In this document: positions 1 to 64,000 of the stretch, one piece after another
How positions within the stretch are numbered: the stretch's first letter is position 1
Layout: every line of letters begins with the position of its first letter
Assembly: GCA_964397195.1 (NCBI GenBank)
Contig: CAYNGY010000001.1
Location: forward strand, 269,415 to 333,414
Reading direction: 5' to 3'
Source of the DNA: an uncultured Gammaproteobacteria bacterium
GTDB lineage: Bacteria > Patescibacteriota > Patescibacteriia > SBBC01 > CAIJZX01
Length of the DNA: 64,000 nt
Translations under genes and position numbers: made by a program
Notes under the pieces: generated by a model
What the model saw: only the letters and a program-made list of their open reading frames with translations
The model's database searches: none
What the model was told of the DNA's origin: nothing

Positions 1-34
1 CGACGCGTCAGTGAAGCGACAAGGTACCGAATAA
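1..34 (+). CDS. 3' end of upstream ORF (possibly rplV/L22 C-terminus), partial at window edge
   Basis: Frame 2 is open from the window edge to TAA at 32-34 and directly precedes rpsC, as in canonical operon order; too short to identify. Confidence 0.25.
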   Translation, partial: DASVKRQGTE

Positions 35-38
35 TTCT

Positions 39-692
39 ATGGGTCAGAAGGTTCATCCAAAAAGTTTCCGGCTCGCAGTCACGTCACAGTGGAACTCTCG
101 TTGGTTTACGACGCGTGAATACCCGAAATTCCTCCGCCAGGATGTTGAAATTCGCAAGTTCTTGAAGAAGAAAATTCTTAATGGTGGTGTGGCGGCCGTT
201 GAAATTGAACGCTCATTGCAGAACTTAACCATTACCATCCATACCGCCAAGCCAGGTGTGGTGATCGGGCGCGGTGGCGCGGGCATCGAAGCCTTAAAGA
301 AGGGTGTTCGCCGGCTCCTGATGGGACAGGGCACCTACAACGTCAAGCTAAATGTTCAGGAAGTGAGTAAACCGGACCTGGCCTCGATGGTTATCGTCGG
401 TTCGATTGCCGAGCAGATTGAAAAGCGCTTACCGTTTCGTCGGATCATGAAGCAGACGGTTGAACAGGTAATGCAAGCTGGCGCCAAAGGGGTCAAAGTC
501 ATGCTCGCCGGCCGGTTAAACGGCGCGGAAATCGCTCGCACGGAAATGCTGACTCGCGGAAGTCTCCCGCTCCAGACCCTGCGTGCGGACATCGATTATG
601 GCCGTGGCGAAGCCCAGACGACCTATGGAAAAATTGGTATCAAAGTTTGGATTTATAAGGGCGAGGTCTTCGCGAACCAGCCAACCCACTAA
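39..692 (+). CDS. rpsC: 30S ribosomal protein S3
   Basis: 217-aa ORF with KH-domain and S3 C-terminal signature (MGQKVHP..., GRGGAGIE); position in S10/spc operon. Confidence 0.95.
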
Positions 693-694
693 GT

Positions 695-1111
695 ATGTTG
701 ACTCCACGTAAAGTTAAACATCGCAAATGGCACCGCGGACGAATCCGCGGGAAAGCCACGAGCAAAACGACCGTTGCCTTCGGTAGCTTCGGCCTGCAAG
801 CGCAAGAACCGCGCTGGGTGACCGCGCGACAGATTGAATCTGCTCGGCGCGCCATGACCCGATTCGTGCAACGTGGTGGGAAGATCTGGATTCGTATTTT
901 TCCGGACAAGCCGGTCACCATCAAGGGGAATGAAATCCGGATGGGTGGCGGCAAAGGTGCGGTCGATCACTATGTAACCGTGGTCAAACCGGGAACCATG
1001 CTATTCGAAATGGATGGAGTCAAAGAGAGCGTGGCCCGCGAAGCGATGCGCCTCGCCGCCTACAAGCTCCCGGTCAAAACGAAATTTCTTACTCGCGAGT
1101 CCACTGAATAA
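695..1111 (+). CDS. rplP: 50S ribosomal protein L16
   Basis: 138 aa starting [11 protein letters not shown]..., a typical L16 N-terminus; follows rpsC. Confidence 0.95.
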
Positions 1112-1116
1112 TTTGT

Positions 1117-1323
1117 ATGGATTGGTCTGAACTCCAACACGCGACCCCAAACGAGCTCCAACGGCAACTTGGTGAGCTCCGCGAGCGCCTGCGCGGTTTG
1201 CGCTTCCGCCTCTCTGTCGGTCAGGAAAAAGACGTTCGCGAAGTTCGCGACGTTCGTCGCCACATTGCTCGAATTTTAACTAAGCTTCGTCAGCTCAAAA
1301 CGACAACGGAGAATAAGGTATGA
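1117..1323 (+). CDS. rpmC: 50S ribosomal protein L29
   Basis: 68 aa, coiled basic protein in canonical position after L16. Confidence 0.85.
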   Translation: MDWSELQHATPNELQRQLGELRERLRGLRFRLSVGQEKDVREVRDVRRHIARILTKLRQLKTTTENKV

Positions 1324-1568
1324 CCTCAACGACACCACATCGCCGCCGACTCCAAGGAACGATCGTCTCGACCAAAATGACGAAGACGGTTATCGTCCGC
1401 GTCGACCGAATTAAGACGCACCCGAAGTATGGGAAAAAGTTCACCGCGTCAACCCGGTTTGCCGTTCATGCCGAACAGCCGGATCTGAAGGTGGGCGATA
1501 AGGTTTGGATTGAAGAGACTCGTCCTCTCTCGGCCACCAAGCGATGGCGATTGATTAGCCGCGTATGA
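1320..1568 (+). CDS. rpsQ: 30S ribosomal protein S17
   Basis: 82 aa, [20 protein letters not shown]... S17 OB-fold signature; ATGA-type overlap with rpmC. Confidence 0.92.
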
Positions 1569-1936
1569 TTCAACTCCGCACCATTCTCAAGCCAGCCGAT
1601 AATACCGGCGCCAAGCGCATTGCCGTGTTCCGTGTTTGGGGCGGCTATAAGAAACGCTATGGCCAGCTCGGGGACATCGTCACCGGCTCAGTCAAGGAAG
1701 CTGTGCCACATGGCATGGTCAAGAAAGGCGATGTCGTTCACTGTGTCATCATTCGCCAACGCAAAGAATACCGCCGCGCTGATGGTTCCTATATCCGTTT
1801 TGATGATAATGCCGGTGTCATCGTCGATCCGAAATCGAAAGACCCGAAAGGGACGCGTATTTTCGGCCCGGTGGCTCGTGAGTTAAAGGCCAAAGGTTTT
1901 TCCAAGATCGTGTCATTAGCCTCGGAGGTACTCTAA
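1565..1936 (+). CDS. rplN: 50S ribosomal protein L14
   Basis: 123 aa, [17 protein letters not shown]... canonical L14. Confidence 0.95.
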
Positions 1937-1940
1937 TCGT

Positions 1941-2264
1941 ATGTCCCGCATCAAAGTTAAAGTTAAATCCGGCGACATGGTCCTGGTTCGAACCGGCAAA
2001 GATGCCGGGAAAAAGGGCAAAGTCTTGCAAGTTTTTCCGCGTGAAGGCCGACTCGTCGTCGAAGGCGTCAACTCCATGACCAAGAATATTCGCTCGAAAC
2101 AGCGGGGCCAGGCCGGACAACGCGTTCAATACAATAGCCCGATCCATATCTCGAACGTGATGGTTATCGATCCCAAGTCGAGCGAGCCGACCCGGTTGGG
2201 GACCATGATGGTCGGTGAGCGCCGCGTTCGACGTAGCGTCCGTTCTAAACAACCGCTGGCATAA
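1941..2264 (+). CDS. rplX: 50S ribosomal protein L24
   Basis: 107 aa with KOW motif (GDMVLVRTGKDAGKKGKV). Confidence 0.93.
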   Translation: MSRIKVKVKSGDMVLVRTGKDAGKKGKVLQVFPREGRLVVEGVNSMTKNIRSKQRGQAGQRVQYNSPIHISNVMVIDPKSSEPTRLGTMMVGERRVRRSVRSKQPLA

Positions 2265-2270
2265 GATCCC

Positions 2271-2822
2271 ATGATTTCCCGACTCCACGATCACTACCGC
2301 AAAACCGTTGCTCCGGCCTTAAAAAAGGACCTTGACCTGTCGTCCTCGATGGCGGTTCCGACCGTCTCCCGGATCGTCCTGAACTCTGGATTCGGTCGCT
2401 TCACCAAAGATACGAAGCACCAAGAAACAGTCCTGCGCACGCTCGAGCGCGTGGCCGGTCAGAAAGCAGTTCTGACGAAGGCAAAAAAATCCATTGCCGC
2501 CTTCAAACTCCGTGAAGGTATGGTCATCGGGGCAAAGGTGACGCTTCGTGGGGAGCGCATGTGGGAATTCCTCGATAAGCTCATTAACGTTACCCTGCCT
2601 CGTGTTCGAGATTTCCATGGCATTAACGCCGACGGCATGGGCAAAAGCGGCAACATCACCCTTGGCATTAAAGAGCACATCGTCTTTCCAGAAATCGGGA
2701 GTGATGAAGTCGAGTATCTCCATGGACTCGAAGTAACAATTATTACGACGGCGCGCACTCGAAGTGCCGGCGAAGCCCTGCTCGCAAAGCTCGGTTTCCC
2801 ATTTCAACGTTTGAAGCAATAA
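2271..2822 (+). CDS. rplE: 50S ribosomal protein L5
   Basis: 183 aa, canonical L5 motifs (NVTLPRVRDF, GNITLGIKE). Confidence 0.95.
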   Translation: MISRLHDHYRKTVAPALKKDLDLSSSMAVPTVSRIVLNSGFGRFTKDTKHQETVLRTLERVAGQKAVLTKAKKSIAAFKLREGMVIGAKVTLRGERMWEFLDKLINVTLPRVRDFHGINADGMGKSGNITLGIKEHIVFPEIGSDEVEYLHGLEVTIITTARTRSAGEALLAKLGFPFQRLKQ

Positions 2823-2826
2823 TTCT

Positions 2827-3012
2827 ATGGCCACCTCCGCGCAAATTGCGAAGTCCAACCGACGACCAAAGTATTCGACCCGCCTGGTTCGTCGCTGCTG
2901 GCGCTGTGGACGCAAACGCGGATATATTCGCAAGATGCAACTCTGTCGAATTTGCTTCCGCGAATTAGCCAACAAGGGAGATATCCCGGGGATGGTAAAG
3001 GCATCCTGGTAA
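2827..3012 (+). CDS. rpsN: 30S ribosomal protein S14 type Z (zinc-binding)
   Basis: 61 aa with CxxC...CxxC (CWRCGR...CRIC) typical of S14Z; position between L5 and S8. Confidence 0.92.
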   Translation: MATSAQIAKSNRRPKYSTRLVRRCWRCGRKRGYIRKMQLCRICFRELANKGDIPGMVKASW

Positions 3013-3022
3013 CACGACACGT

Positions 3023-3406
3023 ATGACCGATCCTATCGCTGATTTCATCACTCGCATCCGGAACGCCCAAATGGCTAACCACGCTGATGTCGTGTTGCCG
3101 TACTCGAAATTTAAATACGCGGTGGCCCAACTCCTTGAACGAGAGGGGTGGATTACCGGACTGACCGTGGTTGATGGCGGGAAACACCTGCGGGTGCTCT
3201 TAAAATACCATCTCGGAAAACCGGTCATTAACGAAATCAACCGCATCAGCCGTCCCGGTCGTCGCGTCTACGTCAATCGCACTGATATCCCGCGTGTCAA
3301 GAACGGCTTCGGGACCGCCATTATTTCGACCTCACACGGACTGATGACCAGCGCCGAAGCCCGAAAGGCCAAACTCGGTGGTGAGGTTGTTTGTGAAATC
3401 ATGTAG
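3023..3406 (+). CDS. rpsH: 30S ribosomal protein S8
   Basis: 127 aa, MTDPIADFITRIRNAQMA... canonical S8. Confidence 0.95.
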   Translation: MTDPIADFITRIRNAQMANHADVVLPYSKFKYAVAQLLEREGWITGLTVVDGGKHLRVLLKYHLGKPVINEINRISRPGRRVYVNRTDIPRVKNGFGTAIISTSHGLMTSAEARKAKLGGEVVCEIM

Positions 3407-3409
3407 CCT

Positions 3410-3961
3410 ATGTCACGTATTGGTAAACTCCCTATTCAACTTCCGGCCAATGTGACGCTCACCGTCGCGGACGGGAAGGTCGTGGCCAAAGGCCCGAAAG
3501 GCGAACTGACCTTCGCGCCGCATCGCCATGTAACGGTGACGGTTGCCGATCAACAGGCGGTTATTACGGTCGCCCATCCGGACGAGCAATCCGATCGCGC
3601 GCTCTGGGGGCTCACCCGCGCGTTAGTAGCCAACATGGTTCGTGGCGTCACTGACGGTTTTGCTAAGAAACTTGAGATTAACGGTGTCGGGTATCGCGCG
3701 GTGGTGACCGGTCAGAATGTCCAGCTGTTCCTCGGATTCTCCCACTCGATTGATTTTCCGCTCCCGGCTGGAATCACGGCCACACTTGAGAAAAATGTAC
3801 TGACCATTTCCGGCATTGATAAACAGCTCGTCGGTGAAATTGCCGCCAAAATCCGCGCCCTCAAGAAGCCAGAGCCGTACAAAGGAAAAGGGATCAAGTA
3901 CGATACCGAGGTCATTCGTCGCAAGGCTGGTAAGGTCGTTAAGGCCGCGGGCGCTAAATAA
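3410..3961 (+). CDS. rplF: 50S ribosomal protein L6
   Basis: 183 aa, [12 protein letters not shown]... canonical L6. Confidence 0.95.
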
Positions 3962-3972
3962 GCACGTGCTGT

Positions 3973-4320
3973 ATGAATAACTCACAACAATCACGCCACC
4001 ATCGCCACCGCCGTATTCGCGCCTCGATTATCGGGACCGCTGAACGACCGCGTCTGGTTGTCTTTCGAAGTTTGAAACACATCTCCGCCCAGCTGATTGA
4101 TGACACCGTCGGTCGGACAATTGCCTCGGCCGATGACCGACAGCTCGAAAAAGCGAAAGGGAAGAAGGTTGACCTCGCCAAAGCGGTCGGGACGCTCATT
4201 GCCAAAAAGGCGACGGAGGCCAAAATTACTTCGGTGATATTTGATCGCGGTGGCTATCAGTTCCATGGACGCATTCGCGCACTGGCTGACGGCGCTCGTG
4301 AAGGAGGGTTAACGTTCTAA
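3973..4320 (+). CDS. rplR: 50S ribosomal protein L18
   Basis: 115 aa, basic N-terminus, RLVVFRS... L18 signature. Confidence 0.92.
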
Positions 4321-4321
4321 T

Positions 4322-4846
4322 ATGCATTCTGTTGAACAACGAGGTGGCGGACGACGACGACGATCATCCGCGCAACGCGAACCACGCGAATTCGAGCAAA
4401 AGACGATTGAAATCGCCCGCGTGACTCGCGTTGTGGCTGGTGGAAAACGTATGCGTTTTCGGGCCACGGTCGCCATTGGTGATATGAAGGGCAAAGTTGG
4501 CATTGGCATGGCCAAAGGCGGCGATGTGTCCATCGCCATCCAAAAAGCCGCCACGGCCGCTCGAAAAAAGATGATCGTTGTGCCGATTGTTGATGACACG
4601 ATTCCACACCAGGTGTATATCAAGCGTGGCGCCGCAAAATTATTGGTCAAGCCAGCGCCAAAAGGAAGTGGTGTTATTGCCGGCGGTCCGATTCGTATTA
4701 TCATGGAACTAGCTGGGGTCAAGAACGTCGTCAGTAAGATTCTCGGGTCCTCAAACAAGATTAATAATGTGTATGCGCTGTTCGAAGCGCTGGGTTCACT
4801 CCAGACGCGTGAGCACGCACGACAGCTTCGTGGAGGCTCCCGATGA
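4322..4846 (+). CDS. rpsE: 30S ribosomal protein S5
   Basis: 174 aa, S5 dsRBD and C-terminal motifs (VTRVVAGGKRMRFRA, GSGVIAGG). Confidence 0.95.
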   Translation: MHSVEQRGGGRRRRSSAQREPREFEQKTIEIARVTRVVAGGKRMRFRATVAIGDMKGKVGIGMAKGGDVSIAIQKAATAARKKMIVVPIVDDTIPHQVYIKRGAAKLLVKPAPKGSGVIAGGPIRIIMELAGVKNVVSKILGSSNKINNVYALFEALGSLQTREHARQLRGGSR

Positions 4847-5289
4847 TTACGTTACACACACTCACCCCATCATCCCGGCGCACGAACCCAAAGCGGGTTG
4901 GTCGGGGAAACTCCTCAGGTAAGGGGACTACTGCTGGCCGTGGAACGAAAGGGCAACGCGCCCGTACCGGTGGTCGCAATAAAACCGGTCGTCGCGCCTT
5001 AAAGGCGTTAATCGAACGAACGCCAAAAATCCGGGGGTTCCGCTCAATTCATGAGCCATGGACGGCGGTCCCGCTTGATGCCATCGCTCGCGCCTTTACT
5101 GGCACCGAGGTGATCACACCAGCGAAGTTGGCGGCCAAAGGCTTGATTCGTCGTGCTCGTCCCGGCGTTAAAATTGTCGGTGCGACTACGAGCGGAAAAA
5201 AATTGACCATTAAAGCACAGAAGTTTTCGGCTGGCGCAAAAGCCTCAATCGAAAAAGCTGGCGGTCACGCCATCGAATTAACATCATAA
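4843..5289 (+). CDS. rplO: 50S ribosomal protein L15
   Basis: 148 aa, Gly/Arg-rich N-terminus typical of L15; overlaps the rpsE stop (no L30 gene in between). Confidence 0.93.
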   Translation: MITLHTLTPSSRRTNPKRVGRGNSSGKGTTAGRGTKGQRARTGGRNKTGRRALKALIERTPKIRGFRSIHEPWTAVPLDAIARAFTGTEVITPAKLAAKGLIRRARPGVKIVGATTSGKKLTIKAQKFSAGAKASIEKAGGHAIELTS

Positions 5290-5294
5290 CGCCC

Positions 5295-6572
5295 ATGTGG
5301 GATAAACTCGCCCTCGTCTGGAAAATCCGGGATGTCCGGAATAAGATTCTCGTAATCTTGGGCCTGTTGGTGATCTTCCGGTTGGCGGCGCATGTGCCGA
5401 TCCCGGGCGTTGATGTAGCGGCGCTCAAGAACTACTTCCAATCGAATCAATTATTCGGTTTATTGAATATGTTCTCGGCGGGCGGGTATGATACCTTCTC
5501 GATCGTCATGCTTGGCGTCGGACCGTACATTACCGCCTCGATTATTTTCCAGTTGCTCGGGATGATGATTCCGGCAATTGAAAAAATCCAGAAGGACGGC
5601 GAACGTGGGCAGGCCCGTATTAATCAGTGGACTCGATATTTGACGGTACCACTTGCCGCGGTCAACTCCTTCGGGACGATCGCCCTCATCCGCCGATCCG
5701 CACCGACCATTTTGCCGAACCTGAACACCTTTGAATTCGTTTCAGCGATTCTGACTATTACGGCCGGATCGATCTTCCTGATGTGGCTCGGGGAAATCAT
5801 CACCGAGAAAAAGGTTGGGAACGGGATCTCCCTGATGATTTTTGCTGGTATTGTCGCCGGGCTCCCGTCAAAACTGCAACAGACAGTGACCGTTGCCGAC
5901 TCGTCGAAAACGTTCGATTACCTTATCTTCGGCGCCTTAGCGGTCGTGACGATCATGGCGGTTGTCTATGTGACAGAAGCGGTTCGAAAAATTCCGGTCA
6001 CCTATGCGCGACGCGTCTCCGGCTTAAAAACCTATGGTGGGTCGGAAACATTCCTGCCGATGCGGGTCAACCAAGCCGGCGTGATTCCAATCATCTTCGC
6101 CGTCTCGCTGATCTTAACGCCGTCGTTGGTCGCCCAGTTTTTCTTAAGCTCAAAGATTGTCTGGCTTCAGCACGCCGCCTCAACGGTCAGCCGATTATTC
6201 CAACAGGGGACGGTGACCTATGACGTCGTGTATTTCCTCTTGGTGTTCATCTTCACCTACTTCTATACGGCGGTAGTCTTTCAGCCAACCCAGGTCGCCG
6301 AGAATTTGCAGAAACAGGGCGGCTTTATTCCGGGTATCCGACCGGGTCGACCAACCGCCGAGTACCTGTCGTATGTCACGAATCGCATTATTCTCGCCGG
6401 TGCCGGATTCTTAGGCGTCATTGCCCTGCTCCCAAACCTTGTCCAGCGCTTTAGCGGGATTACGACTCTGATCATCGGCGGTACCTCGCTCCTGATCGTT
6501 GTGAGTGTCGTCATCGAAACGGTAAAGCAAGTTGAAGCCCAACTCATTGTCCGTGACTACGAAGGCTTCTAA
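5295..6572 (+). CDS. secY: preprotein translocase subunit SecY
   Basis: 425 aa, 10-TM protein with SecY signatures (GIRPGRPTAEYL); canonical position after rplO. Confidence 0.95.
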   Translation: MWDKLALVWKIRDVRNKILVILGLLVIFRLAAHVPIPGVDVAALKNYFQSNQLFGLLNMFSAGGYDTFSIVMLGVGPYITASIIFQLLGMMIPAIEKIQKDGERGQARINQWTRYLTVPLAAVNSFGTIALIRRSAPTILPNLNTFEFVSAILTITAGSIFLMWLGEIITEKKVGNGISLMIFAGIVAGLPSKLQQTVTVADSSKTFDYLIFGALAVVTIMAVVYVTEAVRKIPVTYARRVSGLKTYGGSETFLPMRVNQAGVIPIIFAVSLILTPSLVAQFFLSSKIVWLQHAASTVSRLFQQGTVTYDVVYFLLVFIFTYFYTAVVFQPTQVAENLQKQGGFIPGIRPGRPTAEYLSYVTNRIILAGAGFLGVIALLPNLVQRFSGITTLIIGGTSLLIVVSVVIETVKQVEAQLIVRDYEGF

Positions 6573-6618
6573 CCGCCAACGAGCCGTGGGCGCGAAAATC
6601 GTGTATACTGTGGGGGCT

Positions 6619-7296
6619 ATGAACAAACCCCGTATTATTATTCTTGGGCCCCAAGGGTCCGGGAAGGGAACTCAAGCCGGGCTCCTGTCACGACATTTTC
6701 ATATTCCGCATATTTCGGCCGGCGACCTCCTGCGTGATGAAGCACGCCGCGGGACGTTACTCGGAAAAAAAATTTCCAAAATTATCGACGCCGGTCGTTT
6801 GGTACCAAATAGTGTACTGTTTTCCGTCGTCAAAAAGCGGCTGCTGAAACCGGATGCGCGGCGCGGTTGGATTCTTGATGGGTACCCGCGATTCCGGGCC
6901 CAAGCGAAAACGCTATTTCGCTTCGTCAAGCCGTCGCTCGTCATTAGTTTGAAACTCAGTGATGCGCAAGCGATCAAGCGCCTTGGGGGGCGCCGTGTCT
7001 GTCCACGCGGGCATATTTACCATATCGATCATGATCGCCCAAAGCGCCGGGGATTCTGTAACTATGATGGCTTGCCATTAAAAGAACGGGCGGATGATAC
7101 ACCGGCCGCAATTCGAAAACGTTTGACATGGCACCATCAGCAGACCGACCCGCTCATCTTGGACTTCCATCGAAAACGGATGGTGGTCGACATCGATGCC
7201 AAACCAAAGATTCATGACGTTTTTGTTTCGATCATCAACCAGGTAGAACAGAAACCATGGCAATTATTTCCAGCGACCAAGACGTCGCGGCGCTAA
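6619..7296 (+). CDS. adk: adenylate kinase
   Basis: Starts MNKPRIIILGPQGSGKGTQ (P-loop); the longer ORF from 6532 overlaps secY, so the internal ATG at 6619 with a GGGGG SD is preferred. Confidence 0.9.
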   Translation: MNKPRIIILGPQGSGKGTQAGLLSRHFHIPHISAGDLLRDEARRGTLLGKKISKIIDAGRLVPNSVLFSVVKKRLLKPDARRGWILDGYPRFRAQAKTLFRFVKPSLVISLKLSDAQAIKRLGGRRVCPRGHIYHIDHDRPKRRGFCNYDGLPLKERADDTPAAIRKRLTWHHQQTDPLILDFHRKRMVVDIDAKPKIHDVFVSIINQVEQKPWQLFPATKTSRR

Positions 7297-8000
7297 CACA
7301 GAGTGGGAAGATTCTCGCCGATACCCTCCGGGCCGTCCGTGAACTTGTCGTCCCCGGTATCAGCACACGTGAACTCGATCATCATGCGACCACACTCGTC
7401 CGTAAAGCCGGAGGCGAACCAAGCTTCTTGGGTTTCCAGGGCTATCCCGCGAGCCTGTGCGTCTCGGTGAATGATGAGGTGGTCCATGGAATTCCCGGAC
7501 GTCGGACGATCAAGCCCGGCGATGTCGTCAGTCTCGATCTCGGCGTTGCCTACGAAGGTTGGTTGACGGACGCGGCGATCACCATGACGGTCGGCGCGGT
7601 ATCGGCCGATGTTGAAACGTTGCTCTCTGTGACCGAAGCGTCGTTGCGGGCCGCCGTCGCTGCGGCGGTAGTTGGGGGTCGCATTGGTGACATCGGCGCG
7701 GCCGTTGAGGGTGTCGTCCAGCCACACGGGTTCGGGATTGTCGATCAATTGTGTGGCCACGGTGTTGGTCGCGAGGTTCATGAACCGCCACAAATACCTA
7801 ACCGCGGTCGGGTTGGCACCGGTCCACGGATTGTGATCGGATCGGTACTAGCGATTGAACCGATGATTGTCCTGGGTCAACCGGGTGTGTATACCGCCGA
7901 TGACGGTTGGACGGTCTTGACGAATGATCATTCGGTGGCGGCTCATTTTGAGCATACCGTCGTGGTGCTCGAGGATGGTCCGCATATTATGACCCTATGA
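7257..8000 (+). CDS. map: type I methionine aminopeptidase
   Basis: 247 aa, pita-bread fold motifs; follows adk as in canonical operons. Confidence 0.92.
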   Translation: MAIISSDQDVAALTQSGKILADTLRAVRELVVPGISTRELDHHATTLVRKAGGEPSFLGFQGYPASLCVSVNDEVVHGIPGRRTIKPGDVVSLDLGVAYEGWLTDAAITMTVGAVSADVETLLSVTEASLRAAVAAAVVGGRIGDIGAAVEGVVQPHGFGIVDQLCGHGVGREVHEPPQIPNRGRVGTGPRIVIGSVLAIEPMIVLGQPGVYTADDGWTVLTNDHSVAAHFEHTVVVLEDGPHIMTL

Positions 8001-8386
8001 AAGTGCAAGGAACAGTCATCGGATTTGATCTCGGGACGCGCCATATCGGCGTCGCTATTCGTCCGGCTGGGACAGAAATCATCCTGCCGCGGCCAAGTTT
8101 GCATGTTCAAGACGATGCGTCGTCCCAACAGGCGATTTTGCAAGTTATTCAAGCTGAAGAGCCGGTGGCTGTTGTGGTCGGAATGCCGCTGACGATGCGT
8201 GGCGAGGTCGGCCCGCAAGCCGCGAGTGTTGAAACATTTGTCGAGAAACTCCGCCCGTTGGTAGCTTGTGAAATCCATCTGGCTGACGAGCGGTTATCGA
8301 GTCAGCTTCCTGATGATGAGAGTGGCGTTGATGATCACGGACGTGCCGCCCAGTCGATACTTGAAACCTGGCTCTCCGCCCAATGA
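7997..8386 (+). CDS. ruvX: Holliday-junction resolvase-like RuvX/YqgF
   Basis: 129 aa, IGFDLGTRHIGVA... RNase H-like YqgF signature. Confidence 0.85.
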   Translation: MKVQGTVIGFDLGTRHIGVAIRPAGTEIILPRPSLHVQDDASSQQAILQVIQAEEPVAVVVGMPLTMRGEVGPQAASVETFVEKLRPLVACEIHLADERLSSQLPDDESGVDDHGRAAQSILETWLSAQ

Positions 8387-9468
8387 GCTGGTTCCCATTG
8401 GCGATGATTGTGATGGCGGCTGGCGTGAGTGCTGTCGGGACCCGGACCGTCATCCATCTCGCTACGCGGTGGCGCGTGGTGGACGACCCGAGCAGTGATC
8501 CAGACCGAAAGCGACATGGGCGGATTGTCCCGCTCCTCGGTGGCTGGGCAATTATCGGAGCCGTGTTACTTTGTCTGTGGTTTGTTCAAATCTGGCCAGG
8601 CGCGGCCGAATGGCGCCTTTCGCTGCCACAAATCATCGGGATTACGCTGGCCGGTCTGACGATCATGATTGGTGGCGGGGCGGATGATCGCTGGCGCCTC
8701 CGACCAGCACAGCAACTTATCGCACCGGTCGTCGCGATTGCCTGTGTTGTGGCGGCCGGTATTGGGGTAACCGAGATTCGGAATCCGTTCGGTGGGATGA
8801 TTGATTTATCCGGGGCCATCGTGACGATTGGTCCGATAACCGTCACCATTATCGGTGGCATTTTTACGGCCATCTGGTTGTTTGTGACGATGTACGCGAC
8901 GAAACTACTGGACGGCATTGACGGGTTAGTGACCGGCGTTGGACTGATTGGCGCCGTGATCGTCTTTCTCCTGACACTTCGTCCAGAAGTGCATCAACCG
9001 CATATCGGGTTATTGGCGCTGATCGTTGCGGGCGCGACCGCCGGATTCTTGTGCTTCAATTGGCACCCGGCCAAGATATTTCTTGGGGAGAGCGGGTCAT
9101 TATGGATCGGCTTCGTCCTCGGCCTGCTCGCCATTATCGCTGGCGGCAAACTCGCCACGGCGCTCCTCGTCCTGGGTCTGCCTATTTTGGATCTCGTCGC
9201 CGTTATTCTCTACCGGGCGTTCATCCTGCACCAATCGCCATTTCGCACGTCCGATCGCAGTCATCTCCATTTTCGGCTGCTTGATCAAGGCTGGTCAGTG
9301 CGCCGAACCGTATTGTTTCTCTATGCCGTGACCGCCATCTTCGGTTTCTCCACCTTAATTGTCCATGGACTGACGAAGGTGTTCGTCCTTGGGTTTCTGG
9401 TGGTCATGATGGTCAGCGTGGCCACGTATTTCATCCGGCGTACGCGCTCGGCGCACCCGACCGCATGA
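8383..9468 (+). CDS. glycosyltransferase family 4 (MraY/WecA-like polyprenyl-phosphate sugar-1-phosphate transferase)
   Basis: 361-aa polytopic membrane protein with a DGIDGL motif; ATGA overlap with ruvX. Confidence 0.8.
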   Translation: MSWFPLAMIVMAAGVSAVGTRTVIHLATRWRVVDDPSSDPDRKRHGRIVPLLGGWAIIGAVLLCLWFVQIWPGAAEWRLSLPQIIGITLAGLTIMIGGGADDRWRLRPAQQLIAPVVAIACVVAAGIGVTEIRNPFGGMIDLSGAIVTIGPITVTIIGGIFTAIWLFVTMYATKLLDGIDGLVTGVGLIGAVIVFLLTLRPEVHQPHIGLLALIVAGATAGFLCFNWHPAKIFLGESGSLWIGFVLGLLAIIAGGKLATALLVLGLPILDLVAVILYRAFILHQSPFRTSDRSHLHFRLLDQGWSVRRTVLFLYAVTAIFGFSTLIVHGLTKVFVLGFLVVMMVSVATYFIRRTRSAHPTA

Positions 9469-9962
9469 CGAGTCGTGTGGCGCTGATCGGTGGATTGGTA
9501 GTCAGTGTGTGCGTGCTTTGTGCTGTTTGGTACGGCGTCCCCCAAAAAACGTCGCCGGTTACTTCTGGCGACTACCGACGGATGGACGTGAGGATTGCCG
9601 AACATAATTTTCACGTTCGGGTACCACAAACAGCCGCCGCTTCCGCCCGGGGGCTCGGCGGCGTAACCGCGTTAGCGACGGATGAGGGGATGTATTGGGT
9701 GTACGCGTCACCGCAAATGGTGACATTCTGGATGCAGGGGATGCGCATTCCGCTCGACTTTATCTGGATTCGTGACGGACGAGTGATTGGAACGACCGAA
9801 CAGGTCCCGCCACCCGAAAAAGATAACGTTCTACCACTGCCACTCTTCAATCCTCCAGAAAAGATCGAACGCGTGCTTGAAGTAGCGGCCGGAACGGTCG
9901 CACGACTCCACATCCAGACGGGTACCGAAATAATTGAATCTCCGGCCACCGCTGCGCCTTGA
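9465..9962 (+). CDS. DUF192-family protein (membrane-anchored)
   Basis: 165 aa, N-terminal TM then a DUF192-like core (MRIPLDFIWI...). Confidence 0.7.
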   Translation: MTSRVALIGGLVVSVCVLCAVWYGVPQKTSPVTSGDYRRMDVRIAEHNFHVRVPQTAAASARGLGGVTALATDEGMYWVYASPQMVTFWMQGMRIPLDFIWIRDGRVIGTTEQVPPPEKDNVLPLPLFNPPEKIERVLEVAAGTVARLHIQTGTEIIESPATAAP

Positions 9963-10041
9963 CAAAGAGGCGCATTTCTGGTAGGCCTGATGCATTGTAG
10001 TTCCTGGCTGCACCACACCCCAATCCGAAAGGGCCCAGCAC

Positions 10042-10845
10042 ATGGACCAGGGTTTGAGCATCGAAACCAAGGGGCTGATCACGACCATCTGTCACCCTGA
10101 CGGACGCCTCGGCTGTCGTCATGGCGTCGACATCGTCAGCCTCGAGAATCGGCGGACGCGTTACCGCGCCTTTCGTACCGATCTGTACTACCCCGACGAT
10201 GCACTGGGGGTCCATATCCCGCAGGGCTACGTTCGCGACCTCGTCGCACGCGTGCCCCACACGGAGACCGAAGTCGAACAGGTCTGGGAGGAAGACTTCC
10301 GGATCGATCCGAGTACGCTGAGCGCCGGGCCGGAGCCGCAGGCGCCGCACGCGCCCGTCGGGACAACGCCCCGCCGCTTCGTCCGTCAGCACCCGCTGAC
10401 GGAGGTGAACGTCGCTCTGTCGGGCCCCCATGACGCCGGTATCGTCGGCTACCTGACCACCGTCGGCTGGACACTGCCGCGCGAGTGGTGGCAGTTGGCG
10501 AAGCTCGTCCATGGGGAATGGGTTCTGCCGCAGCCGGAGGAGCTGAGGACCGAGCCGATCGAGACCCATGGCCAGATCATCGACTTCCTGCATCCCGACT
10601 CGATCGACGTCGATCGTGACCTGATGAAGTTCATCATGGACGGCACGGACGACCTGAAGCGCCAGACCTTCCCGGGCGAGGGCAAGCGGACGCACACGGT
10701 CAGCGGCCCGCTCGGCTGTCTCGGGCGGCAGGTCCTGAGCAGTTTCGGGAAGGATCTGATGGCCGAGTACCGGAAGCTCTCGCTCGACATCACTGGCCAT
10801 GACCACAAGCTCACCATCCACTTCGGATGGAGCTGGATGCCCTAG
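10042..10845 (+). CDS. hypothetical protein (high-GC segment)
   Basis: 267-aa ORF; a + strand rho-independent terminator follows immediately; the competing minus-strand ORF would start inside that hairpin. Confidence 0.55.
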   Translation: MDQGLSIETKGLITTICHPDGRLGCRHGVDIVSLENRRTRYRAFRTDLYYPDDALGVHIPQGYVRDLVARVPHTETEVEQVWEEDFRIDPSTLSAGPEPQAPHAPVGTTPRRFVRQHPLTEVNVALSGPHDAGIVGYLTTVGWTLPREWWQLAKLVHGEWVLPQPEELRTEPIETHGQIIDFLHPDSIDVDRDLMKFIMDGTDDLKRQTFPGEGKRTHTVSGPLGCLGRQVLSSFGKDLMAEYRKLSLDITGHDHKLTIHFGWSWMP

Positions 10846-10865
10846 GCATCCGAACCGCACCACGC

Positions 10866-10906
10866 GGCCGGGCGCGCACACTGCGCGTCCGGCCGTCCCT
10901 TTTTTT
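10866..10906 (+). terminator. rho-independent terminator
   Basis: GGCCGGGCGCGC-acact-GCGCGTCCGGCC hairpin followed by T7. Confidence 0.8.
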
Positions 10907-10937
10907 ATCCCAAAAAACGTGATACCATGTTCCTACC

Positions 10938-12224
10938 ATGGCTGAAATAAAAAAAAGCCAGACATCGAACTCCAAGAAAACGCTCGTCCAAAATCCGCCA
11001 ACATCGAAGGCGGTTGTTTCGCGCCCAAAAAAAACGAGCGCCTCGTCAACTGTTGTTAGTCCTGCCTGGACCCAGAAAACGGCGCCCGTCATAAAATCGG
11101 CGCCGGCCAAGTCGACGCCATCCGTTCCACTGGCAAATCAAGTGTCAGTTTGGCCGTGGCTGTGGGTGGTCCTGCCGAGCCTTGGAGGATCACTATGGTG
11201 GTGGTGGACGCTAGCGAAAGTCTTGGCACCGCGGCAAGTCGCCTGGACGGCGCCGGAGTTGCTGTGGTATCTCTCGATGGCGCTGGTGGCGATGGCGGTA
11301 ATGGTTGGTCCGGCCATGCTCGGCGGTTTCGTCATTCGCGCTCGACGCTGGATCCCGTTGATCGGATTTCTAGTATCACTCCAAGCCGTCTGGTTCTTCG
11401 CCATCGACTGGGCGACGGTCGTCGCGATCGGATCGTTCACCATCGGCATCTGGCTCGCCAGCGAAGGTGTCCGACGCGAAACCTCGAGTCGTTTACGGCT
11501 TGATATACGGAGCTCATTGGCGCATGTCATGGCCTGGGTCATCCTCAGTCTTTCGATTGCGGTTTCGGTCCTCCACTTTTCAGCGGCCCAACAGTCGCTC
11601 GATCCGGTACAGGACGTGAATCGATTGATTACACGGGTGGTTTCCGTATCGGAGCGCCTCGTGGTGCAGTTTTATCCGGCCTATCAACCCGAAATGACGA
11701 TTGATGAGTTAATTGGTGAGCAAATCCCGACCACCGATGAACTCTTGCACTCGCTGACTTCAAAGACCAACTGGTCCGGCGATGAGCGGCAGCAGATCAT
11801 TGACCGCCTCTCTTCCCTTGGTATCTCAGGGTTACAGGTCCCGCCAGCCGGCGCCAAGATTGACGTCGTCCGAACTGCACTTGATACAGAATTGGCGGCG
11901 GCCCGTGGGGAGATGTTAAAAGAACTACGGAGCGGAGTTAGTCAACAGCTCGGGATTGAGCTTGATGGGTCGGAGACGGTTCATGCGGCCTTAACACGAT
12001 TGGCGGATAGTCGGATTCGGTCCCGTGGTTCGGCGTTTATAAAATTCTTACCGCCAATTCTCTCATTAAGTATTTTTCTGGCGCTCCGGTTATTAAGCCC
12101 GCTGCTCGAGCTGATCGTTGTCGCCGCCGGGTGGCTGTGGTATCGCATCCTCCGGTCGGCCCACATTCTGCAAATTCGCACCGAACCGGCCGTGGCCGAG
12201 CGGCTCCGGTGGGGGAGTCATTAG
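10938..12224 (+). CDS. hypothetical polytopic membrane protein
   Basis: 428 aa with several predicted TM helices and a Ser/Thr/Lys-rich N-terminus. Confidence 0.7.
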   Translation: MAEIKKSQTSNSKKTLVQNPPTSKAVVSRPKKTSASSTVVSPAWTQKTAPVIKSAPAKSTPSVPLANQVSVWPWLWVVLPSLGGSLWWWWTLAKVLAPRQVAWTAPELLWYLSMALVAMAVMVGPAMLGGFVIRARRWIPLIGFLVSLQAVWFFAIDWATVVAIGSFTIGIWLASEGVRRETSSRLRLDIRSSLAHVMAWVILSLSIAVSVLHFSAAQQSLDPVQDVNRLITRVVSVSERLVVQFYPAYQPEMTIDELIGEQIPTTDELLHSLTSKTNWSGDERQQIIDRLSSLGISGLQVPPAGAKIDVVRTALDTELAAARGEMLKELRSGVSQQLGIELDGSETVHAALTRLADSRIRSRGSAFIKFLPPILSLSIFLALRLLSPLLELIVVAAGWLWYRILRSAHILQIRTEPAVAERLRWGSH

Positions 12225-12247
12225 CACTCTTGCCAAGAGAGTGCTAA
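12221..12247. promoter_or_regulatory. CIRCE operator (HrcA binding site) upstream of dnaJ
   Basis: TTAGCACTC-N9-GAGTGCTAA matches the CIRCE consensus exactly; 22 bp upstream of the dnaJ start. Confidence 0.85.
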
Positions 12248-12268
12248 TTCTGCTAGGCTACGTCCATT

Positions 12269-13354
12269 ATGGCGGCTGATTACTACGACCTCCTGGGGGT
12301 CTCGCGCACGGCGAATGCTGACGAAATCAAGAAAGCGTTTCGGGCGAAGGCGCATCAATTCCACCCTGATAAATCCACGGGCGACGCGGAGAAGTTTAAG
12401 CAAATCAACGAAGCCTATCAAGTGCTGAGTGACGCTGAAAAGCGCCAGCAGTACGACCAGTACGGCCAAACCTTTGATCAAGCCCGCCGTCAGGGCGGCG
12501 CCCCGGGCGGCGATCCGTTCGGTGGCTTCGGTGGGTTCCAGGGCGGAAATGTCGACTTCGGCGATCTTGGTGATATGTTCGGCGACATGTTTGGTTTTGG
12601 CGGATCAACGCGAGCAACAAAGCAACATCGCGGTCGCGATATCGCCGTGAGCATGGACGTGCCGTTTCAATATGTCATCGATGGCGGGGAACAGCGGATC
12701 ACCATCAAACGACTCCTCCAGTGTGAACGCTGTCATGGCCAAGGCGCCGAACCGGGCAGTGATCGCGCCACCTGTACCACCTGCCAAGGGAGCGGCCAGG
12801 TTCGTCAGGTCCAGCGGACGATTCTCGGAGCGATGCAGTCAGTTCAGGCCTGTCCCACCTGCGAAGGCGAAGGGACAACGATCAAGACGCGCTGTGACCA
12901 GTGTCGTGGCGAGGGGCGGATCGAAAAAGCTGAGCCACTCTCCGTAAAAATTCCGCCTGGTATTTCCGCCGGCCAGAAAATTCGAATTAACGGCCAAGGT
13001 GAGGCCGGGCGCCGGGGTGCCCCAGCGGGTGACCTCTATATTACCATCATCGTTGCCGAAGATGCCCGATTCGTCCGTGATGGCGACGATTTAACCATGA
13101 CCCGATCCATCCCGCTCTCGACCGCCACCTTGGGGGGCACCATCGACGTCCCGACTGTCGAAAAGGATGTGACCCTCAAAATCCCAAACGGGACGCCAAG
13201 CGGGCGGGAATTCATTATTCGTGGTCAGGGCGTGCCGCATCTCCGCGGACGGGGACGTGGCGATCTACGGGTCAAAGTTGAGGTTGTGATTCCGGCCAAG
13301 CTGAGCGCCAAGGCTAAGAAGCTGTTGAAGGATCTGCAGGCCGAAGGGCTGTAA
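12269..13354 (+). CDS. dnaJ: molecular chaperone DnaJ
   Basis: J-domain with HPD motif (AHQFHPDK), G/F-rich region, four CxxCxGxG zinc-finger repeats. Confidence 0.95.
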   Translation: MAADYYDLLGVSRTANADEIKKAFRAKAHQFHPDKSTGDAEKFKQINEAYQVLSDAEKRQQYDQYGQTFDQARRQGGAPGGDPFGGFGGFQGGNVDFGDLGDMFGDMFGFGGSTRATKQHRGRDIAVSMDVPFQYVIDGGEQRITIKRLLQCERCHGQGAEPGSDRATCTTCQGSGQVRQVQRTILGAMQSVQACPTCEGEGTTIKTRCDQCRGEGRIEKAEPLSVKIPPGISAGQKIRINGQGEAGRRGAPAGDLYITIIVAEDARFVRDGDDLTMTRSIPLSTATLGGTIDVPTVEKDVTLKIPNGTPSGREFIIRGQGVPHLRGRGRGDLRVKVEVVIPAKLSAKAKKLLKDLQAEGL

Positions 13355-13427
13355 TCCGTGTGGATAACTTGCCAAATGGGCTTTTTTGTGCTATACTCAC
13401 ATTTGCTAGAAATCAAATACATAGGAC

Positions 13428-14015
13428 ATGCCAACCGTAGCCTCGCTCGTCAGTAGTCAGACACAGGCAAAATCATTTGTGGCGTCAGTCGATTGGGCCC
13501 ATCCGAGCTGGGACCTGTTTATCATCCTTTTCTTCGTCGTCGCGGCGCTCTTATATGGGCTCTCCCTTGGTCGCGATCGGGTGATAGTTATCCTAATCTC
13601 CGTCTACATGGCCCTGGCGGTCGTCAATTCGGCGCCGGGCATCGGAAACTACCAGGCTGATATTGGTGTTGACCAGTTCTTTGTCTTCCGCGTTTCGGCC
13701 TTCGTGGTCGTGTTTGTCGCTCTCTTTTTCCTGATGTCGCGCTCGGCCTTGTTGGCCACGGTCGCCTCGTCGGACAAGGCAGGGTCGTGGTGGCAAGTGC
13801 TGTTCTTTAGTTTCTTGCATGTTGGGCTCCTGATCTCGATCACGCTGTCTTTCCTGCCACCGTCGGCATCGGCCCACCTCGCACCGCTCACCCAAAAGAT
13901 TTTTGTTCAGGATACTTCGCGATTCCTCTGGATTGTCGCACCAATTTTAGCGATGATCTTGATTAAAGGGGGAGCCGCCAAGACCCGCCGTCGCCGTGAA
14001 GACGACGACGATTAA
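13428..14015 (+). CDS. hypothetical membrane protein
   Basis: 195 aa, about 5 TM helices, acidic C-terminal tail. Confidence 0.65.
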   Translation: MPTVASLVSSQTQAKSFVASVDWAHPSWDLFIILFFVVAALLYGLSLGRDRVIVILISVYMALAVVNSAPGIGNYQADIGVDQFFVFRVSAFVVVFVALFFLMSRSALLATVASSDKAGSWWQVLFFSFLHVGLLISITLSFLPPSASAHLAPLTQKIFVQDTSRFLWIVAPILAMILIKGGAAKTRRRREDDDD

Positions 14016-14691
14016 TTATACGAATTCATTAATTAATGTCAGAACTATGACACACAGAGTGAAACAGGTTGCCGGGTTGGTGCTCGGTGGTTTGATGGTA
14101 GCCGGAGCTGCTGTCGCCGCCACGACCCATCCGTCACTACCTCCTATCGCACCGGTCCGCGAACCAGTGGTGACCGTGCAAACATACACGGGGAAGTTAA
14201 AGTCGGTTAACGATGCGGGCGCATCGATCACCATTACGGTGACTTCGCCGAAAAAGTCAGCCGGCGATAAGGTCATGACCGTGAATGCGGACACGATCTA
14301 TTACCTCCGCAACGGTGTCGTCACGACGCTTGGTAACCTCCAGGCGGGTGATGAAATTAAGGTTTGGTACCTTAAGCACCTCCCGAACGCGGCCTTGAAG
14401 GTCTGGGATCGGAAAGAATGGTCAAGCACGTTGACCCGAACGATTTCCGACATTGCCTACACGCCAGAGCAAGCCGCGGCCACAGGTGTCACCTTCACCC
14501 TGACGAAAGTGCGAGCCTCAACGTTGTATGATGTTGTGGCTGGCCCAGGGACCGTGGTAGAGAAAGTCGTCACCGGCGGCACAGAAGCCAAAACACTCAG
14601 CGACCTAGCGAATGCACAGGTGGTCAAAGTGACCGGGCTTTGGAACGACGCGATGAAGAAGCTGATTGCTTCCAAGATCGTCATCCAATAA
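13996..14691 (+). CDS. hypothetical secreted/membrane-anchored protein
   Basis: 231 aa, N-terminal signal/TM segment. Confidence 0.6.
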   Translation: MKTTTINYTNSLINVRTMTHRVKQVAGLVLGGLMVAGAAVAATTHPSLPPIAPVREPVVTVQTYTGKLKSVNDAGASITITVTSPKKSAGDKVMTVNADTIYYLRNGVVTTLGNLQAGDEIKVWYLKHLPNAALKVWDRKEWSSTLTRTISDIAYTPEQAAATGVTFTLTKVRASTLYDVVAGPGTVVEKVVTGGTEAKTLSDLANAQVVKVTGLWNDAMKKLIASKIVIQ

Positions 14692-14717
14692 AATCAGATT
14701 CGAAACAACACCCTCGC

Positions 14718-15719
14718 TCACGCGGGGGTGTTTGGTATGGCGCGTTCGATGTCGGCGATCAGTGCACGGACATCGTCAACTGTTTCGACGGTCACGGCCT
14801 GACGCCGCAGAGCCGCCGCTCCCGGGAATCCGGTGATGTACTTAGCGAGGTGTTTCCGTAGTTCGAGCAGGCCGCGTCGGCCTTTTGTTTCCTGCGCTAA
14901 TTCCGCATGGAGAATCATTGCTGCCGCCGGGCTGAGCGTAGCTGGTGCCACATGTCCGGTCAGCAGAGATCGGGTTTCTTGAAAAATAGTCGGATGGCCC
15001 CAGGCGCCACGGGCGATGCCAACACCGTCCGCGCCGGTCGCGGTCAGCATGGCGACCGCATCATGGGCTGACGTAATTCCGCCGTTGGCTAGCACGACGC
15101 CCGGGAAAAGGCCTTTGACACGTTTGATGAGGGCATGGTCAACCTCGCCGCCATGACCGGCCTCGGCGGTGCGGCCGTGGACCATGACCGCAGCAATCGG
15201 TAGATCACGAAGTTCGGTCAGAAAATCAACGGCCGTGACGCGTGTCTCATCATCAGGAGCGACCGAGACGCGTTCTTTCCGGATACTGGCGCGAATCTTG
15301 ATGGACACGGGTAATGACGTCGCGCCGAGCGCCGCCTCAACGAGCGTTCGCGCATAGGCCGGGTCGCGCAGGAGCGATACGCCGGACCCGGATCCGACGA
15401 CTTTTCGTGCCGGACAGCCGAAGTTGATATCAAGTCCGTCGAACCCAAGCTGTTCGATCTTCTTCGCGGCGGCGGCGAATGCCTCGGGGTGTTTCCCGAA
15501 AATTTGGGCGACGACCGGATGTTCTTCAGCGCGGTGGTGCAGTTTCGCAATGACACTTGGCGCGCCGTAGGCAACCGCATCAGAAGAGACGAATTCCGTA
15601 TAGACAACATCCGCCCCGCCGCGTTTGCAGACAACACGAAACGCTTCGTCGGTCACCCCTTCCATGGGAGCGAGGGCGAGAATGGGTCGGGTTAGCTCAG
15701 ACCAAAAATTGCTCGGCAT
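14718..15719 (-). CDS. tRNA-dihydrouridine synthase
   Basis: 333 aa, TIM-barrel Dus signature (LAPMEGVTD..., FMN-binding motifs). Confidence 0.88.
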   Translation of the reverse strand: MPSNFWSELTRPILALAPMEGVTDEAFRVVCKRGGADVVYTEFVSSDAVAYGAPSVIAKLHHRAEEHPVVAQIFGKHPEAFAAAAKKIEQLGFDGLDINFGCPARKVVGSGSGVSLLRDPAYARTLVEAALGATSLPVSIKIRASIRKERVSVAPDDETRVTAVDFLTELRDLPIAAVMVHGRTAEAGHGGEVDHALIKRVKGLFPGVVLANGGITSAHDAVAMLTATGADGVGIARGAWGHPTIFQETRSLLTGHVAPATLSPAAAMILHAELAQETKGRRGLLELRKHLAKYITGFPGAAALRRQAVTVETVDDVRALIADIERAIPNTPA

Positions 15720-15742
15720 ACGACCCAGACTCTACAGAGTTT

Positions 15743-17155
15743 TTACTTTTTTCGCAACCGAGGCCCCTCGGGGCCGTCGACGATCACAAATCCCTGGGCC
15801 TCGATTTTGGCGCGGATTTTGTCGGCGGTCGCAAAGTCTTTTTTGGCCCGCGCCGCCATTCGTTGTTCGAGGAGTGCGGCTAACTCCGGTGTGGGTGTAG
15901 CGAATTCGTCACCTAGGTTTTGCATATGGAGTCGGGCTTTATCGGGAGTAAGGTCGAGACCGAGGACGCGGTCGAATTGGGCGATGGTAGCCATTTTCTC
16001 TGCGCTTGGCACAGCTTTATCCGCCAGAAGATTGTGCATGATGCCGATGGCTTGGGGAATGTTGAGATCATCGTTCACGGCCGCGGTGAACGAAGCTAGG
16101 TACGCCTCAGCCGGTTCAGCATTCGATGGTTCTGACTCTTGGGCGACGCGGGTCCATACATTCATGATCGCTGTTGCCGCCGCTTGGAGAGATTCCGCGG
16201 TGTAGGATAGCGACTTTCGGTAATGCGTCAGTAAGCACAAGTATCGGTAGGCGAGCGGATCAACTCCAAGCTCACCGAGGAGCATGGCATTTCCTTCCGA
16301 CTTGCCCATCCGTTTGCCCGGTAAGACGAGGAACTCACCGTGCATCCAAACCTTCACAAAATCATGATATCCGGCGCCCTCGTTTTGGGCGATTTCATTT
16401 TCATGGTGGACCGGGATGTGGTCGATACCGCCGCAGTGGATATCAAGGCCATTCGGGAATTCGCTGATCGACATAGCCGAGCACTCGATGTGCCAGCCGG
16501 GGAACCCAACGCCCCATGGGCTCGGCCATTCCATTTGCCGCTGCTCATCCGGTCGCGAAAATTTCCAGAGCGCAAAATCACTCGGGTTCTTTTTTTCGTC
16601 GTTGACTTCGACGCGGGCACCCGCTCGTTTCTCGGATGTTTTTTGCCCGCTCAGTCGGCCATACGTGGCGTCCTTCGACGTATCAAAATAGATGCCATCA
16701 CTCGTCTGGTAGGTAAAACCACTCGTCTCGAGTTTCTTGATCAGATCAATCTGGAGGGCAATAGTTTCTGTAGCCTTCAAAACTACGGTTGGCGAAACGA
16801 TGTTTAGTCGGGCGAGGTCACCAAAAAAGATCTGGGTGTAGTGTTCCGCAATCTGATATGCATCTTTGTGCTCCCGTTTCGCTGCGGCCTCAATTTTATC
16901 AACGCCCTCATCTTGGTGGTCGTTATGACCGCTCAAGTGGCCAACATCGGTGATATTCATGACGTGCTTTACGGCCAAGCCGTTAAAACGTAAAACGCGG
17001 GTCAGCAGATCCTCAAAAATATACGTTCGTAAGTTCCCGATGTGGGCAGAGCTATAGACGGTCGGACCACAGGTATATAAACCAACCGACGATGGAGCCA
17101 AAGGCGTCAGCAGTTCCTTTTTTCGGGTCAGCGTATTATAGAGAGTGATTGGCAT
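15743..17155 (-). CDS. cysS: cysteinyl-tRNA synthetase
   Basis: 470 aa, class I aaRS HIGH (HIGN) and KMSKS-type motifs, CysRS N-terminus (LYTCGPTVY). Confidence 0.93.
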   Translation of the reverse strand: MPITLYNTLTRKKELLTPLAPSSVGLYTCGPTVYSSAHIGNLRTYIFEDLLTRVLRFNGLAVKHVMNITDVGHLSGHNDHQDEGVDKIEAAAKREHKDAYQIAEHYTQIFFGDLARLNIVSPTVVLKATETIALQIDLIKKLETSGFTYQTSDGIYFDTSKDATYGRLSGQKTSEKRAGARVEVNDEKKNPSDFALWKFSRPDEQRQMEWPSPWGVGFPGWHIECSAMSISEFPNGLDIHCGGIDHIPVHHENEIAQNEGAGYHDFVKVWMHGEFLVLPGKRMGKSEGNAMLLGELGVDPLAYRYLCLLTHYRKSLSYTAESLQAAATAIMNVWTRVAQESEPSNAEPAEAYLASFTAAVNDDLNIPQAIGIMHNLLADKAVPSAEKMATIAQFDRVLGLDLTPDKARLHMQNLGDEFATPTPELAALLEQRMAARAKKDFATADKIRAKIEAQGFVIVDGPEGPRLRKK

Positions 17156-17241
17156 ACGGTACGGACAGTGTAGCGGACAAGAGGGAAAAAGAGAACCCCC
17201 GACGGGGGCCGCCGGGGGTAAACCAAAGGACTATCGTGACC

Positions 17242-17433
17242 CTAGGTGAAGATTTGGAGGGTCGTTAACGTCCAAAGTGCAAGGCCAGCCATGATGGTGG
17301 CACCAAGCGTGGTACCGCCAGCAACTTCGACCATCCAGTGTTCTTTTGCTTTCGCTGGGGCGACCGGTGCGGCCGGTTGTGGGGCCGTTGGTTGAACGGC
17401 CTGGACCGAGGCGGTCGGATTCATATTGTCCAT
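17242..17433 (-). CDS. hypothetical small membrane protein
   Basis: 63 aa, Pro/Ala-rich with a C-terminal TM; a GC-rich hairpin plus T-run follows on the minus strand. Confidence 0.4.
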   Translation of the reverse strand: MDNMNPTASVQAVQPTAPQPAAPVAPAKAKEHWMVEVAGGTTLGATIMAGLALWTLTTLQIFT

Positions 17434-17502
17434 AGTGTGTTTGTGTTTTATTTTTTTCGTATCCGCTCTCCGGAGAAACCCGGATACGGAGCTCAGATAG
17501 AA

Positions 17503-18531
17503 TTAAGCTTCAGTCGATCCGGCCTGAGCGTCCGGTGTCGTTGAAGGTCGACCTTTGTTTTCATGATTATTGAAACACTCGAGATCCGCCGCCCATTCCG
17601 TGAGAACAATCTCGACATCTTTTGCGGTGACTGTGGGCGTTGAATCTTCCTGTTGTTTTTGAATCGCGCGCAGACGGACTTTCGCCGCCGCTTCATCCAT
17701 GGCATCAATCGCTTTGTCCGGAAAGTGGCGGTCGGGGAGAACGGTAGCGGAACGATCGACGGCCTCGCGAATTGCGTCATCTGAAATCGTCACCCCATGA
17801 TGTTTTTCGTATCGTGACTTCAAGCCCTGCAAGATGGCGACGGTTTCCGTCGCGCTCGGCTCTTTGACGAAGACTGGTTGGAACCGTCGCTCGAGGGTTA
17901 CGTCTTTGACGATCTTCTGTTCATACTCACCCTCGGTCGTTGCGCCGATTGCCTGAAGTTCACCGCGCGCGAGCGCCGGTTTCAGAATGTCGGCCGCGTC
18001 AATCGCCCCGGTTGCTTCGCCGGCTTCGGCGAGCGTGTGTAGTTCGTCGATAAACAAAATAATATTTCGTTGTGAGGCTACAACTTCATCGAGGATGGCT
18101 TTCAGTCGTTTTTCAAATTCGCCACGATACTTTGTCCCGGCCACGAGTCCGGAAAGATCGAGCGCAAGAATGCGCTTCCCGCGGAGTGGGGAGGGGACAG
18201 TGCCAGTGGAAATCATATTTGCTAAGCCCTCGACGATCGCCGTTTTTCCGACGCCGGAATGTCCGACGAGTACGGCATTATTTTTTGTGCGTCGGGACAG
18301 GATCTCGATGACACGATCAATTTCATGTTGACGCCCAATCACCGGATCAAGTTTGCCGCTCCGTCCGAGCGCCGTTAGATCTTGCGAATAGAGACCGATG
18401 ATTGAGCCGCGCACGCGATACCGAATATTTTCGCGGAGGAGGACAACGCCGAAGACAAGAAAAATTCCGGCAAAGACAAAGAGCGCGATCCAGCCAGTCG
18501 GAGTTGAAATGAAATCAAGAAAAGCGTTCAT
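17503..18531 (-). CDS. membrane-anchored Clp/Hsp100-like AAA+ ATPase (single nucleotide-binding domain)
   Basis: 342 aa: N-terminal TM, then a ClpA/B D1-like domain ([15 protein letters not shown], Walker [10 protein letters not shown], sensor motifs); no second AAA domain. Confidence 0.8.
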
Positions 18532-18540
18532 GGTCGCGGA

Positions 18541-18684
18541 TTACGATTGGGACGTCGAAAGAATGATCCCGAGCACCGCCAAGCCAAGTGCGCCAACCGC
18601 GGCGAGAATAATAACCCCGACCGATACCTTCTTGGCCACCGACGTTTTTGTGGTGGTCACCGTTTGCTGTCGAGAAGTGTTCAT
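18541..18684 (-). CDS. 47-aa single-TM peptide, translationally coupled
   Basis: MNTSRQQTVTTTKTSVAKKVSVGVIILAAVGALGLAVLGIILSTSQS; its ATG overlaps the upstream stop as ATGA; below the ORF-track size cutoff. Confidence 0.45.
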   Translation of the reverse strand: MNTSRQQTVTTTKTSVAKKVSVGVIILAAVGALGLAVLGIILSTSQS

Positions 18685-19406
18685 GTGCGCAACATCAAGA
18701 CGAGAAAGAAGACGGCCGCACTCGCCATCACGTAGCCGAAGGTCAGGCGTGCGTTGGCGGGGATGACGGTTGTCGAAGTCGGTTCCGAAACATGAGCGGT
18801 CTGAGCATTCTTGACGCGGTGAAGCCCAAGGGCAATTCGTTCGTGTTGATCGGTCGTAAGATGCACATCAAGTTTTTCGAGATGTGTTTCTAGACCTTGA
18901 ATAATGAGTCGGACACGATCGGCCGCGCCTCGAGCCTGTGCAGTGAGCGCTACTTGTTGGGCACAATCTTTGAGCAGTGCTTCACATGAACGAGTGAGCA
19001 ATTCTTCCGCCGTGATGTGGGACTGATCAGCCATGGAATCAGCGAGATGGTGAATCGTTCCGGCCGGTGTTTCGCCGACCACCAACAGAAACTTTGGATG
19101 ATAGATGAGCTGGAGGTCAATCCCGACTACACCGCCGGTCGTGCGCCACGGTATGACCAGCTGGAGGTGGCAATACGAACGGTACACATCGATCGCTGAT
19201 TCACGGGGGATGGCCTCAAGCTTCTCGACATCAAGCGGGTGGATACCAAATTCACCGATCAGTCGCTTGACATCGGTTTCATCGAGATGCGTCGCGCGGA
19301 CGAATAACGCCGCGCTTGTTTGGCTGACATGAATTGACATTTTTCCTTTGGTTTTTTGCTTTTCTGACGTTATTGTAGCACGTTTTTCGACAAAAGTCAA
19401 CTTCAA
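18681..19406 (-). CDS. hypothetical protein with C-terminal TM (CorA-like N-terminal fold possible)
   Basis: 241 aa, single C-terminal TM; first gene of a three-gene minus-strand operon. Confidence 0.55.
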   Translation of the reverse strand: MKLTFVEKRATITSEKQKTKGKMSIHVSQTSAALFVRATHLDETDVKRLIGEFGIHPLDVEKLEAIPRESAIDVYRSYCHLQLVIPWRTTGGVVGIDLQLIYHPKFLLVVGETPAGTIHHLADSMADQSHITAEELLTRSCEALLKDCAQQVALTAQARGAADRVRLIIQGLETHLEKLDVHLTTDQHERIALGLHRVKNAQTAHVSEPTSTTVIPANARLTFGYVMASAAVFFLVLMLRT

Positions 19407-19446
19407 TAAATATGATTCAGGGCGACCGTGCGACGGTCGCCCTGAG
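19401..19446 (-). terminator. rho-independent terminator (minus strand)
   Basis: Perfect 11-bp stem CAGGGCGACCG/CGGTCGCCCTG followed by a T-rich run on the minus strand. Confidence 0.75.
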
Positions 19447-19463
19447 GTGCGTTTCGAGAGCGG

Positions 19464-20141
19464 CTAGTAGTTGCCGCTCGGGAGCGTGTTGACGGTGATG
19501 ACCGCCTCGCTGGACTTCGACCCGGAGTAGGACGTGACCAGCAGGTGAACGGTCTGACCGATGTTCTGGAATGTGAATCGAACACCGTGGACGCGTTCGA
19601 TCATGCCGGGTCGCCCGCGCTCGTCCGGCCGATTCATCGACTCGAGTGCCAGGCAGCGATCGGCGCCGGCGCGAGGTCCGTGTTTGAAGACGGACTCCAG
19701 GTCGTCGGGATCAGCCAAGTAATCGATCTCGACTCCGGTGATCACCGGCCCGCCCTGAGGAACGACCCAGAGCGTGAAGCCCCGAGCGCCGTCGGTCCAG
19801 ACTTGGCCGCCGCCGTAGAGCGTTTCGGCCTTGAGCGGCCGACGCCGGTTGTGAGACAGCGGATCAGGCAGGGCATTCCACCGGACGACGTACCGCGGCT
19901 CGACCATCACGCCCTCGGTGCTACTGCGCTGCGAGGCCGCGCGGCCATCACCGTGGTGGTGACCGGCGTTGCTGGCGTCGAAAACGACTTCGAAAACGCC
20001 GCTTCGCGCATGGACACCGTTGCCGGTGACCGTGACGCTCGGCTTCTCGCGCGGTGCGATCTTGACGCGGGCGTCGGCCATGGTGGTGAAGCCGATGAGC
20101 GCCATCAGGATCAACGCGAACTGCATGAACTTGTTGCGCAT
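19464..20141 (-). CDS. hypothetical secreted protein (high-GC)
   Basis: 225 aa, signal peptide MRNKFMQFALILMALIGFTTMADA, GGAGG SD. Confidence 0.65.
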   Translation of the reverse strand: MRNKFMQFALILMALIGFTTMADARVKIAPREKPSVTVTGNGVHARSGVFEVVFDASNAGHHHGDGRAASQRSSTEGVMVEPRYVVRWNALPDPLSHNRRRPLKAETLYGGGQVWTDGARGFTLWVVPQGGPVITGVEIDYLADPDDLESVFKHGPRAGADRCLALESMNRPDERGRPGMIERVHGVRFTFQNIGQTVHLLVTSYSGSKSSEAVITVNTLPSGNY

Positions 20142-20152
20142 GGCGCTCCTCC

Positions 20153-20542
20153 TTACGGGTAGTTGCTACCACCGATGACGACGCCCCAGTCGTACTGGTA
20201 GCCGTCGGCATTCGTGGGCCCATTCTTGTCGCCATCGATCGTCAGCTTCTTCGGGCCGACGTGGTACGTGGACGGCGCGATGCCGGCCGCCTCGTACGTG
20301 ATCTCGGTGCCGCCGAAGAACTGCTGCGGACTGCCACGGGATTCGCCGCTGGCCCAGTTGTAGTACTTGGTGCCGTTGATGGCGATGTACGCGAGCGGGA
20401 TGTTCTTGCCGTTGTGGAGCAGACCTTTCTGCTCCTTGATCGGTGACAAGATGCCACCGGGGTCGCATTCACGACACCCGATGCTGAGGAAGGCCGCGAC
20501 AAGAATCGCGACCGCCACGAATATCCTGATCGGATTCTTCAT
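20153..20542 (-). CDS. hypothetical lipoprotein (high-GC)
   Basis: Internal start MKNPIRIFVAVAILVAAFLSIGC (lipobox) with GGAGG SD; the longer ORF would overlap the divergent gene. Confidence 0.6.
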   Translation of the reverse strand: MKNPIRIFVAVAILVAAFLSIGCRECDPGGILSPIKEQKGLLHNGKNIPLAYIAINGTKYYNWASGESRGSPQQFFGGTEITYEAAGIAPSTYHVGPKKLTIDGDKNGPTNADGYQYDWGVVIGGSNYP

Positions 20543-20650
20543 AGAACGTGCCTCCATTCCTACGGTGGGAGCTGTTTCGGGACACTCTGTCCTATCATAA
20601 ATAGCGGGATTTGTCAAGACCCCGCGCCCGAAATGTGATATAATCGGTTC

Positions 20651-21121
20651 ATGGCAGAAGGCCAAATACACACACCAGAACGACCGTCATTTGCCCCACC
20701 GGAAGTTGGGCCGGTTGATATTGAATCCAAGGTCGAGCATCCGACTCCGTCCGTAGATACGACGATGGTGCATGAAGTCGTACCCATCACCCCAATCATC
20801 CCAGTCAATGCTCAGCCGATGATGGATGCGGATGGCACGACGTCGGCGCTAACGAAGCGGGTCGAAGACATCATGGTGGCCGGTCTCGCCGAGACGTATG
20901 CCCAACTTGATCCGGCCACGCAAGCCAAGTTCAAGGCTGAAGGTGAACGCACGGCCGGACTGATTTCTGATATGTTGGCCACGGCTAAGATCCACGTCAA
21001 AAAAATCGTCGATCTGCTCGTCGCCTGGTTACGCATTGTGCCGGGCGTCAATAAATACTTTCTTGAACAAGAGGCAAAAATCAAGGCCGACAAACTGTTG
21101 GCGTTAAAAAAGAAGTCATGA
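20651..21121 (+). CDS. hypothetical protein
   Basis: 156 aa; extended -10 (TGTGATATAAT) just upstream; ATGA-coupled to the next gene. Confidence 0.6.
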   Translation: MAEGQIHTPERPSFAPPEVGPVDIESKVEHPTPSVDTTMVHEVVPITPIIPVNAQPMMDADGTTSALTKRVEDIMVAGLAETYAQLDPATQAKFKAEGERTAGLISDMLATAKIHVKKIVDLLVAWLRIVPGVNKYFLEQEAKIKADKLLALKKKS

Positions 21122-23637
21122 ACCCTGATAGCGCCGAGTTTATCGATTTGAATGCGCGTCCGCTGATGATCAGTCCATGGTGGTGGGTCGCGCTCGCGAC
21201 AGTCGTCGCCTTCGTGATCGCTGTGATCGTAATTCGGTACCTGACTCACAAACTGAATCGAATTCCGCGGGCGATGGAATATGTCGTACTGCTCGTTTTA
21301 CTCCCGCGCGAAACGCTGAAACTCGAACAACAGAATAAAGATTGGCGGGATGTCTTAGCCGGGTTTGAAACGCTCTACCTGACCTTGGCCGGTGTTCGAC
21401 TCGAACATGGCGGGTCTTTCGCCAAAGCCTGGCGCCATTTTTGGTTCGGCCGCCACGATCATCTTTCACTCGAGATCGTTTCGACCAAAGGACAAATTCA
21501 ATTCTACCTCGCTGTGCCACGCGCCGTGCGCCAACTGGTTGAACTTCAGATTCAGGCGCAGTACCCGCAAGCGGACATCGAAGAAGCCGAAGACTACAAT
21601 TTGTTCGCCGCGAACTCAACTATCCGCGGAACGATGCTTCGTCTGACGAAGCCCTTCTTTTTTCCGATCCGGACGTATCGGAAGCTCGATAGCGATCCGC
21701 TCAATGCCATTACGAATGTCCTGAGCAAAGTCCAGCCGCAAGAAGGCGCGGCCATCCAGATTCTCATTCGCCCGAAATCTTCGAACTGGAATAGTCGTGG
21801 TCGGCATATTGCCCGCGCCATGCAAGAAGGGAAAACGCTCGGCGAAGCCATGGGCAAGTCCGGCGGTAATGTGTTACTGGCCTCATTAAAAACCGAAAGC
21901 GATCGGTATAAGCAACCGAAGACGCCGTACGTCACGCCGATGGACCAAGAGCTGATACGGACGATGGAGGAAAAAGCGGGGAAGCCCGGTTTTGATGCCA
22001 ACATCCGCATCGTCACAGCTTCACCACTCGCTCCGAATGCTGACGTCCACCTCGAAAATATCGTCAACGCTTTCAGTCAATTTATCGCCCCAGAGTCGGG
22101 CAATCAATTTCGTCGCACCAGCATCGTCAGCTCGAGTCAACTGATTAGCGATTTTATCTTTCGGCATTTCGAGAATGGACGCCGCCTCGTCTTGACGAGC
22201 GAGGAGCTGAATAGTATCTATCACTTCCCGCTCCCGCAGACTGAGACGCCGAATATTCAATGGCTCGCGGCCAAACAAGCCGCGGCGCCGGTCAATTTGC
22301 CGAGTGACGGAATCACGCTTGGTCATAATGTCTTCCGCGGTCACGACGCCGTGATCAAATTAAAACCGAACGATCGCCGTCGCCATGTCTACGTGATTGG
22401 GACGACCGGATCAGGAAAAACGGTACTGATGCAAGAAATGGCCAAACAGGATATTCGCAATGGCGAAGGCGTTTGTATTGTTGATCCGCACGGGAGTTTT
22501 GTCGACGACGTCTTGCCCTGCATTCCGCCGTCGCGCATGCATGACGTCATTCTGTTTGATCCGTCGGATGTCGATCGGCCGATGGGGCTCAATATGCTCG
22601 AGGCTCGCTCACCGGAAGAGCGTGACTTTGCCGTCCAGGAGATGATTGCCATCTTCATGAAACTGTTCCCGCCGGAAATGATCGGGCCGATGTTTGAACA
22701 CAACATGCGGAACGCGATGTTGACGCTGATGGAAGACGACGAACATCCGGGAACGATTGCGGATATCCCGCGCATGTTCACCGATAAAACATTCCAGCAA
22801 TACAAAATTTCGAAAGTGAAAGACCCGGTCGTTCGGGCGTTCTGGGAGAAAGAGATGGCGAAGACGAGCGATTTCCATAAATCCGAAATGCTCGGCTACC
22901 TAATTTCAAAGGTTGGGCGATTTATTGAGAACTCGATGATGCGTAACATCATCGGACAACCAAAATCAGGGTTCAATTTTCGGGCGGTCATGGACGAACG
23001 CAAAATCTTGTTGGTGAATCTCTCGAAAGGAAAAATTGGCGAAGTCAACGCGGCGCTGCTCGGGCTAATCATCGTTTCGAAATTGCAGATGGCTGCCCTT
23101 GGTCGGGCGAACGTCACCGAACTAAATCGGCCGGATTTCTTCCTCTATATTGATGAGTTCCAAAACTTTATTACCGATTCAATTGCGACAATTCTATCGG
23201 AGGCCCGAAAATATAAATTGAATCTGACCATGGCCCATCAATATATGGGGCAACTCGTCCAGGGCACAGACACGCGAGTGCGGGATGCGGTGCTCGGCAA
23301 CGTGGGGACAATGGTCGCCTTCCGAATTGGTGTCGAAGATGCGGAAGTGCTTGATAAACAATTTGCTCCGACTTTTACGGCTTTCGATTTGGTCAACCAG
23401 CAGCGCTTTACCGCGTACGTTCGTCTCCTAATCGATAATACGGCCGCGCCGCCGTTTCATATGCAGACCTACCCATCCACGATTGGCCAGACGACGGTGG
23501 GTGAGGCGATCAAACAATACTCGCGCCTGCGCTACGGGAAAGGCCGCGCCGTGGTCGAGGCCGAAATTCTTGAGCGGACAAAGTTGGGCACCGTCACCGC
23601 GGGCGCGACGCCACTCCCACCAGAACCGTCTCGCTGA
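21118..23637 (+). CDS. VirD4/TraG/TraD-like type IV coupling protein family ATPase (membrane-anchored)
   Basis: 839 aa, N-terminal TM, Walker A GTTGSGKT, Walker B FLYIDEFQNF, overall T4CP-like architecture. Confidence 0.8.
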   Translation: MNPDSAEFIDLNARPLMISPWWWVALATVVAFVIAVIVIRYLTHKLNRIPRAMEYVVLLVLLPRETLKLEQQNKDWRDVLAGFETLYLTLAGVRLEHGGSFAKAWRHFWFGRHDHLSLEIVSTKGQIQFYLAVPRAVRQLVELQIQAQYPQADIEEAEDYNLFAANSTIRGTMLRLTKPFFFPIRTYRKLDSDPLNAITNVLSKVQPQEGAAIQILIRPKSSNWNSRGRHIARAMQEGKTLGEAMGKSGGNVLLASLKTESDRYKQPKTPYVTPMDQELIRTMEEKAGKPGFDANIRIVTASPLAPNADVHLENIVNAFSQFIAPESGNQFRRTSIVSSSQLISDFIFRHFENGRRLVLTSEELNSIYHFPLPQTETPNIQWLAAKQAAAPVNLPSDGITLGHNVFRGHDAVIKLKPNDRRRHVYVIGTTGSGKTVLMQEMAKQDIRNGEGVCIVDPHGSFVDDVLPCIPPSRMHDVILFDPSDVDRPMGLNMLEARSPEERDFAVQEMIAIFMKLFPPEMIGPMFEHNMRNAMLTLMEDDEHPGTIADIPRMFTDKTFQQYKISKVKDPVVRAFWEKEMAKTSDFHKSEMLGYLISKVGRFIENSMMRNIIGQPKSGFNFRAVMDERKILLVNLSKGKIGEVNAALLGLIIVSKLQMAALGRANVTELNRPDFFLYIDEFQNFITDSIATILSEARKYKLNLTMAHQYMGQLVQGTDTRVRDAVLGNVGTMVAFRIGVEDAEVLDKQFAPTFTAFDLVNQQRFTAYVRLLIDNTAAPPFHMQTYPSTIGQTTVGEAIKQYSRLRYGKGRAVVEAEILERTKLGTVTAGATPLPPEPSR

Positions 23638-24197
23638 TGTCGGTCTGGATTGAGGCCGGTTTGGGCCTGGTCATTTTAGCCATTGTTGGCACAGCGGCCT
23701 GGGCCGGCTGGAAAGCGGCGCCATTTTTTCCGACCGCCGGTCGGGACGTCAATCGACTGCTTGATGTTGCCGGCGTGACGGCCGAAGACACAGTGATAGA
23801 TCTCGGTTGCGGTGATGGACGGATGCTCTTTGCGGCCGCCGCTCGCGGTGCAAGGGCCATCGGCTATGAGATCTCACTCGTGCCGTACCTGGTGGCAAAA
23901 GGGCGATGGTTCTTTTCGCCGGTTCGTTCGCGCGTCCAGGTGCGCTTGAAAAGTTTCTGGCTGGCCGATCTTTCCTCGGCCACCGTGCTGGTGGCGTTTC
24001 TGCTCCCGCGGTCTATGTCCGAGGTCGCCCGTCGGCTCGCTCCGGGTTTACGGCCGGGGACGAAAATTGTTTCATATGCCTTTCCTATTGCCGAGTGGGA
24101 GCCGATCCGTCGCGATAAGCCCGATCCGACCCGTCTGCCCATTTGGGTATATGCCACACCCGTGACTGGCGCTTCGGCCGCCCCTAGCGCGCATTGA
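23637..24197 (+). CDS. class I SAM-dependent methyltransferase (membrane-anchored)
   Basis: 186 aa, motif I VIDLGCGDG; start overlaps the upstream stop. Confidence 0.75.
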   Translation: MSVWIEAGLGLVILAIVGTAAWAGWKAAPFFPTAGRDVNRLLDVAGVTAEDTVIDLGCGDGRMLFAAAARGARAIGYEISLVPYLVAKGRWFFSPVRSRVQVRLKSFWLADLSSATVLVAFLLPRSMSEVARRLAPGLRPGTKIVSYAFPIAEWEPIRRDKPDPTRLPIWVYATPVTGASAAPSAH

Positions 24198-24277
24198 CCA
24201 TCGATTTATGGTGTGATATGCTACGGCCACCTGCCCACCGGTGACCGGTTGGGTGCCACAAAACAAATAGCAAATCT

Positions 24278-24907
24278 ATGGACGACCTCACGAACCAGCT
24301 CCCTGATGACACTACATCCACCACTGACGCAGTGGAGCATCCAACGCATGAATCAGTAGACCCGGCTGCCATCAGCCAGGCATTTGAGGCAATCCAACGT
24401 GAGCTCGACAACCTCAAGGCGATGGTCTACGGACTATCGGCGCCATTATCATTGCCGGATCGAGGCCGTCTCGTCACGACACCGACGCCGGTCGATCGCG
24501 AGGGAGCTCGCGTCATTGAAGGGATTTTTGACGGCCAAAATATGACCGCTCCGGACGGGAAGCAATACTCCGTGCCGGCGAACTACGCCTCCAAATCGAA
24601 GCTCGTCGAGGGCGACACGTTAAAACTCACGATTACCCGGGACGGATCATTTATCTACAAGCAGATTGGACCAATCGAGCGACAGCGTGTGATCGGTCGG
24701 TTGGTGCGCGATGATATGACCGGTGAGTTCCGCGTTGACGCCGCCGGGAAACAATACAAGGCACTCCTCGCATCCATTACGTATTTCAAGGGCGAAGCGG
24801 GTGATGAAGTCGTTATTCTCCTCCCGGAGACCGGCGAAGCGCGCTGGGCGGCGGTCGAGAATATCATCAAAAAGACCTATACTGATTCCGGATTGCTCGG
24901 GATTTAG
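24278..24907 (+). CDS. hypothetical protein
   Basis: 209 aa, acidic N-terminus, no recognizable motif. Confidence 0.55.
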   Translation: MDDLTNQLPDDTTSTTDAVEHPTHESVDPAAISQAFEAIQRELDNLKAMVYGLSAPLSLPDRGRLVTTPTPVDREGARVIEGIFDGQNMTAPDGKQYSVPANYASKSKLVEGDTLKLTITRDGSFIYKQIGPIERQRVIGRLVRDDMTGEFRVDAAGKQYKALLASITYFKGEAGDEVVILLPETGEARWAAVENIIKKTYTDSGLLGI

Positions 24908-24961
24908 GCGGCCTTGCTCGGGGAGCGCCAGTAGCGTACACTGGTGACGCACACGCGTCCC

Positions 24962-26614
24962 ATGGCCGAAACACTTTATCGAAAATACCGTCCCCAGTCG
25001 TTTGCCGATGTTGTCGGCCAGCGGCATATTCGCGTTACGCTTGAGCACGCGCTCCAAACGGACCGGGTTGCCCACGCCTACATGTTTACCGGACCCCGCG
25101 GCGTCGGGAAGACCACGACCGCCAGAATCCTGGCCCGGGCCGTGAATTGCGAGAAGCGTGGGCAGAACATTGAGCCATGTAATGCCTGTCCGTCATGTTT
25201 GGCCATCCTCCACAATCAAACCTTGGATCTGATTGAGATCGACGCGGCCTCGCAAACCGGCGTCGATAACGTTCGTGACAATATTATTCAGGGGGCACGA
25301 ATGGCACCGGTCATCTTGAAGCAGAAGATCTTCATTATTGATGAGGTCCACATGTTGTCGCTGGCGGCATTTAATGCTCTGCTGAAGATTCTCGAAGAAC
25401 CGCCGGCTCATGTCATGTTTATCTTGGCCACAACGGAGATTCACCGTGTCCCGGAAACGATTATCTCGCGGACGCAGCGTTTCGATTTCCAACGAGTTGG
25501 CTTCGATGACACCGTCCAACGTATTATCAGCGTCGCCCGACAAGAAAAGCGGTCGCTTGGTCGCGGAGTGGCTGAACGGATCGCCCGCGCCTCTGGCGGA
25601 AGTTTGCGCGATGCGGAAAGTATTCTCGGTCAAGTTCTGGCCTTCCCGGATACAGATGTGACGATCGAGCTTCTGAATATGATCATGCCGCGGAGCGATC
25701 AAACCACCGTTCTGAATATGATCGAGGCTATTTTACCGGGCCGAGCGGCCGAGGCGATTCAGTATTTTCATCAATTCGTGGCCGATGGTGGCGACGTGAC
25801 GACCTGCGTTCAAGACGTGTTAACAATGACCCGGCACCTGCTTCTTTTAGTAACGGATCCGGATGGCATGCTGAGCGCCATGAAGTCGCTCGATCCGACG
25901 ACATTGGAACGCTTACGACATATGGCCAGCAACGCCGACCAAGAACGGTGTCTCCGTATTATTGATACCTTTACCGAAGCGGTGCGTCAGGTGGCCTACG
26001 CCACCATCGAAGAGTTACCGGTCGAAGTGGCGATTGTCCGTGCCAGTGGCATCGATCAATCGGGGTCAGTACCGGCCACCCTGACTGGCGGCGTGGAACA
26101 GGCCGCACCCACACGAACAATCCCACGTCCAGCCACGCCGAAGAAAGCCGACGCTACTCCTTCCGAGCAGACGCAGCCGATCAAGGCGGCGACGAAACGG
26201 ACAGCCGCCGTCACTCTCGAGCAATTCCAGCAGGCGTGGCGCGCGCTGCAACAATCCTCATCACTCCCGCCGGGCTTAGCCCTCTCGGTCAAGCAGGCGA
26301 GTGTCACCGCTATGAATGGAGAACTTATCGAACTAACCGTGCCATTTGCTCTCCACGCGGATCGTTTAAACAGTGCCAAGAATCTGGAACTCATTCGTCA
26401 GTATATCGCGCCCGAATACGCGGACTACACCTTCCGGGCCCTCGTCGATTCTTCACTCGCTCCGGCCGATTTACCACCGCGCGAAGAGCCGACTATGTCA
26501 GCCACATCAACCGCTAAGCCAGTCACGACCACTCCGGCGCTCGTCGTGTCACCAGTTGCGGTCACGACCGGCGATGAGTTATGGGACAACCTCGTCGCCT
26601 CACTTGATTCATAG
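24962..26614 (+). CDS. dnaX: DNA polymerase III subunit gamma/tau
   Basis: AAA+ clamp-loader motifs (GPRGVGKTT, zinc module CNACPSC, DEVHML), Pro/Thr-rich C-terminus; start chosen at MAETLYRKYRP. Confidence 0.9.
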   Translation: MAETLYRKYRPQSFADVVGQRHIRVTLEHALQTDRVAHAYMFTGPRGVGKTTTARILARAVNCEKRGQNIEPCNACPSCLAILHNQTLDLIEIDAASQTGVDNVRDNIIQGARMAPVILKQKIFIIDEVHMLSLAAFNALLKILEEPPAHVMFILATTEIHRVPETIISRTQRFDFQRVGFDDTVQRIISVARQEKRSLGRGVAERIARASGGSLRDAESILGQVLAFPDTDVTIELLNMIMPRSDQTTVLNMIEAILPGRAAEAIQYFHQFVADGGDVTTCVQDVLTMTRHLLLLVTDPDGMLSAMKSLDPTTLERLRHMASNADQERCLRIIDTFTEAVRQVAYATIEELPVEVAIVRASGIDQSGSVPATLTGGVEQAAPTRTIPRPATPKKADATPSEQTQPIKAATKRTAAVTLEQFQQAWRALQQSSSLPPGLALSVKQASVTAMNGELIELTVPFALHADRLNSAKNLELIRQYIAPEYADYTFRALVDSSLAPADLPPREEPTMSATSTAKPVTTTPALVVSPVAVTTGDELWDNLVASLDS

Positions 26615-26659
26615 CTCATTTCGTGCTAAACTACCCTTAGATTGAGCAACTAACGTCTT

Positions 26660-27151
26660 TTGCCTATGCGCAAAATCTTATCAGGACTCGTCCTCGGCGC
26701 CTTTGTTATTGGTGCTGGATACGGGTTAGTCGGTTTTCAAACTCGGCCCGCGGATGCCACGGGTACAGAAAATGAAAACCACAATGGGAACGTGAACACG
26801 AATACGTCGACAGACGCCGGTCGTGTCGCGTGCGTTCTAGCCGCAGTTGGTCCGCGGGAGACGGCTATTCTCGCCTCATGGAACACCTACAGCGCCGCGA
26901 TCAAAGCCGCCTACGAAAAGCGCGCCACCGATCTCACGGCTGCTTGGAGCATCACTGATAAGAAGGCTCGGAAGACCGCCATCAAAAAAGCGTGGACCGA
27001 TTTCAAATCGAGCCGCAAGATGGCACGAAAAACCTTCAACAACGAGCGCTCAAACACCTGGAAGACATTCGAAAAAGCACGCAAGGCCTGCAACGTCCAA
27101 AGTGAAGGCTTTGGGAGCAGCGACGACGGACAACCAACTCACCGCGACTAA
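26660..27151 (+). CDS. hypothetical secreted protein
   Basis: 163 aa, signal peptide, Lys-rich repeats. Confidence 0.6.
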   Translation: MPMRKILSGLVLGAFVIGAGYGLVGFQTRPADATGTENENHNGNVNTNTSTDAGRVACVLAAVGPRETAILASWNTYSAAIKAAYEKRATDLTAAWSITDKKARKTAIKKAWTDFKSSRKMARKTFNNERSNTWKTFEKARKACNVQSEGFGSSDDGQPTHRD

Positions 27152-27172
27152 CCGTCCGTCCGTGCATCGAAT

Positions 27173-27205
27173 CCCGCTCCGCCTCTGGCGGAGCGGTTTC
27201 GTTTC
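27173..27205 (+). terminator. rho-independent terminator
   Basis: CCCGCTCCGCC-tctg-GCGGAGCGG followed by TTTCGTTTCC. Confidence 0.75.
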
Positions 27206-27207
27206 CG

Positions 27208-27236
27208 TTGACGAAAAAAAGAAAATCTCGTATACT
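27208..27236 (+). promoter_or_regulatory. sigma70-type promoter for tRNA-Gln
   Basis: TTGACG, 17-bp spacer, TATACT about 50 nt upstream of the tRNA. Confidence 0.6.
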
Positions 27237-27290
27237 CCGCTCGCTCGTTTCCGACCTTCACGGCGGAACACTCTATACGGGCACGTATCT

Positions 27291-27364
27291 TCCGGGATCG
27301 TCTAATGGTAGGACTCCAGGTTCTGGACCTGGCTATCTTGGTTCGAATCCAGGTCCCGGAGCCA
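27291..27364 (+). tRNA. tRNA-Gln (anticodon CTG), CCA encoded
   Basis: Cloverleaf folded by hand: 7-bp acceptor TCCGGGA/TCCCGGA, D-arm GTCT/GGAC, anticodon loop TTCTGGA, T-arm CTTGG-TTCGAAT-CCAGG, 3' GCCA. Confidence 0.85.
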
Positions 27365-27503
27365 TGGCGAAAGCGGCCGAACAAGCGTCGGCCGTCTTCG
27401 CCATTGATGGCTTGGCCTGGATTCGAAGGGCAGAAGCGATCCCGAGTTAGCCGAGGGGAGCGATCGGCGAGGTGCCGGTGGCACGTCGCCGCTGCCCAGG
27501 ATC

Positions 27504-27524
27504 GAAATCCAGGTCCCGGAGCCA
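27504..27524 (+). repeat. direct repeat of the tRNA-Gln 3' end (T-arm/acceptor/CCA), att-like
   Basis: 18 nt identical (ATCCAGGTCCCGGAGCCA) plus similar flanking bases 160 bp downstream of the tRNA; does not fold into a second tRNA. Confidence 0.7.
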
Positions 27525-27525
27525 A

Positions 27526-27567
27526 GGGTCTGACGCCCACCAACACGGTGAGTCGCAGACCCTTTTT
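27526..27567 (+). terminator. rho-independent terminator
   Basis: GGGTCTG...CAGACCC stem followed by TTTTT. Confidence 0.65.
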
Positions 27568-27655
27568 GGGCTCACGAGGTCTAGGACAACGACGCACCTC
27601 CGGCCAGGAAAGTTCGATTTTCCCGATGGGTGACGGTGATGTATACTTGCTGTAC

Positions 27656-28282
27656 ATGGAATTCACGTTATCAATAAAAACCGTTTTTGCCGGACTCTCC
27701 ATCGGCATTACCGCGGTTGGTGGCTTCTGGCCATATTTTCGTGACATCTTTCGACGCAAGACCACGCCGCATGCCTACACGTGGTTGATTTGGTCCTTGA
27801 CGCAAGGAACGGCGTTGGTGGGTCTCTGGTATGGCGATGGTGGCTGGGCGGTCATACCGATGCTGGCCGGGACGATCCTTGTTTTTCTTACCTTCCTCCT
27901 GTCGCTCCGTTTCGGTTCAAAAAGTATCACGCGGTTTGATACAATCATTCTCATCGCCGCTCTCGGCGCCATCATCGTCTGGTGGCAACTGCATAATCCA
28001 TGGTTATCTGTGTTGATGGTGACCATGATCGACGTCATTGGCTATGTGCCAAGCTTCCGAAAGACCTATCGCGAACCGTGGTCTGAAACCGTGGTCTCGT
28101 GGCTGATCTTCGCGGTCACGAATCTGTTTTCCATCGCTGCCCTCAGTTCATATAATTTCTACACGCTGACCTATTTGGTGGCCATCACCGTCGCCAATGT
28201 CGTGCTGTTGGCCATCAGCATTCTCCGTCGACGGACGATCCCGTATCCAAACTATGATAGAGTTACACCGAAATATAGCTAA
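27656..28282 (+). CDS. hypothetical polytopic membrane protein
   Basis: About 208 aa from the internal ATG; the longer ORF from 27305 would run through the tRNA and is rejected. Confidence 0.6.
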   Translation: MEFTLSIKTVFAGLSIGITAVGGFWPYFRDIFRRKTTPHAYTWLIWSLTQGTALVGLWYGDGGWAVIPMLAGTILVFLTFLLSLRFGSKSITRFDTIILIAALGAIIVWWQLHNPWLSVLMVTMIDVIGYVPSFRKTYREPWSETVVSWLIFAVTNLFSIAALSSYNFYTLTYLVAITVANVVLLAISILRRRTIPYPNYDRVTPKYS

Positions 28283-28286
28283 CAAT

Positions 28287-29291
28287 ATGAACAAACAGAT
28301 TTTAATTGTCGGTATCTTGATCGCCCTCGGGGCCGGGTGCCAATCAGTGCCTACCGCCAACACCAATGTGGCCAACCAGAACCAACCGGTGATCAACAGT
28401 GTGACTCGGGGCGTGTTTGATACCAGCACGACCGCTACGCAAAACGCTAACAGTGCTCTCAATCAGAATCTGGCGGTGACGAACACCGCCGTGACGAATT
28501 CCTCGCTATTCACCAACACGTCAACCAACACGAACACGGCCGTGGCGAGCACGGTCTCCGTGTTGCCGTTGGCCCAACGAGTCAGCGATAAAGCGTCAAC
28601 GCTCAGTAGTCCGGTGAAGGTGAAGACGATCGACGGGAAGGAATACTTCATGGTCGGCCAGCCAAAAGGGCAAAATAGTAAGGCCATCAAGAAGATTATT
28701 TTTTCGCTGCCGGGTCACGGCTCAACCGCCGAACAAGACTACTCCGCTTGGAAGTCGCAGATTGCATCGCACGATTATGCCCTGGCGAGCCTCAACTGGT
28801 GGCATGGCGGCGGCGAAGCACCAACTGATTACTATGCACCGAGCGATGTATTGACGCAGATCGAAGACTACCTGATACAGCAAGGGTATGACGCTGATGA
28901 TATTGTCATTCTCGAAGGATTTTCTCGGGGCAGTGCCAACACCTACGCCGTGAAATCATACGATCGCATGAACGGCGCTTTGATTATTGACGCGGTCATT
29001 TCCGCGTCAGGAAAATATCAGGCCAGTTTCCCACTTGCTCCACAAGCCCTCGCCACGCCGCTATTATTCAAACGGGTGCCGTGGATTCTCGCCTGCGGTG
29101 GGAAAGACCCAAATCCCTCACGTGATGGGTGCGACGGGATGAACGAGACCAAAACATGGCTAACAAGCCAGGGAGCGGACGTCTTAGCCGTCTTGGAAGA
29201 TCCGGACGGAGACCACGGGGCTTTTCACAAGAGTACACGCAAGTTAGCGAGCCAGGCGCTCGATATACTCGACGCCTACTTTCAACAGTAA
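28287..29291 (+). CDS. lipoprotein, alpha/beta-hydrolase-like
   Basis: Start MNKQILIVGILIALGAGCQS (lipobox); GFSRGS resembles a GxSxG nucleophile elbow. Confidence 0.65.
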   Translation: MNKQILIVGILIALGAGCQSVPTANTNVANQNQPVINSVTRGVFDTSTTATQNANSALNQNLAVTNTAVTNSSLFTNTSTNTNTAVASTVSVLPLAQRVSDKASTLSSPVKVKTIDGKEYFMVGQPKGQNSKAIKKIIFSLPGHGSTAEQDYSAWKSQIASHDYALASLNWWHGGGEAPTDYYAPSDVLTQIEDYLIQQGYDADDIVILEGFSRGSANTYAVKSYDRMNGALIIDAVISASGKYQASFPLAPQALATPLLFKRVPWILACGGKDPNPSRDGCDGMNETKTWLTSQGADVLAVLEDPDGDHGAFHKSTRKLASQALDILDAYFQQ

Positions 29292-29309
29292 CATCACATC
29301 ATCAACACC

Positions 29310-31184
29310 TTGTCTATGCGCCACAATCATCCACTCAAAAAAACACACCACCTGACCGTCATCCCCGGGTTAGTGCTGATGGTGATCTTTGGCGCCGCCG
29401 CCGCGGTGTACCTCGGGTTCATTACCGTCCCGGCGCTCTTCTCGCGTGATGAAGTCAGACCCGATCTGAGCGCCATCCAAGTCAGTGCGATTGCCCCGAC
29501 GGCCGACGAGAATGGATTCCCGGCGCTGAGCGCGGCGTTAACGTTGACTCCACTCACTGACCTCGATGTGGCTCAGGCGCAGGGGATGTACACAAATCGC
29601 GAGTGGTCATCAACCGAGGCCACCGCGCTAACCAAAAAGTATACGACGCTCCTCGACACGGCTACGACGGCCGCGGGTGCGACGATGATCATCCAGCCGG
29701 AGTTCTTTACCGCTGAAAGCACGCGCGCCACCTTTGATGGGTTTCTCAACTCCGATCCGAATTTCCCGGCGTCATGGTATACCTTTCCCATGACCATGCG
29801 AGCCGTTGGGCAACTTCTCAGCATTCGTGCCCACCAGCAAGCCTTGAATGGGGATTACCCCGCGGGCCTGGCCTCAGCCGCGACGGTGGCCAAACTTGGG
29901 CAGACCTTAGCCAATGGACGATCGACGCTAATCGGGCAGAGTATCTTTTCGCACATCATGGTGAGCGGTTTTGAAACCTTTCAGGCGGTAGCCGCAACAG
30001 CACCGGCGGATGCGGTGACCAAGGCTTTGCCGTTATTACCAACCGGTGATACAAGCGTCGGCGCGATGGAGAGTCTACGCGTCGAGAGCGGGACCTTCAT
30101 CGATCGGCTCCCACAACACCTGACGATGGATTGGGTCATCGGGTCGATCGGCGGGCTCTCATGGTTCAATACCGGTGTCTGGTCGATTGCCGCCAGTTCC
30201 GGCCAAGATCAGTTCATGTTCCATCCGAACGAGACGAAGCGACTGATGGCGGCGAATACCGCGGAGAATATCCGTGAAGTATCGGCTTCGTGTACGACCG
30301 TCACCCCGGAGTCGGATGAGAAAGACTGGAACCTCATTCGCCGCGGCCTCTTCCAAGCCAATGGTTTTGGTCAGATCAGCGCCGCCGAATATGATCGAAT
30401 GATGCAGGGGGTAGCGAAACATCGCTGTGACATATTCGCAAAAGCGAATATATTGCGAACCGCCGCGGCCGCCCGTGCCTTCGAGATCACGACCGGGGCG
30501 TTGCCGGGGGTGCTGACCGAGTTGGTCCCGGGATATCTGCCGTCGGTGCCGCTCGATCCGTACACTGGCCAAGCACCGAAGTATGATGCCATCAAGCGCC
30601 TGATCTTCACCGCTGGCGTGACCCGGACCGCCGCGGCGGGTGATCCGGACGCTCTGTATTGGTCCGTCGAAACGCCAACGGTGAAAATCCTGAACGGACA
30701 GGAGACCGTCTCGCCGAGCGCCAGTGTGATGACGAACCTCTACTATATCGCTGTGGATGATAATGGTGGTAGCGGAGAAAAGATCGGTTGCGGTGATAGT
30801 GTGGTGGCCGTCAAAAAGCCGATTGCGACCCAAAACCTCTTTCCCAATAAGCAGGTTGAAGTCGCCCTCAAAGCGCTCTTCGCCGATACGGCCGAAACGG
30901 TTGGGGAGTCGGGCTTAAAAAATACGTTAGCGGCGTCGAAACTGACGGTACTGAGTGTCGACATCGTCCAGCGGAATGGCCTCGTCAATAATAATGCCTG
31001 GGACGCTAACACGACGATGCGCGTCAAACTGAGCGGGACCATCTCATCCGGCGGAACCTGCGACGATCCACGAATCAGCGCGCAGATTCTCCAGACCATC
31101 GCGCAATTCACCGGCCAATCCAAAATCGACGTGACGGTCAATGGCCAACCATTAGCCACGATCCTATCGTCGCGTGGTGAATAG
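29310..31184 (+). CDS. hypothetical large membrane-anchored extracellular protein
   Basis: 624 aa, N-terminal TM anchor, no recognizable catalytic motif. Confidence 0.65.
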   Translation: MSMRHNHPLKKTHHLTVIPGLVLMVIFGAAAAVYLGFITVPALFSRDEVRPDLSAIQVSAIAPTADENGFPALSAALTLTPLTDLDVAQAQGMYTNREWSSTEATALTKKYTTLLDTATTAAGATMIIQPEFFTAESTRATFDGFLNSDPNFPASWYTFPMTMRAVGQLLSIRAHQQALNGDYPAGLASAATVAKLGQTLANGRSTLIGQSIFSHIMVSGFETFQAVAATAPADAVTKALPLLPTGDTSVGAMESLRVESGTFIDRLPQHLTMDWVIGSIGGLSWFNTGVWSIAASSGQDQFMFHPNETKRLMAANTAENIREVSASCTTVTPESDEKDWNLIRRGLFQANGFGQISAAEYDRMMQGVAKHRCDIFAKANILRTAAAARAFEITTGALPGVLTELVPGYLPSVPLDPYTGQAPKYDAIKRLIFTAGVTRTAAAGDPDALYWSVETPTVKILNGQETVSPSASVMTNLYYIAVDDNGGSGEKIGCGDSVVAVKKPIATQNLFPNKQVEVALKALFADTAETVGESGLKNTLAASKLTVLSVDIVQRNGLVNNNAWDANTTMRVKLSGTISSGGTCDDPRISAQILQTIAQFTGQSKIDVTVNGQPLATILSSRGE

Positions 31185-31246
31185 CGCGGTTGTCCGCAAC
31201 CCAGGTCCAGTCACTGGCCGTGGGTTTCTGGTATACTCTTGAAATG

Positions 31247-31594
31247 AGCACCAGCGCCCGGACCGTGGAGTACATTACGGAACAGATCAGCACGGCCGGC
31301 GATGTTCGGTATCGAAAAATGTTTGGAGAGTATGCGCTGTACTGTGATGATAAGGTGGTGGCGCTCGTCTGCGATGATCAGCTGTACCTCAAGCCGACCG
31401 CGCCGGGGCGAACATATCTCCAGGAGGTTGATGCGGCGCCCCCGTATCCCGGTGCGAAAATATATTATCGAATTAGCGAGGACCGTTGGGATGATCGCGA
31501 GTGGATGACGACCGTCGTGAAACTGACCGCCGCCGCACTGCCGCTTCCCGCGACCAAGAAGACCCGACGTCCATCGCCCCCCAATACCGCCTAA
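31247..31594 (+). CDS. TfoX/Sxy N-terminal domain protein (competence-associated)
   Basis: MFGEYALYCDDKVVALVCDDQLYLK matches the TfoX_N signature; start could also be 31190. Confidence 0.7.
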   Translation, partial: STSARTVEYITEQISTAGDVRYRKMFGEYALYCDDKVVALVCDDQLYLKPTAPGRTYLQEVDAAPPYPGAKIYYRISEDRWDDREWMTTVVKLTAAALPLPATKKTRRPSPPNTA

Positions 31595-31615
31595 TAGGAA
31601 ACTATCTTTTTTCTA

Positions 31616-32226
31616 TGAAGAAAATCCCAACGATCGAGTTTCGCACGTCGCGCATTTACAACGCCCAGTGGACTCGGCCGCCGGAACTGCAAGAACCGCC
31701 GTCACGGGCCGAATGGCAAGCCCGATCCAAAAAGCTGATGCGTCTTTGGACCCGCCATCAGTCGAAGATTCTTCGGACTATGTCGTCCATAACTGGGCTA
31801 CCGTGGGGCGAATCACACATTATTGTCTATCTCTCGTGGGGGATTCGACCGTTCTCTGACCCACTGACGCTCAATCTACGGAAAGATGTCGATAGTGTCT
31901 TCGACACGTTGACACACGAGCTCATCCATCGCCATATAAGCGGCGGCCAAAATTGGGTGCGGGTGAAGCGGCGATGGAATGCCATGGTGGCAAAGTATCC
32001 CGGTCAACCACCGGTGGCCACCAATCACATCCCAATTCACGCCATCCATGCGGTGTTGTGGCAGAAATTGTTTCCCGCCCGAGTCAAGATAATTCAATCC
32101 GATTTGAAATTGGCGCCATATCGGTGGTCATGGTCGATTGTGAATGAGCGCGGTGCGGCCCAAATCATCGAGGATATTTTTGGCCACGCCCAGCCGCGCA
32201 AAAAGCGCTCGACCCGCCGGGCTTGA
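31616..32226 (+). CDS. hypothetical HExxH-motif protein (putative zinc metallohydrolase)
   Basis: About 203 aa from MKKIPTIEF; THELIHRH motif. Confidence 0.55.
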
Positions 32227-32282
32227 CATCGCGGGAATGATGCGCTATCCTGTCTTCCGGCCTACTGCCAAAGGAGGGCTTT

Positions 32283-32486
32283 GTGTCCGTCTCAGTGATT
32301 GAGCGCGATTGGGTGATTCGGTGTGACACGCCTGACTGTACGGTCCAGCACGCGGTCAGCCTCGTGCAGTTCGACGGGGTATTGCCGACCGGATGGCGCC
32401 ATGATGCTATCCTTGGCCAGCAATTCTGCCCAAACTGTCCCGCGACCGGTGCCACGTGCACCTCGAACCCTGTTACGGCAACGTAA
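32283..32486 (+). CDS. small zinc-ribbon protein
   Basis: 67 aa, GTG start with AAAGGAGGG SD, CDTPDC...CPNC; TTGACA-17-TATCCT promoter upstream. Confidence 0.55.
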   Translation: MSVSVIERDWVIRCDTPDCTVQHAVSLVQFDGVLPTGWRHDAILGQQFCPNCPATGATCTSNPVTAT

Positions 32487-32577
32487 CGGGGTGATTTTTT
32501 ATTTGAAAGTGGAATCGGCCTTGCCAAGTATAGCGTCGGCTGGTATGCTGTGCGTCCGACTTCGTATTATTTGCTGT

Positions 32578-33567
32578 ATGCACACAAAAATTGTCGCCAC
32601 GATTGGCCCAAATTCTTCCTCACTCCCAACGCTCAAAAAATTAGTCGAGGCGGGAATGGATATCGCCCGGATCAATTGTTCCCACGCCACGCCGATAGAA
32701 ATTCGTCAACGCGTTACTCGCATTCGCACCGCGGCCAAGGCCGTGCATCGGCGAGTTGAGGTGATGCTTGATTTACAGGGCCCGCGGCTCCGCGTCAGCA
32801 ATGTTCCATCGACCGGCCGTGTCCTGCGCGATGGCGAAGTGGTCGTATTTGATACAAAACTCGCTCATCATCGCCAAAGTATCCATATCGACGACCCGTA
32901 TCTTCACCAAGACATTAAGGTTGGTCACCCATTATTTTTGGCGAATGGCCTGATGGAGCTGATGGTCACGAAGGTATACGAAACAAGTATCCACGCCCGA
33001 GTTGTCCGGGGCGGATTATTGTTGAATCGGAAAGGCGTGAATGTTCCACAGACGAAACTCACCACGTCGGGATTGACGCCAAAAGACATCCTCGATGTTC
33101 AGCGCGGGCTCGACGCCGGGGTTGATCTGATCGCGCTCTCGTTTGTCCAAAGCGCGAAAGATGTGCAACAACTGCGAGCCCTGACGAAAGGGCGCGTCGG
33201 GATTGTAGCCAAGATCGAAATGGCCGTGGCGCTAGGCCATCTGACGGAAATTATTAAAACCAGTGATATGATCATGGTGGCCCGAGGGGATCTTGGGTGT
33301 GAAGTGCCGCCGGAGGAGGTTCCGTTTTTGCAGAAGAAAATGGTCAAGCTCGCGAACAAGCATCGGCGCCCGGCAATTGTCGCCACGCAGATGATGATTT
33401 CGATGGTCAGTGCCCCTCACCCGACCCGCGCCGAAGTATCCGATGTCGCGAACGCGGTCCTCGACGGGGCGGCGATGGTCATGCTTTCCGATGAAACCGC
33501 GGCCGGACAATACCCGGTCGAAGCGGTGACTACAATGCATCGGATCATCCGTCGCGCCGAAGGGTAA
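32578..33567 (+). CDS. pyk: pyruvate kinase (short form, no C-terminal regulatory domain)
   Basis: MHTKIVATIGP..., MVARGDLG and other PK barrel motifs; about 330 aa. Confidence 0.85.
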   Translation: MHTKIVATIGPNSSSLPTLKKLVEAGMDIARINCSHATPIEIRQRVTRIRTAAKAVHRRVEVMLDLQGPRLRVSNVPSTGRVLRDGEVVVFDTKLAHHRQSIHIDDPYLHQDIKVGHPLFLANGLMELMVTKVYETSIHARVVRGGLLLNRKGVNVPQTKLTTSGLTPKDILDVQRGLDAGVDLIALSFVQSAKDVQQLRALTKGRVGIVAKIEMAVALGHLTEIIKTSDMIMVARGDLGCEVPPEEVPFLQKKMVKLANKHRRPAIVATQMMISMVSAPHPTRAEVSDVANAVLDGAAMVMLSDETAAGQYPVEAVTTMHRIIRRAEG

Positions 33568-33651
33568 TCTATTCAGGCCTGAACCCGCCTTGACTTTGGC
33601 GGGTGCTTTGCTAAGGTCGGGGAGTCCTATCTCTCTCGACCGTCCGGAGGA

Positions 33652-34470
33652 ATGGATATGCGCCCCTTTATATCTTGGTGGCGACTACTGCGCCTCAAGC
33701 ATGGCCTAACCGCTAGTGTGGCGACGTGGGTAGTGGCTACGTTTTGCCGTCCATCAGCCGCCCACACATCGACTATCTGGCTGGCGAGCGTCGCCATCGG
33801 CGTCAGTTGCGTGAGTGCCAGTGTGTTCCACTACGGCGCTGCCAACCGCATATACACGCGGAAGGGTGAGACCACGAGCCTCTCGCGACCGTCGACGCTC
33901 ATCGTGTGTGGAGCCGCTGGATTTCTCCTGTCGCTCATCATCGGCTGGGAACTTGGGTTCGCTGCACGGTGCGTCTTGGCCTACAATGCCTTGGCCGTCG
34001 TCTGTTACGCCCGCTGGTTGTCACGGCACTGGGCGACGAAAAACCTGACCATCGCCCTCGTCCTCATCTCGCCGATCATCATGGGCTACTTGGTCGCCCG
34101 GCAATGGCCGCCGCTTCTCGGCTATCTGCTACCGGCGGTGTTCTGCGGGTATCTGGCGCGCGAAATGGCGAAAGATATCAGCGACATCCGCGCCAACTGT
34201 GGCCTCAGAGTAACGCTACCAATCTGGATTGGTGTACCGGGGACGGCGCGTCTGGCGATTCTGTGTCTGGCTGGCAGTGTGGCGCTCTTGCTCTGCGCCG
34301 CCGACATCTCCGCCGGCCATCGCTGGTCGCAAGTTTGCATGGTGGCGAGCGCCGCGACCCTAGGTTGGACCGCGGTGGCACTAGCGATCGGCCAACCCGT
34401 CAAGGTGGCCGAACAGCGGATTGAATATGGTCATCTCTGGCTGATGACCAGCTTGCTCTTCTTCCGATGA
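33652..34470 (+). CDS. UbiA-family prenyltransferase
   Basis: 272 aa, about 8 TM helices, Asp-rich/UbiA-like topology, GGAGG SD. Confidence 0.65.
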   Translation: MDMRPFISWWRLLRLKHGLTASVATWVVATFCRPSAAHTSTIWLASVAIGVSCVSASVFHYGAANRIYTRKGETTSLSRPSTLIVCGAAGFLLSLIIGWELGFAARCVLAYNALAVVCYARWLSRHWATKNLTIALVLISPIIMGYLVARQWPPLLGYLLPAVFCGYLAREMAKDISDIRANCGLRVTLPIWIGVPGTARLAILCLAGSVALLLCAADISAGHRWSQVCMVASAATLGWTAVALAIGQPVKVAEQRIEYGHLWLMTSLLFFR

Positions 34471-34473
34471 TGC

Positions 34474-34512
34474 ACCGGGGTGTGGTCGTGACACCCCGGA
34501 TATTTTATTGTC
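34474..34512 (+). terminator. rho-independent terminator
   Basis: Perfect 9-bp stem CCGGGGTGT/ACACCCCGG followed by a T-rich run. Confidence 0.75.
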
Positions 34513-34545
34513 TAAATATCCCCTCCGGGGGTATACTACGAACAT

Positions 34546-34707
34546 ATGGCGATCAATGCTGTCTGGCATCGGGCCCATCGGATGCCGAAAAACCCGACGC
34601 CGATTCAGCGGCTTCACTGGCATGAAGCGCATATGAACCAGTGCGCCTGCCGCGCGCTGACCCCAGCCGCGCGAAAGAAACTTGTTGATTTAATCAAAAA
34701 GAAGTAA
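34546..34707 (+). CDS. hypothetical 53-aa protein (His/Cys-containing)
   Basis: MAINAVWHRAHRMPKNPTPIQRLHWHEAHMNQCACRALTPAARKKLVDLIKKK; below the ORF-track cutoff. Confidence 0.3.
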   Translation: MAINAVWHRAHRMPKNPTPIQRLHWHEAHMNQCACRALTPAARKKLVDLIKKK

Positions 34708-34727
34708 TGCAACGCATATGAAAAACA

Positions 34728-34898
34728 ATGGTGCAGTCGGCGGCGGAGTCTACGGAATGGCTTTTATCGGCGCCCTCATTTTCTTTATCCAACAGGCGGA
34801 TACGTTTTGGATGGGCGTGCTCGGTGTCTTGAAAGCGCTGGTCTGGCCGGCCATTCTCGTCTACCAACTGCTCAAACTCCTGAACGGGTAGAGAGGGG
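34728..34898 (+). CDS. hypothetical 56-aa two-TM peptide
   Basis: MKNNGAVGGGVYGMAFIGALIFFIQQADTFWMGVLGVLKALVWPAILVYQLLKLLNG. Confidence 0.3.
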
Positions 34899-34959
34899 AA
34901 GAATGTTGACGATCTAACCGCGGGGCGTATGGTATCCGTAGTGGTTGGCGTATACGGAC

Positions 34960-35277
34960 ATGCGCAGGTATTACGTCTATATTCTCGCCACGTATCGAAA
35001 CGGGACACTGTATATTGGCGTGACGAATAACCTCATTCGTCGGGTTGATGAACACCGACGCGAAATAGGCGAGAGTTTCACGAAGCGATACCATGTGCAT
35101 CGTCTCGTGTACTTTGAGGAAACGAATGATATCCGCGCCGCAATTTGGCGTGAGAAGTGTCTCAAGCGGTGGTATCGGTCTTGGAAAATTAGGCTGATCG
35201 AGGAACACAATCCATCGTGGCACGACCTCTATCCGAGATTGCTTGGGTACGATGGATGCCCGCCGACGCGGGCATGA
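34960..35277 (+). CDS. GIY-YIG nuclease family protein
   Basis: YVYIL...GTLYIGVTNNLIRRVDEH matches the GIY-YIG motif; TTGACG/TATGGT promoter upstream. Confidence 0.8.
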   Translation: MRRYYVYILATYRNGTLYIGVTNNLIRRVDEHRREIGESFTKRYHVHRLVYFEETNDIRAAIWREKCLKRWYRSWKIRLIEEHNPSWHDLYPRLLGYDGCPPTRA

Positions 35278-35406
35278 CGGCTAGTAGGTTATGAGGTACT
35301 ACCTAGTCGTGCGGAGATATTCATCAGTAATAAATGGTCACTCCCGCGTAGACGGGAGTCTACCCCGCCAAACACACAATCCCAGAGTCTGCTATACTCC
35401 CAGCCC

Positions 35407-36972
35407 ATGACCCAAGACACCGCCCTGGCGATCCTCACGACCGGCCGCAACGTCTTCCTGACCGGTGAACCCGGCTCGGGTAAGACGTATTTGGTGAACG
35501 CCTACGTCGAGTATCTTCGCGCCCACCACATCACCGTAGCCATCACCGCCTCAACCGGCATCGCCGCCACGCACATTTCCGGGGTAACCATTCACTCGTG
35601 GAGCGGCGTCGGAATCCGTGACCGCCTATCAAAAACCGATCTCGAGATCATTACGACGACCGACCGTCTCGCCAAGCAAATCTCCGGAACGGATGTCTTG
35701 ATCATCGACGAAATATCTATGCTCGATGCGTCCGTCCTGGAGATGGTTGATGAGGTTTGCAAATCCATTCGCCGCTCGGCTGAACCCTTCGGTGGCTTGC
35801 AGGTAGTTCTGGTCGGAGATTTTTTTCAGTTACCGCCGGTCTCACGTCCGGGTGACGAACCGGCGCGTTTTGCCTTTACCAGTCCGGTTTGGACCGAAGC
35901 GATGTTTGATGTCTGCTATCTGACCGAACAACACCGTCAATCCGACGCCGCCCTGACGAGCGTTCTGGCGGCGATTCGTGGTGGCCAACACTCCGATGAA
36001 GCAATGGCTCATCTCGACTCCCGTCGCGTCACGTATGACGCCGACGATCATGGCGCCACGAAACTCTATAGCCACAACGCTAATGTCGATGAGGTCAACG
36101 CCGAGAAACTCGAAAAACTTCCCGGCGATGTTCATGTCTTCGAGATGTCCCATCACGGCCCGCGTCATAAAATTGAAGCCTTAACCCGCGGCTGTCTGTC
36201 GCCGGAACGCTTGGAACTCAAAAAGGGCGCAGCGGTGATCTGCACCCGAAACAATCCGGAAAAAGGATTCGTCAATGGCACGTTGGCGACCGTGGTGGAT
36301 TTTGCCAAGACGGACGGCTATCCGATTGTCGAGACGCGTGATCGTCGACGCATCACGGTCGAACCAATGGATTGGGCAATTGATGAAGGGGAGAAGGGCG
36401 GCGCCCGGATTACCCAAGTCCCGCTCCGCCTCGCTTGGGCGATCACGGTGCACAAGAGCCAAGGAATGTCGCTCGATGCGGCGGTCATGGATTTGTCCCG
36501 TTCATTCGCGTTTGGGCAGGGTTACGTCGCGCTCTCGCGCGTCCGTTCACTCGATGGACTCTTCTTACTCGGGTGGAACAACCGTGCCTTGCTCGTTGAT
36601 CCGATTATTCAAGATCAAGACCGCGTCATGCGTGAACAGTCAGCCCAAGCTGAGCAGTCATGGGCGGCGCGGACCGCCGACGCCCGACGCGAACAACAAG
36701 AAGACTTCATCCGGCGCGCCGGCGGGGTCATCCATCCGAAAGTCTCGACCCACGTGCCGGGGGAAGTTATTGATGTCCCGCCACACGCCAAGCGACTTGA
36801 GGAGATTCGGAAGACCTATCCGCGCGCCTACACGCCGTGGAGTGATGACGACGATCAAGCCATTGCCGAACTCCATGCGAAAGACCTGCCGATGCGCGAG
36901 CTGGCCAAGCGCCTCGAGCGCCATCCGGGCGGGATTCGTTCGCGTCTCAAAAAACTCGGGTTGGTGCAGTAG
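35407..36972 (+). CDS. PIF1/RecD-like ATP-dependent DNA helicase
   Basis: 521 aa, Walker A GEPGSGKT, Walker B LIIDEISML, SF1B motifs, unusual basic C-terminal extension. Confidence 0.85.
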   Translation: MTQDTALAILTTGRNVFLTGEPGSGKTYLVNAYVEYLRAHHITVAITASTGIAATHISGVTIHSWSGVGIRDRLSKTDLEIITTTDRLAKQISGTDVLIIDEISMLDASVLEMVDEVCKSIRRSAEPFGGLQVVLVGDFFQLPPVSRPGDEPARFAFTSPVWTEAMFDVCYLTEQHRQSDAALTSVLAAIRGGQHSDEAMAHLDSRRVTYDADDHGATKLYSHNANVDEVNAEKLEKLPGDVHVFEMSHHGPRHKIEALTRGCLSPERLELKKGAAVICTRNNPEKGFVNGTLATVVDFAKTDGYPIVETRDRRRITVEPMDWAIDEGEKGGARITQVPLRLAWAITVHKSQGMSLDAAVMDLSRSFAFGQGYVALSRVRSLDGLFLLGWNNRALLVDPIIQDQDRVMREQSAQAEQSWAARTADARREQQEDFIRRAGGVIHPKVSTHVPGEVIDVPPHAKRLEEIRKTYPRAYTPWSDDDDQAIAELHAKDLPMRELAKRLERHPGGIRSRLKKLGLVQ

Positions 36973-37011
36973 GGGAGCACGACTGCGCGTAGATCGTGCT
37001 ACACTATTTGT

Positions 37012-37308
37012 ATGTACCATGTCTACATTCTGCGTTGCGCTGATGGGACGCTTTATACGGGAATGACGACGGATCTGCCGCGTCGCGTCGTGGAGCACAA
37101 CACGTCGTCAAAAGGCGCAAAATATACCAGAGCACGACGCCCGGTGACGATGGTCTACTCGAAACGATACCGCTTCCAACGGACGGCGGCTCGCGCTGAA
37201 GCGGCCATGAAGAAATTAACGCGAGACAAAAAACTAGCGCTCCTTCAGTCGCTTACTGTCGATGAGCGAGCGAAGAGCCTCCGAAAAGCACCGCCACTGA
37301 GCATGTAG
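37012..37308 (+). CDS. GIY-YIG nuclease family protein (second copy)
   Basis: MYHVYILRCADGTLYTGMTTDLPRRVVEH GIY-YIG motif. Confidence 0.8.
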   Translation: MYHVYILRCADGTLYTGMTTDLPRRVVEHNTSSKGAKYTRARRPVTMVYSKRYRFQRTAARAEAAMKKLTRDKKLALLQSLTVDERAKSLRKAPPLSM

Positions 37309-37490
37309 GCAGGTCGCGCCTTGACGAAAAATGCGCTCGCGCACATGACGCAGTGTTTGCGCGTGCTCGGATCGAGTTGGATGTGTCGTGCGACCTCGGT
37401 CTTTTTATAACCAATCGAGGGGTGTGTAATAGCCGGTGATAATAGTCGGCTGATATGATGAAAGATCGATTTTAATGACACATCGCGCCT

Positions 37491-37682
37491 ATGTATATCA
37501 AATTTGACCCGTACGATCGGGCGTACGAACCCGCCCACCCAGCCGAGCCAGCGCAACCTCGTCAGCCGGCGCAGCCACCCGAACCCGCCCGCCCTGCTCA
37601 GCCTCGAGAGCCCTCGCACCCGGCTCAGCCAGCACGTCCCGCCGTTCCGGCTCGCCCGGCCGAACCGGCCCATACGGAGTAA
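37491..37682 (+). CDS. proline-rich low-complexity ORF (doubtful)
   Basis: 63 aa made of PAxP/PxxP repeats from an imperfect tandem DNA repeat; no SD. Confidence 0.2.
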   Translation: MYIKFDPYDRAYEPAHPAEPAQPRQPAQPPEPARPAQPREPSHPAQPARPAVPARPAEPAHTE

Positions 37683-37816
37683 CGAGCGCCGCCCACGGCA
37701 ACATTGACTTCCCATAGTCGTTTCGATAAGCTGTGGGCACGTTCTCGGAACGTGGATATGTCGGATCGTCCGACAGTCCGCTCTTTACATTCCATCCTGT
37801 AGAGGGGAACCCGTCC

Positions 37817-38518
37817 ATGGTGCGTAATGTGTTTTTCACGCTCGCTCTCGTCTGTCTCCCGTCCCTCGCCGCCGCGGCCGAAGTCCCGTACTCCGGCCAG
37901 CTGTCGGAAAACGGCAACCTCGTCACCGGCAACCGTTACGTCGCGCTCAACATCTATGCGACGCCGACCGGCGGTGCTCCGCTGCAGCCAGCTCAGGCCG
38001 AATCACTCGCGGTCGTCGGCGGTGTGTACCACACGGTGCTGTCGGTTCCGAACAACATCTGGTTCGGCGGTGATCGCTGGATCGGCGTCTCGATCAACGG
38101 TGGGCCGGAATTTGTGCCGCGGTTGAAGTACTACGCTCCGCCGCGGACATCGCCGTCGTTGGTGACACGTTTTTCCAACTCCGCTTTTGTCGGGGACCAG
38201 TGGACGAAGATCGACAGCGTTACCGTCAATGCCTCTGTCGACGGGTTTACGATCATCAGCGTCGACGGGTTTGCCACCCAGACGATCAACCCAGCATCCG
38301 CAATGCAATACGCAATTGCCGAAACGACGCCGGCTGAAGCGCTCTCACTGGTCACGTCGATTCCGGTATCGGCGACGACCATGCCGATGAATGCGACGAT
38401 CACGGTAGCGATGACCTCTGGCACCCACAAGGTCTATCTGTGGGGGAAGGTGTTGGCCGTGGGCGGGCAGTATCTTACGGGTGTGAGACACTTCAGCGCT
38501 CTCTACATTCCGAACTAG
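37817..38518 (+). CDS. hypothetical secreted protein (high-GC)
   Basis: Start MVRNVFFTLALVCLPSLAAAA (signal peptide) with GAGGGG SD; TTGACT-17-TAAGCT promoter upstream. Confidence 0.65.
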   Translation: MVRNVFFTLALVCLPSLAAAAEVPYSGQLSENGNLVTGNRYVALNIYATPTGGAPLQPAQAESLAVVGGVYHTVLSVPNNIWFGGDRWIGVSINGGPEFVPRLKYYAPPRTSPSLVTRFSNSAFVGDQWTKIDSVTVNASVDGFTIISVDGFATQTINPASAMQYAIAETTPAEALSLVTSIPVSATTMPMNATITVAMTSGTHKVYLWGKVLAVGGQYLTGVRHFSALYIPN

Positions 38519-38527
38519 GAGGACACG

Positions 38528-39055
38528 ATGCGTACATTGCTCATCGCCGTCCTGCTCATCGGGACGGTCAGTGTCGCCTTCGCCCAGGCCATCCAGCCGA
38601 AGACCCTCATCTCGAGCGGGGGAACGCATTCCGCCGCCGGGAATGTGACCATGACCTCGAACCTCGGCGAACCCATCGCCGGTCACTCGCTCAACGGATC
38701 GACCGAGATCTGGCACGGGTTCTACGCGCCGATCCCGCCGTCCCTCGTCGGCGTCGACAACGAACCGCCGATCACGTTCATGTCCTTCCTCGGACGGGTT
38801 AGTCCGAACCCACTGCGCACGTCGGCCGTCATCGAGTTCGGCAACGCGATCCATCAGCGGGTCGAGCTCACGCTCTATGACGTCACCGGGCGCCGCGTCC
38901 GCCAACTTCGGTCGGGCGACCTCTCCGCCGGCATCTTCCGGATCCCATGGGATCTGCGAACCGACGCCGGGCAGTCCGTTCCGGCGGGCATCTACTTCGT
39001 CCGTCTCGCCACCCGTGATTTCCACGGGACCAGACGAATGGTGGTCATCCGGTAG
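38528..39055 (+). CDS. secreted protein with T9SS-type C-terminal sorting domain (Por CTD-like)
   Basis: Signal peptide; C-terminal about 80 aa (SPNPLRTSAVIEF...VELTLYDVTGRRVRQL...AGIYFVRLAT) matches the T9SS CTD/FlgD-Ig-like pattern; GGAGG SD. Confidence 0.65.
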   Translation: MRTLLIAVLLIGTVSVAFAQAIQPKTLISSGGTHSAAGNVTMTSNLGEPIAGHSLNGSTEIWHGFYAPIPPSLVGVDNEPPITFMSFLGRVSPNPLRTSAVIEFGNAIHQRVELTLYDVTGRRVRQLRSGDLSAGIFRIPWDLRTDAGQSVPAGIYFVRLATRDFHGTRRMVVIR

Positions 39056-39072
39056 TGCATCGCTCCGTTGTA

Positions 39073-39109
39073 CCCCGATCCCTAGCAAGGATCCGGGGTT
39101 TTCTTTTTT
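39073..39109 (+). terminator. rho-independent terminator
   Basis: CCCCGATCC...GGATCCGGGG hairpin followed by TTTTCTTTTTT. Confidence 0.75.
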
Positions 39110-39220
39110 ATCCTAGTTATTTTTGACAGCCGCCCGGGTTCAAGCCAGAGACTAGGGTTTTGAGTTTATCCACAATCAAGGTATACTAGGCAGGTATTTT
39201 AGCTAAGAATAGGGGATAAA

Positions 39221-39249
39221 TTGACATTCGGTTTTTCTTCGGGTAAGAT
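39221..39249 (+). promoter_or_regulatory. sigma70-type promoter of the R-M methyltransferase
   Basis: TTGACA, 17-bp spacer, TAAGAT. Confidence 0.55.
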
Positions 39250-39255
39250 TGAGAC

Positions 39256-40059
39256 ATGGCTACAAAAAAGGTAAAGGAATTTCGGTATTTCGACCAACCC
39301 GATTTTCGGCTGTATAAGGGTGATTGTATTGAAGTTCTCAATGGTCTAAAAGAAAACTATTTTGATATGATCTTCGCCGATCCGCCGTACATGTTATCGA
39401 ACGGTGGGTTTACGGTTCACGCTGGAAAACGCGTCAGCGTAAATAAAGGAAAATGGGATGAAAGCAAGGGGGCAAAAGAAGATTTTGAGTTTCACGAAAA
39501 ATGGATTGCAGCCTGTCGCCGAGTCCTCAAACCCGATGGCACTATTTGGATTAGTGGGACCTATCATTCAATATATGCCTGTGGGTTCGCACTTCAACTG
39601 CAGGGTTTCAAGATCCTTAATGACATCGCTTGGTTTAAGCCCAACGCGAGTCCGAACTTGAGTGGCAGGTATTTTACCGCTAGTCATGAAACTTTGATCT
39701 GGGCGAGGAAGGATCCAAAGGCGAAGCATACCTTCAATTATAAGCTAATGAAAACCGGCGACTGGAACGGTGATTTTCTGAAGAATCCAGGCAAACAAAT
39801 GCGGAGTGTTTGGGCAATCGGGACGCCCAAGGCGGCTGAAAAGACTTTCGGGAAACACCCGACGCAAAAATCTTTAGCATTACTAGAGCGCATTGTTCTG
39901 GCTTCAACCAACAAAGGGGCGAGAATTCTTGATCCATTTTCGGGAAGCTCAACGACTGGGATAGCGGCCGTGAAACATGGTCGGGAGTTTGTTGGGGTTG
40001 ATATTGACCATAAATTTTTATCACTTTCAAAAATGCGTTATCAAGCCGAGAAAGGTTAA
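39256..40059 (+). CDS. type II DNA methyltransferase, beta-class N6-adenine/N4-cytosine (DPPY)
   Basis: 267 aa; motif IV DPPY precedes motif I LDPFSGSSTTG (beta-class order); AT-rich segment. Confidence 0.85.
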   Translation: MATKKVKEFRYFDQPDFRLYKGDCIEVLNGLKENYFDMIFADPPYMLSNGGFTVHAGKRVSVNKGKWDESKGAKEDFEFHEKWIAACRRVLKPDGTIWISGTYHSIYACGFALQLQGFKILNDIAWFKPNASPNLSGRYFTASHETLIWARKDPKAKHTFNYKLMKTGDWNGDFLKNPGKQMRSVWAIGTPKAAEKTFGKHPTQKSLALLERIVLASTNKGARILDPFSGSSTTGIAAVKHGREFVGVDIDHKFLSLSKMRYQAEKG

Positions 40060-40063
40060 TATT

Positions 40064-40546
40064 ATGTCTGCCACGTACGCCGCCGCTCAAGGGTCGGTTC
40101 TCGAACAGCAGGTTCGCAGTGTTCTCGGACAAAAAGGATTTCAACTGGAAAGATACTCGGCCTGGTTGAAGAACCCAATGATCGGGGACGAATTGTTGCT
40201 TACAAATGCGCCATTCACAACCATCTACAAGCATTCCGGACATACGGAGTTCTTGTTAGTATCAAAGAAATATAACATCCATACACGAATCGAATGTAAA
40301 TGGCAGCAATCCGCAGGCTCAGTGGACGAGAAGCTGCCGTATCTTTACCTGAACGCAATTGAACAAATGCCGGAAGAAGATATTATTATTCTTATTGATG
40401 GAAAAGGTTGGAAGCCGGGCGCAATACAATGGCTTAAGGATGCGATCCGTGAGAAAAAATATGTTGTTGGTATTACAAAAACCAAGAACATCCAGGTATT
40501 AGATCTGCAGGGATTCATTGCGTGGGCTAACAAGACATTCCGGTAG
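40064..40546 (+). CDS. putative type II restriction endonuclease (PD-(D/E)XK-like)
   Basis: About 160 aa directly after the MTase on the same strand in the AT-rich island; candidate E-x-K in TRIECKWQQ; no other detectable similarity, as usual for REases. Confidence 0.5.
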   Translation: MSATYAAAQGSVLEQQVRSVLGQKGFQLERYSAWLKNPMIGDELLLTNAPFTTIYKHSGHTEFLLVSKKYNIHTRIECKWQQSAGSVDEKLPYLYLNAIEQMPEEDIIILIDGKGWKPGAIQWLKDAIREKKYVVGITKTKNIQVLDLQGFIAWANKTFR

Positions 40547-40680
40547 CTTGACTTTTTGTTACCGAAAGAGTAAAGCAAGAGTAGATCGTTCGTTACGAGT
40601 GTCACACGCGTAACGACGTTCGGGAAGCGATCTTTCAACCCGGGGACAGTCCATGTCTCCACACCCACGCGAGGGACACG

Positions 40681-40878
40681 ATGATCATCCTCGAAGTCAT
40701 TGGTGCAGTGATCGGGGCGGCGCTGTTTCTGGCGCTGATCTTGGTGGTATTGCTATTGAACTACGGCGGCCGCCAGTGCAATAAGTGCGGCTCGCGAAGC
40801 ATCAAGTGGTGGACGCTCAGCTCGGGCGACTACCGCTGTGTCTGCAAGGACTGCGGACACCGGTGGGACGAGCACTAG
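40681..40878 (+). CDS. small membrane-anchored zinc-ribbon protein
   Basis: 65 aa, N-terminal TM, CNKCG...CVCKDCGH. Confidence 0.5.
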   Translation: MIILEVIGAVIGAALFLALILVVLLLNYGGRQCNKCGSRSIKWWTLSSGDYRCVCKDCGHRWDEH

Positions 40879-41010
40879 GTACCCTGCACCACGTGTGGGG
40901 TTTTACATTTGCGCTAAAAACAAAAGATGATCAGCAGTGAGCCCGCGACAGGAGAACAGTGTTTTCGGCGGGCGCTTTTGTCATGCACAATAGACACACC
41001 CGGCGACGAC

Positions 41011-41982
41011 ATGGTAGGATACCGCCTCATGCGAAAGACACATGGGATAATGCTCGGATCGATTCTCGGCCTCGTGGCGATTGGGGTCGTGATTGGGGTT
41101 GTCGTTGAACAGCGGAAGAACGCGGCCGTCACGGATGACCTGAGATATGTAAACGAGATAAACCTCAGTAATGAATTTGCCGCGGATGCAGAAGGTATAA
41201 ATGATTTGCTCATCTCGGACGACGTCAACAACACGGTGAACGCCGCCGAAAATAGCAATGTGAACAGTGCGGTTGTGAATTCTGCTACGGTCAATACCAA
41301 CGTTCGCGTCAACACCAATACGACGGCCAAGCCAAAGAACACCAACGTCGCGACCAATAAGAATACGAACACCGCCGCTAACAAAAACACCAACGTCGCG
41401 GTGAATCACAATACGAATACGACCACGAACACGTCGACTAATACGAGCGCGAATACGAACAGCACCAATACAAATACATCGCTGCCCCCGGCTCCGGGTG
41501 AAATTCGCTTTTCCGCCTATACGACCGGGTACGGCTGGCCAGACAATACGCCGCCGGGCGGAGCGGTCTCGAATCCGGTCATCCATTCGAGCGCCGGCGG
41601 AACGGGAACATACAGCGACCCGATTACCCTCGCTGTGGGGCATAGTATTATCAGCGGACAGGATTACCTCGACTACCCGGCCGGCACGAAGTTTTACATC
41701 CCCGCGCTGCGGCGATACTTTATCGTCGAAGACACCTGCGGCGACGGGAACGCGCCGCAAAATGGGCCGTGCCACACCAGCGATGATCCGAACCATCCGC
41801 AGCTTGACCTTTGGGTCGGGGGACAAGGAGCGGCGTCCGCGGCGGTGTTTAGCTGCGAGTCAGCTATTACCGAGGTCCACCTCGTCATTCAACATCCGGC
41901 GTCGACCTATCGCGTTGTCAGTGGGCCGATCTATTCGGGGACCTGCTCGGCGCTCTACGGCGATACGGTGCTAGCCCAATAA
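41011..41982 (+). CDS. membrane-anchored protein with Asn/Thr-rich linker and C-terminal 3D/RlpA-like (DPBB) domain
   Basis: TM, then an NTN-repeat low-complexity region, then C-terminal GTKFYIP...VEDTCGDG... resembling 3D-domain motifs; start ambiguous (41011 or 41029). Confidence 0.5.
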   Translation: MVGYRLMRKTHGIMLGSILGLVAIGVVIGVVVEQRKNAAVTDDLRYVNEINLSNEFAADAEGINDLLISDDVNNTVNAAENSNVNSAVVNSATVNTNVRVNTNTTAKPKNTNVATNKNTNTAANKNTNVAVNHNTNTTTNTSTNTSANTNSTNTNTSLPPAPGEIRFSAYTTGYGWPDNTPPGGAVSNPVIHSSAGGTGTYSDPITLAVGHSIISGQDYLDYPAGTKFYIPALRRYFIVEDTCGDGNAPQNGPCHTSDDPNHPQLDLWVGGQGAASAAVFSCESAITEVHLVIQHPASTYRVVSGPIYSGTCSALYGDTVLAQ

Positions 41983-42033
41983 CACATCCCGCTCGATGGC
42001 GTGACGTCGGTCCGGAGGCGAGTTTTTGTATCC

Positions 42034-44409
42034 CTAGACGTCGAGCGGATTCGGAACCGACGTTTGCGGAACGGCCTCGCTGAGGAGCTGGAGATGGAAG
42101 GCATGCGCGTCGCCGCGTTTGCGAACTTTGTTCCAGAGCGGAGTGGCACCCTCAATGGCTTTGATCACGCTGCGCCAGACAACCAAGGCGATCACAATCC
42201 GGTAGAAGATACGTTGGAGTGGGAGGAGGACAATCAGCCAGCGTTTCCCGCGCTCCGGATATAAGGCGAGACCGGCGTAGAGCAGGTCAATCGCGGTAAA
42301 AATCAGGTAGACAATGAAAGCCGATTGACCGGAACCGGTGATGATCGCGAGGATGAGCAGGAAGTCCATCAGTGGGACGAGGAGCGAGATCAAAACGGTA
42401 AAGATCAAGGTATTCGGGAGGACAACCCAGCCCAGTGCCGGTCGCTCAAAGCTCAAAAAGTGGCGTTTGTATTTCCACAGGCACTGGACCGTGCCGAAAA
42501 TCCATCGCGAGCGTTGCTTAATAAAATCCTTCAGGTGGAACGGCGTTTCGCTGTAGGCATAGGCTTGCGACTCATAGACGATGCGATGGCCGGCGGCGAG
42601 GAGCGCCAAGGTCAGGTCCTGGTCTTCGACGAGTGTATCGAGACTGAAACCCCCGGCGGCTAGGACGAATGAACGGCGCCAGGCCCCAACCGGTCCGGGC
42701 ACGACGCCGATAGCGTTTATTTCATTAAAGGCGCGCTTGTCCATGTTCTGCGTGATGATGTACTCGGCCGACTGGAAGACGTTGAGAATATTTCGCGACC
42801 GCGTAGCGCAGACGCGACCAGCCACGGCCGCTACGGACGGATCATGAAAATGACGAACGAGGCGGGCGATGGTGTACCGATCAAAAATAGTGTCGCCATC
42901 CATGAAGACGATCACCTCGGTCTTGGCTAAATGTAAACTATGGTTTAATGCACGGGCCTTGCCGCCGTTTTTCAGGTTGACGAGGCGAACACGTCGGTCA
43001 TGGCGGTCCTTGATGATTCCTCGGACAATCTCGGCGGTCTTGTCTTTCGAGCCGTCGTTGACGACCAAGATCTTGAGGTGTTCGTAGGTACTATTGAGGA
43101 CGCTGGTAATCGTCGCGCCGATATTATCTTCCTCGTTGTAGGCGGGAATGACGACGGTGACCGGCTTGGTCCAGGCCGACGGCCGAGCGTACCCATTGAC
43201 GGCAGCCACGCCGCGGAAGAGCAGGGTCATGATCAACCGTACGAGTACTAACAAGATGACGATCCGGGTGATCCAAATAACCGTCGTGGCAATCGCCGGC
43301 GCGAGGCTAATGTAGACGCGTGACGCATCAGAGAAGAGGAAGACCGTATTCGTTTGGTGGGAAGGGAGCGGTTGGTACATGGTGGCCGTAATCGCATCGG
43401 CGATTGACATCCGAGTGGTCCGGTCGACCACGCGTTTGGTATCCGGGAGATTGTGTGTGACCTGCCAGTCGACGACGGCGGCTTGCGTCGATGCGCCGTA
43501 GGTCCCGCCACGGTCAACAATCGAATAGCCGCTCATAATCATGAATTGCTGCAGGGCGGTGACGGAGCCGTCAGTTTTCGCATCGGTCGCGCCGGGTACG
43601 AGATCTTGGGTGATCGCCATTTTTTTGGCCGCATCGAGGCCGAGGAGGTCTGAAGCGGTGGTGAACCGATACCCACGGGCGCGAAGCTCGTGGATTATGT
43701 CGGTCAGCGCGGCGATCGTATAGCGTTCGCTGCTCCCATCGTGCAAGAGAATGATATGCCCGCCACCCTTCATCTTTTCCAGCAAGGCGTCAACATTCTG
43801 TTTCGGAGAGGTCGCGACCCAATCTTTCGGGTCGACGTCTGCGCCGACAACCACGTACCCATTTTGCAGGGCCCAGTACAATTGCGGTTGCGATCCCGTC
43901 GGGGCGGTGGTAGGGTCGCTGCCAATATCGAGGAGATATGGGGGCCGGTAGAGCCGGATCGGTTGGCGGGTAATCGTTTCAATGATCGTATCGGTCAGGT
44001 TGAGCTCGAGTCGTAACCGCCAGTTTGAAGACTGGGCTGTTTGGGAGTGCGTGAAGCTGTGATTGCCGATTTCAAAGCCGTTCTCGGCCGCTTTTTTAAC
44101 AAGGGCCGGGTAACGCAGCGCCCGCGAGCCAATAAAAAAGAAGGTGGCCGGAACCTGCTCTCGTTTTAGCACGTCCATGATCGCTTCGGTGCGACCGGGC
44201 GAAGGGCCGTCATCAAAAGTCAGCGCCACGACCTTCGCGGCGCCGACATTATTGTAGTAATAGTTAATATTGACCTGCGCTGGTGGTCGATTGCTCGTCA
44301 GGAGGCCATAACTGAAATCGGCGACGAGAAAGATACTCAGGGCCAAAACAACGCCAACGATTCCACGAAAGATGAACTTACGAAAACGTCGCTGATTATG
44401 GAAAATCAT
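42034..44409 (-). CDS. bifunctional polysaccharide deacetylase (NodB/PgaB-like) / family-2 glycosyltransferase (PgaC/IcaA-like synthase)
   Basis: N-terminal TM, NodB motifs (TFDDGP, HSFTHS), a PG-binding-like segment, then a GT2 domain (VIPAYNEE, DGDT, QRSRW-type QxxRW) with C-terminal TMs. Confidence 0.8.
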   Translation of the reverse strand: MIFHNQRRFRKFIFRGIVGVVLALSIFLVADFSYGLLTSNRPPAQVNINYYYNNVGAAKVVALTFDDGPSPGRTEAIMDVLKREQVPATFFFIGSRALRYPALVKKAAENGFEIGNHSFTHSQTAQSSNWRLRLELNLTDTIIETITRQPIRLYRPPYLLDIGSDPTTAPTGSQPQLYWALQNGYVVVGADVDPKDWVATSPKQNVDALLEKMKGGGHIILLHDGSSERYTIAALTDIIHELRARGYRFTTASDLLGLDAAKKMAITQDLVPGATDAKTDGSVTALQQFMIMSGYSIVDRGGTYGASTQAAVVDWQVTHNLPDTKRVVDRTTRMSIADAITATMYQPLPSHQTNTVFLFSDASRVYISLAPAIATTVIWITRIVILLVLVRLIMTLLFRGVAAVNGYARPSAWTKPVTVVIPAYNEEDNIGATITSVLNSTYEHLKILVVNDGSKDKTAEIVRGIIKDRHDRRVRLVNLKNGGKARALNHSLHLAKTEVIVFMDGDTIFDRYTIARLVRHFHDPSVAAVAGRVCATRSRNILNVFQSAEYIITQNMDKRAFNEINAIGVVPGPVGAWRRSFVLAAGGFSLDTLVEDQDLTLALLAAGHRIVYESQAYAYSETPFHLKDFIKQRSRWIFGTVQCLWKYKRHFLSFERPALGWVVLPNTLIFTVLISLLVPLMDFLLILAIITGSGQSAFIVYLIFTAIDLLYAGLALYPERGKRWLIVLLPLQRIFYRIVIALVVWRSVIKAIEGATPLWNKVRKRGDAHAFHLQLLSEAVPQTSVPNPLDV

Positions 44410-44776
44410 GGGGGAAAATCTTTGGCGGTGACAAGGACTCGACTGTGCGGGCCGCAATTTTCCCTGTATTTAGCTCCGGTGTCAAGTTCGTTTGGATGGT
44501 CAAGTTGGGGACAAGTTTTTTGGCCACAACCAAAAGGGCAAATGGAACAATTCATCCCCAACTTATTTGTTGACAGGGGAGCCGGCCATATGGTTAGCTA
44601 ATATCCGCGCAATTCGTAAAGACCGAAAAGAAAACGATCCTTTCCCATTGTCTGGACCTCAACGGAACGTCATGCGTTTAGGAGGATCTATGAGAACCGT
44701 CCCATTTCGGCGGTCCTTTTTTCGGTATTTTCACTCGTCGTATATTATCTGGTCATAAAAAAATAATTCCATCATT

Positions 44777-47700
44777 ATGCAGAGCAAGTTCTCAATCGGC
44801 TGGAGAGTGCCGAACCGAAAAACCACCCGCCAGCGTTCGTGGCGCACCCTAAATGCGATCGTGGCGGTCTCGGTATTGGTCAACGTCTGTGGCTTTGGCC
44901 TGTTTGGGGCACCACAAGCGGCCGCGGCGCTTGATTCGGGTGCGATTGCGCCGAACCAGACACTGGTGTCGAATGCGGTCACCAGCCCAGATAATGCGTG
45001 GGTTTCCGACAATAATCGTGCCATATTTGGTGCCAGCACCGACACGGCAGATTATGGCTTCGCGAATATCGGCGTGCCGGTTGGCGCCACGATCACTGGT
45101 ATTCAGGTGACGTTGGAAGGGTTGCATTCATCGGGGTTTAACGCGCGTACCCTTACGACAGCACTTTGGAATACGTCGGGGAGCACACCGGACGCGTACA
45201 CGACGGTAAAAACAGCCTCGTCGATGTCGACGAGCTCAAACGACAACGTCAGCACGTTGGGTGGCGCGTCTGATCTGTGGGGCAAAACATGGACCGATGC
45301 TGACTTTGCCAGTGGTACCTTCAAATTGCGGATTGGTGTCAGCGGCTCCAACGGCAGCGCCCAACTCGATCAAGTACTGATCAAAGTGTATTTTACACCG
45401 GCCTGTGCATTAGCTACCCAGGGCAACCAGGTGAGTAACGGCGATTTTGAGATCGCCAGCGGCGATCCAACACTGCCGATGGACTGGGTGCCCGGCTACT
45501 TCGACCCCCTCAATATTACGCCAACCTTTACCTATCCGGTGGCCGGTAACCCTGGCAAGGCGGCGAACGTTCAAGTTTCTGCCTACACGGCGGCTTCTGG
45601 TGAAGAGGCGAAGTGGCTCTTTACCCCGGTCACGACCTGCCCGGGCAAAACGTTTGATATTTCCATCGGCTACACCTCAAACGTTCTGACGAGCGTCTGG
45701 GTGGCGTACCAAATGTCGAATGGAACGACGCCGAATCCAGAATGGGTCGCTGATGCGCCGGCCAGTGCGGCGTGGTCCACCGTGACAGGTCAAATAACCA
45801 TTCCGGCCGGAGTCGCGAGCTTTCAGGTCTTCCAGTCGCTGGCCGCCGTCGGTTCGCTAACGATTGATGCCGTCTCGGTCAAACCGCTCGTGCCGTTCCC
45901 CGAAGGGATGGTGACGCTCAATTTCGATGATACCTTCGCGAGCCAATATACCGTCGCCCCGCCAATCCTCAGCGCCGCGAACCTGAAGGCCAGCTTCTTC
46001 GCGATCACCGATTCGTCCGTTGGTATCGGATCGGACAGCAACTATATGACCTGGGCGAATGTGGCGGCACTGAATGCAGCTGGCCATGAAATCGGTGCTC
46101 ACACTCGGACGCACCCCGACTTAAGTCTCCTGACACCAGAACAGGCGCAGATTGAAATTGCTGGCTCGAAGACGGATTTAGTAAATCACGGTCTGACGCC
46201 AACCACCTTTGTGTATCCGTATGGCGTCTATAACGCCGCCATCATCCAGATGGTCAAAGATGCTGGATTCACGAGCGCCCGAAGCGTGGTTCGTGGTTTC
46301 AACTACCGAACATCGAATAAGTACGCCCTCCTTGATCAGCAAATCATCAACACGACCACGGTCGCCGAAGTTCAAGGTTGGATTGATCAAGCCAAAGCCA
46401 ATAAAACGTGGCTGATTCTTGAGCTCCATGAGCAGACCTCGACACCGGGTCCTGACACTGGCGTGTACTACAACACACCGACGCGATTGCAGGAAATCGT
46501 CACCGCGATTAAGAATAGCGGCATCAAGGTGGTGACGCAATCCGAGGGGACGACCTTAATCAATCCGGTGATCACGGTGGCGCCGTACGTGTTGACGCCA
46601 ACGAATCAAGATATCACCGTGACCGCCACGACAGATTCGGGCACGCTCAACGCGACGTCGCACCTATTTACTGCTAATGGATCGTTTGATTTTATCGCGA
46701 CGGATGAGAACGGGAATTCGACGACAAAAACGGTCACCATTACCAATATCGATAAGGTTGCGCCGGTGGTGACTATTGCGCCGTACACATTGACGCCGAC
46801 CAATCAAGACATCACCGTCGCGGCCAGCACAAACGAGGGGACGCTGAATACCACCTCACATGTCTTTACGGTCAATAGCGCTTTCGACTTCATCGCGACC
46901 GATGCAGCCGGGAATGTGACCACCCAGGCCGTGACCGTGACGAACATTGATAAAACAGCGCCGATTATTACGCTCGATCCTTACAATACGGCGCTGACGA
47001 ATAGCGATATTACCGTCACGGCGCATACGAATGAAGGAACGCTCAATGTGGCCTCGCACACGTTCACGCTGAACGGCTCGTTTGATTTCGTGGCGACTGA
47101 TGCAGCCGGGAATGTGACCACCCAGACCGTGACGATCAATAATATCGATCGCATCGCGCCCGCTGGCACCATCTCGTACAACACCACGGCGCCGACCAAT
47201 GGCCACGTCGTGGCCACCCTGCTCCCAAACAAGTCCGTGACCGTGACGAATAACGGTGGCTTGTTCACCCATGTGTTCACCACGAACGGGAGCTTTACGT
47301 TCACCTTCGTCGATGAGGCAAATAATACCGGATCGGCGATGGCGATTGTCTCAAACATTGATACGACCGCCCCGGTCATCACATTGACGCCATACAATAC
47401 CGCCCCGACAAATACTGATATCACGGTCTTTGCCACGACAAACGAGGGCTCACTCAACGCGACGGCACATACGTTTAGTGCGAACGGCGCCTTCACCTTC
47501 GTGGCGACGGATGCGGCCGGTAATAGCACGTCTCAGGCGGTGACGATCAGCAATCTGAACAAGGTCAAGCCGGTGATCACCCTGATCGGGTCAGCTACCA
47601 TCACTCTGACAAAAGGCGCGGCCTATAGCGATGCTGGCGCGACGGCGACTGATGATGTCGATGGCGATATCTCGATCAAGATGACGGCTGAGAACTCGGT

Positions 47701-48394
47701 GAACACGGCGGTTGTCGGGACCTATGCTGTCCGCTACACCGTGACCGATTCCGCCGGCAACGTAGCCGATCCAGTCACTCGGACGGTGAACGTGGAGGCT
47801 GCCCCGCAAGTGCTAGGCGCCACAACCTTCCACCCGATCATCAAAACGATCAAGCCGGTTAAAGGTGTGTACTCGTACAAGCTGAACGGGAAGACGATCA
47901 AGATTCAGCCGTTCGGTTCAGACTATAAAGGTGTGGTGTGGGGACGGAGCATCGACTTCGGAACGAGTGGCAAGATTTATGTCTTCCTGAATGCCGGTGC
48001 CTATAAGAAAGGCCAGATCAAGGTGTACCAAGCCAACGGGAAGCTCTTAAAGAGCTACAGTCCGTACGGTGGGTTTGCCCTGAGTGGCCTGAACGCTTCC
48101 ATCGTTTCGGAATCAAACGATCAAGTCTATCTCGTGGTGGGGACGCTCCGCGCCGGGACGACCGTCAAGACCTATCAGGTTACCGCCAAGAAGCTCACGG
48201 CGTTGAATGGACTCGTGACGACGACCAAATCCGGAAATGTCCAAGTGAGTTTCCAAAAGCTGTATAAAGGCCAGTATGGTCTGGTGACGATGAAGCTCGG
48301 CGATCGCAAGACATTGAAAGTCTGGAAACTGAATTTCACGACCAAAAAGTTTGTCGAAGATAAGAAAATCAGCAAAACGAAGCTGAAAATCTAA
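44777..48394 (+). CDS. large (1205 aa) secreted surface protein with NodB-like deacetylase domain and tandem Ig-like repeats
   Basis: Signal peptide; NodB-like block (VTLNFDDTF...HTRTHPDL); five about 75-aa repeats; C-terminal DUF5011/HYR-like Ig domain. Confidence 0.8.
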   Translation: MQSKFSIGWRVPNRKTTRQRSWRTLNAIVAVSVLVNVCGFGLFGAPQAAAALDSGAIAPNQTLVSNAVTSPDNAWVSDNNRAIFGASTDTADYGFANIGVPVGATITGIQVTLEGLHSSGFNARTLTTALWNTSGSTPDAYTTVKTASSMSTSSNDNVSTLGGASDLWGKTWTDADFASGTFKLRIGVSGSNGSAQLDQVLIKVYFTPACALATQGNQVSNGDFEIASGDPTLPMDWVPGYFDPLNITPTFTYPVAGNPGKAANVQVSAYTAASGEEAKWLFTPVTTCPGKTFDISIGYTSNVLTSVWVAYQMSNGTTPNPEWVADAPASAAWSTVTGQITIPAGVASFQVFQSLAAVGSLTIDAVSVKPLVPFPEGMVTLNFDDTFASQYTVAPPILSAANLKASFFAITDSSVGIGSDSNYMTWANVAALNAAGHEIGAHTRTHPDLSLLTPEQAQIEIAGSKTDLVNHGLTPTTFVYPYGVYNAAIIQMVKDAGFTSARSVVRGFNYRTSNKYALLDQQIINTTTVAEVQGWIDQAKANKTWLILELHEQTSTPGPDTGVYYNTPTRLQEIVTAIKNSGIKVVTQSEGTTLINPVITVAPYVLTPTNQDITVTATTDSGTLNATSHLFTANGSFDFIATDENGNSTTKTVTITNIDKVAPVVTIAPYTLTPTNQDITVAASTNEGTLNTTSHVFTVNSAFDFIATDAAGNVTTQAVTVTNIDKTAPIITLDPYNTALTNSDITVTAHTNEGTLNVASHTFTLNGSFDFVATDAAGNVTTQTVTINNIDRIAPAGTISYNTTAPTNGHVVATLLPNKSVTVTNNGGLFTHVFTTNGSFTFTFVDEANNTGSAMAIVSNIDTTAPVITLTPYNTAPTNTDITVFATTNEGSLNATAHTFSANGAFTFVATDAAGNSTSQAVTISNLNKVKPVITLIGSATITLTKGAAYSDAGATATDDVDGDISIKMTAENSVNTAVVGTYAVRYTVTDSAGNVADPVTRTVNVEAAPQVLGATTFHPIIKTIKPVKGVYSYKLNGKTIKIQPFGSDYKGVVWGRSIDFGTSGKIYVFLNAGAYKKGQIKVYQANGKLLKSYSPYGGFALSGLNASIVSESNDQVYLVVGTLRAGTTVKTYQVTAKKLTALNGLVTTTKSGNVQVSFQKLYKGQYGLVTMKLGDRKTLKVWKLNFTTKKFVEDKKISKTKLKI
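46560..47580 (+). repeat. about 225-bp tandem repeats (5 copies) inside the surface-protein gene
   Basis: Repeating peptide unit PVVTIAPYTLTPTNQDITV.A.T.EGTLN.TSH.FT.N..FDF.ATDAAGN.TTQ.VT.TNIDK.AP read directly in the sequence. Confidence 0.85.
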
Positions 48395-48447
48395 AACTTT
48401 TGGTGCGAGAAGCCTCGTCGATTGGACGGGGCTTTTCGTTTCGCGCT

Positions 48448-49215
48448 ATGCTATGGTCAATGACTCTTGACGTCCGCCGGTCACATCCGCGCCGCAACAT
48501 GAAACGGCATCTTCCGACCGATACATTTCGCTACGATATTCATGTCCCGTCGAAATCGGTCGCGCGGATTCAACGAGCGATCTGGGCCGGGATTACCCAG
48601 GTGCGTGAGCAGACGGGCCTCACGACCGGCGTCCGGGTGAAGGTCTATATGATGACCGGGATCAATAAAAATCCGCTGCAGACGAATACACCGCTCGCCT
48701 GTTATGGATTTACGACGACGAATGGGATTTCATTCGGATTGGCGCCGAACTATCTTCGTTCCTGGCGGTTCCGACAGGGATTGGTGAGCTCGAGCATCCA
48801 CGAGTATACGCACTATCTGCGGTATAAACACCAGGTCGTCCAAGGCTCGCGGACAGTCCTAGCGGGGATGATCGAAGAAGGCATTGCTATCTATCTGGAA
48901 ACCGTGTTGAATTCGGCGCCGCTCTATATTGACCTCCGGATGCAAACGGAAAAAAACATGCTGATATATTGGGAGAAGCTTGAAGGTGTGCTTGGTCAGA
49001 TGGGTTCAAAAACACCGGCGGTCTTAAAAAACGAAACGTACCGGACGATTTATTACCGACTCGGTTTCGGGATTGTGGCCCAGTATATGAATGATCACCC
49101 GCGGCTAACACTCCGACACGTGGTGACGATGCCGCGACGCGCCCTCATCGCCTATGCGCGCCGTGGATATAGGGAACCGCAAACGACCGACGGTCGGAAG
49201 AGGACGGCGAGGTGA
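48448..49215 (+). CDS. hypothetical protein
   Basis: ORF after a hairpin following the surface-protein gene; start ambiguous (48448, 48460 or 48499). Confidence 0.5.
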   Translation: MLWSMTLDVRRSHPRRNMKRHLPTDTFRYDIHVPSKSVARIQRAIWAGITQVREQTGLTTGVRVKVYMMTGINKNPLQTNTPLACYGFTTTNGISFGLAPNYLRSWRFRQGLVSSSIHEYTHYLRYKHQVVQGSRTVLAGMIEEGIAIYLETVLNSAPLYIDLRMQTEKNMLIYWEKLEGVLGQMGSKTPAVLKNETYRTIYYRLGFGIVAQYMNDHPRLTLRHVVTMPRRALIAYARRGYREPQTTDGRKRTAR

Positions 49216-49778
49216 GTGGAGATCAAGCGACATCGTCGTCAAGGATCCATTTCGTGGTGCGTACGAGTCCACGTGCAAAGCGGCTGCGTCTGGCGGTCCA
49301 CCCAGACGGTTCGGTCGTCGTGACCATACCGCAGCGCGTGGCCGTGTATCACGCCGAAGCATTTGTGCGTAACATGGCGCATTGGATTCGGGCGAGACAG
49401 GCATACTGGCGAGCACATCCGCAACCGAGGCCGCGATTCACCGCCGCCGATTACAAAAAATACAAGGAAGAGGCGCGATGGCGGCTGACGGAGATGGTGG
49501 TACGCTACGCTCAGGTATACGGATTTTCCTACCGCGCGATTACGATTCGGAATCAACGCACCTGCTGGGGGAGTTGCAGTCGGAAAAAGACGCTCAGTTT
49601 TAACTACAAACTCATATTTCTTCCGGCACGGGTGCAGGAGTACGTTGTCGTTCACGAGCTCTGTCATTTGCGAGAGATGAATCACTCGCCAAAGTTCTGG
49701 ACGCTGGTCAGCCAGATCATTCCGGATTATACTGAGCGACGCCGGGAGCTCCGACGGCTCGGCGTTCAATACCGCTAA
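49212..49778 (+). CDS. YgjP/DUF45-family metal-dependent hydrolase (WLM/SprT-like)
   Basis: 188 aa, HExxH motif VVHELCHLREMNH, DUF45-like N-terminus. Confidence 0.75.
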   Translation: MSGDQATSSSRIHFVVRTSPRAKRLRLAVHPDGSVVVTIPQRVAVYHAEAFVRNMAHWIRARQAYWRAHPQPRPRFTAADYKKYKEEARWRLTEMVVRYAQVYGFSYRAITIRNQRTCWGSCSRKKTLSFNYKLIFLPARVQEYVVVHELCHLREMNHSPKFWTLVSQIIPDYTERRRELRRLGVQYR

Positions 49779-49779
49779 T

Positions 49780-50199
49780 ATGGCCTTCACGATCCCGTCT
49801 TCAATTCCACTCCGGATCATCTACGTCCTTCTTGGCGTTTTGACGCTGTTTCAGCTGGCCCTGATTTTCGGTGCGCCGTGGGGGCATGCCGCCTGGGGCG
49901 GAGCGCATCGCGTTTTGCCGACGCTCTATCGGCTCGGCAGTGTCAGTTCAATTTTGCTCTACCTCTTTTTCGTCTGGGTGTTTCGTCAGCGCGAACAACA
50001 TCCGCAACGGAAAAGCACCAAGACATTGGCCTGGATCATTTTCGGGTATTCGGTAATCGGCGTGGTCATGAATAGTATTTCGTCGAGCCGCTTAGAAAAT
50101 TTCATCTGGGCACCCGTCTCGGCGATCCTTGCCGTCTGCATGTACCTGATCGCCCGACCGCCGCGGAATATCTACGGTCCATATTCGTATTTTCCATAA
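49780..50199 (+). CDS. hypothetical 4-TM membrane protein (paralog of the C-terminal domain of the 54521 gene)
   Basis: 139 aa; shared motif LFQLALIxGxPWGxAxWGG...VLPT..RxGSxxSIL with 54521..55510. Confidence 0.6.
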   Translation: MAFTIPSSIPLRIIYVLLGVLTLFQLALIFGAPWGHAAWGGAHRVLPTLYRLGSVSSILLYLFFVWVFRQREQHPQRKSTKTLAWIIFGYSVIGVVMNSISSSRLENFIWAPVSAILAVCMYLIARPPRNIYGPYSYFP

Positions 50200-50246
50200 T
50201 CCAGAGTCTCGGAGTATACTGGTGGTAATAAACCATCGCCTCAGTC

Positions 50247-51113
50247 ATGGACCCACAATCCAGCATGAAAAGAATACACCTCCTCGGAGCCGCCTTGGCC
50301 GTTTTCCTGGTGATCGCCGCCGGGTGTGGCACGAAGACGTCCTCCACGAATCAAACGATGGGGACGCCGACGAATAAGGCGACAGACGTGATTAAGCCGG
50401 ACGTCAACCTGAATGGTCAGGGCAATGACGTCGAAAAGAAAGTTGTCTTGCCGAGTACCACGGCCAAATATATCACGGCCGTGCCGCTTGACCTGACGCA
50501 AATCGAACGTATCTCGAAGTATCGCAGTTGTGCCGGACATGATCGCTCAGGATATTCGTTCGCTGGTGTCTTCGAATCCGACCGCTCGATGAAACACTAC
50601 GTCTACCCGGTCAAGAAATTTCAGGGCACCACAAACGCGGTTAAACTGTTCGCGCCGTTTGACGGAACCGTCGCGACGATCAATCCGGAAAAGGATAACG
50701 TTGGGGGACGGCCGAAAGGTGGTCACGGTATTGGATTCTCAACACCGGTTGACCCGAACGTCATCTTCCAGTTCGGCCACATCTATTTCGTCAAGGATTT
50801 TGTCGTCGGCGACTCCGTCAAAGCGGGAGAGCTTGTTGGGTATGCCGCGCTCGGCAACGTCGGCAATGACTTCGATCTTGATCTCCTTGGTACCCGTCTC
50901 CCGACGAGCGGGGCCGAAGTGCTCGGTTCCATTTTTGAACACCTGTCCCCGGCAGTGGAGGCCGCTTTCGCCAAGGTTGGCATCACGCCGGATACCACGT
51001 CCTGGAGTGCTGAGTATCGCGATGCGCATCCGTGCTATTACAACCAACCAGCCAAGCAAGATCCAACCCTGACCGGCCGAAACAACGTCGACTGGGTAGT
51101 CCTAAAAAAATAA
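50247..51113 (+). CDS. hypothetical lipoprotein
   Basis: Signal peptide/lipobox MKRIHLLGAALAVFLVIAAGCG (alternative start 50265); TAATG overlap with the next gene. Confidence 0.65.
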   Translation: MDPQSSMKRIHLLGAALAVFLVIAAGCGTKTSSTNQTMGTPTNKATDVIKPDVNLNGQGNDVEKKVVLPSTTAKYITAVPLDLTQIERISKYRSCAGHDRSGYSFAGVFESDRSMKHYVYPVKKFQGTTNAVKLFAPFDGTVATINPEKDNVGGRPKGGHGIGFSTPVDPNVIFQFGHIYFVKDFVVGDSVKAGELVGYAALGNVGNDFDLDLLGTRLPTSGAEVLGSIFEHLSPAVEAAFAKVGITPDTTSWSAEYRDAHPCYYNQPAKQDPTLTGRNNVDWVVLKK

Positions 51114-51778
51114 TGGTGACCCGACGCGCCTTCTCTCTATTTATTCTCGGCTTTTTCGCGCTCTGGACGCTCGCGTGGCTGAAACACCAGCTCCTGGTGG
51201 TCGGCTGGCACTGGTGGTCGGCGGATAATCACCCGGTCGAACTGATCTACTGGGCGATCATGAAATGTGTCATCTGGGTGGTCTATCCGGCGCTCTGGTG
51301 GTGGAAACGGGTACCGAACATTCGCGATTTCATCGGCCTAGCACCCTCATCCATTAAGTCAGGATATCAGTGGGGCAGTCTGACGACGCTGATTTGGGTC
51401 GGCGCCGCTCTGGCGGCCATGCCGCTGCTCGGGCAATCATTCGGTTGGCCGGACCACTGGGCTTCGTACGTCTATGCAGCAACGCTGACCCCAATCATGG
51501 AAGAAATACTCTTTCGTGGGTTTATCATCTCCGGGTTCCTGGCGCTTAAGATCGACGGCAAGATTGCGAACCTGATGACGACAATTCTATTTCTATTGAT
51601 TCACGGCGTTGGCTGGGCCTTCCAAGGAGTTTTCCTGCAGCATATCACCTCGACTGCGGTGGTCAGCATTGCGCTCCTGAGCATCCTCGCCGGGTTCATT
51701 CGCATTCACAGCGGCTCGCTTCGCGCCTCGATGCTCCTACATATCGGTAACAATGGCCTGGCCGGACTAATACCGTAG
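51113..51778 (+). CDS. CPBP-family intramembrane metalloprotease (CAAX protease-like)
   Basis: Polytopic protein with the EEILFRG motif and downstream conserved His residues. Confidence 0.75.
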   Translation: MVTRRAFSLFILGFFALWTLAWLKHQLLVVGWHWWSADNHPVELIYWAIMKCVIWVVYPALWWWKRVPNIRDFIGLAPSSIKSGYQWGSLTTLIWVGAALAAMPLLGQSFGWPDHWASYVYAATLTPIMEEILFRGFIISGFLALKIDGKIANLMTTILFLLIHGVGWAFQGVFLQHITSTAVVSIALLSILAGFIRIHSGSLRASMLLHIGNNGLAGLIP

Positions 51779-51996
51779 GGTCGGCGTGACTTGACATGGT
51801 TGGGCGACCGGGTTTACACTTTCAAACTCTTTAACAATTCGTTCGAAACCATCCATTCCTGGTTCCCTTATCGAGTAGGGGCAGTAGCGCGTAGGTCAGA
51901 CCGATCGTCTGGACTGTGCGCTGTGGCCCTCGGCTATAGCATCAGCGCACCGACACGACGTCGGTGCCACGGTCTACAACCAGGAGGAGGTTCCAG

Positions 51997-52602
51997 ATGT
52001 CTGGTCCGTCCGTTGCCCAGGAGACCCCCGGAGACATTGTCTTGGCGTTGTTGCAGGTCGACCCGAACCTCGGGTGCTGTGAGGTCGCCATGCGTCATGC
52101 GCGCGAGGACCTGACCATCCGCCACACCTTGGCCAGTCGGCTGCTGCGGCCGGAGATTCGTCGTCACCGCGTGACGGTCGACTATCGCCCGGAGGCCGTT
52201 CGTCGGATCAAGGAAGCGCTTCGGCCGCTCATCGCCAAGGCGACGCACTCGGGTCTGACCGAGGAGAGTTTTCGCGTGACGCGCACCGGTCGGGCCGACG
52301 TTTTCGTCGACGAAGTCTTCATCGGTCGCCCGCTCAGGACCGGCCAGAAGCTGGCCTTCATCCGCGCGCTCAAGCGGCGTCCGCTGTGTGTCATCGAATC
52401 GGTCACCACCTTCGACGAGGTTCTCTGCGGCGTCCCGTACCCGATCATGGCGCTCTGTAGTCCCACATTCGAAACGATCGGTTCCTTCGAAGCCATGCCG
52501 GCGTTGCTGCAGACGCCGGTCGAGCGGATCCCGAGCGCCTGTCGCCCGGAGACGCTCTGGAGTCAGGAGTATCGTATCCTCATGGCCGCCGACGCTGCCT
52601 AG
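51997..52602 (+). CDS. hypothetical protein (high-GC)
   Basis: 201 aa; strong SD CCAGGAGGAGG; + strand terminator downstream; the competing minus ORF would start inside a terminator hairpin. Confidence 0.55.
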   Translation: MSGPSVAQETPGDIVLALLQVDPNLGCCEVAMRHAREDLTIRHTLASRLLRPEIRRHRVTVDYRPEAVRRIKEALRPLIAKATHSGLTEESFRVTRTGRADVFVDEVFIGRPLRTGQKLAFIRALKRRPLCVIESVTTFDEVLCGVPYPIMALCSPTFETIGSFEAMPALLQTPVERIPSACRPETLWSQEYRILMAADAA

Positions 52603-52633
52603 CGTCACCCGTTCTTCTCGCCCTGTTCTCTGT

Positions 52634-52666
52634 GGGGAGCCCTCGCCGGGGCTCCTCCGTTTTTGT
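52634..52666 (+). terminator. rho-independent terminator
   Basis: GGGGAGCCC-tcgcc-GGGGCTCC followed by TTTTT. Confidence 0.75.
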
Positions 52667-52668
52667 AT

Positions 52669-52704
52669 AAAAAATTCGCGGTGGCCCGTGAGAGCCACCG
52701 CTGA
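52669..52704 (-). terminator. rho-independent terminator (minus strand), repeat copy 1
   Basis: GCGGTGGC-ccgtgaga-GCCACCGC hairpin followed by a T6 run on the minus strand; 36-nt identical copy at 53278. Confidence 0.75.
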
Positions 52705-52717
52705 AGGTGCGGGCGCA

Positions 52718-53164
52718 TCAGAGTCCGATGCCCTGATGAACCATGAGTTGGAAGGTCGTATTCTGGCCGAGTCGATGCACGCTGACCTTCAGGTACCAGT
52801 AGTCGTCGCTCTGCCACGACCACTTCCGATTGGGGTTGCTGATGCCCGTCATCCGCAGGGTGATCGGCACTCCATGGGTCAGCTGGCGACTGCTCGCCGC
52901 GAAGTCCACGTACTCGCCGCCCGTACCGGTGTTGGTGTGCTGGAAGTACGCCTGCCAGCCATCGAGGACGAGATCTTCGGCCGGCGAGATCAGGGTGATG
53001 ACGAGCGAGGTGTCGTGGAAGGCGGCCGTATAGGTGACGGTCGGCGCGTTCGGGTTGTCCGGGGGGGTCGGCGGCGCGGTCGGTCCGCTCTTTCCTTTCG
53101 AGCAGCCAGTGACGATACCGACCAAGATGATCAAGAGAGCGGATCGCGTTAAGAAACGGAGCAT
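52718..53164 (-). CDS. hypothetical lipoprotein (high-GC)
   Basis: Internal ATG with AAAGGAG SD gives MLRFLTRSALLIILVGIVTGCS (lipobox); the ORF extends to a GTG at 53203. Confidence 0.6.
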   Translation of the reverse strand: MLRFLTRSALLIILVGIVTGCSKGKSGPTAPPTPPDNPNAPTVTYTAAFHDTSLVITLISPAEDLVLDGWQAYFQHTNTGTGGEYVDFAASSRQLTHGVPITLRMTGISNPNRKWSWQSDDYWYLKVSVHRLGQNTTFQLMVHQGIGL

Positions 53165-53275
53165 TTGCCTACTCCTTTGGCGGGCGTAAGCGACCAATTT
53201 CACTTACATCGCTACCCTGTCATAAGCCATGGATCGTGTCAACCGTCGGACGAGGTGGACGAGTGTGCATCGGCG

Positions 53276-53313
53276 TAAAAAAATTCGCGGTGGCCCGTGA
53301 GAGCCACCGCTGA
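53276..53313 (-). terminator. rho-independent terminator (minus strand), repeat copy 2
   Basis: Same hairpin and poly-T as 52669..52704. Confidence 0.75.
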
Positions 53314-53339
53314 TGGTGCGAGGTGTGCGCTGCCTAGCG

Positions 53340-53843
53340 CTAGTTGATGAACAGGCCGAGCGAGGCGAAGCTGGTTGATGCCAGCTGATGCTCGCGGAGG
53401 ATGCCCCGACACTGTTCCGCCAGGGCGTCGGCCGACAGGACGTGCATCAGGTCGCAGTTCCAGGCGCGGGGTAGCAGCCGTCGATCGGACGGCGTAGTCA
53501 GGTGCAACCCCAAGCCGAACCGATAGGTCGGAAAGTTCCGTCGCGCGTCGAGGAACCGGCCAATGGCATCCATCGGGATCTCGCTGACGCCGGCGGCGAA
53601 GACGAAGTCCGTCATCGTCGGGGCGAAGACGATCGCCAGGACCTGACAGTTGTTGTTGGCCATCTCGAACGAGACCATGGCGTGCTCACTCGACGCTTGG
53701 TAGGCGACGAGGTTGCTGTTCACCTCGGCCAACTGTGCCGGCGGGTAGTTCAGGCTGATGACCGGCATGGTGGCCACGCCATCGGTAGTTACACCGATGC
53801 TGATCGAGTGGGCCCGGAAAACGCGGGCGAGTTCATGACTCAA
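53340..53843 (-). CDS. hypothetical cytoplasmic protein
   Basis: 167-aa ORF ending just upstream of repeat terminator copy 2. Confidence 0.5.
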   Translation of the reverse strand: MSHELARVFRAHSISIGVTTDGVATMPVISLNYPPAQLAEVNSNLVAYQASSEHAMVSFEMANNNCQVLAIVFAPTMTDFVFAAGVSEIPMDAIGRFLDARRNFPTYRFGLGLHLTTPSDRRLLPRAWNCDLMHVLSADALAEQCRGILREHQLASTSFASLGLFIN

Positions 53844-53959
53844 AGGACACTCCTTCCGTGAAGGTGGCGGCGAGAAACGTGACTCACTGCGGGGGACACG
53901 CTACCAAAAAAATCCAGGTTTGTCAACCCCAGCCGGTTAGGAAGTGGTGGCGGGTGAAT

Positions 53960-54457
53960 TTACGGGGTGACCCCGACAGTCAATGTTTGTGTGTCGACTC
54001 GCTGGACGCGCCAACACCCGTCAACCTTTTTTGTCGTCCATGTCAGACGGGTAAACGTCTGGCCATTGACGGCGCGTTCGCCAATGTCACTCCACGGATG
54101 GTTCTGATCAAGTCCGGTCAATTCAAGATTCTGCGATCGATAGGTCGACATCGCCTGTTCAAGCGACTGACGATCCGCCGCGGAAATATCCCGTGTGTAA
54201 TATCGCCGGACCGTGGCGCTATCATGGCTGGTCATGGCCGCTAAGAACCCACCGAGGTAATCCCGCGGGTCGTCGTAGCTGTATTGAATCGTTTTTGGCT
54301 TTGGACAGGTCGCGCTCGGGTACTGCTGCCAGATAAACCATCCACCGATCACGACGACGATAACGGTCAGCGAAGCAGCATACCAAACTAGGGCCCGAGA
54401 CCGATGTGGGACGGGGCGTGGGCTGTTGAATGCGTTGTTCGGGGTGGAATCAGTCAT
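53960..54457 (-). CDS. hypothetical membrane-anchored protein
   Basis: 165 aa, N-terminal TM then a SnoaL/NTF2-like sized domain. Confidence 0.5.
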   Translation of the reverse strand: MTDSTPNNAFNSPRPVPHRSRALVWYAASLTVIVVVIGGWFIWQQYPSATCPKPKTIQYSYDDPRDYLGGFLAAMTSHDSATVRRYYTRDISAADRQSLEQAMSTYRSQNLELTGLDQNHPWSDIGERAVNGQTFTRLTWTTKKVDGCWRVQRVDTQTLTVGVTP

Positions 54458-54520
54458 ATTCGAAATCTACCATATTCTATATGGCGCGACAAACCGTAGA
54501 ATCCGCGGTAGACTATCGTC

Positions 54521-55510
54521 ATGACTGTCTCCACCCTCCATCAACTCGCCACCGATATCGTCTCGCGAGCCAAAGTCCTCAAAGACAATCACACCGATCA
54601 AAGCGGCGCGCCCGTGAATTACGCCTGTATTTTTTCGCAGAGCGACACTGAATATCATGAACTCTTGGTTGCGGCGCAGGCGATAGGTACCGTCATCAAA
54701 GACACGCCCACCGGGCCGCTATTTCAGATCGCACCCCTCGCCACGAGTGCGGGGAAACTCCGGCTCCTAAAAATCCGCAAACCCGACGCAACTCGCCCCG
54801 AACGCGGTGATGCTGATTTTACCGTTGATGACTACCCGGGCTTCAAAGCCAGATGTCTGTCCAAACCGGGATTCAGTCTGATAGAACGTCCGGGGATGGA
54901 AATGATTGAATTGGTTGAGTCGGGGACGAACGTGCGCGCCTACTTTTCCTATCCGCCACTCGACCAAGAGCTTGGGCTGACGAGCGATCAGGTTATTCCC
55001 GAGATCGTGCCGAGTGCGAAACCGTCTCCCGGGCCTGCTATGCTCGCCCGCGTGTTTCGATATTGGCCGCTCAGCTCATTTCACACCAACCCGATCTATC
55101 GACTGCCGATGCTGGTCATCATGAAACTTCTCGGGCTGCTGGCACTCTTCCAGTTGGCGCTGATCTGTGGACTGCCGTGGGGGCGTGCCGTCTGGGGCGG
55201 GCAGGATGACGTTTTACCAACCTCATTACGAATTGGCAGTGCCATTTCGATCCTCATCTACATCCTGATGTTCAGCGTCGCCCTCGATCGCACCAGCGAA
55301 AACTCGCGCCGTGTTTATCGTCGCCGGACAGCGGTTCTGACCTGGGCGATCACCGTCTACCTCTATCTGGGTGTCGTCATCAACCTCATCTCGCCAAGTC
55401 TGTGGGAGAAATATTTGATGGCGCCGATCGCTTTCGTCCTCGCCCTAAGCTTCACTCGCTTGGTCCGTCGGCCGAAGATGACGGAGGCCATGGTCCACGC
55501 CAATTCGTAA
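54521..55510 (+). CDS. hypothetical two-domain protein: soluble N-domain plus 4-TM domain paralogous to 49780..50199
   Basis: 329 aa; C-terminal 140 aa align with the 49780 protein. Confidence 0.6.
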   Translation: MTVSTLHQLATDIVSRAKVLKDNHTDQSGAPVNYACIFSQSDTEYHELLVAAQAIGTVIKDTPTGPLFQIAPLATSAGKLRLLKIRKPDATRPERGDADFTVDDYPGFKARCLSKPGFSLIERPGMEMIELVESGTNVRAYFSYPPLDQELGLTSDQVIPEIVPSAKPSPGPAMLARVFRYWPLSSFHTNPIYRLPMLVIMKLLGLLALFQLALICGLPWGRAVWGGQDDVLPTSLRIGSAISILIYILMFSVALDRTSENSRRVYRRRTAVLTWAITVYLYLGVVINLISPSLWEKYLMAPIAFVLALSFTRLVRRPKMTEAMVHANS

Positions 55511-55540
55511 ACAAAAAACCCCGACGGTCGCGGTGGGCGA

Positions 55541-56698
55541 CTATCGGGGGAGAAGGGCGCGAAGGGCGGCGGCGTTGGGTGGTTCTTGGCGTTCGCCAAG
55601 GGTGATCAGGATGCCGTGTCGGTAGTAGGGCATCGACGGAACGTTCAGGCGGCAGTGCTGATGGATGACACACTGGAGACAGCTGCGGGCGAAGGCGCGG
55701 TGGCGTCGTGCATCCCAGGCCATCCGCAATGGGCCATGTCCGTTGACCGACGGTGTGGCCGTGAAGAGCGGCAAATCGTTGACGTCGGGCTGGACCCAGA
55801 TGATCTTACGTTCGATCTTCGTATTGCGGGCGCGGTACCGACCGTACTGAGTGAACCAGTTGCCCGGATTGTGCGGACACATATCGCGGGCAAAGAGCCA
55901 GATCGCGTTCGCGAACTCGATCGGATCGGTCTCGGTCAGGCGGGTGTACCGCACCATCAACCGGCGCAGAACCCGCATGATCTCCGGCGTGTAAAACGTG
56001 CGGTGCCGTTTCCGCTCGATATACATCTCGTGGCCGAGATGACCATCCGTCCAGCGAATGATCTTCGTGGCGACCGCGATGCGCAGCCAGTGGATGTCGA
56101 TCGGCGGCGGAAAATGGTACCGCCTCAACAGGCCGGCGTCCATGTAGAAATAGACGAGCATCGACACCATCTTGTAGCCGAACCCGAGGAAGCCGAGTTC
56201 GACGCCATGGACCCGGCGCGTCAGCAAAAGACGACAGGCGCCGTGATAGGTGTTGAGCTGGTCGATAAATCGCTGCATATCACCGCCGGTGAAGGCGAGT
56301 AAGCGACGCGAGTTTTCGATCCAGTGCTCGGCTACCTGAGCGCTGTTGAATCCGAGCTTGTAGGACTCGAGCAGGGCAGTCAAGGTCGCGACCTCGAGTT
56401 CCGACGCGGCGTAACTCGGGTTGAAGACCTCCGGATGATCGCGGTGCAGATCGGTCAGGGCCACCATCGCGGTCGTCGAGTTGATGCCGCCCTTCATCTG
56501 GCTACAGGCGTAGAACAGGAGCAGGGCGAGCTCAGTCGGACGGGCCGTAATGTCGGGCGGCATATTTTCGGCCACGTGTGGCACGACGAGGTCGGGGCGC
56601 GAGAAGGGATACTGCTGACGGCGGGCGGCGTCGAGGACCAGGCCAAACACCGCCCGGGCGCGACGCATACTCGTCAGGTACGGATGGGTGGTGGCCAT
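55541..56698 (-). CDS. hypothetical protein (high-GC) with C-terminal Cys cluster
   Basis: 385 aa from ATG at 56698 (ORF extends to GTG 56710); minus-strand terminator hairpin overlaps its stop. Confidence 0.5.
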   Translation of the reverse strand: MATTHPYLTSMRRARAVFGLVLDAARRQQYPFSRPDLVVPHVAENMPPDITARPTELALLLFYACSQMKGGINSTTAMVALTDLHRDHPEVFNPSYAASELEVATLTALLESYKLGFNSAQVAEHWIENSRRLLAFTGGDMQRFIDQLNTYHGACRLLLTRRVHGVELGFLGFGYKMVSMLVYFYMDAGLLRRYHFPPPIDIHWLRIAVATKIIRWTDGHLGHEMYIERKRHRTFYTPEIMRVLRRLMVRYTRLTETDPIEFANAIWLFARDMCPHNPGNWFTQYGRYRARNTKIERKIIWVQPDVNDLPLFTATPSVNGHGPLRMAWDARRHRAFARSCLQCVIHQHCRLNVPSMPYYRHGILITLGERQEPPNAAALRALLPR

Positions 56699-56881
56699 GG
56701 TCGGCCTCACTGGGTGGGAAGGACAGTGAATCAGGACGATCCCAATTCGCCCGCAGTATGGGCGTTTTCCGGGGGTGCGTCAAGCGCCTTCCGGGCGAAT
56801 AGTAGGCCTAGCCACGATTGACAAATCGTCGATTCCGTGTAAGGATGGGGCGGTCTCTGACGGTGATTCGAGATATGACCC

Positions 56882-57292
56882 ATGCACACCGGAGGTGCTC
56901 TTTTGGTACTGTTCGTCGAACGCTACATCAATCGCGGGGCGCTGGCGCCCGAGACCATCACGGTCGTAGAGTTGACCGGGGACGGTCTGCGGGCCATCGT
57001 CGCGACGGCAATGTCGCACCACGGGGTCAACGTCGACCCGACGATGATCAACCTCAACACGTTCTACTTGGACACGGTGCCGCCTCGTAGTAATCGGGAG
57101 GAGCATGTCGACTACATGAGCCACGACATCGTCATCGTCGTCCGTGACGATGCCCCTCGCTGGGTCGGCATGGGCTGTCATTCGACCGCGGAACAGATCG
57201 CTGTCAAATATGGCGGAATCTTGCCGCCGGCGCTCAAGGTTGGCGTTGCGATCCAGCTCTGCACCATGGTGGATGTCACGGTCACGACGTAG
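56882..57292 (+). CDS. hypothetical protein
   Basis: 136 aa, high GC3 coding pattern, followed 26 bp later by the next gene. Confidence 0.45.
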   Translation: MHTGGALLVLFVERYINRGALAPETITVVELTGDGLRAIVATAMSHHGVNVDPTMINLNTFYLDTVPPRSNREEHVDYMSHDIVIVVRDDAPRWVGMGCHSTAEQIAVKYGGILPPALKVGVAIQLCTMVDVTVTT

Positions 57293-57318
57293 AAGGTCCA
57301 CAATTCCGCGGAGGCCCA

Positions 57319-57693
57319 ATGCCGAAGATTCTGCTGTACCGCAAGCCGACGTTCATCACGGATGACATGGTCGGCGCGCTGACGCTGATACTTCGCGAGG
57401 AAGCGGCGCCGCTGCTCTCGAGTCCGAGCGCTGGTGAGATGATCACGCCCATGCAGATCGAAGTCTGGGTGCACGATGGGCACCCGCTCGACGACAACAC
57501 CTGTGATCTGTCGATCGAGGTCCAGGCCGGCGATGTGTCTGGGCGGGGCAAGACCGGGCCGAAGATCATCAAGACGCTGGCCGAAGCGGTCGGCCACATC
57601 GTGCCCCACCTGGTCGGCAACCCCCTGCGGTCGATCGACACCTGGATCGAGCTCGACCTCGGCCAGAAGTACGGCCGGAAGATCTGGCCCTGA
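57319..57693 (+). CDS. hypothetical protein
   Basis: 124 aa, GGAGG SD, terminator downstream. Confidence 0.55.
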   Translation: MPKILLYRKPTFITDDMVGALTLILREEAAPLLSSPSAGEMITPMQIEVWVHDGHPLDDNTCDLSIEVQAGDVSGRGKTGPKIIKTLAEAVGHIVPHLVGNPLRSIDTWIELDLGQKYGRKIWP

Positions 57694-57709
57694 ACGCACC
57701 ATCCCGAAG

Positions 57710-57766
57710 CCCGTCGCGAGGAGATTCTGAGCTTGTCTCAGACCCTCGCGACGGGCGATTTTGCTT
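57710..57766 (+). terminator. rho-independent terminator
   Basis: CCCGTCGCGAGG...CCTCGCGACGGG long stem followed by CGATTTTGCTTT. Confidence 0.75.
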
Positions 57767-57775
57767 TGAACGTGG

Positions 57776-57804
57776 AATTGACAACGGCCGTTTCACGGGA
57801 TACA
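57776..57804 (+). promoter_or_regulatory. sigma70-type promoter
   Basis: TTGACA, 17-bp spacer, TACAGT. Confidence 0.55.
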
Positions 57805-57856
57805 GTGTGGCCGGATTTGTTCGCACCCTCAAGTATCCAAAAACGAGGAGGCACCC

Positions 57857-58438
57857 GTGTTCCATGCGCTGCAGTGGCTTGGAGGGGGCTGCTACCTCCT
57901 CAATAAGATCTTTCTCGCCTGGACCGAGGACGCCGCGCAACGTGGTCATGATCGGTGGGCGAACATATGGCGAATTACCGCCTGGGTGGTCTATCTGATC
58001 GGCCTCCCGCCGTGGGTCATCATCTTCGTCCATCGGCAAGATTGGATCGCCGCTTCCGTGGAAGCCGGCGGGGCCCCGGCCATGGTCCTGGGACTAGTCA
58101 TCGCCATCAATGGCTCAACCGCGAAGTCACCGGTGTGGCTCGACCGACTGGCGTTCCTCTGCATCCCCATCGGCATCGGGTATAGTCTCTACGATTTCGG
58201 TGGCCTACGAACATTCAGTCAGGTTCTCGAGCTCGGTCTCGCACTCGGGTTCCTCACCGGAACGTACCAACTCGCGAAACAAGATCCACGAGGATACCTC
58301 TGGTACGTCCTGATGCATATCAGCTGCGGGTGGCTGATGGCGAACCAGGGTTTCTACTGGCTCGCTGCTCAGCAAGCCGTCTCGCTCCTCTTCATCATCC
58401 GGGCCTATGTGACAGCTATCCGGCGTCCGTCGGTCTGA
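57857..58438 (+). CDS. hypothetical polytopic membrane protein
   Basis: 193 aa, GTG start with GAGGAGG SD, about 6 TM helices. Confidence 0.6.
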   Translation: MFHALQWLGGGCYLLNKIFLAWTEDAAQRGHDRWANIWRITAWVVYLIGLPPWVIIFVHRQDWIAASVEAGGAPAMVLGLVIAINGSTAKSPVWLDRLAFLCIPIGIGYSLYDFGGLRTFSQVLELGLALGFLTGTYQLAKQDPRGYLWYVLMHISCGWLMANQGFYWLAAQQAVSLLFIIRAYVTAIRRPSV

Positions 58439-58444
58439 TGGCGC

Positions 58445-58480
58445 CCCGCTTCGTTCACTCGAAGCGGGCGATTTTGTTTT
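58445..58480 (+). terminator. rho-independent terminator
   Basis: CCCGCTTCG-ttcact-CGAAGCGGG followed by CGATTTTGTTTT. Confidence 0.8.
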
Positions 58481-58632
58481 CGGCGAGCCGATTCTCCACG
58501 CGGTTCTCGGCCTGGCCCGAACCTTGGTCGAACAATAATGAATATATACCCCAGAGATCGATCTTGACGTCAGTCTATTTGACGGCTAATGTGGCCGCAC
58601 GCACCTCTCCATCCTGTACCGGAGGACACACC

Positions 58633-59151
58633 ATGATTCGGACGTGTATCGTTCATCAGTTTTCGCCGCAGCTTGACGTACTGCTCACGGCGTATGCACA
58701 TGTCTTTACCCGGGCATTTCCGGGCCATCCCTTCGAGGACTCGCTTGCCCAGGCGCGTCACGAGATCGCTCGCGGCGATCGCTTCATCTTCGCTCTCGAC
58801 GAGGATGGAAACGTTCTCGGGTTCGTCACGTGGGAGCGGCATGGCTCGCCGTCAAATCGCCTCGCCGAACTCGAACACATCGGTGTCGACCTCACGAATC
58901 CTGCCGCTCGCGGCATCGGTCGTGATCTGATCGCCGCCCTCGAAGCGGATGTCCACGAGATCTACCGACTACATCGCTTCCCGGGCGCGCGAAAGATCTT
59001 CCTCCTGACGCACGCTGAGAACAACCGCGCGCAGAACCTCTACCGCAAGTGTGGCTTCGTCCACACGGCGACGCTCCCGGAGTTCTGGCATCCGCGCAGT
59101 GACCATCGCAGCGGGGACGAGTACTACTTCGAGAAGTCCTACCCGGACTAG
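58633..59151 (+). CDS. GNAT-family N-acetyltransferase
   Basis: 172 aa from ATG with GGAGG SD; acetyl-CoA binding-like motif (GIGRDLI) and a GNAT-typical C-terminus. Confidence 0.7.
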   Translation: MIRTCIVHQFSPQLDVLLTAYAHVFTRAFPGHPFEDSLAQARHEIARGDRFIFALDEDGNVLGFVTWERHGSPSNRLAELEHIGVDLTNPAARGIGRDLIAALEADVHEIYRLHRFPGARKIFLLTHAENNRAQNLYRKCGFVHTATLPEFWHPRSDHRSGDEYYFEKSYPD

Positions 59152-59190
59152 CCTGGCACATCGCGCTCCGCCTTCGCGGATAATCCGCGG

Positions 59191-59231
59191 CCCGTCATCT
59201 CCCTCGTGAGATGGCGGGTGATTTTTTTGTT
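59191..59231 (+). terminator. rho-independent terminator
   Basis: CCCGTCATCTC...GAGATGGCGGG followed by TGATTTTTTTGTT. Confidence 0.8.
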
Positions 59232-59322
59232 CGGTCGGTTCCCCACGCGGTTCTCGGCCTGGCTGGAACGATAAAGGGTGATATATCCTTCGACCCGGGT
59301 GGAGAGGGGGAATACCATACGC

Positions 59323-59352
59323 TTGACAGCTCCTTGAGTACTCAAGTATTAT
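59323..59352 (+). promoter_or_regulatory. promoter with embedded 12-bp palindromic operator (TTGAGTACTCAA) for the MarR gene
   Basis: TTGACA, 18-bp spacer, TATTAT; perfect palindrome at 59334-59345 in the spacer; -10 ends 8 nt before the ATG (near-leaderless). Confidence 0.6.
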
Positions 59353-59360
59353 ACAACTAT

Positions 59361-59795
59361 ATGACCCACCTCAGCCCATCAATCAATTTCTTTATCCAGC
59401 TCGCCAAGACGCAAAACCGATTGACGAATCGCTTTGACCGCGCCCTCGGCGGCCTGAGCCTAACCGAGCTCCTCGTGCTCCTGAGTCTCGAGCAGGCCCC
59501 GGATCATCGACTCCGCCGTGTCGAACTAGCTGCCCAAATTGGTGTCAGTGCCTCGGGCGTGACCCGGATTCTCTTGCCCATGGCCAAGGTCCATCTCGTC
59601 AAAGACGGTACGGTGGCCGATGACGCTCGGGTGCGAACGGTCATGGCGACGGCCGCCGGTCGCGATAAACTGCATGACGAATTGAAGCGTCTCCAATTCC
59701 TTGTTGATGAATTACTGCCGGATGGCACCCGCAAAGACCTCGGCGCGACGACGGAATTCCTTGAGGCCCTCGGCGGGCGGGCGATGATGCGGTAG
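59361..59795 (+). CDS. MarR-family transcriptional regulator
   Basis: 144 aa, winged-HTH pattern (LSLTELLVLLSLEQAPDHRLRRVELAAQIGVSASGVTRIL). Confidence 0.75.
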   Translation: MTHLSPSINFFIQLAKTQNRLTNRFDRALGGLSLTELLVLLSLEQAPDHRLRRVELAAQIGVSASGVTRILLPMAKVHLVKDGTVADDARVRTVMATAAGRDKLHDELKRLQFLVDELLPDGTRKDLGATTEFLEALGGRAMMR

Positions 59796-59867
59796 GTTGT
59801 CGCGCGAGTAGTGCGAGCCGGGTGGCGCGGGATTTGACATCCTGTTCGCGCGCTTTAGACTTCGACT

Positions 59868-60149
59868 ATGACATCTTGGTGGCGGCGGACAACATCTATG
59901 CCGAATGACGTGACTCGGGTGGAATTCGATCTGGCGATGCGCCGTATTGATGAGCGTTTTGATACGATGGAAAGACGTGTCGACTCCCTCGACACTGTCT
60001 TCGTCACCAAGGATGAGTTCAACACGAAGTTGGATGAGGTGATGGTTATCTTGCGTCGCCTCGATCAGGAACGCATCTTCACTCTCGTCTGGATCCGCCG
60101 GATTGATGCCGATGTGGCGCTGTTGAAAGAGCGGGTTGCGCGCCGCTAA
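59868..60149 (+). CDS. hypothetical coiled-coil protein
   Basis: 93-aa ORF with an Arg/Glu-rich heptad-like pattern. Confidence 0.4.
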   Translation: MTSWWRRTTSMPNDVTRVEFDLAMRRIDERFDTMERRVDSLDTVFVTKDEFNTKLDEVMVILRRLDQERIFTLVWIRRIDADVALLKERVARR

Positions 60150-60247
60150 CGCCCGAGGGGTGGGAGATGTATCAACAGGTCGGGTGATTGCTCGCGCCGC
60201 GTGGTTTTGCTACCCTCACCACAACCTATTTATTACACCTAGATCAT

Positions 60248-60673
60248 ATGATTGATTTCTCAATTTCGTGGATGCCGTTCCTGACGGTGGCGGTCGCTAA
60301 TTTCTTCCTGAGCTGGGTATATTATTCCCCGGTCTCCCCATTCTTCCGAATGTGGCAACGCGGACTCGGAATGGATCCGAATAATCGGACGATGACCGAC
60401 GACCAAAAGAAAGCTATGCCGCGCTTGATGATGGGCGCAGTAGTCGGGACGCTCCTGCTGTCGTACGGGATGCAGGTGCTCGTTCGCAGTCTCGACCTGA
60501 CGACGTTTTCTGAGGGGATGCTGATTGGCTTCGTCGCCTGGTTCACCTTTGCGGTGACCCACAGCTTGAACACCCAGTTTGAGGGCCGCAAGCCGGTCAT
60601 CCTGGTCATCAATGATCTTTGGTTCTTGATCACCTATCTCGGATTCGGCGGTCTGCTCGCCGTTTGGCGCTAG
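60248..60673 (+). CDS. DUF1761-like small membrane protein
   Basis: 141 aa, 4 TM helices, resembles the DUF1761 family. Confidence 0.55.
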   Translation: MIDFSISWMPFLTVAVANFFLSWVYYSPVSPFFRMWQRGLGMDPNNRTMTDDQKKAMPRLMMGAVVGTLLLSYGMQVLVRSLDLTTFSEGMLIGFVAWFTFAVTHSLNTQFEGRKPVILVINDLWFLITYLGFGGLLAVWR

Positions 60674-60692
60674 GTACACATACCGCCAAACA

Positions 60693-60718
60693 AAAAAACC
60701 GCCGCGGGGCGGTTTTTT
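60693..60718. terminator. bidirectional rho-independent terminator (copy 1 of an identical 26-mer)
   Basis: AAAAAACCGCCGCGGGGCGGTTTTTT; identical copy at 63201. Confidence 0.8.
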
Positions 60719-60725
60719 CTTCAGG

Positions 60726-61265
60726 TTATTTGTAAATTTTATCAAGCGTTGCTTCGTGTGGTTTGCCGATCGATTGGATCGTGTACCGTGGAAAAAGTGT
60801 CCGGAGTTTGCTGCGACGGAAAAGCTGATCAACCGTACCTTCACGTTCTTCATATGATAAACGTGACAGTGATCGGTAGAGAATAAGGTGGAGGAGTTCA
60901 TGCGCAATCGTTTCTACCACCCGTGGTACCGGATCGGTTTTTATAATGCGGAGAAACAAGCGGTTCGGGCGACGAAACTGGCCCTCTGGTCCAAATATTG
61001 AAACGTGGCTGATGTATACTGGTCGGACGTCTGCAGTCGAAAATCGTCGTACAATGGAAAAATAGGCACGCTCTTTTTTGCGCCATGCACGCTCTACCGT
61101 ACGAATGTCAATCGGGGACGGCGTGCCTAGAGTGAATAATGCAGACTTTGGGAGAGGAAGATTCACGGGCATGCGTTGACGACGAAACCACGTCCGGAGT
61201 TCTTCGAGGTCGCGCTGATGCGCGCGCTCGCGACGGATATCGTGGGAAAATGTGACGGTAGGCAT
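60726..61265 (-). CDS. hypothetical HExxH-motif protein (putative metallopeptidase)
   Basis: 179 aa, IAHELLHL motif; lies immediately downstream of the rSAM gene. Confidence 0.55.
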   Translation of the reverse strand: MPTVTFSHDIRRERAHQRDLEELRTWFRRQRMPVNLPLPKSALFTLGTPSPIDIRTVERAWRKKERAYFSIVRRFSTADVRPVYISHVSIFGPEGQFRRPNRLFLRIIKTDPVPRVVETIAHELLHLILYRSLSRLSYEEREGTVDQLFRRSKLRTLFPRYTIQSIGKPHEATLDKIYK

Positions 61266-61290
61266 AAGGACAGTATACCGCCAGTTGCGT

Positions 61291-61331
61291 ACAAAGAAAA
61301 CAAAGGATCCGGGTCGGCCTCCACCGACCCG
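61291..61331 (-). terminator. rho-independent terminator (minus strand)
   Basis: Perfect 9-bp stem CCGGGTCGG/CCGACCCGG with a T-rich tract on the minus strand. Confidence 0.7.
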
Positions 61332-61347
61332 GATTTAAGGTGTTGCG

Positions 61348-62718
61348 TTACTTGAGCAACCCGCAGGCATGCATCGTGACGATGAGTTCTCGGGCTTCCT
61401 GCTCCGCCGTGACGTTTCGGGCGAACGCGTCACGGATCTGGGCGACGACGTCGCCGATCGTTCGGGTGCCGTCGAGTAGCTGGAGCGTCTTGGCGCCGAG
61501 GGACGAGAAGGCGAGAATGCCGAAGCCCTTGAAGTAGCCAATCGGGCCGTTGATGTCGGACCGGATTCGGTACTGGCGGGTCACCGACAGCCGCGTATCG
61601 TCTGAGATGATCGCCCTCACGCCCATTTCCTTGGGCGTGCGGAGGTGTTGCCACCATTCGCGGGCTCGATACTGCATCATCCCACCGAGTCGACGCGACA
61701 TCGTCCAGACGTTTTCTTCTTCGGGCGTCGGGATGAACTCGTCCGGTGCGTAGAGATGTGCGCCCGGTCGTGAGGCAGAACATCCAGCCCCACAGAAGTG
61801 TGGGCACACGCGGCACTGCCATGGCAGGTGTTCCAGAGTGCGCATGGCCGCCAGTCGTTCCGTCCAGATCGTGGTCAGCGGAGTCGTCAGGATGTTGCCG
61901 AGCGTTCCGTTGAGGATGGAACAGGACTTGACGTCGCCGGTGAAGGAGATGTGGCCGAACCCGGTACCTTGCCAGCAGCCGGTGACCAGATCCCAATCCG
62001 CGACTGGGATCGTGCAGAGAGGGAAGGCGTCACCCATGACGGCGTTGATTCCGGTCTCGGCTTTGACTCGCCGCATCTCCGTGAAGAGCCAGCGGTAGTC
62101 CTTGAGGGACAACCGATCTTCGTGCCAGGTGGCGACCGCCTCGCCGGATGGACAGAGCCTCCCGACGCCGATTTCGTCAACCGGCACGTTGTCCCGACGG
62201 AGATCCCTCGCCATGGCACTGAGCGTCCGGTAGTTGGCTTGGGTTGGGGTGAACAGTAGGTTTATGGCGATGCCCGCGTCATGGCAATACCGGAGCCCAC
62301 GAATCGTACGTTGGTACGCTCCCGGGACGCCGACCATTGCATCGTGCACCGGCTCGGGTCCATGTAGCGACATTGCGCCGCTGGTGATTCCAGAGGCAGC
62401 GAGCGTCTTCGCCATCTCCCCCGTAATCCTGGTCCCGTTTGAGACGAAACCCATGAAGAAGTCGAGCTGTGCGGCGTACGCGACGAGCTCGCGCCAGCCG
62501 TTGAGTGTCGTGAATTCTCCGCCGAACCACCGAATCTCGAAGACCTCGGCATCAGCGAGAGCATCGATCACTCTGCGCACGCGCTCGACAGGCGGATTCA
62601 CATGGCGATGCGTCGCCGAGTTACTGAAACACGGGCCACACTTCAAATTACAGACGAGTGTCGCCTCGAGGTTCACCGAAATCGGCGATTTGAGCGCGGT
62701 GAGGACGTGGGGGTCCAC
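61348..62718 (-). CDS. radical SAM/SPASM-domain peptide-modifying enzyme with C-terminal PqqD-like (RRE) domain
   Basis: CNLKCGPC (CxxxCxxC), SPASM cysteine clusters (CWQGTGFGH...C, CRVCPHFCGAGC), C-terminal about 90 aa with a PqqD-like pattern (LLDGTRTIGDVVAQI...); GTG start at 62718 preceded by AAGGAGA. Confidence 0.8.
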   Translation of the reverse strand: MDPHVLTALKSPISVNLEATLVCNLKCGPCFSNSATHRHVNPPVERVRRVIDALADAEVFEIRWFGGEFTTLNGWRELVAYAAQLDFFMGFVSNGTRITGEMAKTLAASGITSGAMSLHGPEPVHDAMVGVPGAYQRTIRGLRYCHDAGIAINLLFTPTQANYRTLSAMARDLRRDNVPVDEIGVGRLCPSGEAVATWHEDRLSLKDYRWLFTEMRRVKAETGINAVMGDAFPLCTIPVADWDLVTGCWQGTGFGHISFTGDVKSCSILNGTLGNILTTPLTTIWTERLAAMRTLEHLPWQCRVCPHFCGAGCSASRPGAHLYAPDEFIPTPEEENVWTMSRRLGGMMQYRAREWWQHLRTPKEMGVRAIISDDTRLSVTRQYRIRSDINGPIGYFKGFGILAFSSLGAKTLQLLDGTRTIGDVVAQIRDAFARNVTAEQEARELIVTMHACGLLK

Positions 62719-62779
62719 GGCACTCTCCTTGTCGTTAGGTTGGGCGCGCTGGCGATGAAGCCAGCGCGCCCAACGGTGA

Positions 62780-62956
62780 TCACTTGCAGCAGCGGCAGGT
62801 GCACTCGCCGGCGCAGCGCATCGTGGCTTCACGGCGTGCATGCTGAGCGAGCGACCCGCGATTGCTCTGGACGACCGAGAACATGCCGACGGACGGGTTC
62901 GGGCTACCCCGACTCATCCCGACGAGCGTCATCAGGCCACGAAGAACGCGAGTCAT
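62780..62956 (-). CDS. 58-aa Cys-rich peptide, candidate RiPP precursor
   Basis: MTRVLRGLMTLVGMSRGSPNPSVGMFSVVQSNRGSLAQHARREATMRCAGECTCRCCK; SD GAGAGGAGGAAGGC 7 nt upstream; 59 nt upstream of the rSAM gene on the same strand. Confidence 0.55.
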   Translation of the reverse strand: MTRVLRGLMTLVGMSRGSPNPSVGMFSVVQSNRGSLAQHARREATMRCAGECTCRCCK

Positions 62957-63001
62957 GCCTTCCTCCTCTCTTGTCCCGAAACCGAAGGTAGAAAACGAGC
63001 A

Positions 63002-63089
63002 ATGTCGTATTCACGACATTGAGTTAGGCAAAATGCCCTCGCTTCGTCTTCGACGTCGAGAACTTGTAAAGGTTCTAGGCTGAGCCTAG
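63002..63089 (-). promoter_or_regulatory. upstream region of the peptide gene with two perfect palindromes
   Basis: ATGTCGT-attc-ACGACAT (63002-63019) and CTAGGCT-g-AGCCTAG (63075-63089); TTGACA on the minus strand at 63105-63110. Confidence 0.4.
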
Positions 63090-63200
63090 CAGAAAATTGA
63101 GATTTGTCAACCGCTAGATCTGCCGTCTGAATTACAGAGCGCCTTACCAAGGCCTTGCTTTTCAACTTGAACGGAAACACCGTGCGAAAACAGTTGTCAC

Positions 63201-63226
63201 AAAAAACCGCCGCGGGGCGGTTTTTT
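63201..63226. terminator. bidirectional rho-independent terminator (copy 2 of the identical 26-mer)
   Basis: Identical to 60693..60718. Confidence 0.8.
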
Positions 63227-63238
63227 GGTCTGATGGCG

Positions 63239-63634
63239 TTAGCCGCGCATTTCCTGCATCAGGCTAGCGCGGTTGCCTTCGGTGTCGGTAAACGAGACGT
63301 ACATGCCGACCCCCGGAATGGCGACCGGTTCGCCGAGGATTTTTCCGCCGGCGTCGGTGATGCGGTGCATCGCCGCTTGGATATCATCGACCGCAATCAC
63401 CACTGAAGGAATCGGGGACGAAGCGGCTTCTTTCAAGAAAAACCCGCCGTTGATATTGCCCGGTGTTTTGACCATTCGGTTTTCGTCGGTCTCAGTCGTA
63501 CCGGCGGTGATGTACCCGCCCATCTCCGGGCCGGTGGCATTCATCGTCCACCCGAAGGCCTGTTGATAGAAGGCGGAGACGCGATCGGCGTTCTCGTAGG
63601 GCATTTCGAAATGGACGACGGGGTTTGGGTTCAT
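63239..63634 (-). CDS. VOC-family (glyoxalase/bleomycin-resistance/dioxygenase) protein
   Basis: 131 aa, betaalphabetabetabeta-module pattern typical of the VOC superfamily. Confidence 0.7.
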   Translation of the reverse strand: MNPNPVVHFEMPYENADRVSAFYQQAFGWTMNATGPEMGGYITAGTTETDENRMVKTPGNINGGFFLKEAASSPIPSVVIAVDDIQAAMHRITDAGGKILGEPVAIPGVGMYVSFTDTEGNRASLMQEMRG

Positions 63635-63749
63635 AGGGGTGATAAAGAGTGAATATTTCTGGCTCTAGTGTAGCAAGGGTGGGTTCGGTCGTGAAGTCGG
63701 TCGGCCGTTGCTTCATTCGAGTCGGACCGCATGATATACTGGGGTCACT

Positions 63750-64000
63750 ATGGCTGAACGTCGACGACCGCGCGCCCGCGAGCGCCAACCTGAACCGGAA
63801 CGGAGCGCGATGGACGTGATGCGCGATTTCCATCGTTCGACCATCGGAAAACTGGTCGAATTTGCGTCGGCCGCGACCGCCGCTGGAGCCATCGGGTATG
63901 GTGGGATGGAGTACGCCCGCGGTCAGCAAGCCCATGCCGAAGCCTGGAAACAGTTCTCGCACGGCGATCACCGCACCGAACAGATTAGCCATGAAACGCT
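63750..64000 (+). CDS. hypothetical protein, 3'-partial (runs off window)
   Basis: ORF starting MAERRRPRAREPQPE... remains open to the window end. Confidence 0.3.
   Translation, partial: MAERRRPRARERQPEPERSAMDVMRDFHRSTIGKLVEFASAATAAGAIGYGGMEYARGQQAHAEAWKQFSHGDHRTEQISHET

What the first reader, a model, noticed from the sequence alone, without database searches (positions are those of the whole stretch)
39110..40560. AT-rich island carrying a type II R-M pair (DPPY beta-class MTase plus small REase candidate)
GC drops sharply over about 1.45 kb. The island has its own promoter (TTGACA-17-TAAGAT). The 267-aa MTase has motif IV (DPPY) before motif I (FSGSSTTG), the beta-class N6A/N4C order. The REase candidate is fused by a 4-bp gap. 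The 160-aa downstream ORF has no detectable motif beyond a candidate E-x-K, as expected for restriction endonucleases. A terminator lies upstream, and a 7-bp inverted repeat (CGTTACG...CGTAACG) lies at the downstream edge.
Basis: partly seen in the sequence, partly recalled or inferred. Interest (0 to 1): 0.5.

Follow-up and report, generated by a model that had tools for sequence, protein, structure and literature searches.

The report
Two-gene restriction-modification cassette, probably GATC
A 1.5-kb low-GC island in a CPR-like bacterial genome carries an ordinary two-gene restriction-modification defence system: a DpnA-like adenine methyltransferase and a small nuclease from an experimentally uncharacterised family that most likely cuts unmethylated GATC.

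The parts
39072..39110 (+). Intrinsic-terminator-like hairpin (39072-39099) plus U-run (39100-39110). It probably ends the upstream host gene 38528-39055 and marks the left edge of the low-GC island.
   Evidence: strand folding gives -14.9 kcal/mol, z -1.9; sequence.
39160..39187 (+). Alternative promoter-like site TTGAGT-16-TATACT (9/12). It would give a 5' UTR of roughly 60 nt.
39221..39249 (+). Best promoter-like site, TTGACA-17-TAAGAT (10/12). The -10 ends 6 nt before the MTase ATG, a geometry that would give a leaderless or near-leaderless mRNA. This is inferred and is not conserved in L082.
39256..40059 (+). M gene: 267-aa beta-class N6-adenine DNA methyltransferase, DpnA/LlaDCHIB-like. 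Motif IV DPPY is at nt 39379-39390 and motif I FSGSSTTG at nt 39937-39960.
   Evidence: PF01555 at E 2.8e-55. 50% identity and 253 bits to pSRQ700 LlaDCHIB. CcrM scores only 194-200 bits. PADLOC MTase_II at E 1.8e-94. Tree.
40050..40063 (+). Junction between the genes: Shine-Dalgarno-like GAAAGG (40050-40055) inside the 3' end of the M gene, stop TAA 40057-40059, 4-nt spacer TATT. This arrangement suits translational coupling of R to M.
   Evidence: sequence
40064..40546 (+). R gene: 160-aa PD-(D/E)XK nuclease of family PF20472 (PDDEXK_11). Proposed catalytic residues are E14, E62 (nt 40247-40249), E77-C-K79 (nt 40292-40300) and the D88-E89-K90 helix. All are invariant across 27 homologues.
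40590..40616 (+). Imperfect 13-nt palindrome containing CGTTACG/CGTAACG, 44 nt after the R stop, at the right edge of the low-GC island. It has no U-tract and its function is unknown.

Best explanation
This is a horizontally acquired, two-gene Type IIP restriction-modification cassette. The first gene encodes a beta-class (DpnA/LlaDCHIB-like) m6A methyltransferase that protects the host's DNA. The second gene is translated from the same transcript just 4 nt downstream. It encodes a small PD-(D/E)XK endonuclease of family PF20472, presumably a homodimer, that cuts the same site when it is unmethylated. The site is most probably GATC. That would make the system functionally equivalent to DpnII/MboI, but with a half-size nuclease and only one methyltransferase. 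Shown here: the gene structure, the family memberships, the nuclease fold, the conserved acidic and lysine residues, the consistent MTase linkage in other genomes, the foreign base composition, and the different flanks in different hosts. Inferred: GATC specificity, double-strand cleavage, dimerisation, operon transcription and coupling, and current activity in this genome.
For: Nuclease: PF20472 at E 7e-50; a confident PD-(D/E)XK model; type II REases among the top structural hits; 53 invariant columns including E14, E62, E77, K79. Linkage: of 77 loci from species-representative genomes, 63 carry a Dam-like alpha MTase beside the nuclease gene (60 directly upstream on the same strand) and 9 carry the beta MTase; gaps are mostly -4 to +6 nt. 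GATC, line 1: the majority alpha partner's best solved relative is DpnM (M1.DpnII) at E 8e-55, against 6e-27 for E. coli Dam. GATC, line 2: the window's MTase is most similar, among annotated records, to the middle beta-MTase of three-gene DpnII cassettes on pSRQ700 and on Staphylococcus and L. plantarum plasmids, whose REases are PF04556 at 268-344 bits. It also groups with them to the exclusion of CcrM, with 78/100 bootstrap. GATC, line 3: 10 of 27 family members hit the DpnII Pfam model (best E 1.2e-6), and the profile-profile match to DpnII REases has E 7.7e-5 over 106 columns covering the catalytic half, whereas the control against MutH-like proteins gives E 0.5. GATC, line 4: MTases 73-76% identical to the window's are followed by MutH-like nucleases (PF02976 at 27 and 37 bits; best PDB hit MutH). 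The gonococcal homologue is called 'DPNIIB-like' and lies inactivated beside the GmeATC-cutting Drg. Mobility: GC z -4.6. The nearest cassette, L082, is also a low-GC island with unrelated flanks, and homology is limited to the coding regions. One copy sits on an Alicyclobacillus plasmid next to an Abi gene, and 29 viral contigs carry relatives.
Against: I found no member of PF20472 that has been characterised biochemically: no paper mentions the family, no solved homologue exists by sequence, and neither PADLOC nor PHROGs has a model. The DpnII similarity is below Pfam's threshold for the window protein itself (18.1 vs 23 bits), and hhalign probability is only 62%. The nuclease lacks the N-terminal ~145 residues of DpnII, so how it would read GATC is unknown. 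GATC is neither avoided nor enriched in the window (ratio 0.96), which is uninformative. Four of 77 loci carry the nuclease without an adjacent MTase. By PDB sequence search the MTase's best solved hit is CcrM (GANTC). The MTase tree is a simple NJ tree with moderate support.
Confidence: 0.78

Rival explanations
1. It is a genuine Type II R-M pair, but with a recognition site other than GATC, for example GANTC as in CcrM/HinfI-type beta-MTases.
For: The best solved-structure and NCBIfam hits of the MTase are CcrM. Specificity cannot be read from sequence with certainty at 50% identity. GANTC words are slightly below expectation in the window (85 observed against 101 expected for GAGTC/GACTC).
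Against: Annotated GATC-cassette MTases score higher than CcrM types (253 vs 196-200 bits), and CcrM falls outside the clade. The same nuclease family pairs mostly with DpnM-like alpha MTases. The nuclease resembles DpnII. Close MTase relatives pair with MutH-like nucleases.
Confidence: 0.12
2. The small nuclease is not a restriction enzyme. It would be a methylation-directed nicking or repair enzyme, a functional analogue of MutH acting on hemimethylated GATC, teamed with its own Dam-like methylase.
For: Its obligate association with GATC-type adenine MTases would also suit strand discrimination. Sister cassettes carry MutH-family proteins in the same position. A 160-aa protein could act as a monomeric nickase.
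Against: The family has no detectable similarity to MutH (Pfam; hhalign E 0.5). Its distribution is patchy across phyla and archaea (364 of about 185,000 species genomes). It sits on foreign-composition islands, on a plasmid beside an Abi gene and on viral contigs. That is the behaviour of selfish defence cassettes rather than of repair genes. Interchangeable MTase classes fit dependence on the methyl mark alone.
Confidence: 0.05
3. The cassette is a decayed or silent remnant: the methyltransferase acts as a de facto orphan, and the nuclease is inactive or not expressed in this host.
For: Activity cannot be assessed from sequence. The promoter-like elements are not conserved with the nearest relative. 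R-M nuclease genes are often inactivated, and the gonococcal homologue locus is degenerate.
Against: Both ORFs are intact and full length. The window's nuclease keeps all 53 columns that are invariant in the family alignment. The MTase keeps its catalytic and SAM-binding motifs. The tight 4-nt junction with an SD-like element is preserved.
Confidence: 0.05

Closest known systems
DpnII / LlaDCHI / MboI-type GATC restriction-modification cassettes (DpnM alpha-MTase, DpnA beta-MTase, R.DpnII of Pfam PF04556)
   Same: The window's MTase is 50% identical over 252 residues to LlaDCHIB, the DpnA-type beta-MTase of pSRQ700. The nuclease aligns remotely to the C-terminal catalytic half of DpnII-family REases: IECKWQQ..GS matches IETNYYGGGGS, and IDGxGWK matches TDGQGWK. 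Gene order is M then R on one strand. The likely site is GATC.
   Different: The system has two genes rather than three, and no alpha MTase occurs in the window. The nuclease is 160 aa, not about 285-310 aa, and lacks the whole N-terminal half. It scores below the PF04556 threshold (18 vs 23 bits) and belongs to a separate Pfam family, PF20472.
Majority form of the PF20472 cassette (DpnM-like alpha-class Dam-family MTase + PF20472 nuclease), e.g. Ignavibacterium album, Chloroherpeton thalassium, Alicyclobacillus sp. TC plasmid p1
   Same: It uses the same nuclease family at 55-64% identity, the same M-then-R order and the same tight spacing.
   Different: Here the MTase is the circularly permuted beta class rather than the alpha class. 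Only 9 of 77 sampled loci share this arrangement, and they occupy at least 3-4 positions in a rough nuclease tree.
CcrM (Caulobacter cell-cycle-regulated GANTC methyltransferase)
   Same: It is the best solved-structure match of the MTase catalytic domain (E 2.5e-56, residues 19-261 vs 16-257). Both are beta-class with DPPY.
   Different: The window's MTase has no C-terminal DNA-binding extension (267 vs 358-376 aa). It scores 230 bits against the equivalog cut-off of 830. It is not an orphan, and it falls outside the CcrM branch in the tree.
Neisseria gonorrhoeae drg/NgoAXI locus (DpnI-like Drg + truncated 'DpnIIB-like' MTase)
   Same: The gonococcal MTase remnant is 51% identical to the window's. 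It is followed by a 151-aa ORF that shares the E-x-K-[FW]-QQ-x-x-GSVDEKL core of PF20472.
   Different: The gonococcal MTase carries a premature stop. Its small ORF is a sister type, similar only in the core (E 3e-4 to PF20472). The locus is dominated by a methyl-dependent enzyme, Drg (PMC4269198, PMC6789123).

Membership tests
Type II (IIP) restriction-modification system | A separate DNA methyltransferase with an intact SAM-binding motif I and catalytic motif IV | tested here: met
   PF01555 at E 2.8e-55; DPPY at residues 42-45 and FSGSSTTG at residues 228-235; PADLOC MTase_II at E 1.8e-94.
Type II (IIP) restriction-modification system | An adjacent, separately encoded endonuclease with a nuclease fold and catalytic residues | tested here: met
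Type II (IIP) restriction-modification system | Nuclease and MTase are linked across genomes, showing functional dependence | tested here: met
   73 of 77 loci have an adenine MTase adjacent to the nuclease gene.
Type II (IIP) restriction-modification system | The nuclease cleaves the sequence that the MTase protects; restriction of foreign DNA | not testable with these tools
   This needs cloning, cleavage assays or a methylome.
Pfam PF20472 (PDDEXK_11) | Score above the gathering threshold over the full-length model | tested here: met
   168.9 bits against 23.7; residues 6-159 match model positions 2-145 of 145.
DpnII REase family (Pfam PF04556) | Score above the gathering threshold and full-length architecture of about 280 aa | tested here: not met
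   18.1 bits against 23. Only model positions 147-273 are matched and the protein is 160 aa. Remote homology is supported by 10 of 27 members and hhalign E 7.7e-5.
DpnII-type three-gene cassette | Presence of both a DpnM-like alpha MTase and a DpnA-like beta MTase | tested here: not met
   The 64-kb window holds a single [DNS]PP[YFW] MTase ORF. The upstream gene is a FlgD_ig-domain protein.
DpnA/LlaDCHIB-type beta-MTases (GATC) | Closer to cassette-defined GATC beta-MTases than to MTases of other specificity | tested here: met
   253 bits and 50% identity to LlaDCHIB, against 196-200 bits for CcrM types and about 116 bits for YhdJ-like MTases. NJ tree with 78/100 bootstrap.
DpnA/LlaDCHIB-type beta-MTases (GATC) | Methylation of the adenine in GATC | not testable with these tools
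   Inferred only.
CcrM (NCBIfam NF050803 equivalog) | Score above the equivalog cut-off, including the C-terminal domain; an orphan gene | tested here: not met
   229.9 bits against 830. The match covers model positions 5-249 of 350. A nuclease gene follows 4 nt downstream.
MutH / Sau3AI family (PF02976) | Sequence match to the MutH model | tested here: not met
   No PF02976 hit. hhalign against MutH-like partners gives E 0.5.

The most novel reading that the evidence does not exclude
PF20472 would be an uncharacterised family of minimal (~160 aa) GATC-specific restriction endonucleases. Each would be a stand-alone version of the DpnII catalytic half that reads its site without the DpnII N-terminal domain. 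The family pairs interchangeably with alpha (DpnM-like) or beta (DpnA-like) methyltransferases. The beta-MTase clade circulating in CPR bacteria would act as a hub that has recruited at least four different small nucleases: PF20472, MutH-like, a PF20472 sister type and an unknown 157-aa protein.
Probability: 0.5. Interest if true: 0.4.

Novelty: new member of a known kind. Interest (0 to 1): 0.3.

Why it matters
On its own this is one more Type II R-M cassette, and R-M systems are very common, so the biological surprise is small. The analysis adds three things. First, it gives a testable functional and specificity assignment (GATC restriction enzyme) to a Pfam family of more than 1,200 sequences. 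That family is currently annotated only as 'PD-(D/E)XK nuclease superfamily' and is often mis-named, for example as '4-diphosphocytidyl-2C-methyl-D-erythritol kinase' or 'site-specific DNA methylase'. Second, it provides a clean example of modular exchange in R-M evolution: the same nuclease pairs with two permuted MTase classes, and the same MTase pairs with several nuclease families. Third, it shows that such cassettes move among small CPR/Patescibacteria genomes. If confirmed, the 160-aa enzyme would be among the smaller type II REases I know of (similar in size to the 157-aa PvuII) and a compact model for GATC recognition.

Tried and rejected
1. Recognition-site avoidance. GATC has an observed/expected ratio of 0.96 in the window, and no palindromic 4-mer or GANTC word stands out. 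This is uninformative.

2. Direct experimental evidence. No paper mentions PF20472 or PDDEXK_11. None of the cultured carriers I could name appears in the Blow et al. 2016 methylome supplements. A search for Neisseria GATC enzyme names returned only unrelated papers.

3. Sequence search of the nuclease against the PDB gave only noise (E about 1). PADLOC and PHROGs have no model for it. The annotated phage collection has no match.

4. The AFDB Foldseek library was unavailable. The viral structure library returned only generic PD-(D/E)XK proteins.

5. Terminal repeats or target duplications around the island. The 9-11-nt inverted repeats that flank it (for example 39133-39143 with 40634-40644) are about as frequent as my rough estimate for chance in 1.9 kb (about 15 such pairs). 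28 inverted-repeat pairs were reported in all. I rejected them as element ends.

6. A conserved cassette promoter or terminator. Alignment with the nearest relative, L082, shows no conservation outside the coding regions.

7. A CcrM-like orphan MTase. Rejected.

9. A hidden alpha MTase or controller (C) protein in the island. None was found.

Full report
OBSERVATION. The reported feature is real. The stretch 39110-40560 has GC 0.442. Forty-two non-overlapping windows of the same size elsewhere in the 64 kb average 0.564 (sd 0.027), giving z = -4.57. No sliding window outside the island is as low, and the sliding minimum starts at 39139. Third-position GC is 0.46 and 0.50 for the two genes, against 0.54-0.85 for 26 other ORFs; the immediate neighbours have 0.85 and 0.83. 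The composition is therefore foreign, not just intergenic. Two co-oriented ORFs fill the island: 39256-40059 (267 aa) and 40064-40546 (160 aa). They are separated by TAA plus the 4-nt spacer TATT, with a GAAAGG Shine-Dalgarno-like element inside the end of the first gene. DPPY (residues 42-45) precedes FSGSSTTG (residues 228-235), which is the beta-class motif order. The promoter-like site TTGACA-17-TAAGAT lies at 39221-39249 and matches 10 of 12 positions. Its -10 ends six bases before the ATG, so if it is used the mRNA would be leaderless or nearly so. A second candidate lies at 39160-39187. A bulged hairpin at 39072-39099 followed by UUUUCUUUUUU is a plausible terminator of the upstream host gene. 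The CGTTACG/CGTAACG repeat is part of a 13-nt imperfect palindrome at 40590-40616.

THE TWO PROTEINS. The first is a PF01555 N6/N4 DNA methyltransferase (E 2.8e-55) and matches PADLOC 'Type II methyltransferase' models (E 1.8e-94). Its best solved relative is the catalytic domain of CcrM (E 2.5e-56). However, it scores 230 bits against an equivalog cut-off of 830 and lacks CcrM's C-terminal domain.

THE NUCLEASE FAMILY AND ITS PARTNERS. The family is large and well conserved. More than 1,240 clusters at 90% identity match, nearly all about 160 aa long and 55-78% identical to the query. At 50% clustering, 940 clusters match. Relatives occur in 364 of about 185,000 species-representative genomes, across Bacteroidota, Ignavibacteria, Chlorobi, Planctomycetota (Brocadia), Chloroflexota, Cyanobacteria, Spirochaetota, Bacillota, Patescibacteria and an archaeon, Methanocella. 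Database names are often wrong, for example '4-diphosphocytidyl-2C-methyl-D-erythritol kinase' and 'site-specific DNA methylase'.

I extracted flanking ORFs from 77 loci and clustered them. Sixty-three loci have a Dam-family alpha-class MTase next to the nuclease gene: 60 immediately upstream on the same strand (usually -4 to +6 nt apart), 2 one gene further upstream and 1 convergent. Nine loci have the beta-class MTase seen in this window. Four have no adjacent MTase. No locus has both MTase classes. So the nuclease is linked to an adenine MTase in 95% of loci, but the MTase class is interchangeable. In a rough neighbour-joining tree the beta-linked nucleases occupy at least three or four separate positions, which suggests more than one exchange. 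This is the behaviour expected of a restriction enzyme that depends on the methyl mark rather than on a particular MTase protein.

WHICH SITE? Four independent lines point to GATC.

(1) The majority alpha partner's best solved relative is DpnM, the M1.DpnII GATC methylase (E 8e-55). It scores far above E. coli Dam (6e-27).

(2) Among annotated plasmids, the window's beta MTase is most similar to the middle gene of three-gene DpnII-type cassettes. One is pSRQ700 of Lactococcus lactis, which encodes LlaDCHI. I know that system from the literature as experimentally GATC-specific and related to DpnII. The match is 50% identity over 252 residues, 253 bits. Equivalent cassettes sit on Staphylococcus and Lactiplantibacillus plasmids. 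Their REases are bona fide PF04556 members (268-344 bits), and their first genes are D12-class Dam-like MTases. CcrM-type MTases of alpha-proteobacteria score lower (196-200 bits). In an NJ tree rooted on a YhdJ-like MTase, CcrM falls outside a clade that contains all the cassette MTases (78/100 bootstrap).

(3) The nuclease family is remotely homologous to the catalytic half of DpnII enzymes. Ten of 27 members hit PF04556 on their own (best E 1.2e-6). A profile-profile comparison with three DpnII-family REases gives E 7.7e-5 over 106 columns, aligning IECKWQQxxGS with IETNYYGGGGS and IDGxGWK with TDGQGWK. The same profile against MutH-like proteins gives E 0.5.

(4) The closest relatives of the window's MTase (73-80% identical, mostly from Patescibacteria) are each followed directly by a small gene, but the family of that gene differs. 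Two are MutH-like proteins (PF02976 at 27 and 37 bits; best PDB hit E. coli MutH, the GATC nickase). One is a 174-aa protein that shares only the E-x-K-F-QQ-x-x-GSVDEKL core of PF20472. One is an unknown 157-aa protein.

The gonococcal homologue of the MTase (51% identity) is described in the literature as 'DPNIIB-like' and truncated. It lies next to drg, whose product cuts GmeATC (PMC4269198, PMC6789123). Loss of a GATC methylase beside a methyl-GATC-dependent nuclease makes sense. None of this is a measurement. I put GATC at roughly 75-80% given that the pair is an R-M system. Site-avoidance statistics were uninformative.

MOBILITY AND HOST. The exact protein pair occurs only on this genome: a 477-kb NCBI MAG contig and a Logan assembly of SRR12487045. 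The host's cysteinyl-tRNA synthetase is closest to Candidatus Kerfeldbacteria sequences (52-63% identity), so the host is probably a CPR/Patescibacteria bacterium with unusually high GC. The nearest cassette (nuclease 77% and MTase about 75% identical) lies on a different contig, L082. It is again a low-GC island (about 0.40 against 0.55-0.65) and sits between unrelated genes (MazG-like and Fic). DNA similarity stops at the ends of the two coding regions. The promoter-like site and the palindrome are therefore local features, not conserved parts of the cassette. The flanking short inverted repeats are at chance level. Other copies lie on an Alicyclobacillus plasmid next to an Abi gene and on 29 IMG/VR viral contigs, nine of which have a Dam-like MTase directly upstream.

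MECHANISM (inferred). The two genes are probably transcribed together from the AT-rich leader. The MTase is translated first. The nuclease start is 4 nt after the MTase stop, with its ribosome-binding site inside the MTase gene, which favours coupled and probably lower expression of the nuclease. No controller protein is present. The MTase would methylate the adenine of GATC on both strands. The nuclease, most likely a homodimer like other small type IIP enzymes such as the 157-aa PvuII, would cut unmethylated GATC in incoming DNA using E62/E77/K79 and Mg2+.

RIVALS. The alternatives are a different recognition site (about 0.12), a MutH-like methyl-directed nickase (about 0.05) and a silent remnant (about 0.05). 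The dam+/dam- toxicity test, a methylome and a cleavage assay would separate them.

VERDICT. This is an ordinary kind of system (Type II R-M) and a new member of it. The modest novelty has two parts. The nuclease family PF20472 appears to be uncharacterised, and it can now be predicted to be a 'mini-DpnII' GATC enzyme. The locus also illustrates swapping of both MTase class and nuclease family around a constant specificity. Interest 0.3.

Noticed in passing
L088:3001-4285 (GCA_038065275.1, Patescibacteria): A beta-MTase 80% identical to the window's, followed by an unknown 157-aa ORF with no Pfam hit, is inserted inside the F-type ATP synthase operon. It lies between the gamma-subunit gene (2025-2960) and the beta-subunit-like gene (4377-5750).
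   Followed up: partly
L087:1958-4217 (Neisseria gonorrhoeae NZ_CP119142.1, listed by PLSDB as a 2.17-Mb 'plasmid'): Downstream of leuS lie drg (DpnI-like), a beta-MTase with an in-frame TAG at 3439-3441, and a 151-aa ORF (3762-4217). That ORF carries a PF20472-like core (EIKFQQTPGSVDEKL) and is 48% identical to the MTase partner in a Doudnabacteria contig (L090:3933-4457). It may be the leftover nuclease of a former GATC R-M system beside a methyl-GATC-dependent enzyme.
   Followed up: partly
L089:3814-4431 and L091:3828-4448: In Patescibacteria-like contigs, MutH-family proteins of about 205 aa lie directly downstream of beta-MTases 73-76% identical to the window's. They could be small Sau3AI/MutH-type GATC restriction enzymes or MTase-linked MutH analogues.
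   Followed up: partly
L039:1603-2313 and L066:1145-1855: In two Bacteroidota loci a conserved 236-aa ORF of unknown function lies between the Dam-like MTase and the PF20472 nuclease gene.
   Followed up: no
L060, L064, L076, L081 (nuclease at about 4001-4480; at 1894-2370 in L064): These loci carry solitary PF20472 genes with no adjacent MTase. In two Ardenticatenaceae genomes (L060, L076) the gene sits between the same pair of host genes.
   Followed up: partly
window 38528-39055: The host gene just upstream of the island has a FlgD Ig-like domain (PF13860) and a sub-threshold T9SS C-terminal sorting-domain match (PF18962, 23.9 vs 27 bits). That is unexpected for a CPR-like genome. Its GC3 of 0.85 is the highest in the window.
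   Followed up: no
window 40927-41982: A 351-aa ORF with a long Asn/Thr-rich low-complexity region (NTNT...-type repeats) has no Pfam match. It follows a 65-aa membrane-anchored zinc-ribbon ORF (40681-40878).
   Followed up: no
window 21118-23637 and 35407-37308: The window encodes a VirD4/TrwB-like coupling-protein ATPase (839 aa), and a PIF1-family helicase (35407-36972) followed by a small GIY-YIG protein (37012-37308). These are possible mobile-element or DNA-transfer genes in the same neighbourhood.
   Followed up: no
window 44350-44800: A second, smaller GC dip (0.43-0.46) coincides with the 319-nt divergent intergenic region between 42034-44457 (-) and 44777-48394 (+). Both genes encode polysaccharide-deacetylase-domain proteins.
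   Followed up: no
L123:2480-4152 (Clostridium butyricum megaplasmid): A beta-MTase (41% identical to the window's) is followed by a Dam-like alpha MTase, with no annotated restriction gene, next to an IS1182 transposase. It looks like a DpnII-type cassette that has lost its nuclease.
   Followed up: no

Follow-up and report, generated by a model that had tools for sequence, protein, structure and literature searches.

Identical 26-bp bidirectional terminators on both sides of a RiPP-like module in a CPR-type bacterium: a local duplication that may mark an insertion joint

Why should one 26-bp terminator stand twice, 2.5 kb apart, on either side of a single functional unit? An earlier note on the stretch of DNA analyzed here (the window, 64,000 nt from an uncultured CPR-type bacterium) had described identical bidirectional terminators around a RiPP-like block and had read them as a sign of cassette-like insulation or of acquisition as a unit. 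We found that the 26-mer AAAAAACCGCCGCGGGGCGGTTTTTT is indeed present on the (+) strand in two exact copies, L and R (Table 1), which enclose one functional unit. Identity between the copies is complete (26/26) and ends abruptly at the edges of the palindrome, with no extended similarity in the flanks, and the loop has the same orientation in both, so that they are direct repeats. The identical arrangement is present in a Logan assembly made independently from run SRR12487045 (contig L001; 100% identity over window positions 53284–64000) and is therefore not peculiar to one assembler.

Table 1. Features of the two terminator pairs, the enclosed units and their neighbors (window coordinates)
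Feature	Position	Strand	Basis
Predicted terminator, second pair, copy 1; after lipoprotein-like gene	52669..52711	-	Terminator scan, repeat search, folding
Lipoprotein-like gene, single, 148 aa, lipobox IVTGC; enclosed by second pair	52718..53164	-	Sequence
Predicted terminator, second pair, copy 2; after unrelated 167-aa gene at 53340–53843	53278..53320	-	Terminator scan, repeat search, folding
DUF1761 membrane protein; left neighbor, convergent with p179	60248..60673	+	Pfam 1.5e-15
Predicted terminator, copy L	60693..60718	.	Exact match; on either strand, hairpin with U-tract (-16 to -19 kcal/mol and z -3, approximate values); terminator scan
p179, conserved third module gene	60726..61265	-	Alignment with relatives
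Strong hairpin between maturase and p179 genes	61307..61334	-	Terminator scan
Radical SAM/SPASM maturase, 456 aa, GTG start, C-terminal PqqD-like domain	61348..62718	-	Pfam
Precursor peptide, 58 aa, C-terminal MRCAGECTCRCCK	62780..62956	-	ORF with ribosome-binding site
Hairpin in 5′ untranslated region of precursor gene	63000..63021	-	Terminator scan, L004 comparison
Putative module promoter, TTGACA, 16 nt, TAGGCT	63083..63110	-	Alignment with L004
Predicted terminator, copy R	63201..63226	.	Exact match; folds on both strands; terminator scan
VOC/glyoxalase-family protein; right neighbor, co-directional with module	63239..63634	-	Pfam

The 26-mer consists of A6, a 5-bp GC stem, a 4-nt loop and T6. 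On both strands it folds into an 11–12 bp stem (A:U pairs in addition to 5 GC pairs) with a 4-nt loop followed by U6–7 (-16 to -24 kcal/mol, z -2.9 to -4.4), and "bidirectional terminator" is therefore a fair description. The bidirectional intrinsic terminators of convergent genes likewise have a GC stem-loop with an A-tract on one side and a T-tract on the other, and thus give a hairpin with a U-run whichever strand is read; here, however, termination is predicted, two identical copies lie 2.5 kb apart, and only the left one, between convergent genes, needs to work in both directions. Both copies are intergenic. Copy L lies 19 nt past the DUF1761 stop codon on the (+) strand and 7 nt past that of p179 on the (−) strand (the two stop codons are 52 nt apart), and would therefore serve two convergent genes, ending the transcripts of the module as well as those of DUF1761. 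Copy R lies 90 nt upstream of the −35 box of the module and would end VOC transcription 12 nt past the stop codon on the (−) strand, thus preventing read-through into the RiPP promoter. Together, the copies would make the three-gene module a transcriptionally insulated unit. As far as their structure and position indicate, they function as ordinary terminators, and as regulatory elements they are unremarkable.

The enclosed unit is self-contained, comprising a promoter, a Cys-rich precursor, a radical SAM/SPASM maturase and a 179-aa HExxH protein (p179), and its description as RiPP-like held up. The putative promoter has a counterpart in the closest relative, locus L004 (TTGACA-16-TAGAGT at 991–1018, found by scanning), where a hairpin of different sequence also occupies the same place in the 5′ untranslated region. 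The precursor carries the leader motif G.FSVV.G.RGS and a core, KCAG(E/Q)CTCRCCK, that is kept in six other CPR loci (seven loci in all). In the maturase, the Radical_SAM match is strong (4e-18, 66.5 bits), SPASM exceeds its cutoff (24.3 versus 21.5 bits) and the C-terminal PqqD match falls just below its own (21.6 versus 23.4 bits), PqqD being precomputed for several homologues; C23, C27 and C30 of the CxxxCxxC motif are invariant in the alignment. The short Cys-rich precursor beside a radical SAM/SPASM enzyme with a PqqD-like domain recalls the mycofactocin (MftC), sactipeptide and ranthipeptide families, but here the PqqD-like domain is C-terminal and the maturase reached no NCBIfam equivalog cutoff (best score 100 bits versus 500). 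The invariant HExxH and E.E..VD motifs of p179 suggest a small zinc peptidase, possibly the leader protease. Its family matches (SprT-like, M78, DUF2268) are all subthreshold, a PDB profile search found nothing, and a single-sequence structure model was unusable (pLDDT 40). A search of the window with Rfam returned a tRNA alone, and a search of L001 and L004 gave two chance-level hits.

We next considered how far the terminators belong to this module. The trio of precursor, maturase and HExxH protein has the same gene order in six other CPR loci (L004 and L006–L010 among them), always with different neighbors, and a p179 homologue lies 3′ of the maturase in 6/6 relatives. As far as our searches show, the HExxH partner and the core KCAGECTCRCCK define a CPR-restricted trio that is widespread in CPR bacteria and uncharacterized; we found no description of it in the literature searched. 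L004 has a maturase 82% identical to that of the window, and homology between the two loci starts at the −35 box and ends at the p179 stop codon. The hairpin between maturase and p179 is almost identical in L004 (2769–2792), although the surrounding DNA is just 76% identical, whereas the 26-mer is absent from L004 and hence specific to the window locus. This comparison indicates that the 26-mer does not belong to the conserved module. L004 has a direct repeat of its own, 195 nt long and 97% identical, around the module and two further genes, and unrelated to the 26-mer. A strain variant, L005, matches L004 at 99.96% identity across the module, and on the left the two sequences part abruptly; this breakpoint indicates that rearrangement is ongoing at such intergenic joints. 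The idea that L005 represents a circular-junction form of the L004 unit was tested and rejected, as only a 75-nt motif at 76% identity is shared. Elsewhere, L006 repeats one short palindrome after three consecutive unrelated genes (5223, 6296 and 7886), and L010 has a promoter-type element repeated around the module.

Is the 26-mer simply a sequence that recurs often? The earlier note had allowed that it might be a generic terminator, and it is not. No third copy was found in the 71.4 kb inspected (the 64-kb window and 7.4 kb beyond it from contig L001) at up to 3 mismatches; the only further matches were the two known sites read on the (−) strand, because the element is a near-palindrome whose strands differ only in the 4-nt loop. 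The GTDB species-representative collection (185,579 genomes, 596 Gb) does not contain the sequence, and JGI metagenomes (241 million records) contain it at one unrelated locus only, a map/crp-like convergent gene pair present in two samples. An independent origin of two equal terminators by chance or convergence might be imagined, given that the 26-mer is largely constrained (A6, T6 and a GC-only 5-bp stem, leaving ~9 free positions) and that one unrelated organism does carry it. However, the absence of the sequence from 596 Gb and its single unrelated metagenomic locus mean that independent convergence is very rare, 100 shuffles gave a chance expectation of 0.00, the other terminators of the window all differ from each other, and 8 kb away there is another pair, of 43 nt, arranged in the same way; coincidence is thus extremely unlikely. 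The two 26-mers are a real local duplication.

Another possibility is that the 26-mer belongs to a family of palindromes dispersed through the genome (REP/BIME-like or uptake-sequence-like) that act as terminators, two members of which merely happen to lie close together. Other CPR loci do repeat a short palindrome after consecutive unrelated genes, as in L006, and the inspected share of the genome is 71 kb only. Against such a family stand the missing third copy and the missing GTDB matches, as well as the fact that the 12-mers of the element are not seen again outside the copies, save for the generic GGGCGGTTTTTT at one other terminator; each of some twenty further strong terminators in the window has a different sequence, and no Y1/RAYT-type gene was recorded nearby. 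We consider a dispersed family improbable. Uptake-sequence terminators, which in Neisseria are inverted DUS pairs with thousands of copies per genome (PMC3898611), share with the 26-mer the reuse of one short sequence as a terminator at several places. An uptake sequence (DUS/USS) identity was rejected for the 26-mer, none of whose sub-words is over-represented.

The window holds just one other identical terminator pair, and in both cases the copies follow one another as neighboring terminators of one strand, with a single unit between them. In agreement with the earlier note, this second pair consists of 43 nt with one mismatch (98%; the first 36 nt exact, with sharp edges) on either side of a single lipoprotein-like gene that has no family match; the Logan contig breaks within its copy 2. 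The 148-aa lipoprotein-like gene is not a paralogue of its neighbor, and in general the genes preceding the repeated terminators are unrelated, so tandem gene duplication, which we had considered as their source, is no explanation. The second repeat reaches 9–10 nt past the hairpin on either side, and one palindrome-limited mechanism therefore does not fit both pairs. A 34-nt pair at 58489/59236 was also considered as a scar and set aside as a probable shared operator.

With moderate confidence, we propose that both 26-mers descend from one bidirectional Rho-independent terminator that was duplicated when the module was placed between DUF1761 and VOC, and that they now terminate and insulate. 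Duplication and placement were most likely the same event. Removing the module and one repeat would leave the DUF1761 stop codon, 19 nt, the terminator (T), 12 nt and the VOC stop codon (...GCGCTAGGTACACATACCGCCAAACA-T-GGTCTGATGGCGTTAGCC...), i.e., a textbook convergent pair with one shared bidirectional terminator, which would then belong to the host locus and not to the traveling module. Three routes to the joint are conceivable: the DNA around the palindrome may have broken with staggered ends that were then filled in, a circular copy bearing this short sequence may have come in through one crossover, or template switching may have been at work. A repeat of 26 bp is longer than the usual target duplications of transposases and short for homologous recombination to be efficient. 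In the literature searched, we found no description of terminators being duplicated at insertion joints.

Acquisition as a unit, as the earlier note had suggested, would fit the conservation of the trio in differing CPR neighborhoods, which suits a module gained, lost or moved as a whole. The insertion itself is reconstructed rather than observed, since the search among DUF1761 relatives turned up no empty site: the nearest of these (75–79% identity) have wholly different neighborhoods and different terminators, and VOC homologues are ~70% identical across many phyla and thus uninformative for this search. Composition, which the earlier note had offered as a check, is not diagnostic. GC3 is 0.76–0.78 in the precursor and radical SAM genes, 0.47 in p179 and 0.60–0.69 in core genes, and the GC order precursor > radical SAM > host > p179 holds in every module-carrying genome, with hosts ranging from 29 to 56% GC; GC and codon usage were therefore rejected as a test of foreign origin, this internal mosaic being common to all hosts.

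In the window as in L004, DUF1761 is found near the module, and this could mean that the module is old here and only its flanks were reshuffled. An old location would also favor a rival reading, in which the terminator alone was copied, through ectopic gene conversion or local duplication of the short palindrome, to provide a neighboring unit with a terminator, independently of how or when the module arrived. The position of the terminator outside the conserved module and the like pattern at 52.7 kb, where one unrelated gene is enclosed, are compatible with copying of this kind; on the other hand, both pairs enclose exactly one transcription unit, for which an insertion joint is the simpler account, and no process is known by which a mere 26 bp would be copied to one precise site at a distance of 2.5 kb. 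We regard copying of the terminator alone as rather unlikely.

The 26-mers might instead be attL/attR-like sites, the cassette being mobilized by a recombinase that is site-specific or recognizes hairpins and is encoded elsewhere in the genome. As in genomic islands, identical direct repeats bracket a discrete, self-contained accessory unit with neighbors that differ between genomes; L004 has analogous flanking repeats, and the nearby genes (GNAT, VOC and small unknown ones) look like typical cassette cargo. Unlike such islands, the unit spans just 2.5 kb and has neither an integrase nor a tRNA target, and the repeated sequence is the palindrome of a terminator. Pfam annotation of the L001 genes records no integrase, transposase or other recombinase family within ~10 kb on either side. 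The L004 repeats around the same module differ in sequence and length from the 26-mer, to which they are unrelated, so there is no common site, and known plasmids and phages carry nothing close to the maturase, its best annotated plasmid match being MftC at ~29–32% identity. Recombination at att-like sites is, in our view, quite unlikely.

Two more specific forms of mobility were rejected. Integron attC sites are about 57–141 bp long, with R and L boxes and a GTTRRRY core, and accompany co-oriented promoterless cassettes together with intI and attI; the 26-nt repeat here lacks GTTRRRY, the module is equipped with a promoter, genes in the region point in both directions and no integrase was seen. 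Target-site duplications of transposons are usually 2–15 bp long and surround an element that has a transposase and inverted repeats at its ends; here, the repeat measures 26 nt, and neither inverted ends inside the repeats nor a transposase were seen. The minimal mobile elements of Neisseria are whole-gene cassettes swapped between conserved flanking genes by homologous recombination; they are defined by those flanking genes across strains and do not need flanking repeats (PMC3898611). The present locus resembles them as a small self-contained cassette in an intergenic slot of a variable region without mobility genes, but of its flanking genes only DUF1761 is shared, and with one relative.

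The 26-mers also delimit, to the base, a minimal three-gene RiPP module whose Cys-rich core is highly conserved and which is convenient for heterologous expression. A broader and, as we see it, doubtful generalization is that in CPR variable regions intergenic palindromes serve as joints at which transcription units are inserted, lost or exchanged, the palindrome being duplicated each time. If true, this would amount to a cassette system without a dedicated neighboring recombinase. With terminators, or in some genomes promoter-proximal elements, acting as the joints, it would explain both terminator pairs, the 195-nt repeat of L004, the L005 breakpoint, the L006 hairpin after three genes and the promoter-type element of L010. 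CPR genomes are often without recognizable mobile-element genes. If the duplication marks an insertion joint, identical terminators on consecutive units would be a signature of recently gained or shuffled units, useful where mobile-element genes are unrecognizable.

Analysis of the repeats revealed that the 26-mer AAAAAACCGCCGCGGGGCGGTTTTTT is present in two exact copies (L and R; see the table), and a search allowing up to 3 mismatches returned, in addition, only the same two sites on the opposite strand, as expected from a sequence that is palindromic apart from a 4-nt loop. Since this loop has the same orientation in both copies, they are direct repeats, and alignment of their surroundings showed that identity stops at the palindrome edges. 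With 0.00 matches expected in shuffled sequence, the duplication is real, and coincidence can practically be dismissed as its source. The second repeated pair spans 43 nt with one mismatch (the first 36 nt are exact), and its edges of identity are equally sharp. Both pairs, which an earlier note had reported from the sequence alone, thus stand. L001, a Logan assembly contig of run SRR12487045, is 100% identical to window positions 53284-64000 and continues 7.4 kb past the window end; it terminates within the 43-nt repeat, where a break is expected because the repeat exceeds the assembler's word size.

Folding yielded, for each 26-mer copy and on both strands, an 11-12 bp hairpin followed by U6-7, which at the sequence level agrees with the earlier description of the copies as bidirectional intrinsic terminators. 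Copy L therefore suits the convergent junction at which it lies, and copy R would stop the VOC transcript ahead of the RiPP promoter, where one direction suffices. The copies are thus predicted to be ordinary terminators insulating a compact RiPP module. Next, we explored whether the 26-mer is generic. It had no match in 185,579 species' genomes (one genome per species), and 241 million metagenome records contained it at one unrelated locus only (two samples), where it separates a methionine aminopeptidase gene from a Crp-like gene. No third copy occurs in the 71.4 kb examined of this organism, and none of its 12-mers recurs there except the generic GGGCGGTTTTTT at one other terminator. The remaining strong terminator-like hairpins in the window all differ from one another, and only two identical pairs exist, each formed by consecutive terminators on one strand. 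Across this material, the 26-mer is not a generic terminator and, with a single locus elsewhere and no further copy here, is unlikely to belong to a dispersed repeat family.

Features of the window and of related loci (positions refer to the sequence named)
Feature	Sequence	Position	Strand	Description
26-mer copy L	window	60693-60718		
26-mer copy R	window	63201-63226		
Second pair	window	52669-52711, 53278-53320		
DUF1761 membrane protein	window		+	left neighbour of module, convergent with p179
p179	window	60726-61265	-	179-aa protein
Strong hairpin	window	61307-61334		between maturase and p179 genes
Maturase	window	61348-62718	-	456-aa radical SAM/SPASM enzyme, GTG start
Precursor	window	62780-62956	-	58-aa ORF, good ribosome-binding site, C-terminus MRCAGECTCRCCK
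Terminator-like hairpin	window	63000-63021		T-rich tail, precursor 5' untranslated region
-35 box	window	63110-63105		TTGACA
VOC/glyoxalase protein	window		-	right neighbour of module, co-directional with it
34-nt direct repeat	window	58489-58522, 59236-59269		88%, contains GGTTC...GAACC
tRNA-Gln end repeat	window	27291-27364, 27500-27527		last ~22 nt (T-arm, acceptor end), 160 nt downstream
Radical SAM protein	L001	4413-6185		590 aa, ~1.3-3.0 kb past window end
Multi-hairpin direct repeat	L004	654-845, 4698-4888		~195 nt
Divergent left end	L005 / L004	1-702 / 1-483		complete divergence
C-rich/AAA...GGGTTT element	L010	4216, 7118, 9556, 12017, 13354		
C-rich/AAA...GGGTTT element	L004	963-989, 4585-4611		
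C-rich/AAA...GGGTTT element	L005	642-686		
C-rich/AAA...GGGTTT element	L001	3640-3677		
Palindrome CTGTGCAAGTCAGACTTGCACAG	L006	5223-5251, 6296-6324, 7886-7914		97% and 79% identity
48-nt repeat	L015	9885-9932, 11046-11093		98%, around 255-aa gene

Three genes lie between the copies, all on the (-) strand. The C-terminal stretch of the maturase is PqqD-like (score slightly below the Pfam cutoff); the enzyme reached no curated NCBIfam family, and its best annotated plasmid matches were mycofactocin MftC (~29-32% identity). No family matches the p179 protein at normal thresholds, and zincin families, SprT-like and M78 among them, match it below threshold only; the motifs HExxH and E.E..VD are invariant in the homologue alignment, from which we infer a putative small metallopeptidase, possibly the leader protease of the module. 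The module is a radical SAM/SPASM RiPP cluster of an uncurated family, and no description of it was found in the literature searched. Because the corresponding position in L004, the closest relative's locus, is occupied by a hairpin with another sequence, the hairpin in the precursor 5' untranslated region may be an attenuator. Beyond the window, two genes past the VOC gene, a second, larger radical SAM protein is encoded, and a DUF87/HerA-like ATPase comes next; the neighborhood may contain further peptide-modification genes.

Maturase homologues were found in CPR bacteria (Liptonbacteria, Wolfebacteria, Buchananbacteria and Saccharibacteria MAGs), with the same three genes in the same order in L004 and its strain variant L005 (82% maturase identity) and in L006-L010 (52-58%). 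The precursors of these loci share a nearly invariant core, KCAG(E/Q)CTCRCCK, and the leader motif G.FSVV.G.RGS is likewise conserved from the window to L004-L010. The repeats therefore do flank a functional unit, as proposed, and its neighboring genes differ in each genome. DNA homology to L004 (76%; BLAST) covers window positions 60736-62975, and alignment extends it to the -35 box and the p179 stop and no farther, which delimits a conserved unit of ~60726-63110; the 26-mer copies sit 7 nt past one end and 90 nt past the other. The hairpin inside the module is nearly identical in L004, where the p179 homologue is followed by a different, opposite-facing hairpin. Since the 26-mer is absent from L004, it belongs to this locus rather than to the module.

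Composition, a comparison suggested earlier, gave no sign of recent arrival: GC3 was 0.76-0.78 for precursor and maturase, 0.47 for p179 and 0.60-0.69 for core genes, and 6/6 other hosts (GC 29 to 50%) show the GC order precursor > maturase > host > p179, so the offset is a property of the module. Acquisition as a unit fared unevenly, as gene order is kept while flanks change, but no empty site was found: DUF1761 relatives (75-79% identity) have unrelated neighbors and terminators, and VOC relatives were uninformative. DUF1761 adjoins the module in the window; in L004 the two are 6 kb apart and keep their relative orientation. The module may be old in this neighborhood, with the flanks alone changing.

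Removing the module and one repeat would leave the DUF1761 stop, 19 nt, the 26-mer, 12 nt and the VOC stop, i.e., a standard convergent pair with one common bidirectional terminator; the reciprocal product (p179 stop, 7 nt, 26-mer, 90 nt, promoter) would be the module with its own terminator. Both reconstructions look like normal gene arrangements, as a joint formed at the 26-mer would yield. We favor a local duplication, most likely tied to module placement, with evenly balanced confidence, held there mainly because the module may be old here. Copying of the terminator alone is improbable, if slightly less so than a dispersed family. Trans-acting site-specific recombination is very doubtful; the families recorded for genes up to ~10 kb to the left and right include no recombinase. 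The window is chromosomal overall (SecY, CysRS, DnaX, pyruvate kinase), and from ~49 kb on it holds small genes, mostly of unassigned function, each with its own signals. The placement-linked duplication could have arisen when a staggered break around the palindrome was filled in, through a single crossover with a circular copy or by template switching. A single palindrome-limited mechanism does not fit the second pair, whose repeat takes in a further 9-10 nt on either side of the hairpin.

Among known systems, integron attC sites, transposon target duplications and uptake-sequence terminators each have defining features that the 26-mer copies lack. An island/att reading differs in that a recombinase is missing here and L004 has a different repeat. 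For the whole unit, the nearest analogy may be the 'minimal mobile element' of Neisseria, whose cassettes are exchanged in the absence of mobility genes (PMC3898611), a concept that requires strain sets with conserved flanks. The literature searched contained no account of terminators duplicated at insertion joints.

Several other repeats were observed. The two copies of the 34-nt repeat closely follow terminators that differ from each other, one copy in the promoter region of a GNAT acetyltransferase gene and the other in that of a MarR-family gene; the repeat may represent a MarR operator common to both genes and not an insertion scar. The repeated tRNA-Gln end is followed by a hairpin and T-run and could be an integration remnant or a tRNA fragment. 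Several operons, the RiPP module among them, are preceded by a recurring element that consists of a C-rich stretch, then an AAA...GGGTTT palindrome and a -35-like box. In L010 the module lies between two of its copies, and the element may be a common promoter/operator signal of these CPR genomes. The palindrome in L006, a Saccharibacteria MAG, follows three consecutive unrelated genes, with no clear T-tract. In L015, the repeat-enclosed gene adjoins a 593-aa reverse-transcriptase gene; the repeats could be the template/variable pair of a diversity-generating retroelement.

The second pair is arranged like the 26-mer pair: a 167-aa gene, the terminator, a promoter, an unrelated lipoprotein gene and the same terminator. 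In L004, the 195-nt repeat (97%; no Rfam match) encloses the module, a methyltransferase gene and a 156-aa gene, and its copy 2 corresponds to the 3' region of a gene for a 1073-aa Big_7 protein. L005 is 99.96% identical to L004 through the module and diverges abruptly ~170 nt left of this repeat, so that the two strains differ structurally at an intergenic joint. That intergenic palindromes in general serve as cassette joints in CPR genomes is quite unlikely. Together, the second pair, the L004 repeat and the L005 breakpoint show that units of such regions are reshuffled at intergenic joints, which duplicated intergenic DNA often marks.

Follow-up and report, generated by a model that had tools for sequence, protein, structure and literature searches.

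The minus strand of the window, by which we mean the whole 64,000-nucleotide stretch of DNA that was analysed, encodes a radical SAM/SPASM enzyme whose PqqD-type RRE is located at the C-terminus, behind the SPASM domain. This enzyme is probably the maturase of a small three-gene RiPP cassette, which would consist of a 58-aa precursor, the radical SAM/SPASM enzyme and a small HExxH protein, with thioether formation as the most likely chemistry and the HExxH protein presumably serving in leader removal. While radical SAM/SPASM RiPP maturases are a known kind of enzyme, what is unusual here is the C-terminal position of the RRE, within a three-gene cassette for which there is no curated family. 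The cassette very probably makes a modified Cys-rich peptide, and occurs mainly in ultra-small (CPR) bacteria.

The enzyme gene and its C-terminal RRE

The features of the enzyme gene, numbered by position in the window, are as follows.

61348..62718, minus strand: radical SAM/SPASM enzyme gene with a C-terminal RRE (456 aa); starts with GTG, and the coordinates include the stop codon
62724..62730, minus strand: Shine-Dalgarno sequence AAGGAGA, with a 5-nt gap to the GTG at 62718
62629..62652, minus strand: CX3CX2C radical SAM cluster motif (C23, C27 and C30, in CNLKCGPC), invariant in 27 homologues
61780..62016, minus strand: SPASM auxiliary-cluster region, recognised by the Pfam SPASM match and invariant columns
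61594..61728, minus strand: linker, residues 331-375, with a predicted long helix (337-360) followed by a low-confidence loop
61351..61593, minus strand: C-terminal PqqD-type RRE, residues 376-456, recognised by Pfam PqqD, a PDB profile match, the predicted fold and split homologues

The longest reading frame from the first ATG covers 61348..62841 (minus strand) and would yield a protein of 497 aa; the GTG at 62718 is in frame with it, and initiation at this codon results in the 456-aa product. The first-pass annotation had preferred the GTG, with its AAGGAGA 5 nt upstream, to the ATG with its low-complexity extension of 41 residues, and this preference is borne out by the comparison with relatives and by independent gene calling. 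The 82%-identical relative P0002 (loci L001 and L002) starts at the equivalent GTG (VDTHVLTALK...) and is devoid of a homologue of the 41-aa extension, while gene calling on an independently assembled copy of this DNA gave a 58-aa gene plus a 456-aa protein. The extension furthermore shares its DNA, in another frame, with the 3' end of the conserved 58-aa gene (62780-62956), and also covers a 15-bp hairpin. The public annotation of the locus is wrong, as the NCBI record presents the 497-aa version, with its 41-aa false extension, and lacks the precursor gene; it is because this upstream gene was missed that the wrong ATG start was called.

In the 456-aa protein 22 residues precede the CX3CX2C motif. 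Pfam Radical_SAM is matched at 66.5 bits (threshold 29.5, E 4e-18) and Pfam SPASM at 24.3 bits (threshold 21.5). Seven Cys residues of the SPASM region are invariant across the 27 homologues, namely C235, C248-X12-G-X4-C266 and C302-X2-C305-X3-C309-X3-C313. Compared to the canonical pattern (CX9-15GX4C ... CX2CX5CX3C ... C, with two auxiliary clusters), this represents a variant motif, composed of CX12GX4C, CX2CX3CX3C and the upstream C235, which lacks the usual final Cys and has an invariant Asp326 at the site that this residue would occupy. Since seven Cys are present, the last is missing and the spacing is CX2CX3CX3C, ligation of the auxiliary clusters may differ from that in CteB or AlbA.

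The full-length AF2 model, based on 27 sequences, has a pLDDT of 85.8 and a pTM of 0.88. Among solved structures the model is closest to the RiPP maturases SkfB (E 1e-17) and SuiB (7e-15), with BlsE, anSME and PqqE next, and SkfB was also the top match of the enzyme in a PDB sequence search. When the enzyme, the precursor, the discrete RRE of split relatives and the HExxH protein were scanned against NCBIfam, none reached a family cutoff. The best scores of the window enzyme were obtained with AhbD (100 bits against 500) and NirJ2 (96.5 against 500), the equivalog scores for the AhbD/AhbC/NirJ group being 100 against 500, 96.5 against 500 and 91 against 650. MftC (TIGR03962) scored 90.2 bits against 265, PqqE 42 against 381, SkfB 48.9 against 300 and AlbA 35.8 against 850. 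Two relatives that were scanned scored 59-64 bits against 340 with PapB and 49-50 against 625 with StsB, both of which fall outside the 25 best NCBIfam matches of the window enzyme. The AhbD/AhbC/NirJ scores are far under the cutoffs, and both the fused RRE and the adjoining precursor also argue against a tetrapyrrole substrate.

The presence of a PqqD-like domain after the SPASM domain, as originally proposed, was substantiated by Pfam and PDB profile matches, by the predicted fold and by homology to a discrete 85-aa protein. Pfam PqqD (PF05402) scores 21.6 bits against a threshold of 23.4 when the entire protein is searched, which is slightly under, and 25.1 bits (E 2.2e-5) when only the last 95 residues are used, which passes; in the corresponding segment 21 of the 26 family members match this model at E <=0.1, the best at E 8.8e-11. 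The family profile, when compared with PDB sequences, retrieved PqqD 3g2b as top match (E 0.0014), with PqqC/D 5sxy and TfuB1, a PqqD-family protein, next. Structure prediction, the check that had been suggested for this region, returned the winged-helix fold of an RRE, which is defined by an antiparallel sheet of three strands preceding three helices: residues 376-456 are compact in the full-length AF2 model (pLDDT >90), the C-terminal segment modelled alone attains a pLDDT of 91.3, and strands are assigned to residues 376-379, 383-388, 391-396 and 400-403 and helices to residues 406-414, 421-431 and 438-451. The RRE is located at residues 376-456, and not at the N-terminus, its place in sactisynthases and ranthisynthases. 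That the segment is a generic winged-helix DNA-binding or regulatory domain without a role in peptide recognition is a very improbable reading; most likely, the C-terminal domain binds the leader of the precursor, to which the conserved V..FS leader motif and the constant adjacency of the precursor gene point indirectly.

Fused and split relatives

Seventy-two homologues of the enzyme were found, and those with a named host belong mostly to Patescibacteria (Liptonbacteria, Wolfebacteria, Buchananbacteria, Nomurabacteria, Azambacteria and MAGs labelled Saccharibacteria). Enzymes of one group, clade B, are 32-38% identical to the window enzyme and include that of the cultured Desulforhopalus singaporensis DSM 12130. 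About half of the homologues are only 328-343 aa in length and end straight after a conserved APDEFI motif. In three such split loci the genes for the precursor, the radical SAM/SPASM protein (328-334 aa), an 85-86-aa PqqD-like protein and a 199-aa HExxH protein follow one another in this order. The discrete 85-86-aa proteins match the PqqD and ScmD models weakly and align end to end with residues ~372-456 of the window enzyme, indicating one and the same module in both, fused in the window enzyme and split in these loci. The linker is missing from both genes of the split relatives.

The existence of split versions could be taken to mean that the fusion is an assembly or frameshift artefact which joined a radical SAM/SPASM gene to a pqqD-like gene. 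However, the fused frame and its conserved 45-residue linker recur in more than 25 distinct sequences, derived from independent samples and from several deep clades, and gene calling on an independent assembly arrived at the identical 456-aa protein, such that an artefact may for practical purposes be dismissed.

An exhaustive search of 1.84 billion representatives with an RRE profile HMM yielded 396 matches, most of which are discrete proteins of 80-110 aa. The RRE was also found at the C-terminus of radical SAM/SPASM proteins with just 20-34% identity to the window enzyme (P0101, P0115, P0132 and P0182), all of which display clear Pfam matches to Radical_SAM, SPASM and PqqD, in that order; the arrangement is thus visible to routine Pfam annotation. 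In a rough NJ tree of the catalytic cores, which carries no support values, all split proteins form a single clade, and the lineages among which it is nested, namely clade A, P0182, clade B and the outgroups P0101 and P0132, are fused. This nesting provisionally suggests that the fused form is the older state and that the split form arose by fission. The opposite course of events, in which the C-terminal RRE was acquired through fusion with a downstream gene, was set aside because the same rough tree places the split clade within the fused lineages. The tail-end position of the RRE would accordingly find its explanation in evolution, the module being encoded in a sister clade by a separate gene directly downstream.

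The position of the RRE serves as a rule of thumb in genome mining for radical SAM RiPP enzymes. In this well-supported family the RRE comes after the SPASM domain or is the product of a downstream gene, which implies that such a module can operate at either terminus or in trans, and the fused and split forms together constitute a natural pair for testing how an RRE delivers its substrate to the SPASM active site.

The precursor, the HExxH partner and the borders of the cassette

The remaining features of the cassette are listed from its upstream to its downstream edge.

63201..63226, unstranded: 26-nt palindromic bidirectional terminator, upstream copy, AAAAAACCGCCGCGGGGCGGTTTTTT; terminates the glyoxalase gene and forms the upstream border of the cassette
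63000..63021, minus strand: terminator-like hairpin with T-run in the 5' UTR, ~45 nt before the precursor start, found by pattern scan
62780..62956, minus strand: precursor peptide gene, 58 aa, MTRVLRGLMTLVGMSRGSPNPSVGMFSVVQSNRGSLAQHARREATMRCAGECTCRCCK; strong RBS, AGGAGG with a 5-nt spacer; conserved in relatives
62739..62774, minus strand: intercistronic GC-rich hairpin, perfect over 15 bp, between the precursor stop and the enzyme RBS (-42.7 kcal/mol, z -4.2)
61307..61334, minus strand: terminator-like hairpin (12 bp) with T-run, directly after the enzyme stop codon
60726..61265, minus strand: HExxH protein gene, 179 aa, putative zinc metallopeptidase, directly 3' of the enzyme gene
60693..60718, unstranded: 26-nt bidirectional terminator, downstream copy; ends the convergent DUF1761 gene and marks the downstream edge of the cassette

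The first-pass annotation had overlooked both the precursor gene and the HExxH partner gene. The 58-aa ORF is assigned as a RiPP precursor. Its leader contains the motif VGxFSVV and its C-terminal core, CAGECTCRCCK, is rich in Cys, the final residues being ...CRCCK; the peptide ends in MRCAGECTCRCCK. A small homologous ORF is located directly 5' of the enzyme gene in every relative for which upstream DNA could be inspected. Alignment of 18 precursors revealed no variation at C48, G50, C52 and C54 and hardly any at V23, which corresponds to an invariant C-x-G-x-C-x-C core with a V-x-x-F/L-S leader motif ~20-25 residues on its N-terminal side. Cores of clade A conform to KC[AQR]G[EQ]CTC[RK]CCK and those of clade B to ...SSQCAG[MHQ]C[RK]C[LVN]; counted from its first Cys, the clade-B core is only about 7-8 residues long (CAGMCRCL) and consequently offers few acceptor residues. 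A profile search of public data with the precursor retrieved 27 clusters, all of which are unnamed or hypothetical.

In the HExxH protein the motif H122-E123-x-x-H126 and residue E142 are invariant. The gene is situated directly downstream in 19 loci, comprising 15 of 15 clade-A and split loci and four clade-B loci, and none was found beside the Desulforhopalus homologue. Its Pfam matches are all sub-threshold (SprT-like in four of eight members, M78 and M76), and the family profile produced zero matches to PDB sequences even at E 10. The protein is presumed to act as the leader peptidase.

The 26-nt terminator occurs in two copies in the 64 kb, compared to 0.02 expected, and the pair brackets the cassette. 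The cassette may be a mobile unit of 2.5 kb which inserts into intergenic terminators. A cassette-free site, with the arrangement glyoxalase-terminator-DUF1761, was sought in 80 metagenome glyoxalase loci (<=73% identity), and no DUF1761 or MarR neighbour was encountered. Among the conserved genes of the cassette there is neither an exporter nor an immunity gene. The large neighbouring ORFs gave generic polysaccharide-enzyme matches only.

A sigma-70 promoter scan detected no consensus promoter for the operon, a TTGACA at ~63109-63104 being devoid of a good -10 box, and the hairpin at 63000..63021 may, from its sequence, be an attenuator. Strong hairpins of unrelated sequence occupy the gap between precursor and enzyme genes in the window and in all five relatives tested; an intercistronic hairpin after the precursor is a common layout in RiPP operons. 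The hairpin behind the enzyme gene is present at the equivalent site in five of five relatives checked, and is followed by a U-run in four of them (L001, L003, L006 and L008). In the window no Shine-Dalgarno-like sequence precedes the HExxH start codon, and 7 nt separate the end of a TATACT box from the ATG. The window, L001 and L008 all have a TATAAT-like box that ends 7-8 nt ahead of the HExxH start, and a looser AT-rich hexamer occupies the same position in L003 and L006. The terminator-like hairpin after the enzyme gene, the TATAAT-like box and the missing Shine-Dalgarno sequence together suggest that precursor and enzyme form a bicistron and that the peptidase mRNA is transcribed separately, possibly in leaderless form given the proximity of the TATACT box to the ATG.

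Proposed chemistry and comparison with known systems

In the mechanism proposed here, the C-terminal RRE, carried on its helical linker, would bind the leader in the manner of other RREs, with the leader forming an extra beta-strand between beta3 and alpha3, and binding would bring the Cys-rich core to the radical SAM active site and both auxiliary Fe-S clusters. SAM-dependent hydrogen abstraction would then bring about Cys-S-to-carbon thioether cross-linking of the sactionine or ranthionine type, following which the HExxH protein would remove the leader. Thioether cross-linking is the leading guess as to the chemistry, with chances that we put at about even or marginally better, because the core is rich in Cys, because the nearest solved homologue, SkfB, is a sactisynthase and because StsB is a sactisynthase that acts on a CxCxC core.

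What speaks against a thioether is that the top NCBIfam scores are those of AhbD, NirJ and MftC, enzymes without thioether products. These same scores would fit an enzyme of identical architecture and RiPP role but of other chemistry, be it an MftC/PqqE-like C-C cross-link, decarboxylation, epimerisation or another Cys modification, whose product could be an intracellular cofactor-like or metal-binding peptide and not a thioether-bridged bacteriocin. Sequence similarity is a poor predictor of chemistry within the group (PMC10288494), and the missing final SPASM Cys with the invariant D326 downstream recalls the Asp-ligated auxiliary cluster of PqqE (PMC8326336). The three invariant core Cys could moreover be metal ligands and the cassette contains no transporter or immunity gene; together with the cofactor-family scores, the missing Cys with its Asp326 and the short clade-B cores, this makes a cofactor-like or metal-binding product possible. 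On the other hand, the precursor has neither the Val-Tyr C-terminus of MftA nor the Glu/Tyr pair of PqqA, the MftC and PqqE scores are far under their cutoffs, and SPASM/twitch enzymes acting on Cys-rich cores have so far given thioethers (PMC8326336; PMC10288494). Such other chemistry is hence regarded as rather unlikely, and thioether cross-linking is retained as the working proposal.

Somewhat more speculatively, the cassette might constitute an undescribed RiPP class centred on Patescibacteria/CPR, the product of which is neither a conventional sactipeptide nor a ranthipeptide, and whose 2.5-kb unit may move; this is a tentative suggestion. Such a class would combine a CxGxCxC precursor, a radical SAM-SPASM-RRE enzyme of ancient fusion and an HExxH peptidase whose gene is transcribed on its own, possibly as a leaderless mRNA. 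As there is no exporter or immunity gene and the families nearest to the maturase are makers of cofactors, the peptide might itself act inside the cell as a redox or metal-binding cofactor. CPR bacteria are generally reported to harbour few or no biosynthetic clusters. If the suggestion is true, a peptide cofactor would be made by organisms thought to be almost without secondary metabolism. The cassette itself, compact and conserved, is a RiPP system of CPR bacteria that has apparently escaped annotation and, since its core comprises only ~8-12 residues, its heterologous characterisation should be straightforward.

We know of no characterised SPASM maturase in which the order is radical SAM-SPASM-RRE, and literature searches for C-terminal PqqD domains with SPASM and for radical SAM RiPPs of CPR/Patescibacteria returned nothing specific. 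MftC had initially been listed among enzymes with an N-terminal RRE, which was an error, since its RRE is the separate protein MftB. The MftC/MftB and PqqE/PqqD pairs resemble the window enzyme in having a compact radical SAM/SPASM core of ~330 aa that relies on a PqqD-family module; they differ in that their RRE is a separate protein whereas that of the window enzyme is fused, and the window precursor has no counterpart of the characteristic MftA and PqqA residues.

Apart from MftC, the premise that the RRE of characterised enzymes is N-terminal holds for radical SAM RiPP enzymes generally (PMC8326336) and fails for the proteusin epimerases, in which it is C-terminal (PMC8326336; PMC7470986). 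In view of these epimerases and of the same order in other, uncharacterised lineages, the architecture is unusual and not unique. PqqE employs PqqD in trans (PMC8326336). In SuiB the leader is not seated on the RRE (PMC8326336), which speaks against the proposed leader binding. Proteusin epimerases of the PoyD/OspD type provide the published precedent for fusion of an RRE to the C-terminus of a radical SAM RiPP enzyme (PMC8326336; PMC7470986). In contrast to the window enzyme they contain the radical SAM cluster only, without a SPASM domain (PMC8326336), and they epimerise long NHLP-type precursors as opposed to modifying a Cys-rich core.

[quoted passage not shown] A further likeness is to StsB/StsC of Streptomyces sparsogenes: StsB is MftC-like in sequence and works with a discrete RRE protein, StsC, and is nevertheless a sactisynthase acting on a short Cys-rich CxCxC core (PMC10288494). 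The discrete state of StsC is that seen in the split relatives of the window enzyme. The differences are that a clade-B homologue reaches only 49.7 bits with the StsB model, whose cutoff is 625, that this model includes an N-terminal extension of ~97 residues, and that the Sts core is CxCxCx4GxGxG compared to CxGxCxC in the window precursor. While no HExxH partner is described for the Sts system, the window cassette has one, and its RRE is fused to the C-terminus of the maturase.

Terminator copies and direct repeats at the cassette edges

The three-gene cassette, encoding the 58-aa precursor, the radical SAM/SPASM enzyme with its C-terminal PqqD-type recognition domain (RRE) and the HExxH protein, lies between convergent glyoxalase and DUF1761 genes and is bounded exactly, on either side, by a 26-nt palindromic terminator, AAAAAACCGCCGCGGGGCGGTTTTTT, whose two copies are identical:

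60693-60718, first copy of the 26-nt terminator
63201-63226, second copy of the 26-nt terminator

The whole 64-kb window has no copies other than these two, against an expectation of 0.02. It looks as though the 2.5-kb cassette was inserted into a shared bidirectional terminator, which would thereby have been duplicated.

A homologous cassette in a Candidatus Liptonbacteria MAG (locus L003) is bracketed by a direct repeat of approximately 145 nt, the two copies of which are 85% identical and spaced 2461 nt apart:

L003 3580-3723, first repeat copy
L003 6041-6185, second repeat copy

The repeat carries an RBS as well as a hairpin resembling a terminator and an AT-rich box resembling a promoter. 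The gene that follows the second copy is driven by it, and its 202-aa product yielded no family match. In the 82%-identical relative L001 the neighbours of the cassette differ and the flanking repeat is absent. Taken together, the bracketing repeat in L003 and the different, repeat-free surroundings in L001 hint at mobility of the cassette.

Putative transcription signals and annotation of the cassette

Comparison of the region 3' of the enzyme gene (window 61262-61334) with its equivalents in L001, L003, L006, L008 and L012 revealed a conserved arrangement, with a hairpin in all five relatives, followed by a U-run in the window and in four of these loci (L001, L003, L006 and L008). In the window, L001 and L008, a TATAAT-like box lies upstream of the HExxH start codon, its end 7-8 nt away. 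No Shine-Dalgarno-like sequence is evident before that codon in the window. The combination of hairpin and U-run, TATAAT-like box and lack of an evident Shine-Dalgarno sequence suggests that the peptidase mRNA is separately transcribed and possibly leaderless.

A further hairpin, which may act as an attenuator, is located in the 5' untranslated region of the precursor gene, approximately 45 nt upstream of the start codon:

63000-63021, minus strand, terminator-like hairpin with T-run

In the NCBI record of the same DNA (window 61348-62956) the enzyme is given as a 497-aa protein begun at the wrong ATG, and the 58-aa precursor gene, with which the false N-terminal extension overlaps, is unannotated.

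Other carriers and neighbouring genes

The search with the enzyme's RRE profile also matched two large proteins, P0078 (2076 aa) and P0145 (1100 aa), in which 15 and six tandem stretches, respectively, match the helical half of the profile. Pfam returned only fragmentary winged-helix matches for both (e.g. HxlR and PKMT_2nd), and these proteins are probably repetitive winged-helix arrays that are not related to the cassette system. Also without relation to the cassette is a pair of large adjacent genes in the window:

42034-48394, two polysaccharide deacetylase/PgaC-like glycosyltransferase fusions (807 and 1205 aa)

The sole cultured carrier found, Desulforhopalus singaporensis DSM 12130 (L019 2956-5803), encodes a 41-aa precursor together with the enzyme in its fused form. 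No HExxH gene follows these two genes; its place is taken by ORFs of 374 and 576 aa on the opposite strand. The motifs of the shorter ORF give the impression of a methyltransferase, those of the longer one the impression of a radical SAM protein.

Several genomes carry additional radical SAM or SPASM genes, some adjoined by small ORFs, no more than a few kb from the cassette:

L023 246-2018, past the right end of the window
L003 1234-2526
L006 1-519, 1398-2495 and 6701-7891
L008 6564-7949

In L006 the radical SAM gene count reaches four in 8 kb. Several peptide-modification systems may be clustered in these CPR-type genomes.
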